A stretch of DNA of 30,545 nt from a virus (Duplodnaviria > Caudoviricetes). The notes below the pieces were generated by a model, which saw nothing but the letters and a program-made list of their open reading frames with translations, was not told the DNA's origin and did no database searches. Positions 1 to 30,545 of this stretch are shown one piece after another. Each line of letters opens with the position of its first letter. Position 1 is the first letter of the stretch. Made by a program: the position numbers and the translations under genes. The stretch spans positions 1 to 30,545 of IMG/VR virus record IMGVR_UViG_3300032271_001718; one strand, given 5' to 3'.

Positions 1-184
1 AAAAACAGATATTATTCGCACCGGGAACGCACTGGGCATGGATTACAGCAACACCAGCAGTTGTTACGATCCTGCAGACTCAGGTCAGCCATGTGGTCAG
101 TGTGATCCATGCTTGCTGAGAATCAAGTGCTTCGCAGAACTAGGGTTAGAAGATCCTCTTTTAGCAAAATGGAATATGTGTTGA
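1..184 (+). CDS. queC: 7-cyano-7-deazaguanine synthase, C-terminal part (5' end outside window)
   Basis: Frame starting at nt 2 reads [52 protein letters not shown]...C*. It contains the QueC Zn motif SCY-x7-PCGxCDxCxLR and the GxxDP tail. Not in the supplied ORF track. Confidence 0.9.
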
Positions 185-209
185 TATTTAAAAATCATTG
201 ATACATAAT

Positions 210-286
210 TCGAGTGTAATCCAATCGGTAGAGATAAGGGACTTAAAATCCCTAAAGTGTGGGTTCGAATCCCACCACTCGTACCA
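210..286 (+). tRNA. tRNA-Leu(UAA), short variable loop
   Basis: Anticodon arm AGGGA-CT TAA AA-TCCCT; T arm GTGGG-TTCGAAT-CCCAC; acceptor TCGAGTG/CACTCGT (U1-U72 mismatch); ends ACCA. Confidence 0.9.
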
Positions 287-294
287 AACACAAC

Positions 295-368
<74 letters not shown>

Positions 369-374
369 AACACT

Positions 375-464
375 GCATACTTGCATCTGGAAGATGGGCG
401 AGATATCGTCAGCAGTTCGATTCTGCTACTAGCAATGAGGTGCAAATCCTCAAAGTATGCACTA
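375..464 (+). ncRNA. tRNA-like RNA with two T-loop arms and no anticodon arm
   Basis: 8-bp closing stem GCATACTT/AAGTATGC followed by A-CTA. Hairpins: CATCT-GGA-AGATG, GGCGA-GATA-TCGTC, AGCAG-TTCGATT-CTGCT and TGAGG-TGCAAAT-CCTCA. Lies between tRNA genes. Confidence 0.6.
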
Positions 465-472
465 AAAACTTT

Positions 473-507
473 CTCGGTGTAGCGCAGTTTGGTAGCGCAT
501 CTGCTTT
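473..507 (+). pseudogene. 5' half of interrupted tRNA-Pro(UGG-type)
   Basis: CTCGGTG TA GCGC AGTTTGGTA GCGC A TCTGC TTT, then breaks inside the anticodon loop. The acceptor strand CTCGGTG is the exact complement of CACCGAG at 1173-1179. Confidence 0.85.
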
Positions 508-508
508 A

Positions 509-516
509 TATAAATA
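509..516 (+). promoter_or_regulatory. T4-like late promoter TATAAATA for the endonuclease
   Basis: Exact TATAAATA at the insertion boundary, followed by SD AAGGAG and ATG 536. Confidence 0.6.
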
Positions 517-535
517 GAATATAAAGGAGAACGAT

Positions 536-1111
536 ATGATCTGCCAACACTGTAATAAAGAATGTAAAAATGCAAATTCTCATAGAAATCATGAGAGAAC
601 CTGTCCAAAAAATTCTAATCGAAATTATAAAAATGGGATGACAGGAAAAACTCCATGGAATAAAGGGCTAGATAAAACAGACCCTAGAGTTTTGAAGTGT
701 GCAGAAGGTGCATCACGAGCATTGAAAGGCAGGGCTTCTTCTGTTGTTTGGACAGAAGAGATGCGTAAGGCTAAATCAGATTGGAAAAAACAACTACACA
801 TTGACCGACCAGAACTACATCCTAATAGATTACTAGCTGGTAATAAAAAGAAATGGACATATCCAGAAAAAGTTGCAGGAGACTGGCTAGAGAGAAATAA
901 CATCTCCTTTGAGAGAAATAAAAAAGTCGACGTATATTACCCTGACTTTATTGTAGGAAATAAAATAATTGAAATAGACGGAGAACGCTGGCACAATGAA
1001 GAAAAGGATAAAGTAAGAGATGAAGTCTTAACAAATCTTGGCTTTACGATTTTTAGAATAAAATCAAAAGATCGTATAGAAAAAAGATTAGAAGAAATAT
1101 TCGGAGTATAG
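536..1111 (+). CDS. Putative homing endonuclease: N-terminal Zn finger, NUMOD-like repeat, C-terminal DUF559/Vsr-like PD-(D/E)xK nuclease
   Basis: CxxC...HxxHxxxC; GKTPWNKG; C-terminal YPDF...IIEIDGERWH...D..RDE.L..LGF.IFRI, typical of DUF559/Vsr. Sits inside a tRNA gene. Confidence 0.8.
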   Translation: MICQHCNKECKNANSHRNHERTCPKNSNRNYKNGMTGKTPWNKGLDKTDPRVLKCAEGASRALKGRASSVVWTEEMRKAKSDWKKQLHIDRPELHPNRLLAGNKKKWTYPEKVAGDWLERNNISFERNKKVDVYYPDFIVGNKIIEIDGERWHNEEKDKVRDEVLTNLGFTIFRIKSKDRIEKRLEEIFGV

Positions 1112-1150
1112 GACAACCTAGTTCGTACTATCCGTTCTAAAAAAACAAAA

Positions 1151-1183
1151 GGTCGGGAGTTCGAGTCTCTCCACCGAGACCAA
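1151..1183 (+). pseudogene. 3' half of interrupted tRNA-Pro
   Basis: GGTC GGGAG-TTCGAGT-CTCTC CACCGAG A CCA. The 3' anticodon-stem strand has degenerated into an A-run. Confidence 0.85.
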
Positions 1184-1210
1184 ATAAAATATGGGTGAGT
1201 TGATGCTCAT

Positions 1211-1284
1211 GCGGATGTCGTATAATGGTAATACCTCAGCCTTCCAAGCTGAAGCCGTGGGTTCGATTCCCATCATCCGCTCCA
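1211..1284 (+). tRNA. tRNA-Gly(UCC)
   Basis: GCGGATG/CATCCGC acceptor, TCAGC-CT TCC AA-GCTGA, GTGGG-TTCGATT-CCCAT, ends TCCA. Confidence 0.95.
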
Positions 1285-1314
1285 TTTATATAGTTAACAA
1301 GCAAGGAATTTAGC

Positions 1315-1587
1315 ATGAACGATGAAACCACAAAAGAAATTCTTCTGATCACACAAGAAGAATGTGCTGAAATAATTCAAGCAATCTCCAAGTCTTTTCG
1401 ATTTGGTATTGACACTGTTTACAAAGGTGTGAGTAACCGAGCGCATTTGGAAGAAGAAATTGGAGATTTTTTGTGCATGCTTGATTTGTTAATTGACAAT
1501 GGCATAGTTAATGAAGATGCTGTGATCTCAGCAAAAAATCAAAAATTAAATAAACTACTCACGTGGTCAAATATTTTTAAGAAATAA
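1315..1587 (+). CDS. mazG: MazG-like NTP pyrophosphohydrolase
   Basis: EExxE...K and LEEEIGD motifs; SD AAGGAA. Confidence 0.8.
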   Translation: MNDETTKEILLITQEECAEIIQAISKSFRFGIDTVYKGVSNRAHLEEEIGDFLCMLDLLIDNGIVNEDAVISAKNQKLNKLLTWSNIFKK

Positions 1588-1588
1588 T

Positions 1589-1678
1589 GGGGAATGGGAC
1601 TGCTAGGGGTGGTCGCCTGCTTTGCACGCAGGTATTGTCGAAAGGCACAGATCGGTTCGAATCCGATATTCTCCACCA
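1589..1678 (+). tRNA. tRNA-Ala(UGC) with long variable arm
   Basis: Acceptor GGGGAAT/ATTCTCC with G3:U70 and A73; CCTGC-TT TGC AC-GCAGG; extra hairpin TGTC-GAAA-GGCA; ATCGG-TTCGAAT-CCGAT; CCA. Confidence 0.88.
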
Positions 1679-1683
1679 AATTT

Positions 1684-1757
1684 CTGGGAGTAGTATAATG
1701 GCAGTACGACGGTCTCCAAAACCGCAGGCTGAGGTTCGATTCCTTGCTCCCGGGCCA
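1684..1757 (+). tRNA. tRNA-Trp(CCA)
   Basis: CTGGGAG/CTCCCGG acceptor, CGGT-CT CCA AA-ACCG, TGAGG-TTCGATT-CCTTG, ends GCCA. Confidence 0.92.
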
Positions 1758-1763
1758 AACGAT

Positions 1764-1839
1764 GGTGTCGTTGGTGTAGTGGTTTGCACGCTGTGTTGTG
1801 ACCGCAGAAGCATGAGTTCAATCCTCATATGACACCCCA
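1764..1839 (+). tRNA. tRNA-His(GUG) with encoded G-1
   Basis: G-1:C73 plus GTGTCGT/ATGACAC acceptor; CTGTG-TT GTG AC-CGCAG; ATGAG-TTCAATC-CTCAT; CCA. Confidence 0.92.
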
Positions 1840-1843
1840 AATT

Positions 1844-1933
1844 GGAATGGTCCCATAATGGTATTGGAGCGGTTTGCTAAACCGTCGGACGAAGTGATTC
1901 GTCTTCTGGGTTCGAGTCCCAGTCATTCCGCCA
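1844..1933 (+). tRNA. tRNA-Ser(GCU)
   Basis: GGAATGG/TCATTCC acceptor, GCGGT-TT GCT AA-ACCGT, long V arm GACGAA-GTGA-TTCGTC, ends GCCA. Confidence 0.93.
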
Positions 1934-1956
1934 ATTTTTTGAGAAAAATAGATATT

Positions 1957-2047
1957 GGATCCTGTTCCCTACGGCGGTCTGTAAAACCGTTGCCATAAAC
2001 ATGTTAGGGCGGCTGGCGATTAGGTTCAACTCCTTCAGGATCCACCA
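1957..2047 (+). tRNA. Non-canonical tRNA-Tyr(GUA) lacking a D arm
   Basis: GGATCCTG/CAGGATCC + ACCA. Only ~8 nt lie before the anticodon arm GGCGGT-CT GTA AA-ACCGTT. Long variable region; AGG-TTCAACT-CCT T arm. Confidence 0.75.
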
Positions 2048-2053
2048 AACCAT

Positions 2054-2127
2054 GCCTCGTTAGTTTAATGATAGAACTCCACCTTTACACGGTGGTTGCG
2101 GCAGTTTGATTCTGTCACGAGGTACCA
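2054..2127 (+). tRNA. tRNA-Val(UAC)
   Basis: GCCTCGT/ACGAGGT acceptor, CCACC-TT TAC AC-GGTGG, GGCAG-TTTGATT-CTGTC, ACCA. Confidence 0.92.
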
Positions 2128-2135
2128 AATAGCAA

Positions 2136-2210
2136 GAACCGTGGAGCGGCTGGCGTGGCTAACAGTCTTTCAAACTGTTTAGATGGGATCGAAACCCATA
2201 CGGTTCGCCA
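2136..2210 (+). tRNA. tRNA-Glu(UUC)
   Basis: GAACCGT/ACGGTTC acceptor, ACAGT-CT TTC AA-ACTGT, ATGGG-ATCGAAA-CCCAT, GCCA. Confidence 0.85.
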
Positions 2211-2248
2211 TTTTGATTCTGTTTAGCTCAGTAAAAGCTAAATAATGC

Positions 2249-2956
2249 ATGAATTATAAAAAACATTATGATTTGTTGATTTCGCGTGCTAAAACACGAA
2301 CGATAACAGGATATAAAGAAAGACATCATATAATACCGCGTTGTCTTGGTGGTTCTGATGAGGCTACAAATTTAGTAGATCTTCTTCCAGAAGAGCATTA
2401 TGTAGCACATCAATTATTGGTAAAAATATATCCAAACTGTTCTCCTTTAATAAAAGCCGCTGCAATGATGTGTATAAACTCATTGACTCAGCAGCGCAAT
2501 AGTAATAAAATGTATGGGTGGTTGAGGAAAAGATTAGCTGATGTGATGAAACAATCACAGCAAGGATCAGGTAATTCCCAGTTCGGCACTGTTTGGATTG
2601 CGAATCTTTCTACAAAAGAATGTAAAAAAGTTAATAGAGATTTATTAGAACAATACCTAAATGAAGGATGGATTAAAAAAAGGATAATAAACTGGGAAAC
2701 TACACCTAAAACTAAAACGTGTCCTAGTTGCCAAACTATTTTCTTTGGAAAAGGAAACACCTGCTCGATAAGTTGCGGTAACAAACTTCACTATGAAAAA
2801 AATAAAGATTCTTTTCCTTTCTTGAAAGGTCATTTAGAAAGTATAATTGAAAATCATAATAAAGGTATGAGTATATACAAATGTCTAATTGAAGCTGGAT
2901 TGAGTGGTACAGGTAATAATCACACCAAATTAAAAAACATTTTAAAAAATCTATAA
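2249..2956 (+). CDS. HNH homing endonuclease (free-standing, phage type)
   Basis: ERHHIIPRCLGGSD..NLV.L...EHYVAHQLL HNH motif; GSGNSQFG NUMOD-like segment; CPSC...CSISC Zn ribbon. Inserted between tRNA genes. Confidence 0.9.
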   Translation: MNYKKHYDLLISRAKTRTITGYKERHHIIPRCLGGSDEATNLVDLLPEEHYVAHQLLVKIYPNCSPLIKAAAMMCINSLTQQRNSNKMYGWLRKRLADVMKQSQQGSGNSQFGTVWIANLSTKECKKVNRDLLEQYLNEGWIKKRIINWETTPKTKTCPSCQTIFFGKGNTCSISCGNKLHYEKNKDSFPFLKGHLESIIENHNKGMSIYKCLIEAGLSGTGNNHTKLKNILKNL

Positions 2957-2964
2957 ACAACAAG

Positions 2965-3039
2965 TGGAAGTAAATCGATTGGAGCAGATACTTGGCTTTG
3001 ACCCAAGGTGAGCGGGTTCGATTCCCGCACTTCCTGCCA
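2965..3039 (+). tRNA. tRNA-Gln(UUG)
   Basis: TGGAAGT/ACTTCCT acceptor (1-72 mismatch), CTTGG-CT TTG AC-CCAAG, GCGGG-TTCGATT-CCCGC, GCCA. Confidence 0.88.
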
Positions 3040-3060
3040 CTTATTATAAGGAGATTAATC

Positions 3061-3600
3061 ATGTTAGCATTTTTAGTGTGTTTTTATTGTGCCATTGCAG
3101 ATCGAGTTCGTGGAGGATTCCCTAGTGATAGATTTTGGAAAATTAAACCGTGGTGGAAGCCACCGCTTCGTTCGTTTATTTGGTATGTTTCTGGTGGTGT
3201 TCTCGCCGCTTGTATTCTTAATCCACATGATATTAAAACTTTTTTAATTTGTGTGATTGCATCTATTCTTTTTGCATTGGGCGAACGACAGAACATGGGT
3301 GTGATTGGCTGGCTATACCCCGCCAGTCAAAAACAATTCCAGGGTTGGATTCAACAATTTCGAATCGGTGCAGTATGGACATTGATTGTCTCGCCGCTTT
3401 ACTTTGTTGACGAACGACTTGTTGTTCTTATTCCGGCTTGTTTCTTTGGTCCTGTCTTAGGTGCGCTATTCGCACGATTCTTGTGGGTAAAATTGCCACC
3501 TATTTATTTGGAACTTGATGGGCAGTGGGCCTGGACTGAATTTTATCGTGGACTGTTTATGGCTCTAATAGCCATCGTTTTTCACTATTATCTAACTTAG
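3061..3600 (+). CDS. Hypothetical multi-pass membrane protein
   Basis: SD AAGGAG before ATG 3061 (the track's upstream start overlaps tRNA-Gln); several hydrophobic segments. Confidence 0.75.
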   Translation: MLAFLVCFYCAIADRVRGGFPSDRFWKIKPWWKPPLRSFIWYVSGGVLAACILNPHDIKTFLICVIASILFALGERQNMGVIGWLYPASQKQFQGWIQQFRIGAVWTLIVSPLYFVDERLVVLIPACFFGPVLGALFARFLWVKLPPIYLELDGQWAWTEFYRGLFMALIAIVFHYYLT

Positions 3601-3611
3601 GAGACTGAAAC

Positions 3612-3785
3612 ATGAACAAGTCAATTATATTTCGTAACAGACTCAACGGTGATAAAGTTGTCTGTGATGATGTAAAGAAAGACACCAAATATATTGATGG
3701 TGTTGAATATTATTTTGTGCATGAGCTTGATAATGCGCGACGATTTCTGATGCGCAAAGAGGCACTTGAAAAAGTAAGCAAGTAG
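3612..3785 (+). CDS. Small hypothetical protein (57 aa, MNKSIIFRNRLNGD...EKVSK)
   Basis: SD AGGAG, ATG 3612, TAG 3785; fills the gap between genes. Below the ORF-track cutoff. Confidence 0.7.
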   Translation: MNKSIIFRNRLNGDKVVCDDVKKDTKYIDGVEYYFVHELDNARRFLMRKEALEKVSK

Positions 3786-3807
3786 CTGAAGTTAAATTTG
3801 ATCAAAT

Positions 3808-3891
3808 CTCCCCGAGCCCGACATCGGTCTTCTAAACCGATCCTTAGAGTTGGGTGGACGGCATGAGGTTCGATTCCTCACGGGGGGACCA
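3808..3891 (+). tRNA. Non-canonical tRNA-Arg(UCU) lacking a D arm
   Basis: CTCCCCG/CGGGGGG + ACCA; 8-nt linker AGCCCGAC; ATCGGT-CT TCT AA-ACCGAT; 22-nt variable region; TGAGG-TTCGATT-CCTCA. Confidence 0.78.
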
Positions 3892-3906
3892 ATTCGCGTG
3901 TTGCAT

Positions 3907-3980
3907 CGGAGTATAATTCAAAGGTAGAATAATCGGCTTTTAACCGATCCATCGGGGTTCAAGTCCCTGTGCTCCGACCA
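3907..3980 (+). tRNA. tRNA-Lys(UUU)
   Basis: CGGAGTA/TGCTCCG acceptor, ATCGG-CT TTT AA-CCGAT, CGGGG-TTCAAGT-CCCTG, ACCA. Confidence 0.93.
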
Positions 3981-3987
3981 TATCGAC

Positions 3988-4061
3988 GGCTGGATGGCAG
4001 AGCGATTATGCAGCGGCCTGCAAAGCCGTGTAGACTGGTTTGACTCCAGTTCCAGCTTCCA
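3988..4061 (+). tRNA. tRNA-Cys(GCA)
   Basis: GGCTGGA/TCCAGCT acceptor, GCGGC-CT GCA AA-GCCGT, ACTGG-TTTGACT-CCAGT, U73-CCA. Confidence 0.92.
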
Positions 4062-4106
4062 AATGCTTTTTTCAGTAATGCTGTCATACAGTGATATATA
4101 ATTATC

Positions 4107-4841
4107 ATGAGTAAACCAAATATATTATTAATCGGAGACAACTGTGTTGACATCTATCAATACGGTCTAGTAGACAGAATCAGTCCAGAAGCACCAGTGC
4201 CAGTTTTTCGTTATCTAGATGAAGAAAGCAGACCCGGCATGGCAGCCAATGTCAAACTAAATTTAGAAGCATTGGGCATGTATGTAAAATTCATTAGTCG
4301 AGGAACAAGCAGAAAAACTCGGTTAATAGACAGACGCAGCGGCCAACATATTGTTAGAATTGACGAAGATGCTAATTCAGAGTCGTTGAAAATCCAAGAC
4401 CTACCAACTCTTTATTTTGATGCAATCGTGATCAGCGACTACAACAAAGGTACGGTCAGTTATGAATTGATAGAGCATATACGACGAGAATATGCAGGGC
4501 CGATATTTGTTGACACCAAGAAAACAGACCTAGCTAGATTAGAAGGTTGCATGGTTAAAATTAATGCCAGAGAATTTGCAGCAGCGAAAACATACGCGAC
4601 GGACATGATTGTTACGCATGGCGATCAAGGTGCTAAATTCAGAGATATGATTTGGCATGCGCCACAAATTCAAGTTGTGGATGTCACCGGCGCTGGTGAT
4701 ACATTCTTGTCAGCGTTAGTCTATGATTATTTGCTGAATCATGATCTGGAAAAAGCAATACCGTTTGCTATTCACGCTTCTGCAGTAACGGTACAGCATA
4801 TCGGAGTATACGCTCCGACACTAGCAGAGATCGGTGGCTGA
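4107..4841 (+). CDS. rfaE: PfkB-family sugar kinase, HldE/RfaE heptose-7-phosphate kinase-domain type
   Basis: RISPEAPVPV, GMAANV, ISDYNKG, DVTGAGDTF motifs. Confidence 0.85.
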   Translation: MSKPNILLIGDNCVDIYQYGLVDRISPEAPVPVFRYLDEESRPGMAANVKLNLEALGMYVKFISRGTSRKTRLIDRRSGQHIVRIDEDANSESLKIQDLPTLYFDAIVISDYNKGTVSYELIEHIRREYAGPIFVDTKKTDLARLEGCMVKINAREFAAAKTYATDMIVTHGDQGAKFRDMIWHAPQIQVVDVTGAGDTFLSALVYDYLLNHDLEKAIPFAIHASAVTVQHIGVYAPTLAEIGG

Positions 4842-4842
4842 C

Positions 4843-5214
4843 ATGACTGATACAATTCTTCGTTATTGTGGACGCCACTTAATATTAGATATATGGACTG
4901 AAATTGGTTTAGAAGTTTTGGGAGATCTAGACAAGATCCAAGAACAATTTATTGCAGCAGCAGAATATGCTGGAGCAACAGTGTTGAATCATCAATGGCA
5001 TCATTTTGGAGCTGGCAACGGCATCACTGGTGTTGTCATGCTGGCAGAATCGCATATGAGCATTCACACCTGGCCTGAACATGGTTTTGCAGCCATTGAT
5101 GTGTTTATGTGCGGGGATTGTGACCCTAAAAAAACACTGAAGTTTATGCGAGAACTGTTTCAGCCACGTAGTTATAGTATCAATGAAATAACTCGAGGTT
5201 TGCTACTAGAATAG
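4843..5214 (+). CDS. speD: S-adenosylmethionine decarboxylase proenzyme
   Basis: GRHL..D, GITGVVMLAESHMSIHTWPE (ESH self-cleavage site), DVFMCG. Alternative GTG start at 4834. Confidence 0.92.
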   Translation: MTDTILRYCGRHLILDIWTEIGLEVLGDLDKIQEQFIAAAEYAGATVLNHQWHHFGAGNGITGVVMLAESHMSIHTWPEHGFAAIDVFMCGDCDPKKTLKFMRELFQPRSYSINEITRGLLLE

Positions 5215-5228
5215 TAATCTTATTTAAT

Positions 5229-5256
5229 GCAGGTTCGAGTCTCGCTCAAGGCACCA
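5229..5256 (+). pseudogene. tRNA 3'-end remnant (T arm, acceptor strand, ACCA)
   Basis: GCAGGTTCGAGTCTCGC TCAAGGC ACCA with no matching 5' half nearby. Confidence 0.6.
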
Positions 5257-5268
5257 ACTAGATTTGTG

Positions 5269-5276
5269 TATAAATA
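5269..5276 (+). promoter_or_regulatory. T4-like late promoter TATAAATA
   Basis: Exact box 7 nt upstream of ATG 5284. Confidence 0.6.
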
Positions 5277-5283
5277 CATAATC

Positions 5284-5952
5284 ATGAGAATTTCAGAAAT
5301 AACAGAAGCCAGTGATCTAACAGTTCGTTCGGGCATAGGAATCAATGCTGCAAAGAAACAACAATTGGCTAAACCTGGCGCTGTAGAACTAGGTCATGGC
5401 GCTTTTGGTAGTGCATTTATTGAACCTGGTGATGTTGAAAAAGTCAAAAAGATTAGTAAGTTAGATGATAACAAATGGAACAGTGACGGTTATTTTGCAT
5501 ATATCGATGCAATACGTCGTCTTGCTAAACAAGCTAAAATGAATCCATATCTGCCGCAGATATACAATGTCAAAGCATTTGAAACAAAAAATAATAAACG
5601 ATATTTAGAAGTTACAATGGAAAAATTGTATTCTTATAACAATCTCAATACTGAAGAAGTAATATCTGTACTGGAAAAAATAACTCAAACTCAGCTTGAA
5701 CGTGAAAAATTCAAAAAAAAAGATTTGATTGATATAGTTGATGTTTTTATTCAAAATCCCCTTAAAACAAAAGTAAAAGTCAGAAACAGAACAATTGAAA
5801 TCACAGATTCCAACTTTCAAAAAGCTGCTATCTTGATACACAGACTAACTCCTTACTTTGAACAAGATATTCATGATCAGAATATTATGTTTCGCCGCAC
5901 TTCCGCTGGCGTTCAACTGGTACTCACTGATCCATTATCTTTTCGGGCGTAA
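5284..5952 (+). CDS. Protein-kinase-like fold protein
   Basis: LGHGAFGSAF Gly loop, VKK, MEKL hinge, DIHDQNIM catalytic loop, TDP in place of DFG. Start moved to ATG 5284, downstream of the late box. Confidence 0.75.
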   Translation: MRISEITEASDLTVRSGIGINAAKKQQLAKPGAVELGHGAFGSAFIEPGDVEKVKKISKLDDNKWNSDGYFAYIDAIRRLAKQAKMNPYLPQIYNVKAFETKNNKRYLEVTMEKLYSYNNLNTEEVISVLEKITQTQLEREKFKKKDLIDIVDVFIQNPLKTKVKVRNRTIEITDSNFQKAAILIHRLTPYFEQDIHDQNIMFRRTSAGVQLVLTDPLSFRA

Positions 5953-6064
5953 CATGAGATATAAAGAATTTTATAAGATATATAGATAACGTTCTAAATA
6001 ATAGATATTAATCGATTTATGAACACTAATTCCACACAATCAAGCATTCAATTAGGAGTATTCA

Positions 6065-7106
6065 ATGAAAATATATGAAGGTACCCAAGCTGTTAAAAAT
6101 TTTAAATCAGCTTTGAAAGCGAAAACTGGCAGAATACCTGAGAAACATGAAGAGGGATATGTTAAAGTATCAGAAACCATTGAAAATGGTGCAATATTTC
6201 CCAGGGTATTACCTAAATTTTTCTTTGAGCCAAATGAACAAGTATTCACGATTGGTTCATGTTTTGCCCGAGAAATAGAAACTGTGTTAAAAAACAACGG
6301 ACTGAGTGTACCCGTCGCTGAAATGAGGTTTCCAGTCGGCGAAGTCGGTGGTCACCATGACCATGAATACGATGCGCATTTGCTTAATGAATATAATGCT
6401 GGCACTATTCTTCAACGAATAGAAAATGCAGCTGGTATATTTTCGTATACAGATGATATGGGAATACAAGCAGCTGCCCCTGGGTACCTATTACATAGAC
6501 AGTGAAATGAAAGAAGCTTGTCTCGGCGAAGGTTGGTATTTTGATATGTTTTTGCGAGACCACGTACAAGCTTTGCCATTGCCTAGAATATTAGAACGAC
6601 GCAAAGAAATAGAGAATTTATACAAGAAAATGCTGGAGTCTGACAAGATAATCATTACATTGGGTCTAGTAGAAGCATGGTTTGATAATTATACAAATTG
6701 CTATGTAAATCATACGCCCAGTTTCTCAGTGATATCATCTGATCCGTTGCGCTGGAGTCTACATCGCATGGATGTAGATGATGTGTTATTTCGTATGGCA
6801 AAAGCTATAAAAATATTAAATTCGATATCAAAGAAAAATATATTGATCACCGTTAGTCCGGTGCCGTTGACTGCGACCTTTACGGGGAACAATATATCAT
6901 TGGCGTCCTGTTATTCTAAATCTGTCTTGAGAATCGCCGCCGAAAAACTCACTGAACAGTTTGATAATGTTGATTATTTTCCTAGCTATGAAATAGTTAT
7001 GTCATTTGGAACAGCTGGTGGATTTACTGAAGATAACGTACACGTTAGGCCTGAGATTGTTAAACATGTAACAGAATACATGCTAGCTAATTACAGAAAA
7101 AAATAA
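6065..7106 (+). pseudogene. GSCFA-domain (SGNH-like hydrolase) protein split by a +1 frameshift near 6482
   Basis: ORF 6065-6505 has IGSCFA; ORF 6426-7106 has TLGLVEAW, TVSPVPL, YFPSYEIV, DNVH. Removing one G at 6482-6484 fuses them as ...AAPGTYYIDSE... Confidence 0.8.
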
Positions 7107-7149
7107 TTATATCGATTGCAGACTGTTGAATTATTCAGGGAAGTATTAA

Positions 7150-7674
7150 ATGAAATTTAAAGAATTTGCAGAGGACAATACTATACTTGAACAGATTCTA
7201 GCAATCCACGAAGCAGATTCGTGGAGCTTAATGGAAAATGCTGGATCAGTTAACGATACAGTGTTTTTTAAAAGCCCGATGTACGATGAAACAATGGCAC
7301 AATTTCCAGGATTGCATGACAAGATTAGACAGTTCATGGATCTGAAGCAGCAAAAATATGATACGCCTTTTGGCTCTAATGACAAAGCTTTTTTGGGCGG
7401 CCTGCATTACACCAAACAAATCCCTGATTTACGAAAAGCGCATTTGTCCGCTGATGAATCATTGGTTTATCGTTTCGAGGGTAAAAATCCTAGAAAGTTT
7501 TATTTGTTTGGCGTCTTCAATCATCACACACTGGGAACAAGTGATACGCAGAATAGAAACAGACAAAAAAGCATGGCTAAGCAATTAGGTAATATTCAAG
7601 ATCCTGCTAATTTTCAACAGATTCCATCCGGCTCAGGCAAAACTCGACCAGTTCAAGAGCAAAAGCGTCGCTAA
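7150..7674 (+). CDS. Putative YafQ/RelE-superfamily ribonuclease with N-terminal extension
   Basis: NDKAFLGG...LRKAHLSADESLVY...LFGVFNHHTLG resembles the YafQ pattern DH.L.G...R.AH..PD..LIY...G.H..LF. Recognised by eye only. Confidence 0.55.
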   Translation: MKFKEFAEDNTILEQILAIHEADSWSLMENAGSVNDTVFFKSPMYDETMAQFPGLHDKIRQFMDLKQQKYDTPFGSNDKAFLGGLHYTKQIPDLRKAHLSADESLVYRFEGKNPRKFYLFGVFNHHTLGTSDTQNRNRQKSMAKQLGNIQDPANFQQIPSGSGKTRPVQEQKRR

Positions 7675-7742
7675 GTGATTGAGTTCTAAGAACAAATTAT
7701 TTTTCAAAAACGGTTGACAATATCTAACCATTTTGCTATACT
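7672..7742 (+). promoter_or_regulatory. Early (sigma70-type) promoter module, copy 1
   Basis: TTGACA 7714-7719, 17-nt spacer, TATACT 7737-7742; upstream TAAGTGATTGA.TTCTAAGAACAAA and AT-tract; repeated at 7915-7986. Confidence 0.85.
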
Positions 7743-7771
7743 TTCTCTATACTGAATAGAGAAACACTGAT

Positions 7772-7921
7772 ATGAAGTACACCACAGTCAACGGAATCAA
7801 GACCTTGTATATCAAAAAGACTGCCATGCAGATGGCGCGACTGTTTAAGGACGGCGCTATGCTTGATTTTTTGCGTAAAACCCCGAGCTGTCGCTTTGTT
7901 CCTAAACAGAATCGTAAGTGA
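7772..7921 (+). CDS. Small basic hypothetical protein (49 aa, MKYTTVNGIK...QNRK)
   Basis: ORF directly downstream of promoter copy 1, ending within promoter copy 2. Confidence 0.6.
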   Translation: MKYTTVNGIKTLYIKKTAMQMARLFKDGAMLDFLRKTPSCRFVPKQNRK

Positions 7922-7986
7922 TTGATTTCTAAGAACAAAATATTTTTTTAAAAACGGTTGACAATATACAACCGTTTTGATATACT
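7915..7986 (+). promoter_or_regulatory. Early (sigma70-type) promoter module, copy 2, with perfect inverted repeat
   Basis: TTGACA 7958-7963, 17 nt, TATACT 7981-7986; AAAACGGTTG-N8-CAACCGTTTT (7951-7978). Confidence 0.85.
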
Positions 7987-8014
7987 GTCTGCATAAATGA
8001 ATAAAGGAATCGAC

Positions 8015-8209
8015 ATGACCAATCTGACACTCAACGAACAACGCAGTACGCTTATTCGGATGTTCCCCGAGGTCGCTCGCATCACCTACGAGTACGGCAG
8101 CTGGGGGGTGACCAATGTTATCGGTGAAGATGAAGTAACCGAGCTGTACACTTATATTAGTGGCACCAAGAAGTTTCAGCGCGTCGGTGTCATCTCGGTC
8201 GAAATTTAA
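8015..8209 (+). CDS. Small hypothetical protein
   Basis: SD AAGGAA before ATG 8015; downstream of promoter copy 2. Confidence 0.65.
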   Translation: MTNLTLNEQRSTLIRMFPEVARITYEYGSWGVTNVIGEDEVTELYTYISGTKKFQRVGVISVEI

Positions 8210-8218
8210 GGATACACA

Positions 8219-8791
8219 ATGTCTAGCACATGGATTACATCGGATCTCCACCTAGGACATTCCAACATCATCAAGTATTGTCCCAAGACTCGTGGTCAAT
8301 ATCGCGACGGACAGCACATGAATGAAAGCATGATTGCTGAATGGAATAGTCATGTTGATGAAAATGACACAGTGTATATCCTAGGCGATGTGGGTTTTAT
8401 GACCACTGAAAAGCTGATTGAAACAGTGAATCGCCTGCAAGGCAAGAAGATTCTGATTGAAGGCAATCACGATAGAAAAGCATTGAAGAATGAAGCATAT
8501 CGCGCTTGCTTTGCTGAGATACATCAGTATTTGACTATTGGATTTGAAGGCACCAAGGTAGTGATGTTTCACTATCCTATTCTCGATCACGAAGAGTGTG
8601 CGCGAGGTTCAGTACATTTTCACGGTCATCGTCACGGCGATCCTAGCGGACTTGAAAAATATCGTGTGCGTGATGTGGGTGTAGATGCCACTGGCAAAGT
8701 TGTCACGCTGATGCGTGATATGATTGTAGATGCTATGAAAGGTTCAATTAAATCTCATCATGAAGGAGAAAGCCTGCGTGACAAACAATGA
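8219..8791 (+). CDS. Calcineurin-like metallophosphoesterase
   Basis: SDLH.GH, LGD, GNHD, HYP, HGH.H motifs. Confidence 0.9.
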   Translation: MSSTWITSDLHLGHSNIIKYCPKTRGQYRDGQHMNESMIAEWNSHVDENDTVYILGDVGFMTTEKLIETVNRLQGKKILIEGNHDRKALKNEAYRACFAEIHQYLTIGFEGTKVVMFHYPILDHEECARGSVHFHGHRHGDPSGLEKYRVRDVGVDATGKVVTLMRDMIVDAMKGSIKSHHEGESLRDKQ

Positions 8792-8966
8792 AACTCCGAT
8801 GGGTTATATTAATGCGTATTATGACGGACTTCGAGAAGGCGTGTGGCGATTTGCTTATATGAAAGATGGTGTCTACTACGTAGGCACCACGGGCAAGACA
8901 CTAAAAGAAGCTCAGGCTGAAATCGAAGCAGATCGCAAACGGGATTTATCAGAAGCAGAACTCTGA
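8760..8966 (+). CDS. Hypothetical protein
   Basis: ORF packed between the phosphoesterase and the ligase; start uncertain. Confidence 0.6.
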   Translation: MKEKACVTNNETPMGYINAYYDGLREGVWRFAYMKDGVYYVGTTGKTLKEAQAEIEADRKRDLSEAEL

Positions 8967-8976
8967 GGAAATATAC

Positions 8977-9876
8977 ATGGATAAGCAGGTGTTAGCACAG
9001 TTTGTGCAGGACAACCCCAAATTAGTGTCCATGAAGACCGCAAAAGAGGATATTTTTGTACTCAAGTACAAGAAACGAGTGTTTTTTGATAACTTGTGGA
9101 ACGATTTTCTTGAAGAGTGTCGAGGTACTATAGTAGACAAGAACTTTAATGTAATATCTCGTCCGTTCACCAAGATTTATAACTACGGAATCGAACTGCG
9201 TGCACCTAAGATTGATAGCAAGCAGATAGTAACTGCATATCGAAAAATCAATGGATTTATGGTAGCCATGACCTGGTATCAGGATGATATCCTGGTATCT
9301 ACCACTGGCTCAATTGATTCTGAATATGTTGATATGGCACGAGAAATCATGTTGACTCATCAGTCGTGGTCTGGGTGGCAAGAACATATTCGTGCAGCAG
9401 AAGGCTATACCCTGATGTTTGAATGTGTGCATCCTCAGGATCCCCATATCGTGCCTGAGAAGTCTGGCATGTACTTTCTTGGGCAACGAGAAAATTCATG
9501 GAATTCAGTGGTTGACGGATATGCAGAATTGATTCAATGGCAAGACTTGGCTGTAAAGTTGGGCTGCTATAAACCTGAGTCATTTCAAACAACCATGGGT
9601 GAAGTGCAAGTGATGGCTAGGGCGGCACAACATGAAGGATTTGTAATTTATACGCAAGATGGATTAGCAACCAAAATCAAAACTCCGTACTACTTGGTAA
9701 ACAAGTTTGTGGCTCGTAACCCGCGAACTGACAAAATCATGAACGATAATATTTGGCAGCTAGTGGACGAAGAGTTTTATCCGTTGATTTACAAGATCCG
9801 TCAGAATATTGAAACGTATACTGCACTGTCTGAGCAAGAACGATTGGCATGGGTGCGTGATTATTTTGGATCATAA
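8977..9876 (+). CDS. rnl1: RNA ligase 1 (T4 Rnl1-like)
   Basis: ECRG, PF.K.YN, motif I KINGF, FE, EGFV, KIK; SD GAGG. Confidence 0.85.
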   Translation: MDKQVLAQFVQDNPKLVSMKTAKEDIFVLKYKKRVFFDNLWNDFLEECRGTIVDKNFNVISRPFTKIYNYGIELRAPKIDSKQIVTAYRKINGFMVAMTWYQDDILVSTTGSIDSEYVDMAREIMLTHQSWSGWQEHIRAAEGYTLMFECVHPQDPHIVPEKSGMYFLGQRENSWNSVVDGYAELIQWQDLAVKLGCYKPESFQTTMGEVQVMARAAQHEGFVIYTQDGLATKIKTPYYLVNKFVARNPRTDKIMNDNIWQLVDEEFYPLIYKIRQNIETYTALSEQERLAWVRDYFGS

Positions 9877-9877
9877 T

Positions 9878-10165
9878 ATGAAAGTAATTACTTTAGATAA
9901 ACGCTATTGGCTGAATCGTGTTTACGGTATTAAACACGCAATGTATTTTGCTAATGGATATTCGCCTGATACCTGGCTTCTTAGAAAATATCTGAGACAT
10001 AACCATGCTACAGAATCTTATGGCGAAAATCACATAGAGTATGTGACGTACTATCCCAAAAGAATCAATGGCATGGTTCCTTGGATGGTAGGATTTTTAG
10101 ATGAATCTAACTTGTCTAGAATTCTTTTGGCAAATTGGAATGTTGCAAGCACACACGACATATGA
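9878..10165 (+). CDS. Hypothetical protein
   Basis: ATG 9878 immediately after the ligase stop; open to 10165. Confidence 0.6.
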   Translation: MKVITLDKRYWLNRVYGIKHAMYFANGYSPDTWLLRKYLRHNHATESYGENHIEYVTYYPKRINGMVPWMVGFLDESNLSRILLANWNVASTHDI

Positions 10166-10177
10166 GAGAATTTAAAT

Positions 10178-10460
10178 TCAGAGATTGGGCACAGCACAGG
10201 GCAGGCATCTGTTACCGGTGGGAGCACGAATACAAACATCACATCTTCCGCCCTAAAGAAAATAATATCGGATACTTCCGAGGCGGGTGAGGGATTTTAA
10301 AGTTTGGAAAGGTTAGCTAGACTCCAGGAAAAATCTTGTATTGTTGTTGAAAGTTAAGATGTGCAACGATATAAACAATGCAAGATGCATCGTAGCGAAG
10401 ACGTTCGTTACTGCTGATGGTCCACGGTTGAAAAACAGATTTAATGTGCCCAATCTTTGA
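10178..10460 (+). ncRNA. Unidentified ~283-nt highly structured RNA (strand assumed from neighbours and G-U pairs)
   Basis: 16-bp terminal helix 10178-10193/10445-10460, nested helices, a 13-bp arm and a probable pseudoknot; no credible ORF. Confidence 0.7.
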
Positions 10461-10483
10461 TCTTATAGGTAAGTAAAGAACAT

Positions 10484-10558
10484 TCCTCTCAACGCACAAG
10501 GTGTGCGGCCGGACTGTTAATCCGTGTGAGTTCCGTTCGATTCGGAAGGGAGGAGCCA
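10484..10558 (+). tRNA. tRNA-Asn(GUU)
   Basis: TCCTCTC/GGGAGGA acceptor, GCAC-AAGGT-GTGC D arm, CGGA-CT GTT AA-TCCG, TTCCG-TTCGATT-CGGAA, GCCA. Confidence 0.88.
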
Positions 10559-10570
10559 AATTTATAAATG

Positions 10571-10647
10571 CGGGGTGTGGGCTAATGGTAAGCCTCCTGC
10601 TTTGGGAGCAGGACATCATGGGAGTTCAAATCTCTCCACCCCGACCA
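10571..10647 (+). tRNA. tRNA-Pro(UGG), intact
   Basis: CGGGGTG/CACCCCG acceptor, CCTGC-TT TGG GA-GCAGG, GGGAG-TTCAAAT-CTCTC, ACCA. Confidence 0.93.
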
Positions 10648-10655
10648 TTTAAAAA

Positions 10656-10730
10656 GCCCCTATCGTATAATGGCTATTACAGTTGACTAGTAACCAACTA
10701 ATCTCTGTTCAATTCAGAGTGGGGGCACCA
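10656..10730 (+). tRNA. tRNA-Thr(AGU)
   Basis: GCCCCTA/TGGGGGC acceptor, GTTGA-CT AGT AA-CCAAC, CTCTG-TTCAATT-CAGAG, ACCA. Confidence 0.85.
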
Positions 10731-10789
10731 TCTAACTAACTTGTGTTTTTTTCTTTCTACATAGTAGAATACACATAAGTAATCTTACA

Positions 10790-10864
10790 GCCCCTATCGT
10801 ATAATGGCTATTACAGTTGACTTGTAATCATCAAATCTCTGTTCAATTCAGAGTGGGGGCACCA
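10790..10864 (+). tRNA. tRNA-Thr(UGU)
   Basis: Same body as 10656-10730, with GTTGA-CT TGT AA-TCATC. Confidence 0.9.
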
Positions 10865-10911
10865 AACTAAGCGGGTATATTCGATAGAATCACCCATTAC
10901 AAATTAAACTT

Positions 10912-11724
10912 ATGAAACCTAAATTTCAACAATTATACATGAACGTAGCACAATATATTAATTATACAAATCTTTCAAAAAGTCTGGAATCGTTCCCTAA
11001 CGCATATCCATATGATCATTGTATAGTTGATGATTTTTTTGCAACTGAATTTGCTGAAACGCTAGCGAACGAGTTTATACCATATGATTCGCCTTCCTGG
11101 TGGAATTATAAAAATGTATTGGAAGAAAAAAAAGTATGTAGTAATTGGACGGAATTTCCCGCAGCAACTTATTCTACTTTTTCCTATTTAAATAGTTTAG
11201 AATTTTTGGACTTTCTATCCAAAAAAATAGACATAGAGTTAATATCTGATTCAGGGCTACATGGCGGAGGTTGGCACTGCCACGGCCCCGGTGGAAAACT
11301 GAACCCACATCTGGATTATAACATACATCCTAAATTAGGATTACAGCGAGTTATTAACATTATTATCTATCTCGGTAATGAATTACAGGAAGAACATGGA
11401 GGGCATTTAGGACTATGGGATGCAGACGAAAATGGGAAACCAAATCAACTGATAAAGGAAATTCCGCCTAGGTTTAATCGCGCAGTTATATTTAATACTA
11501 CTCAGTGTTCATGGCACGGCATCAGTCGAAAATTAACACAACCTGAGGGCATTTACCGTAAAAGTCTCGCTATATATTATTTGCGAACCCCACTACCAAA
11601 TCCTGATCCACGAAACCGAGCATTATTTGCTCCAATTGGAGATCAGATAACCGATCCTGAGATATTAGAAATAATCAGGCTACGCAGCGACGTAAGCACA
11701 TCCTCAAAAGTTTATATTAAATGA
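10912..11724 (+). CDS. 2OG-Fe(II) oxygenase
   Basis: PYDH..VDDFF, LHGGG, HLD (HxD), SWHG, RKSLA motifs. The first ~13 aa are copied from the dCMP deaminase N-terminus. Confidence 0.88.
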   Translation: MKPKFQQLYMNVAQYINYTNLSKSLESFPNAYPYDHCIVDDFFATEFAETLANEFIPYDSPSWWNYKNVLEEKKVCSNWTEFPAATYSTFSYLNSLEFLDFLSKKIDIELISDSGLHGGGWHCHGPGGKLNPHLDYNIHPKLGLQRVINIIIYLGNELQEEHGGHLGLWDADENGKPNQLIKEIPPRFNRAVIFNTTQCSWHGISRKLTQPEGIYRKSLAIYYLRTPLPNPDPRNRALFAPIGDQITDPEILEIIRLRSDVSTSSKVYIK

Positions 11725-11744
11725 AGCCTAAATTCCAACAATTA

Positions 11745-11813
11745 AACGCACAAGGTGTGCAACTAGACTACTAGTCAGTGTGAGTTCCGTTCGATTCGAA
11801 AGGCAAGAGCAAA
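11745..11813 (+). pseudogene. Degenerate copy of tRNA-Asn
   Basis: AACGCACAAGGTGTGC and GTGAGTTCCGTTCGATTC are identical to the gene at 10484. Anticodon arm and acceptor are disrupted; no CCA. Confidence 0.85.
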
Positions 11814-11869
11814 AATTTTTGCGTAAAAAATATTTCAGAGCCGTAAACCTGAGTAAATATTTTCATAAT

Positions 11870-11944
11870 CTCCCTATAGTACAATGGCTATTACAGTTGA
11901 CTTGTAATCATCAAATCTCTGTTCAATTCAGAGTAAGGGCACCA
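11870..11944 (+). pseudogene. Third tRNA-Thr(UGU) copy with damaged acceptor stem
   Basis: Near-identical to 10790-10864, but the acceptor CTCCCTA/TAAGGGC has two mismatches; ACCA retained. Confidence 0.75.
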
Positions 11945-11964
11945 ATCAATAAAATTAAACAATA

Positions 11965-12672
11965 ATGAAAACAGCAATATTAATCAGTGGCGGCCAACGA
12001 TATTTGCGTCGTGGTATATTTGAAACTATAAAAATTTTTTCTAATTGGGGAGAGGTTGATTTTTTTATCAGACTATGGAAAAGTCCAGGGCAACCTGAGA
12101 CTCCAGAACAACTGATAAAATTTTGGCATGACAACGGCATTCCAAAACATTGGAATTTCAGAACAGTACAAATTTTAGAAGATAACCCACCTCATCACCC
12201 ACCCTATCTTCCTTTAAATCTAGCAGAATGGGCGCCAAATCACTTAACTATGTTTTGGGGAGTAGTAAAAGCCAATGATCTTCGAGTAAAATATCAAGAA
12301 GCGACGGGTACAGAATATAATTTAGTTTTTCGTTTACGAACAGATGTATGGCCTTCAATTCATAGCCGTACATCTGACATTTATAATGATATTATAGATT
12401 TAGCGGAATACGTGGAACCTGCTAAAACTTCCTTGTTTACTGGCACCAATTTCTCAGATACACTTCAATTTGGCAGTCCGCAAATGTTCGACAAGTATGT
12501 TAACTATTGGGACCACCTTAAGAAAATGAGTGTGAACTGGGATTTTGTTCACCCTGAGGAATCATTGGAAAATTACTTTAAAGTGTCAGATATTCCGTAT
12601 GGCTATATACCAGCGCATGTTTCAGCTTGGCGGTCTGGTCAAGAATATAAAGTTAGACCAGGAAATTGGTAA
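11965..12672 (+). CDS. Hypothetical, glycosyltransferase-like viral family (A..ISG..R / RxRxD / HPE)
   Basis: MKTAILISG, FRLRTD, SD...FG, HPE motifs; paralogue of the next ORF. Confidence 0.6.
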   Translation: MKTAILISGGQRYLRRGIFETIKIFSNWGEVDFFIRLWKSPGQPETPEQLIKFWHDNGIPKHWNFRTVQILEDNPPHHPPYLPLNLAEWAPNHLTMFWGVVKANDLRVKYQEATGTEYNLVFRLRTDVWPSIHSRTSDIYNDIIDLAEYVEPAKTSLFTGTNFSDTLQFGSPQMFDKYVNYWDHLKKMSVNWDFVHPEESLENYFKVSDIPYGYIPAHVSAWRSGQEYKVRPGNW

Positions 12673-12692
12673 TTTTCATCGGTATTTTTTAC

Positions 12693-12700
12693 TATAAATA
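12693..12700 (+). promoter_or_regulatory. T4-like late promoter TATAAATA
   Basis: Exact box upstream of SD AAGGA and ATG 12727. Confidence 0.6.
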
Positions 12701-12726
12701 AATCAAGATTATATAAAGGAATAGAA

Positions 12727-13491
12727 ATGAGAACAGCGATAATGTTATCTGGATGGCCGAGATTTCATGCAGAATTTGACGAACAACTAGAAAATTTATA
12801 CGGTAGTGAAATCGATTGGATCGTTGTATTTTGGAAAACCACTGAAGATTTTTATTTTCCGGAGGCGCACACGCCTTCATGGACAGAATCAGTAAAAAAT
12901 GAAGATGATGCTAAACATTGGTTGAAACAACGTATGCCTTCGCATCACAACTTAGCACATTTCAGTTTTATCGATTGTAATGAGTTCCCTGATGACTATG
13001 TAATCAGCGACTATCCTAATCAGGTCACAGTAGTACCATTCAATACCTTTAGACAATTTTATATGGTAAAAAAAGTTTATGAGGCTAGTATGGCTTATGG
13101 CCCATATGATTTAATAATGCGCACTAGACCCGATATGAGTTTATCGATTCCTGTTCATCTAGATAAAATATATGAACGATTAAAACAGGATCCGATGCGA
13201 ATTGTAATACCTAGTAATAATAGACAAGGAGATTTTAATGATTTGTTTGCGATAGGCTTACCTGAGACAATGCAAATATATTCTACTGTGGTTGACTACT
13301 TTAATAAAATGTATTTTGATTATAACGTGACCTTTCATACAGAAAATTTAGTACTACACGCACTGAAATACAAAGGCGTTCATTGGATGGATGATGGTTA
13401 TATTGCGAATGTGCGCAAAAAAGGAAAATTTCTTACGCCCCTATGGACACAGGGAGTAAAATATTATGAAGCTGACTTTGGTAGATGGTAA
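12727..13491 (+). CDS. Hypothetical, glycosyltransferase-like viral family
   Basis: MRTAIMLSGWPR, YDLIMRTRPD, NDLFAIG, HTE; paralogue of 11965-12672. Confidence 0.6.
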   Translation: MRTAIMLSGWPRFHAEFDEQLENLYGSEIDWIVVFWKTTEDFYFPEAHTPSWTESVKNEDDAKHWLKQRMPSHHNLAHFSFIDCNEFPDDYVISDYPNQVTVVPFNTFRQFYMVKKVYEASMAYGPYDLIMRTRPDMSLSIPVHLDKIYERLKQDPMRIVIPSNNRQGDFNDLFAIGLPETMQIYSTVVDYFNKMYFDYNVTFHTENLVLHALKYKGVHWMDDGYIANVRKKGKFLTPLWTQGVKYYEADFGRW

Positions 13492-13541
13492 TCTAAACAC
13501 GGCATATATACTCATTAATTTAAATTTTTTAAAGATAAAAC

Positions 13542-13973
13542 ATGAAACCTAAGTTCCAGCAGCTATACATGAATATAGCCCGAGAAGTAGCAAGTATGAG
13601 TTATGCTCGGCGTTTAAAAGTCGGTGCTATTGTAGTCAAAGATGATAGAATCATCTCCATGGGCTATAATGGCATGCCCTCAGGATGGGATAACAATTGT
13701 GAAATTGAGACACGTTACGAAGATGGTGGCGTTAATCTTACTACTAGACCTGAAGTATTGCATGCAGAAATGAATGCATTAATGAAGTTGGCTAAAAGTA
13801 CCGAATCAGGTATTGATGCTTCGTTATTTGTTACGCATAGTCCTTGTATGGAATGTAGCAAAGGTATCTATCAAGCAGGTATAGCAAGAGTTTTCTACGC
13901 ACACGACTATCGCGATGATTCTGGGCTCCGATTCTTAAAATACTCCAAAATTGATGTTATTAAGTTTGAATAA
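13542..13973 (+). CDS. cd: dCMP deaminase
   Basis: KVGA, GYNG.P.G, HAE.NA, PCMEC Zn motifs. Confidence 0.95.
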   Translation: MKPKFQQLYMNIAREVASMSYARRLKVGAIVVKDDRIISMGYNGMPSGWDNNCEIETRYEDGGVNLTTRPEVLHAEMNALMKLAKSTESGIDASLFVTHSPCMECSKGIYQAGIARVFYAHDYRDDSGLRFLKYSKIDVIKFE

Positions 13974-14046
13974 ATTATTTTTAACTTGACATTCTTTTTC
14001 TTTTAGTATAATCTAGACATTAAATCAACTGTTAGAGGAAATATTT

Positions 14047-14202
14047 ATGTTTGAGACTTTAGAAGTGCGGCGAGCTGCCAATGGATTTATTCTGATAGTA
14101 AACACAGAATCAGAAACCAAAGAATACGTTTATGACACGGAACGTAAATTGCTCCGTGTCATTAAACAGTACCTAGGTCAAAAGCTTTCAGCTGAAGATT
14201 GA
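14047..14202 (+). CDS. Small hypothetical protein (51 aa, MFETLEVRRAANGFIL...)
   Basis: SD GAGG, ATG 14047, TGA 14202; TTGACA (13986) and TATAATCT upstream. Confidence 0.7.
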   Translation: MFETLEVRRAANGFILIVNTESETKEYVYDTERKLLRVIKQYLGQKLSAED

Positions 14203-14205
14203 TTC

Positions 14206-15177
14206 TTAGTCAATATTATTGAAGTAAGTATCTAACACAAAGAAGAGTTCTTTACGTAACTCTTCTTTCCAATCAAATCTGCTGCTCACCCTTGATATTA
14301 GATTGCGATATTCATTACTGTTAAAACAATAATGACCAGCTACGCTAACCATCAAGTCGTGAGAGTTTCCGTCAGACCATTTCTTCCATTTGTTACTGCT
14401 TATAACAGACTCAGAAAAATTATTCCATTCTTGCTTTGCAATAGCTTGTGATAAGGATCTCAATAGTTTAGTCTGTACCACTCCAAGCTGAGGAGCAATA
14501 TTTAATGCATGCACTCCACATTGTTTTCTGAGATTAATTGAAGAAGAATCTAGATAATCTGCGTTGTGCTCTTTCAATGAAACGCTGTTTTCGTTTGCGA
14601 TTGACACCAATTCTTTAGTTATGTCTGCTCGAAAATCTCCTGCCTGACGATCTTCATAAACCAAGCTACCAGTCTGGGCTACCACAAAATCCATGTTAGG
14701 GAATTGTTTTGCAAAAGAAACATCTTGTTTATATTTTTCTACACTAGCTGCAATGCCAATATTCTCTTCAGTTCCAAATTCAAATCGTATAGTTGGTTTG
14801 AGATCTAAACAAAATCGAATTAGCTCTTCTGCAACAGTAAATGGGTTTTCGCATCGAGAAGTATCTATATGAATTAGATCGAATCCGTTTTCAATGTCAT
14901 TATTAATTGTTTTCTTGGTAGCTTTTATCGCATCATTGATAGATAATGATTTTTCGCTATCGAGAAAATACGGTCCGCAATGATCTCTGCAGAGCTTAAT
15001 ATTACTTGTGTCTAGAGAAGATAGTTTATTAGCTAACTCTCTTGTGGTCATTACATAACCACTGTCAGCATCTATTTGATTTCGACTAGCGATAATCATC
15101 AATGGTTTATTATATTCACACAGTAATTCAATGATTTCTGGACTCATTGGCCCAAATCCAAGTTTGTAATTATCCAT
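14206..15177 (-). CDS. GatZ/KbaZ-like (tagatose-phosphate aldolase subunit / hexose-phosphate epimerase) TIM-barrel protein
   Basis: IASRNQID..SGY, DHCGP, GFDLIHIDTS, E.GTEE, KEHNADY, NIAPQLG. Confidence 0.75.
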   Translation of the reverse strand: MDNYKLGFGPMSPEIIELLCEYNKPLMIIASRNQIDADSGYVMTTRELANKLSSLDTSNIKLCRDHCGPYFLDSEKSLSINDAIKATKKTINNDIENGFDLIHIDTSRCENPFTVAEELIRFCLDLKPTIRFEFGTEENIGIAASVEKYKQDVSFAKQFPNMDFVVAQTGSLVYEDRQAGDFRADITKELVSIANENSVSLKEHNADYLDSSSINLRKQCGVHALNIAPQLGVVQTKLLRSLSQAIAKQEWNNFSESVISSNKWKKWSDGNSHDLMVSVAGHYCFNSNEYRNLISRVSSRFDWKEELRKELFFVLDTYFNNID

Positions 15178-15631
15178 TTTTTATCCTGTTTATTAAGTAA
15201 AGACATGCATCTAATACTGCACCTTCGCTGCTTGCGTTAGGGGTAACATACGATGCAGCGTTGCGTGCTTCTATTCTAGCATTTTGAGGTGCGATAGAAA
15301 TAGCCATATGGGGAAAGATAATCGCATCAAATATACCATCCCCCATATATGCAGTAGTAGCGAGATCAAAATTATCTCGTATCCATTGTAATCTATCATT
15401 TTCCCCTACAATGGAGAGTTTGTACCCCATGTGTTCAACAAGTCTAGCATGAGATATAGACGCACCTGACTTGTCGGCAGTAACAAACTCAAAATTGCAA
15501 TATTGTTTAATTAGCTTAAGTCCGTCATGGTCGTGTGCCCCAAATACTTTAAACATTTTTCCATTTTCTGAATAGTATATTTTGCCATCAGTCATAACAC
15601 CATCTACATCCAAAATAAAATTATTGATCAT
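15170..15631 (-). CDS. HAD phosphatase, KdsC/YrbI family
   Basis: LDVDGVMTDG, K.F...D.DG, YMGDG..D, GAV motifs. Confidence 0.85.
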   Translation of the reverse strand: MINNFILDVDGVMTDGKIYYSENGKMFKVFGAHDHDGLKLIKQYCNFEFVTADKSGASISHARLVEHMGYKLSIVGENDRLQWIRDNFDLATTAYMGDGIFDAIIFPHMAISIAPQNARIEARNAASYVTPNASSEGAVLDACLYLINRIKNG

Positions 15632-16349
15632 ACATTTCCTTTATAGAAGATTGCATGATACTTATATCTGCATCTTTGTCGAAATATAATTTATATTGGG
15701 CTGCAGCTTGACGAAGACTGATATCAATGCCATTGATTGAATTTTTACTTAGACGTACAAATTTAGACATTTTTACTACGCTATCTATTGCTAAACTATG
15801 AGAATATGAATCCACAGGCGAAGAATCATCCAGCATACCAATAGGCGTTGCATTGATTATAGTATCAAATTTTTCTGATATTAAATTGTGCCAGTTAGAT
15901 CGTGTGATCAAAACATATGGTACTGTAATCGCTGCTTGAAAAGCACGACTCATACCCCCGTTGCCCAATAGTGCTATTTTTCCATGTGCTTGGGTTAACG
16001 CCCAATGTGCTCCATTTAAATCAGTGTTGTAGCCGACAAGAACACGATCTCTATTAACTATAGTATTCACAGCGCCAACTGCTAATGCTGATTCATCTAT
16101 TTGATCTAGATATTGCATCACTTCAATTTTAAATGGCATTGATACGCTACAGCCAGTGATATCATTAGTTCTAATGATAGATATTGATTCTTGTAAATTG
16201 TCAGTGCTGCAGGCTATATATTCAGCATCTAGATTATGATGAGCAATCATCGTGTTATGAACACGGACTCCAAATTTTCCTGGGTATCTAGCTAATGATA
16301 TTACTAACTTATTATAAGTCCTGGTGTTTAGTGCATCTTGTATTCTCAT
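15621..16349 (-). CDS. Shikimate/quinate dehydrogenase-family (AroE-like) oxidoreductase
   Basis: SVSMPFK, VGAVNT, GYNTD, LGNGG, INATPIGM, QAA.Q motifs. Confidence 0.85.
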   Translation of the reverse strand: MRIQDALNTRTYNKLVISLARYPGKFGVRVHNTMIAHHNLDAEYIACSTDNLQESISIIRTNDITGCSVSMPFKIEVMQYLDQIDESALAVGAVNTIVNRDRVLVGYNTDLNGAHWALTQAHGKIALLGNGGMSRAFQAAITVPYVLITRSNWHNLISEKFDTIINATPIGMLDDSSPVDSYSHSLAIDSVVKMSKFVRLSKNSINGIDISLRQAAAQYKLYFDKDADISIMQSSIKEMYDQ

Positions 16350-17899
16350 CGAAGTCTTTTCTTTTCAAACCATTGCGTAAAATAATACTGTGATAGCCCG
16401 TAAAGAATTTTATCAAACGGCGCAGAATGCAAAGGGCTCATATTAATGTAGATAATGGGAACTAATAACGATATCTTATCCATATCATAGTTGTTCGATT
16501 CTACAAAATTTTCAAAGATTTCAAATATTGCATCATCTTGACTTAAATGGGAAATATTTATTTCCAAGCTCTTATCAAATTGGGAACTATGCAAATATCC
16601 TTTTTTGATTAAGTTGTAGTTTAGTATCATCCCGCCGTACATCTTGGCTAAATCGTAATATATATCCCCAAAGTAACTGTTACTGAATTTTTGTCTCCAA
16701 TCTAGTAACACAAATTCATGATTGTTGCATAGAATATTATCGAATTGTAAATCTCCGTGGGTGAAGGATGAAATCCCATCACACACAGAATCCCAATCTA
16801 TCATTTTAATACATGTTTGCAACGGCAAAACTTTATAGTTATTCACTGTTTCAAAATCAGAAAAACTTGTATATTTTTCGTAAAATTTTTCTATCCTGCC
16901 AATCGTCTTTTTATAATAAAAATCATAACATTTTTTTTTGAAATCTGATTCTACCACTGGAAACCATACAGATGCTTGAAGCCAGTTCAAAAATGTGCCA
17001 AACATTTCAGGTGTTATATTTTCGTAAAGGGTGTTACCTTCAATGCGATTGTAATAATGAAAGTTTCCTCGATGACTAAAATCATGTGGAAAAACTTTTT
17101 TGTTGAACAACACTCTGATATATTTGTCATATGACACATTTGGATCACTATGGAATTTTATTATTTTGCCATTGACATCATAAAAAAACTCATCTGTCTT
17201 ACAAAAATCAAAATCTTCGACTTTAGAAATCTCAGCTTTATAAAGATCGTAAGTACCAAAATCTTGCCAAGATAACGGATAAGCATATAAATTTAAATTA
17301 TCTTGAAATCCCTGACTTATTTCAGTTTTATATTCGATAGTTTTGCTCATATTATCAAAAAACACATCTGGATCTTTGATATGCATCAAGCCTATAAAAC
17401 TTTGGAAAGAATCGTCACAATATTGTTTGTCTACTATTTCCAGCACTTTCTCATCAACGGCTTTTATGTTGCAATATTTATAACTCTGTTCTGACGGTCT
17501 CGTTGCTATCCCTATCCAATTTTTATCTTGATTTTTGTCAATGACAAAATCATTGAATAATGTGTCGCATGATACAAAATAAAATCTATTGCTTAAATGT
17601 TCACGACATTTATATAAACTCTGTGCAGGTCCAGCAGAAGGAGAGTCATAGTTAGGGACATCTACAAAAGTTACATTTATGCTTGGATGTGCGATTCTGA
17701 TATAGTCAATCACTTGCTCTGAATTGCAGCCTACTGCAATGACAAATGTTTTATCTTCACCAAATTGTTCAATAATGTGACTAATTAATGCTTTGTTTTT
17801 ATAAGGCAAGAGTGCTTTATTGATTATCGAAGAATATGGTCCCATACGAGAACCTAACCCTGCAGTTAAAATACATACTGAAAAATCAGAAGTGTTCAT
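16346..17899 (-). CDS. Fusion of nucleotidyltransferase and APH/choline-kinase-like phosphotransferase
   Basis: N-terminal ILTAGLGSRM...NKALLP, CDT, WQDFGT; C-terminal HGDLQFDNI, LDWRQ, YYDLAK. Confidence 0.85.
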   Translation of the reverse strand: MNTSDFSVCILTAGLGSRMGPYSSIINKALLPYKNKALISHIIEQFGEDKTFVIAVGCNSEQVIDYIRIAHPSINVTFVDVPNYDSPSAGPAQSLYKCREHLSNRFYFVSCDTLFNDFVIDKNQDKNWIGIATRPSEQSYKYCNIKAVDEKVLEIVDKQYCDDSFQSFIGLMHIKDPDVFFDNMSKTIEYKTEISQGFQDNLNLYAYPLSWQDFGTYDLYKAEISKVEDFDFCKTDEFFYDVNGKIIKFHSDPNVSYDKYIRVLFNKKVFPHDFSHRGNFHYYNRIEGNTLYENITPEMFGTFLNWLQASVWFPVVESDFKKKCYDFYYKKTIGRIEKFYEKYTSFSDFETVNNYKVLPLQTCIKMIDWDSVCDGISSFTHGDLQFDNILCNNHEFVLLDWRQKFSNSYFGDIYYDLAKMYGGMILNYNLIKKGYLHSSQFDKSLEINISHLSQDDAIFEIFENFVESNNYDMDKISLLVPIIYINMSPLHSAPFDKILYGLSQYYFTQWFEKKRLR

Positions 17900-18350
17900 C
17901 TCTTATCAATCCGTGTGTTCGGTTTGTGTCGTCTTGCAATCTATATACATCATCTAGTTCTACAGTGCTAGTTTCAATAAAGGTTAAATCTTCAATTGCC
18001 ATTACTCTGTGAATACACCCTGCCCATACATGGCAAACTACGCCTGGAATTAAATCAAACACCTGAAGTTCTGAAATAATTATATCTATGTCTCGTTTTG
18101 TATAGTTGCCGCTGTGAAACCTATCAAAATCAAATAAATCAGGATGATAAAGAAGATGTCCGTGTCCAGACAACACATAATTAGTTTCTGATTTATATTG
18201 ATGTACTTGTAGACTAGTTCTGTTGCCCGCTTTGAAAAAAATTTCTTTTAATGCATACTGATGTTTTGGTGCCCCCGGCGATATCCAGAGTTCGTGGCCC
18301 CACGGTTTTGTAACTTTCTTACAATCTTCCATTTTAAAATATTCTATCAT
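17886..18350 (-). CDS. Cupin (mannose-6-phosphate isomerase type II-like)
   Basis: KPWG.E, SLQVHQYKSET, HR, ETST..LDDV.R..D. Confidence 0.85.
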   Translation of the reverse strand: MIEYFKMEDCKKVTKPWGHELWISPGAPKHQYALKEIFFKAGNRTSLQVHQYKSETNYVLSGHGHLLYHPDLFDFDRFHSGNYTKRDIDIIISELQVFDLIPGVVCHVWAGCIHRVMAIEDLTFIETSTVELDDVYRLQDDTNRTHGLIRDEHF

Positions 18351-18358
18351 ATATCACC

Positions 18359-19303
18359 TTACCATACTAAATTATTGAGATAATAACTCACAATGCTAGG
18401 AAGTTCAACATCGAAGTTTGCCTTAGGCTGCCAACCTAATGAACGTATTTTTGTGTCATCGATTGAGTATCGTACATCACCACCTATTCTAGTAGTATGA
18501 TACAAATATGGTTCTATGTCTTCGACATTGCCTTCTACAAGATGTATTATTTTTGTTATAACTTCTCGGATGCTCAACTCATAAATTCCAGATATATTGA
18601 ATATCTCGTTTTTCACACCACTTTCAATGATTGTTGTTACTGCATCAGCAGTATCGGATACATGAAGCCATGTACGAATAGGTGCTCCTCTATCATGTAC
18701 ATGAATTTGTTTTCCTATGCTCATGTATTTTATTGTTTTTGGAATTAATTTTTCAGTGTATTGCCCTATGCCGTAATTATTTGTAGGTCTGACAATTATA
18801 TAAGGAACATTGTGTGTTCTGGCCCACGCCAACACCAACATATCTGCTGCTGCTTTGGTGGCACTATAAGGATTACTTGGGCAAAGTAAATCTTTTTCAG
18901 TATGCGACCCTTCTACAATATCCCCGTACACTTCATCTGTACTAAAATGCAATAGTGTAGGCATTCTAAAAGATACTTTTTGTTTTATTAACTTTAGTAA
19001 ATGATGTACGCCATTGACATTACTATGAAGAAATCTATCGCTATCTTCGATGCTGTTATCAACATGAGTTTCAGCTGCAGTGTTGATTATATAATCGCAA
19101 TCATACAAATGTTCTAAGTCATTTATGTCTGAATGTATAAATTTGAAGTTGGGGTTTTGCCGAAACTCTTCTAAGAAGTTGGTGTTACTAGCATAGGTCA
19201 TATTATCTACACCAATAACATACCAACCTTTGTCTAAACATTTTTTAGTTATATGGATGCCTATAAATCCCAAGCAACCTGTCACATATACTATTTTCTT
19301 CAT
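18359..19303 (-). CDS. rmlB: dTDP-glucose 4,6-dehydratase-like SDR
   Basis: TGCLGFIG, AAETHVDNS, STDEVYG, PYSATK, NNYG..Q..EK.IP; start at MKKIV with SD AAGGA. Confidence 0.85.
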   Translation of the reverse strand: MKKIVYVTGCLGFIGIHITKKCLDKGWYVIGVDNMTYASNTNFLEEFRQNPNFKFIHSDINDLEHLYDCDYIINTAAETHVDNSIEDSDRFLHSNVNGVHHLLKLIKQKVSFRMPTLLHFSTDEVYGDIVEGSHTEKDLLCPSNPYSATKAAADMLVLAWARTHNVPYIIVRPTNNYGIGQYTEKLIPKTIKYMSIGKQIHVHDRGAPIRTWLHVSDTADAVTTIIESGVKNEIFNISGIYELSIREVITKIIHLVEGNVEDIEPYLYHTTRIGGDVRYSIDDTKIRSLGWQPKANFDVELPSIVSYYLNNLVW

Positions 19304-19323
19304 TTTTTTATCCTTGAATATTA

Positions 19324-19463
19324 TCAACGTCGATCTATCCATGCAGGATTAGACACATACCAGTTTACGGTAGATTCTAACTGATTTTATAATCTTTGAT
19401 AAATTCTTCGACTAAAAAATGACCCAGAAATCCAGTGGCTCCTGTTATTAGCATGTGTTTCAT
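19324..19463 (-). pseudogene. Internally deleted NAD-dependent epimerase/dehydratase
   Basis: Reads MKHMLITGATGFLGHFLVEEFIKDYKIS*, then in another frame LESTVNWYVSNPAWIDRR*. These are the N- and C-termini of an SDR with the middle missing. Confidence 0.8.
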
Positions 19464-19526
19464 AGTAAACCAGATAGTTTTTCAATCAAAGCTGTATACT
19501 GAATTATTATCATTAATTTTTTGTTT

Positions 19527-20507
19527 TTACACTGGTAATATGTAGTTACTGAACTTTTCTTTGTTGTCAACTAGATATTTTGGATGTGTGCTTTCTGTTA
19601 TATCAATTATAGATTCTGGTATTTTTAAATTAAATTCTTGTACAATTTGATCGATTGCTTCTTCCATTGTATTAAGATCTGCCCTACGTTTTCCTGGATT
19701 TCCTACATAAAGTAAATCGAAACAATGTGCCCAACTATGCATTTTAGCTAATAGTTTTTTGCCATCTATTGTATCATCCATGTAAGACAAGTGCCATCCG
19801 GCTTTCTTGATGGGTGCATGTGTGCCTGCACTAAGAACTCTCATTGTGCATGGCATCATTTTACAAAAATTGCTATATTCAGTCATGACACCAATTTTAT
19901 GCCTGTCGCCATGTCCCAGATCGGCTGGATCTTTGAATAAAATATTCATTTTATAAATGAACATATCTGGTTCAAACCAAACTATTGGTCTTACATTTTC
20001 TAGTATTGTGCTTCCACTTTCCAATTTATGACTAAAATGTTGTCGTCCACACAAATCTATAGCATTATATGTTTGGTCAGTGTCTTGAAAATACGTCAAA
20101 GCAGTTTCGACCGCAGTTCTATTGAGTATTTCATCTGCTGCACATACCAATACTATATCATCTGGTTGAAGATTTAGTTCTCTAAGAGCAGTTATTGCAT
20201 AATTACATTGAAACTGATCTCGACGATACTGCATTTGATTACCGCGTGCTGCATTGGCAATGGCACAGTCAATGTCTGGATGTTTTAACATTTCAAAGTC
20301 AAAATCGTGAATTTTTACATACACTATTTTTTCTTTATATTTTTCAAATCGTTTTTCATCAAAGTTGAAAGGCTTAGGATTACCTGCGTGCGTGACATCA
20401 GCTTCAACTATAATAAACTTTTCGACCCAATCCCAATGTTCATTTATACGAATTTCAACAACATCATTTTCTTGCCAAAATAGAAAACAATCGTAAATTT
20501 TTTTCAT
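19527..20507 (-). CDS. Glycosyltransferase family 17-like
   Basis: IYDCF.F..E...EIR, FIIVEA..TH.G.PKP, ADEI, AGWHLSY, WAH. Confidence 0.8.
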   Translation of the reverse strand: MKKIYDCFLFWQENDVVEIRINEHWDWVEKFIIVEADVTHAGNPKPFNFDEKRFEKYKEKIVYVKIHDFDFEMLKHPDIDCAIANAARGNQMQYRRDQFQCNYAITALRELNLQPDDIVLVCAADEILNRTAVETALTYFQDTDQTYNAIDLCGRQHFSHKLESGSTILENVRPIVWFEPDMFIYKMNILFKDPADLGHGDRHKIGVMTEYSNFCKMMPCTMRVLSAGTHAPIKKAGWHLSYMDDTIDGKKLLAKMHSWAHCFDLLYVGNPGKRRADLNTMEEAIDQIVQEFNLKIPESIIDITESTHPKYLVDNKEKFSNYILPV

Positions 20508-20545
20508 TTAAGTCTCCTTTTTTTAATATTTTAAAGTATCGTTAT

Positions 20546-21562
20546 TTAACTTTTGCGTTTGGTCTCTGATAAATTCAGCGCTATCTCTATTATCAAGCTT
20601 TCTTGCCCTGCAACTGCCTTTCTCTTTCCTAACTCGACGAATATATCTCGGGCATCGATATTGTATTTTTCTGCTGCGGCTGCAACTTGCTTGCTAAACA
20701 CAGACACTACACCAGACAGTCCACTGATAACAGATGTTGGCGAAATATAGGGTGCTACAGGATTAAAAGTTTTTTCTGCTAATGACGCAGCATCTAGTAT
20801 TCTATACAAATCTATGCCTGTTTCGTAACCTAAACGATGCAACACTGCAACCAGTACTTCAAGTTGCGTGTTACCAGCACCTCCGCCAAAACCCCTAATA
20901 GAACCATCTACTATTGTAGCACCTGCTTCTACAGCAGCAACAGCATTGGCTACACCAAATCCTAGATTGTTGTGCCCGTGAAATCCTACAGGAATACTTA
21001 GTTCATCAAGCAAGGCGCGAGTTTTTTCTGTAACGTCTTGCGGAAGCATGTTACCAGCTGAATCCATTATTACAAATGCTTGGGCACCATATGATTCCAT
21101 TTTTTTAGCTTGTTCTACCAATACTGTGGTAGGGCACATATGACTCATCATCAAGACGCCAAATGCTTCTTTATCTTGATTTCGCACATACTCGATGTGA
21201 CGCTTGGTAACATCTGCTTCAGTACAATGTGCACCTACCCTAAAAATGTCCATTCCACATCCAATAGCTTTTGCAAAATGATTTTTCACAGTACAAATAC
21301 CAGGAATAGCGTGTATTGCTAGCTTTGCTTTAATAACAGCTTGTCTTGCAGTGGAGATAATTTGTTCATCAGTATGTAAACACTCCCCTATAAGAAGAGA
21401 TGATGCGCCTAATCCGTTTCCGTGGCCTACTTCGATTACTGGTACATTGGCTGCTTCAGCAGCCTTGCAATAATCAGAAAAATTTTGAAGGGTAAGTTGG
21501 TGCTTTACGGCGTGATTTCCGTCTCGTAGTGTAGGATCACAAATCAATATTCTTTTATTCAT
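20546..21562 (-). CDS. dmpG: 4-hydroxy-2-oxovalerate aldolase
   Basis: DPTLRDGNHA, IEVGHGNGLGASS, HCTEAD, MDSAG, GFHGHNNLG, G.GAGN; ATGA overlap with dmpF. Confidence 0.93.
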   Translation of the reverse strand: MNKRILICDPTLRDGNHAVKHQLTLQNFSDYCKAAEAANVPVIEVGHGNGLGASSLLIGECLHTDEQIISTARQAVIKAKLAIHAIPGICTVKNHFAKAIGCGMDIFRVGAHCTEADVTKRHIEYVRNQDKEAFGVLMMSHMCPTTVLVEQAKKMESYGAQAFVIMDSAGNMLPQDVTEKTRALLDELSIPVGFHGHNNLGFGVANAVAAVEAGATIVDGSIRGFGGGAGNTQLEVLVAVLHRLGYETGIDLYRILDAASLAEKTFNPVAPYISPTSVISGLSGVVSVFSKQVAAAAEKYNIDARDIFVELGKRKAVAGQESLIIEIALNLSETKRKS

Positions 21563-22449
21563 TGTTTTTCCTTTGCAGTGGACATGCATTCTATCAATCT
21601 GATTGCTGCACAGTTTATTATGTCTAGATTGCCTGCATAAGAAGGCAAATAATCACCTGCTCCCAGTACTTTCACTGTGGTGAGTATGTGATTACCTACT
21701 ACTGTAGGTGGTACAATTAGAGAATAACCTGGTACGTATTCATTGAGTTGTTTTACCATTGATTCAACTGAATCACGGATCTCTGTGATGCGTGGGGTTT
21801 TTATCTTGGCATAGATCGTGGTCTGCATATCAATTTGTGGTACAGCAGGATTTAAAATTAATATAGCTTTGGTTTTTTTAATTCCTGTAAATTTTGATAG
21901 CGCATATTCAGTCGTTTCAATATATTCATCCAGATTGTCTCGGGTAGCCGGACCAGCACTTAGAGAAGCAATGTTTGACGATACTTCCAGATATTCAATA
22001 TCATCATGAACTTGTGAAATAGCATAGGCGATAGGAACGCTTGTTTGCCCACCACAAGTTACCATGTTCATATTATTAATCTGATGGTTTGCAATGCACT
22101 GATCAGCATTTAGAACAGGTATACACAAGTCACCTATTTTAGCTGGAGTCATATCTATCACTGGTTTGCCTAGTTTTTTCAACAAGGGCCAATGTTCTAT
22201 GTGACTTTGTGCTGAAGTGCAGTCGATGATAATATCACAGATTTCTGGATTATCTATTACTGCTTGATATCCCAGGTTCGTGGTATGAATACCTAGGTTT
22301 TTTGCTAGTTGCATTCCCCGAGATTCAAGATTTCTACCTGCGAAAACTGCACATTCGAGTCTATCTGATTTATGCACTTTGACCATTAGATCAGCCCCTA
22401 TATTGCCTGTGCCTATAATCGCAACCTTGAGTTTATTTGAATTATTCAT
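21559..22449 (-). CDS. dmpF: Acetaldehyde dehydrogenase (acylating)
   Basis: IIGTGNIG.DL, DMTPA, NMVTCGGQ, SAGPATRDNLDEY, ILNPA, GAGDYLPSYAGNLDII. Confidence 0.95.
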   Translation of the reverse strand: MNNSNKLKVAIIGTGNIGADLMVKVHKSDRLECAVFAGRNLESRGMQLAKNLGIHTTNLGYQAVIDNPEICDIIIDCTSAQSHIEHWPLLKKLGKPVIDMTPAKIGDLCIPVLNADQCIANHQINNMNMVTCGGQTSVPIAYAISQVHDDIEYLEVSSNIASLSAGPATRDNLDEYIETTEYALSKFTGIKKTKAILILNPAVPQIDMQTTIYAKIKTPRITEIRDSVESMVKQLNEYVPGYSLIVPPTVVGNHILTTVKVLGAGDYLPSYAGNLDIINCAAIRLIECMSTAKEKQ

Positions 22450-22461
22450 GCGTTTTTACTT

Positions 22462-23193
22462 TCAAATCTTCACTATCATTTCTCTGTCTAGCTCTTCGTC
22501 AGTTAAAAACGGTGCTAGATCATGCAAACCACATTGTTTGCCATTTTTAATTGCCTGAGATGGCTTTATTTCTTGCGTTTCTTTACATAAGCAGTTTATT
22601 ATCATCGAGCGTTCAGTGGCAAGCAATGAGGATAAATTTTCTAGATCACGAACACACGATAGTTCTGCGTAATCCAGCTGAAAGCTATGTGCGATGTCTT
22701 TAAAATTTGGGAACCACAACCCACTGGTACCACTGCTACCGTACACTCTGTTTTCAAAATATTTTTTCTGCGTGTTTTTGATACTGAGATAACCGTTGTT
22801 ATTCAATAACACAAATTTAATTTTTAGCTGATGCTGTGTAACAACTGCCAATTCTTGTATGTTGCTCATGAAACTGCCGTCCCCTATTATTGATATAACA
22901 GGACGTTCACAAGATAAAGCAACTCCTATCGCACCAGGCAAAGCCCAACCCATATCACCCTGGCCTGTACTGTAGATGATACGTTGAGAATCATGAACTT
23001 CTAGCATGGTAGGACCAAGATAATATGCACTGCCGGCATCACCCATAAAAATAGCATCTGATGGACTATGACGATTGATACCATCCATTACTGCATATAA
23101 ATCTAATCTACCATCAGAATCATCAAGATATTCATCTTGCATCACAGGCCACTGTGATTTCCATCGAGCACAAGTATCATTCCAGCTTGTCAT
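22462..23193 (-). CDS. ThDP-dependent enzyme, C-terminal (PP) domain subunit
   Basis: MG.ALPGAIG, GDGSFMSNIQEL...NNNGY.SI ThDP motif; SD AAGGAA and ATGA coupling to the upstream ORF. Confidence 0.9.
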   Translation of the reverse strand: MTSWNDTCARWKSQWPVMQDEYLDDSDGRLDLYAVMDGINRHSPSDAIFMGDAGSAYYLGPTMLEVHDSQRIIYSTGQGDMGWALPGAIGVALSCERPVISIIGDGSFMSNIQELAVVTQHQLKIKFVLLNNNGYLSIKNTQKKYFENRVYGSSGTSGLWFPNFKDIAHSFQLDYAELSCVRDLENLSSLLATERSMIINCLCKETQEIKPSQAIKNGKQCGLHDLAPFLTDEELDREMIVKI

Positions 23194-24209
23194 AGCATTT
23201 CCTTGAAAAAATCTTTTAGGTCTAAATGGTATTTCTTGTCGATAGTGATAGTTGGTTTATTTAGTTCTGAAATATCACAGTCTACAAGTATTTTAAAGCT
23301 ATGAGGACTAAATTGCAGAGGATCATAGCCTATAACGCTGCTTCCCAAGCTGCTGCCTAGAATAAGTAAAAGATCTGCATTTTGCATAGCGAAATTGCCA
23401 GCCCTGCTGCCTTTGATACCTACAGCACCAATGTTAAGGGGATTAGAAAATTCCATGTAATCTCTGGCGCCATATGTGCTCACATAAGGTATCTGATACT
23501 GGTCGATAAACGAAACAAACTGATCAACAGCATTAGCCTGCTTGATACCAAATCCAGCTAAAACCAATGGTCTTTGATAAGTTTTCAAACACGTTTTTAC
23601 AGAGTCTAACTCTACATGCTGTTGTTTTGTTTTTGGTAATTCAGACGGATCAAATATTCTGAAATTTTCAGGCATCAACGCAGTTTGAATGTTGTTAGGA
23701 ATGTCAATCCAGACTGGCCCTGGGCGACCGTCCAATGCTGTGTACACTGCTTTTTGTATCATGTACGGGACATCGGCTGGGTCTACAATAAATTCAGCCA
23801 TCTTGGTCATAGACTTAACACTGGAAATAATATCGTGCTCTTGAATGCCGTATTTTCTCAGTCTTAGATTATATTTTTGGTTTATATAGGACGAACAGTT
23901 GTGTGAAGCAACGTTGCCTGATACAAACAAAATTGGCGTAGAATCTTGCCAAGCGTCTAGAACACTGGTTGCACAATTTGTGCCTCCGCAGCCAGTGGTA
24001 GGATTTACCACTGCAATCTGGCCTGTGAATTTTGATTCTCCGATGGCACTGTGACCAGCACCTTGCTCATGGTGATAACAGATGTACTTTATCAGACCGT
24101 GTTTGATAAAGCCGTCGTTCAGTCCGCTGGCGCCACCACCCATTACACCGTGAACTCTTCTTACTCCAATATTGTACAAATACTGTGCTATCCAATCACA
24201 TATTCTCAT
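23190..24209 (-). CDS. ThDP-dependent enzyme (acetolactate-synthase/YerE-like), N-terminal and middle domains
   Basis: HHEQGAG, TTGCGGTN, DS.P, G.QE.DI, GRPGPVWIDIP, RAGNFAMQNAD. Confidence 0.9.
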   Translation of the reverse strand: MRICDWIAQYLYNIGVRRVHGVMGGGASGLNDGFIKHGLIKYICYHHEQGAGHSAIGESKFTGQIAVVNPTTGCGGTNCATSVLDAWQDSTPILFVSGNVASHNCSSYINQKYNLRLRKYGIQEHDIISSVKSMTKMAEFIVDPADVPYMIQKAVYTALDGRPGPVWIDIPNNIQTALMPENFRIFDPSELPKTKQQHVELDSVKTCLKTYQRPLVLAGFGIKQANAVDQFVSFIDQYQIPYVSTYGARDYMEFSNPLNIGAVGIKGSRAGNFAMQNADLLLILGSSLGSSVIGYDPLQFSPHSFKILVDCDISELNKPTITIDKKYHLDLKDFFKEML

Positions 24210-24210
24210 T

Positions 24211-25029
24211 TTATGAAACCTTTGTTTCCTTAAGACATTTTATATAAGATTTAAATCCCTCGTCTAAACCAGTCAATGATAGGTTAAGACAAGAAAGAAA
24301 ATATCCATTTCCGGTATAGTTTAGCTGAGATCTTGAACTAATGAAAAAAGTTTTTGGTAAGTTGTTAACCTCACAAAATCTATCTAGTGCTTCACTGATT
24401 CGTATTTTTTCTTGATACACTGCGTTCACATCTTTTATGCACCAAGAGTTTTCTGCGCAATCCCTTATTACAACACACAAATCCTGAATACTGATGTAAT
24501 CAAAATATCTATCATTGGTTATTTCAATTAGCCCGTCTGAATTTAAATAACGTGCAAACAATCGTGTAGAAGCTTCTCCTGCACCAAAACAGTTGAATAT
24601 GCGTATGGTATAAAATTTGTCCGTGAAAAAACAGATTCTACTCTTGACATTTAGTCCAAATCCATAACTGTCGCTAGGCATGGCGTCAAATATCTCAGAT
24701 TCAGTTGCTTGATCTATATTTCGATTTCGATCAAACTCTGCGCCCGAACCTAAATTTATAAACTTTCCAAATAATCCTCGACATGCGTGAATATTCATAA
24801 ACAATCCCAGATTGTTTCGACTGTCATCTAGTAAATGTTCAGAAGTATATGATACTGCAGCATTAATCACCACATCATATTTTTCACGCATAAAATGACT
24901 GCGCACTGCTGACGAATCCAACAGATTTAATACGTCTCGTGTTATTTCATGAACTTCATGATCTCTTGACATATCTAGACTAATGTTACGGCCTACAAAT
25001 CCATTGGCCCCTAATATAGCTATTTTCAT
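24211..25029 (-). CDS. NAD-dependent epimerase/reductase (extended SDR)
   Basis: GANGFVG, GSGAE, YGFGLNVK, RIFNCFG. Confidence 0.85.
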   Translation of the reverse strand: MKIAILGANGFVGRNISLDMSRDHEVHEITRDVLNLLDSSAVRSHFMREKYDVVINAAVSYTSEHLLDDSRNNLGLFMNIHACRGLFGKFINLGSGAEFDRNRNIDQATESEIFDAMPSDSYGFGLNVKSRICFFTDKFYTIRIFNCFGAGEASTRLFARYLNSDGLIEITNDRYFDYISIQDLCVVIRDCAENSWCIKDVNAVYQEKIRISEALDRFCEVNNLPKTFFISSRSQLNYTGNGYFLSCLNLSLTGLDEGFKSYIKCLKETKVS

Positions 25030-25433
25030 AGTAAATAGTCCTTGAACTTTTCTAAATTGTCTAATAGATATTGTGGGTGCGTGGTAGGAAGTAGATCTAC
25101 TAATGATACATTATATCCTTTTAAAACATGCTCGACCGCTTCATGCAAAGTAGTTTCATTGTAATCAAATTTTCTTTTTTCGCCAGGAACGATATCACGA
25201 CTGTGCGCCCAACTTCTATGTTTGGCTAAAACTTGCTGTCCACTACTATTGTCCATATTTGTCAGACCATGGCTTGAATCTTTCGTGATCAAAGTTAAAA
25301 GGTTTTTTAATACCGGTGTGTGTTTCGCCGGCTTCTACTACAACAAAATAATCGACGAAACCCCAGTGATGATTTAACTGTATTTCAAAAAGATCATTCT
25401 TCATTCAAAAAGACACCAATCGTATACAGTCAT
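25026..25433 (-). pseudogene. GT17-like pseudogene (frameshift plus internal deletion), paralogue of 19527-20507
   Basis: MTVYDW.. then NDLFEIQLNHHWGFVDYFVVVEAGETHTGIKKPFNFDHERF, joined to MDNSSGQQVLAKHRSWAH...THPQYLLDNLEKFKDYLL. Confidence 0.8.
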
Positions 25434-25466
25434 TTAATACTCTTTTAACATTGTCATTTGTCTTTC

Positions 25467-26126
25467 TTAAAAAATAATCTTTTTCATGATTTCTGAGGCT
25501 AATCGGATTTTTTCTTGATATCTTATTGCTGGATAATGACAAACGAAATCGCCTAGTTGCCAATTTCCGTTATTGCCAAAAAGATCCCAATCATGTGTGT
25601 TACCGTGATCTTGATAGTAATAATCATAGTCAAAACTATTGAAATCTCTCTGAGGATGAATTTTAATGATGCTTTGAAACTGTTCAATGGTGTCGATCAT
25701 CGCTTGTTGTTCTGCCCATTTCTTGTCTAAATATTCTTGTTCCAAACTCAGCAAATACTTGAAATAGTTTTTGCTTTCCAATGTATTGCGTAAAAAATAT
25801 GAACCAGCATTGAGGTTATAACGATCAACTGTGATAATACATTGATAGTCTGGATCGCACCATTGTTCAAGCGTAGTTTGAAAATTTGTTATCATGGCAT
25901 CACAATCCAGCCACCATGTCCATTCAATTTCTGGATTGTTCTCAAGCACCTCCAGATGATATCTAAATTTATCAAACATTATTTCAGGTATTGTTGGACT
26001 AAAATTGTTTGTTTTCACAAATAACTTATATCCATGTCGTTCACAGTAAGGCACTTTGTTTTGAGTGCAGGTTATTTCTGCTAGTTCAGCATATGCTTGA
26101 TCGTGCATGGTCACAATGGCGTACAT
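25467..26126 (-). CDS. Glycosyltransferase family 34-like (GMA12/MNN10 type)
   Basis: NK..YC.RHGY, WWLDCDA (DxD), LNAG, EQ.AM, GDFVCH. Confidence 0.8.
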   Translation of the reverse strand: MYAIVTMHDQAYAELAEITCTQNKVPYCERHGYKLFVKTNNFSPTIPEIMFDKFRYHLEVLENNPEIEWTWWLDCDAMITNFQTTLEQWCDPDYQCIITVDRYNLNAGSYFLRNTLESKNYFKYLLSLEQEYLDKKWAEQQAMIDTIEQFQSIIKIHPQRDFNSFDYDYYYQDHGNTHDWDLFGNNGNWQLGDFVCHYPAIRYQEKIRLASEIMKKIIF

Positions 26127-26151
26127 AAAAACCTCGATGTTAGACGTCAGA

Positions 26152-26159
26152 TATTTATA
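26152..26159 (-). promoter_or_regulatory. T4-like late promoter TATAAATA (minus strand)
   Basis: TATTTATA on the + strand, upstream of SD GAGG and ATG 26126. Confidence 0.55.
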
Positions 26160-26164
26160 GAGTT

Positions 26165-27481
26165 TCAGATTACTGAATTCATAAATTTATTCACTACAGA
26201 ACCAATATATTCTATCTGTTCTGGAGTAATCACAGGGCTGGTACCGTGAAAGAATGTATGCGTCATTGCATGTGTGGCATTTGGAAACTCTGACATTGCT
26301 TTGTTTGGATCCATCAGATGACTATATGCTGGCTGTAGCATGATGTTGCCTGCAAAATATGGTCTAGTCTGAATTAGGTTTTCTTCTAGAAAATCAACCA
26401 ACTGACTTCGTGTGAAAGGAGCAGTGGATCTAACTGTTAGAGGAAAAGCGAACCAACTTGGATTGCTGCCTGCAGTGGCGCGTGGCAAATAAAAGAATTC
26501 TTCATAGTTGCGATAGATATCAAACAATAAATCATAGTTGCGACGACGTAACATGTGAATCTCATCAAGTTTATCTAGCTGAACTAGTCCCATACTGGCC
26601 TGCAATTCAATAGGTTTGAGGTTATATCCTATTTCATCATAAACATATTTGTGGTCAAAAATTTCATTTGGTAATGTCGGAATCCAATTCTTGAATCGTT
26701 CTTTACATGTACCGCATTTGAGCTTGTTGGCTTCAGGTCCAGCGCAGTAGCATCCACGACCCCATTCTCGTAGATTCCTCAAAATCATGTCTTGCATGCT
26801 GTCACTGGTAGCTACGAACCCGCCTTCTCCCATAGTCATGTGATGGGCAGGATAAAAACTGCAGCTAGACATCAATCCAAAACTACCCAATGTCTGGTCA
26901 TTATACGTGCTACCCAGTCCATCACAACAATCTTCCAGTAACACCAGGTTGTATCGATTCACTAGATCCATTACCTGATCCATGTTGGGCGGATTGCCTA
27001 GAACGTGTGCAAAGGTGATCACTCGAATATCATGCTGCTTGATCAGTTCTTCTGCTTTAGTCAAATCAAGATTTAGCGTATCTAGTTCGATGTCTACAAA
27101 CACTGGTTCAAACCCAACTTGCAGCGTAGGATTCAACGTGGTCGGGAATCCTGCAATTGGTGTGAGAACTTTAGTTCCCTTGGGCAAAGCCAATCCTCTC
27201 TTGCTGGTCAGACTAGCCATCATAAGCAGATTACTGCTGCTGCCACTATTGGTCAAAATACCATTTTTATGGCCAAGAATCTTGGAAAACTTTCGCTCAA
27301 ACTTGAGACCATCTGTGCCCAGTACTAGCCAGCCTTTTAAAAGGCTTTCTACCGCCGCAACGTATTCTTCAGAGTTAAAATACGGACCAGCGTAATTTAC
27401 GAAATCTTTGCCGGCTACCCATGTCTTTTTAGACTGTTGTTCTTCTATGTAATGTTTGACCTGATCTAGAATATCTTTCAT
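26165..27481 (-). CDS. rfbH: NDP-4-keto-6-deoxyglucose 3-dehydrase (E1, PMP/2Fe-2S)
   Basis: NSGSSSNL, AHVLGNP, EDCCD, SFYPAHHMTMGEGG (His replacing the PLP Lys), WGRGCYC..CG.C..RF, DHKY..IGYNLK. Confidence 0.93.
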   Translation of the reverse strand: MKDILDQVKHYIEEQQSKKTWVAGKDFVNYAGPYFNSEEYVAAVESLLKGWLVLGTDGLKFERKFSKILGHKNGILTNSGSSSNLLMMASLTSKRGLALPKGTKVLTPIAGFPTTLNPTLQVGFEPVFVDIELDTLNLDLTKAEELIKQHDIRVITFAHVLGNPPNMDQVMDLVNRYNLVLLEDCCDGLGSTYNDQTLGSFGLMSSCSFYPAHHMTMGEGGFVATSDSMQDMILRNLREWGRGCYCAGPEANKLKCGTCKERFKNWIPTLPNEIFDHKYVYDEIGYNLKPIELQASMGLVQLDKLDEIHMLRRRNYDLLFDIYRNYEEFFYLPRATAGSNPSWFAFPLTVRSTAPFTRSQLVDFLEENLIQTRPYFAGNIMLQPAYSHLMDPNKAMSEFPNATHAMTHTFFHGTSPVITPEQIEYIGSVVNKFMNSVI

Positions 27482-27532
27482 TTGAAAACCTTTTTTTAAT
27501 TTTTGGATATAAATTGTGGTGTGAATGGATAT

Positions 27533-27561
27533 AATATATACTTAGTTGTTTATAATGTCAA
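27533..27561 (-). promoter_or_regulatory. sigma70-type promoter for the minus-strand sugar operon
   Basis: Minus-strand TTGACA (27561-27556), 17 nt, TATATT (27538-27533). Confidence 0.6.
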
Positions 27562-27612
27562 GGAGTGAAATTTTTTTTCATCGATTGATAGTCTGTGTGC
27601 ATAAGTATGCAT

Positions 27613-28479
27613 ATGAAAATATACGATTGCTTTACCTTTTTTAACGAATTTGATTTACTAGAAATAAGATTAAAAGAACTTTATGAGGTTGTAGACAAGT
27701 TTGTCATTGTAGAAGGAAACACTACATTTACAAACATTTCTAAACCTTTCCTGTTCGAAGAAAATAAAGAACGATATAAAGACTATGCAGATAAAATTAT
27801 ACATGTCAAAGTACAGATGCCAATGGATCTAGATCCTTGGATAAATGAAAAATTTCAAAGAGATGCAATTTCTATCGGTGTGCAAAATGCTGATGATAAT
27901 GATGTCATATTGATAACAGATCTAGACGAAATTCCTAGAGCCGATGCTATTGCTTCTATTAGAAAAAACCATGATACCTCGATCTGGGCATTGCGTATGC
28001 CGTTGTTTTATTTTAAGTTTAACTATTTGATGTCGTACAACCGCACCCATGGACACTATTCTACCTGGGGGGTCGGCGTTAGAGCCAAACACTTGAATTC
28101 TGCAGATGAACTCAGACGCAACAGGTTTTTTCTAGATTGTTTTCCGTATAATCACTGCGGTGATGGAGTAAGGCTAATTGAACATGCTGGCTGGCAATTC
28201 AGTTATTTAGGAGGCTCAGATTTTGCTAAGTTGAAAATACAGAGTTTTTCTCATACTGAAACGAATAGACCAGAAATAATTGACAATATAGACATTGATT
28301 GTAGTATAGAAAAGGGCGACGGATTGATTCACGACGACGGTGTAAAATTTACTGCGGTCAGTATGGACGAATATTTCCCCAAAGAAGTGGTTAACAACAA
28401 AGAAAAATATAAAGATTATATAATCAGTAAAGCGGAAGAATCAGTGATATCTTTCTTGCCGCCTTCTGTTGTATACTAA
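27613..28479 (+). CDS. Glycosyltransferase family 17-like
   Basis: MKIYDCFTFFNEFDLLEIRL, VEGNTTF, E.FQR, DLDEIP, AGWQFSYLG, SFSH.E. Confidence 0.88.
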   Translation: MKIYDCFTFFNEFDLLEIRLKELYEVVDKFVIVEGNTTFTNISKPFLFEENKERYKDYADKIIHVKVQMPMDLDPWINEKFQRDAISIGVQNADDNDVILITDLDEIPRADAIASIRKNHDTSIWALRMPLFYFKFNYLMSYNRTHGHYSTWGVGVRAKHLNSADELRRNRFFLDCFPYNHCGDGVRLIEHAGWQFSYLGGSDFAKLKIQSFSHTETNRPEIIDNIDIDCSIEKGDGLIHDDGVKFTAVSMDEYFPKEVVNNKEKYKDYIISKAEESVISFLPPSVVY

Positions 28480-28506
28480 CATTTATTATTATTTTAGGGT
28501 TAAACG

Positions 28507-29541
28507 ATGCCAAAAACAGTTTTAATTACCGGCGGTGCCGGATTCATTGCTCACCATGTTATTGATAAAATTTTGCGCGATACAGATTGGAATATCATCA
28601 GTTTGGACAGACTGGATATTTCTGGTAATCTGAATCGACTGCATGACATGCTACAAGAACATGATCGATCAGAAATTGCTCGTCGTATGCGAATCATCTT
28701 TCATGATCTGAAAGCAGAAATAAACAATCAAATTGTGCAAGATATCGGTCATGTTGATATCATTCTGCACCTGGCAGCAGGAAGCCATGTAGATCGCAGC
28801 ATCACTTATCCAATGGAATTTGTTCAGGACAATGTGGTGGGCACTGTGAATGTGCTAGACTATTCCCGCAAGAATCTTCCCAATCTAGAAAAATTTGTGT
28901 ACTTCAGCACAGACGAAATCTTTGGTGTAGCGCCGCCAGGCGTGAGTTATAAGGAATATGATCGCTATAACAGCACGAATCCTTACAGCGCAAGCAAAGC
29001 AGCAGCAGAAGAATTCTGTGTGGCATATGAAAATACTTACAAGATGCCCATGATCATCACACACACCATGAATGTGTTTGGTGAACGGCAGCATCCAGAA
29101 AAGTTTATTCCTGCTACTATTCAAAAGGTTCGAGACGGACAGAAGGTTATTGTTCATGCTGATCCTACCAAAACTCGCGCAGGTACTCGCATGTACATTC
29201 ATGCCAAAGATGTTGCGGATGGGTTGATGTTTATTCTGAATATGTCAGATTATCATCATGTCGATGATTTTGGCGGCGCACATTGTCCAAAGTTTAACCT
29301 GGTAGGCACAGAAGAAATCGATAATCTTACGCTAGCGCAGATGATTGCTGATGCTCAAGGTAAAGAACTGAACTATGAAATGACAGATTTTCATACTAGT
29401 CGTCCAGGACACGATCTGCGTTATGCACTAGATGGCAGTCTACTCAAGAAACTAGGGTGGGAACCCAAGATCAAGCTCAGTGAACGTATTCGAGACATGG
29501 TACATTGGACACTGGCTAACGATCGGTGGCTGCGCAAATGA
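28507..29541 (+). CDS. NDP-glucose 4,6-dehydratase (RmlB-like)
   Basis: TGGAGFI, HLAAGSHVDRSI, STDEIFG, PYSASK, QHPEKFIP, RPGHDLRYA. Confidence 0.9.
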   Translation: MPKTVLITGGAGFIAHHVIDKILRDTDWNIISLDRLDISGNLNRLHDMLQEHDRSEIARRMRIIFHDLKAEINNQIVQDIGHVDIILHLAAGSHVDRSITYPMEFVQDNVVGTVNVLDYSRKNLPNLEKFVYFSTDEIFGVAPPGVSYKEYDRYNSTNPYSASKAAAEEFCVAYENTYKMPMIITHTMNVFGERQHPEKFIPATIQKVRDGQKVIVHADPTKTRAGTRMYIHAKDVADGLMFILNMSDYHHVDDFGGAHCPKFNLVGTEEIDNLTLAQMIADAQGKELNYEMTDFHTSRPGHDLRYALDGSLLKKLGWEPKIKLSERIRDMVHWTLANDRWLRK

Positions 29542-30242
29542 AATCTAATTTAGTTATCATCCCTGCAGGCCCTACTGCATTATTCCAGCAATGGACAGAT
29601 TATAGTAACTATAATTTTGATTTAGCTATCATTAATTGGTCAGGAAACAAATTAGAAAATATTGAAAAAGCTGTCTATTACGAAGAAATGCCTGGCCAGA
29701 AATGGAAATTGATGTATGAATTCGATAAGAAGCACGATCTCAGCCAATATGAATATATTTGGTGTTTAGATGATGATTGTGCCACAGTTCCGGATTTAAT
29801 ACAGTCTACTTTTGATTTCTGTGTCGAAAATGATTTAGATCTAGCTCAACCAGCATTGGAAAGCAGCAGTTATTATAGTCATATTCCAACTCTTATGATC
29901 CCAAATGCTAAAATGCACATAGTGAATACTGTTGAAATCATGTGTCCTATTTTTAGACAGAGAGTTTGGAAAGAATGCATTGAACCCATTGCTAATATGC
30001 CATTAGGTATAGGATATGGATTTGAAGGATATTGGCAAGGTGTCCTGAAAAGCAAAAATGGCATAACAAAATACGGCGGCAAAGTCGCAGTTATAGATCG
30101 TTATCCTGTGTTACACACAAAACCGGTGACACAATTATTTCAATTCAAGAATAAAGGCTTAGACCCAGACCTAGATGGTAGATATTTTTATAACTTAGGT
30201 TATCCATGGTCCTTTGACACGATTGAGGTGATTTATGATTAA
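29538..30242 (+). CDS. DUF707-like putative GT-A glycosyltransferase
   Basis: G.KW, YEYIWCLDDD, LAQPAL..SYYSH, VEIMCP.F, V.H..PV; ATGA overlap with the upstream gene. Confidence 0.65.
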   Translation: MKSNLVIIPAGPTALFQQWTDYSNYNFDLAIINWSGNKLENIEKAVYYEEMPGQKWKLMYEFDKKHDLSQYEYIWCLDDDCATVPDLIQSTFDFCVENDLDLAQPALESSSYYSHIPTLMIPNAKMHIVNTVEIMCPIFRQRVWKECIEPIANMPLGIGYGFEGYWQGVLKSKNGITKYGGKVAVIDRYPVLHTKPVTQLFQFKNKGLDPDLDGRYFYNLGYPWSFDTIEVIYD

Positions 30243-30545
30243 TCTACTAGGAAAAGGATTCGTCGGCGGAGAATTTGCCAAGCTGTATTCTGATATCTTG
30301 GTGAATTCTCGTGATGATTACCAGATAAAGACAGACAATGTGGTGTATTTTATTAGTACCATTGACAATTACAATGTGTTGAACGATCCTTATCTGGATA
30401 TCGATACGAATCTTACTACCCTGGTCAAAGTTCTGGAAACAGGCAAAGATAGACCTAATCTAGTGTTTAATTTTATCAGCAGTTGGTTTGTATATGGCCC
30501 GGTGGACTTGCCTGCTAAAGAAACAGCGCCATGTGATCCTCGCGG
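30235..30545 (+). CDS. NAD-dependent epimerase/dehydratase, N-terminal part (runs off window)
   Basis: MINLLGKGFVG...FISTIDNY...FNFISSWFVYG...PAKE. Not in the ORF track. Confidence 0.8.
   Translation, partial: MINLLGKGFVGGEFAKLYSDILVNSRDDYQIKTDNVVYFISTIDNYNVLNDPYLDIDTNLTTLVKVLETGKDRPNLVFNFISSWFVYGPVDLPAKETAPCDPR

Follow-up and report, generated by a model that had tools for sequence, protein, structure and literature searches.

A tRNA-Arg(UCU)-like gene in a phage tRNA cluster belongs to a conserved class with an apparently strand-swapped D-arm

Described tRNA architectures and the placement of the locus

The order of acceptor, D, anticodon and T segments is near-universal among cytoplasmic tRNAs. 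In canonical tRNA-Arg(UCU) and class II tRNA-Tyr (Rfam RF00005), a D hairpin precedes the anticodon arm, whereas the RNA studied here (positions 3808-3891) and its relatives, together called type I, have 8 nt in this place that pair across the arm. The gene lies in a Caudoviricetes record of 30,545 nt (IMG/VR IMGVR_UViG_3300032271_001718), the whole of which is referred to as the window. Common to type I and the canonical tRNAs are the acceptor stem, the C32-U33-anticodon-A37 loop, the T loop and the CCA end, and the identity bases (A20-like, C35 and U36; A73 and G1-C72) also recur in type I. In contrast to the canonical tRNAs, type I carries GG(A) just before the T arm along with a pseudoknot, and scores under the RF00005 cut-off. 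Having no D stem-loop, a score below that cut-off and no call in an ARAGORN scan of the window, the RNA at 3808-3891 falls outside the cloverleaf family.

Among irregular tRNAs, the allo-tRNAs (8/4 or 9/3) and the 8/4 tRNA-Ser/His (PMC5389517) resemble type I in the 8/4 domain, in a weak tRNA-Sec match and in occurring in phages and Acidobacteria. However, in allo-tRNAs a tetraloop closes the long D stem, the V arm is long as well and the identity is Ser (PMC5389517), while type I shows the 8/4 branch without either of these elements, has no D hairpin and bears Arg or Tyr identity, so that membership was rejected; five type I motifs were not found in the text of one supplementary file of that article. 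Nor does type I belong to tRNA-Sec (RF01852), for the UCA anticodon, the long D stem and a score of at least 47 bits are all absent. Here, RF01852 was the only Rfam model to match 3808-3891, at 24.8 bits, and it gave relatives 25-33 bits, against a cut-off of 47. A D hairpin is likewise missing from D-armless mitochondrial tRNA-Ser, but there a short connector replaces the D arm (PMC7609411), whereas type I appears to keep D-stem and D-loop equivalents 3' of the anticodon arm; moreover, the type I connector is one strand of a covarying helix and not unpaired, which excludes membership.

Type I members also occur, like the tRNAs of bacterial L-arrays (PMC8421152), in long arrays with an HNH-like ORF. 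The Anabaena trn operon studied there contains canonical Arg-UCU and Tyr tRNAs and no type I member, and none of its 'pseudogenes' shows the type I fold. The rnaC and rnaD of T4 and the stable RNAs of T5 are further odd RNAs in phage tRNA clusters, though of other lengths and folds; their regions score at most 32.3 bits compared with 64-89 bits for members, and the T5 region yields no candidate with a type I score. A 'D-loop truncated tRNA' of T5 was reportedly described in 1995. Within the literature covered, mainly open-access titles and abstract beginnings together with portions of PMC5389517, PMC8421152, PMC7954030, PMC7609411 and PMC3185647, no description of the fold was found. Type I likely functions like a tRNA, its charging being predicted, and yet it fits none of the definitions of a cloverleaf tRNA, an allo-tRNA, tRNA-Sec or a D-armless mitochondrial tRNA.

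The window gene and its relatives

The RNA at 3808-3891 consists of a 7-bp acceptor stem, 8 nt, and a 6-bp anticodon stem with the loop CU-UCU-AA, beyond which follow 22 nt, the T arm, A3888 and CCA (Table 1). We could confirm in the sequence what the preliminary description had reported, namely the 8 nt between the acceptor and anticodon stems, the segments GCCCGAC (3816-3822) and GTTGGGT (3849-3855), and the CC directly after the anticodon stem. The single-sequence MFE and centroid folds both contain the 3816-22/3849-55 helix, whose seven pairs have probabilities of 0.74-0.86, and a 7-bp match arises by chance in 1.6% of shuffles; the folding z-score of the whole RNA (-0.93) is not significant from one sequence. 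This single-sequence signal is weak, and the linker helix is accepted because its homologs covary.

Table 1. Positions of the type I genes, their parts and associated tRNA genes (in the window, unless a locus handle is given)
Feature	Position	Strand	Comment
Rewired tRNA-Arg(UCU) gene, type I	3808..3891	+	84 nt, CCA encoded; 141 UCU relatives
Acceptor stem 5' strand	3808..3814	+	Partner 3881-3887; family mostly 8/4, window copy readable as 7/5
Linker helix 5' strand, putative D-stem 3'-strand equivalent	3818..3822	+	Extendable to 3816 in window copy
Anticodon arm	3823..3841	+	Loop 3829-3835; anticodon UCU 3831-3833
CC, putative partner of GG 3860-3861	3842..3843	+	Pseudoknot; short V-stem equivalent
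Near-invariant A (137/141), then purine covarying with 3862	3846..3847	+	Levitt-like contact
Linker helix 3' strand, putative D-stem 5'-strand equivalent behind anticodon arm	3849..3853	+	
GGA, putative G18-G19-A20 of displaced D-loop	3856..3858	+	A3858 predicted ArgRS identity base (PMC9976931)
GG, partner of 3842-3843; C3862, partner of G3847	3860..3862	+	
T arm	3864..3880	+	Loop 3869-3875
Acceptor stem 3' strand	3881..3891	+	Discriminator A3888; CCA 3889-3891
Canonical tRNA-Lys(UUU) and tRNA-Cys(GCA)	3907..4061	+	15 nt downstream of Arg gene
Rewired tRNA-Tyr(GUA), type I class	1957..2047	+	8/4; G1-C72; A73
Tyr RNA helix; 3-bp stem	1967-71/2005-09; 1992-94/2015-17	+	
Type II loci	L863:62-143; L910:2508-2589 (phi92); L916:2452-2533 (Felix O1); L776; L777		

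A second type I member of the window is a tRNA-Tyr(GUA) gene. The Arg and Tyr RNAs had been proposed to share one non-cloverleaf class, which is borne out by a model built from Arg members alone, giving the Tyr RNA 37.8 bits compared with 27.9 bits for the best canonical tRNA, and by covariation of the helix. In the alignment offered for their segments before the T arm, the GTTAGGG part rests on a variant or sequencing error, an extra T about position 2004 that is absent from the near-identical relatives L644 and L702. A GSCFA gene (6065-7106) is split over two frames, and this and the extra T are possible indel errors in the record.

The window is a virus record with a tRNA cluster of 16 ARAGORN genes, among which Tyr and Arg are absent, and the lack of canonical tRNAs for both as previously noted holds by ARAGORN for this fragment record as well as for 14 kb of an overlapping relative. 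Other genes encode homing-endonuclease, MazG, RNA ligase and sugar-pathway functions. Since an overlapping, near-identical record (G009) of 42 kb is estimated to be 7% complete, the source phage is probably very large. Several other features were observed in the window. ARAGORN and Rfam both miss an unannotated cloverleaf at 10485-10559 that resembles tRNA-Asn(GUU) and has a long D stem. ARAGORN, but not RF00005, calls a tRNA-Ala whose D stem has 7 bp and whose variable arm is long (1589-1678), as well as a tRNA-Glu in which T-loop position 54 is A (2136-2210). tRNA-like remnants (372-520 and 1100-1183) lie on either side of a DUF559 endonuclease ORF (536-1111), where G009 differs, and about 16 kb (14206-30242) are taken up by nucleotide-sugar, glycosyltransferase, TPP-enzyme and aldolase/dehydrogenase genes. 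There are also three tRNA-Thr genes (10656-10864, 11870-11944); the anticodon is the rare AGU in one of them and, in the other two, UGU, which P2-OLD targets (PMC12445682).

Relatives were gathered by pattern scans of viral, metagenome and genome collections and by BLAST of cultured phages, and were parsed by a script that used the acceptor, anticodon and T stems only and was thus blind to the helix. The first parse gave at least 165 distinct sequences, of which four non-family rows (L032, L035, L266 and L421) were dropped before counting, leaving 141 Arg and 20 Tyr members. After later scans, from which 40 of 134 loci without a parse were left out, the type I relatives came to at least 221 distinct sequences (141 UCU, 3 CCU and 77 Tyr GUA). 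Of the 144 Arg members 116 encode the CCA end, and of the 77 Tyr members 70 do. With the eighth acceptor pair formed in 114 of 141 Arg members and the fifth T-stem pair in 9 of 141, the family is 8/4, though the split in the window Arg copy is ambiguous (8/4 or 7/5). A few members look degenerate, among them two Tyr forms with C33 and without CCA. A single case at L789 (about 1500-1587), in a bacterial tRNA array, combines the type I fold with the anticodon UAU and a changed T loop. At L063:513-600, apparently the sole Tyr-pattern tRNA of a 45-kb Pseudomonas phage, a Tyr anticodon sits on an Arg-like body, which suggests identity switching.

Cultured carriers include the phages Salicola SCTP-2, Acinetobacter Lazarus and ME3, Aeromonas AhSzw-1, Escherichia Av-05, Pseudomonas Rembedalsseter and four Vibrio phages, and AhSzw-1 has two tandem members, CCU and UCU (L060:2898-3076). 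An RNA annotation of the type I gene was absent in all the cultured-carrier records inspected. The class had been proposed as a family of phage tRNAs, a scope that proves too narrow, as bacterial tRNA arrays carry members too: they were found inside such arrays in 5 of 61 Pyrinomonadaceae-family genomes, and in 5 of 81 genomes of a Planctomycetota phylum sample (part of the candidates scored in both). An essential housekeeping role in Pyrinomonadaceae finds no support, given the array location, the 5 of 61 genomes and a canonical Arg-UCU elsewhere in 2 of 4 (by eye). The search of a plasmid collection gave no relevant match.

The linker helix and the rewired core

In the helix-blind set, all five core pairs (3818-22/3849-53) are kept in 137 of 141 Arg members, with 613 of 705 cells being Watson-Crick as against 444 in shuffled data (maximum 470). 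In a further set, 67 Arg members whose selection score had included the helix were aligned by sequence alone; here the helix shows 69 both-side changes versus 21 when shuffled, and slid registers are all worse. RNAalifold chooses the identical five pairs. Beyond the core, 76 of the 141 form the sixth pair and 33 the seventh, so that the conserved helix measures 5-6 bp; the originally described 7-bp helix is real and covarying in its pairing, but its outer pairs are unconserved and the full length was rejected as the family fold.

Two additional contacts beside the linker helix are shown by covariation in the aligned sequences. Positions 3847 and 3862 are G-C in 74 and A-U in 60 of 141 Arg members, a covariation as strong as that of the helix pairs (column statistics without L059). 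On a tree from 52 other columns, which is weakly resolved, they undergo 22 coincident changes, or 0.88 of steps, compared with at most 0.52 for the listed unpaired couples that served as control. Together with the near-invariant A before it, this contact resembles the canonical tRNA pattern of A14-R15 with Y48. The other contact joins CC3842-43 to GG3860-61, where, of the 10 Arg members lacking GG, 9 are exactly complementary (GC/GC, CU/AG or CG/CG) and the remaining one looks mis-anchored. A 3-bp version of this stem is found in 77 of 77 Tyr members, and two further compensated variants (L787 and L788) were recognized by eye after a model search that did not score the stem. Because most scan patterns fixed GG or CC, variation in the stem was seen in one cultured-phage subgroup and three Tyr members, and its evidence comes from few lineages. 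As this stem crosses the linker helix, the core is a pseudoknot.

Taken in canonical numbering, we infer that the linker strand acts as D-stem 22-25 and the strand behind the anticodon arm as 10-13, after which a D-loop with G18-G19-A20 would follow at 3856-58, and that the backbone runs from 9 to 22, from 44 to 10 and from 20 to 48. The D-arm would thereby be opened and its 5' half relocated to the variable region, being strand-swapped and not lost. The earlier label 'D-arm-less' is hence too strong, because D-stem and D-loop equivalents appear to persist in a new place. The 12-bp acceptor/T domain is kept, with the T loop, a 7-nt anticodon loop and NCCA, while the anticodon branch may exceed its canonical length by 1-2 bp.

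The displaced-D-arm reading is supported by a second family, type II, a 7/5 strand-swapped tRNA-Arg(UCU) that has the canonical D-loop motif 3' of the anticodon arm. It came from a joint-model search, which found two shorter Arg genes of this kind. A scan of 19 of 64 IMG/VR parts, with the D-loop motif forming part of the search pattern, gave 120 loci, 104 of them distinct, of which 39 were dropped as not tRNA-like and 65 retained. U8-A9 is retained throughout these 65, for which the parse gave 7/5, and their swapped 3-bp stem has 182 of 195 cells Watson-Crick versus 92 shuffled, the third pair being missing in 13. One type II gene is matched over at least 80% of its length by 254 cultured phage records, and inspected genes include those of phi92, humlepung, 121Q (annotated Leu), Roth50 (tRNA-OTHER) and Felix O1 (unannotated); the tRNA-Arg of CcrRogue is canonical instead. 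The RF00005 cut-off is passed by 8 of 10 type II genes scored, all with low values. An AGA tRNA might have been expected according to the Felix O1 genome paper (PMC3185647), and the tRNA cluster of this phage contains the unannotated type II gene.

Identity bases, proposed function and rival readings

The suggestion that the GG-A segment supplies an A20 equivalent is supported by comparison: among members found without a D-loop constraint, every one of the 49 Arg sequences has the A and none of the 12 Tyr sequences does; overall, it is present in 10 of 77 Tyr and missing in one Arg member (L712). By analogy, A3858 may be assigned as A20, and with it the Arg identity set (A20, C35, U/G36 and A/G/U73) is complete. 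The Arg discriminator is U in 71, G in 38, A in 31 and C in 4 of 144, and among the 77 Tyr members A73 is universal and G1-C72 occurs in 72. The bases of Arg and Tyr members match the known determinants (PMC9976931, with Table 1 for the Arg set; PMC5370408). The 193 members recovered by patterns blind to the anticodon carry UCU, CCU or GUA without exception, the Arg variants being synonymous; among the 144 Arg members GCU, ACU and NCG were never seen. Further isotypes did not emerge from the anticodon-blind scans, which yielded Arg and Tyr alone, one UAU case apart.

In gene context, the Arg form occupies the otherwise empty UCU slot of a 32-tRNA bacterial array and of a 28-tRNA phage cluster. 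Of 26 carrier records, 2 also have a canonical Arg-UCU, as do 0 of 5 read by eye, versus 5 of 15 controls (Fisher p 0.08 and 0.03), which is suggestive only of its being seldom present in carriers, as the records are partial and the control set unverified. A canonical tRNA-Tyr stands beside the Tyr form in three records (G005, G012 and G109). In the window, AGA is the commonest Arg codon (120/352 in 33 ORFs), and the Lys and Cys tRNAs downstream are likely on the same transcript as the Arg gene; an uninformative promoter scan gave 16 sites versus 10.5 expected.

Type I is a real, conserved structural class. As to its function, we consider it probable, from sequence comparison, that the window gene encodes a swapped-D-arm tRNA-Arg(UCU) which takes the L-shape, is charged by ArgRS and decodes AGA in infection. 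As covariation shows, the acceptor linker pairs with a strand 3' of the anticodon arm; the D-arm strands would thus be swapped round it, and the RNA would fold back into an L-shape despite the new connectivity. GG 3856-57 would dock on the T loop, A3858 would serve as A20, the 12-bp acceptor/T domain would bind EF-Tu, and host ArgRS would charge the tRNA so that AGA codons are read during infection. The benefit would likely be an AGR or Tyr decoder that is left uncut by those host enzymes which rely on a normal D-arm or variable loop for recognition. This defence evasion is proposed by analogy with Septu and retron-Eco7, which cut tRNA-Tyr in its variable loop and which the T5 tRNA-Tyr resists via a different loop (PMC13096335; PMC11555353), and OLD cleaves in anticodon stems (PMC12445682). 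The passages covered from these three articles mention no nuclease with specificity for Arg-UCU. Rather tentatively, the two architectures (8/4 pseudoknotted Arg/Tyr and 7/5 Arg-UCU) may form one widespread, unrecognised class that rebuilds the L-shape, serves host translation and was selected for escape from tRNA-targeting anti-phage enzymes.

The same features could belong to a charged tRNA mimic that does not translate, but binds ArgRS or TyrRS, decoys a tRNA-cleaving defence enzyme or donates its amino acid off the ribosome. ArgRS and TyrRS read the anticodon, and the need to bind these enzymes could by itself keep the loop and the identity bases unchanged; certain irregular tRNAs are charged yet unused in translation (PMC5389517), and array tRNAs have been proposed as nuclease sponges (PMC8421152). 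The co-occurrence of the Tyr form with canonical Tyr also agrees with a mimic. This co-occurrence counts against the translating reading, as do the canonical Arg-UCU owned by two Arg-form carriers and by 2 of 4 Pyrinomonadaceae genomes (by eye) and the few degenerate-looking members. We nonetheless regard a mimic as rather unlikely, in that the 144 Arg members have UCU or CCU anticodons alone, arrays with a vacant UCU slot have it filled by the Arg form, and a decoy would be expected to look like the host target and not to rebuild its core.

Still less probable is an uncharged, processed RNA with tRNA ends and some other job (regulatory, scaffold or processing punctuation), for which stable RNAs of unknown function in phage tRNA clusters, such as those of T4 and T5, provide a precedent; these fold otherwise, however, and in type I the discriminator, first pair and A20 equivalent shift with the anticodon according to synthetase rules. 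A decayed pseudogene with its D-arm deleted, in which the helix arose by chance or the 3' segment is an ordinary variable arm, would fit the non-significant single-sequence folding and the annotation of some members as tRNA-OTHER or not at all. This reading is already contradicted by covariation, since many independent compensatory changes occur at a median identity to the window copy of 73%, while the variable-arm hairpin (CC 3842 with GGG 3852-54) has no covariation, reaches a pairing that 264 of 500 shuffles equal, and is 6.9 kcal/mol worse; we deem it highly improbable.

If the swapped-D-arm reading is true, a natural family with reordered segments that keeps its synthetase identity bases would mean that the L-shape can be built with another connectivity. 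Phage tRNA inventories would then also be incomplete. The standard finders miss type I, and members are carried by phages growing on E. coli K-12. The scaffold may resist defence nucleases and may serve engineering.
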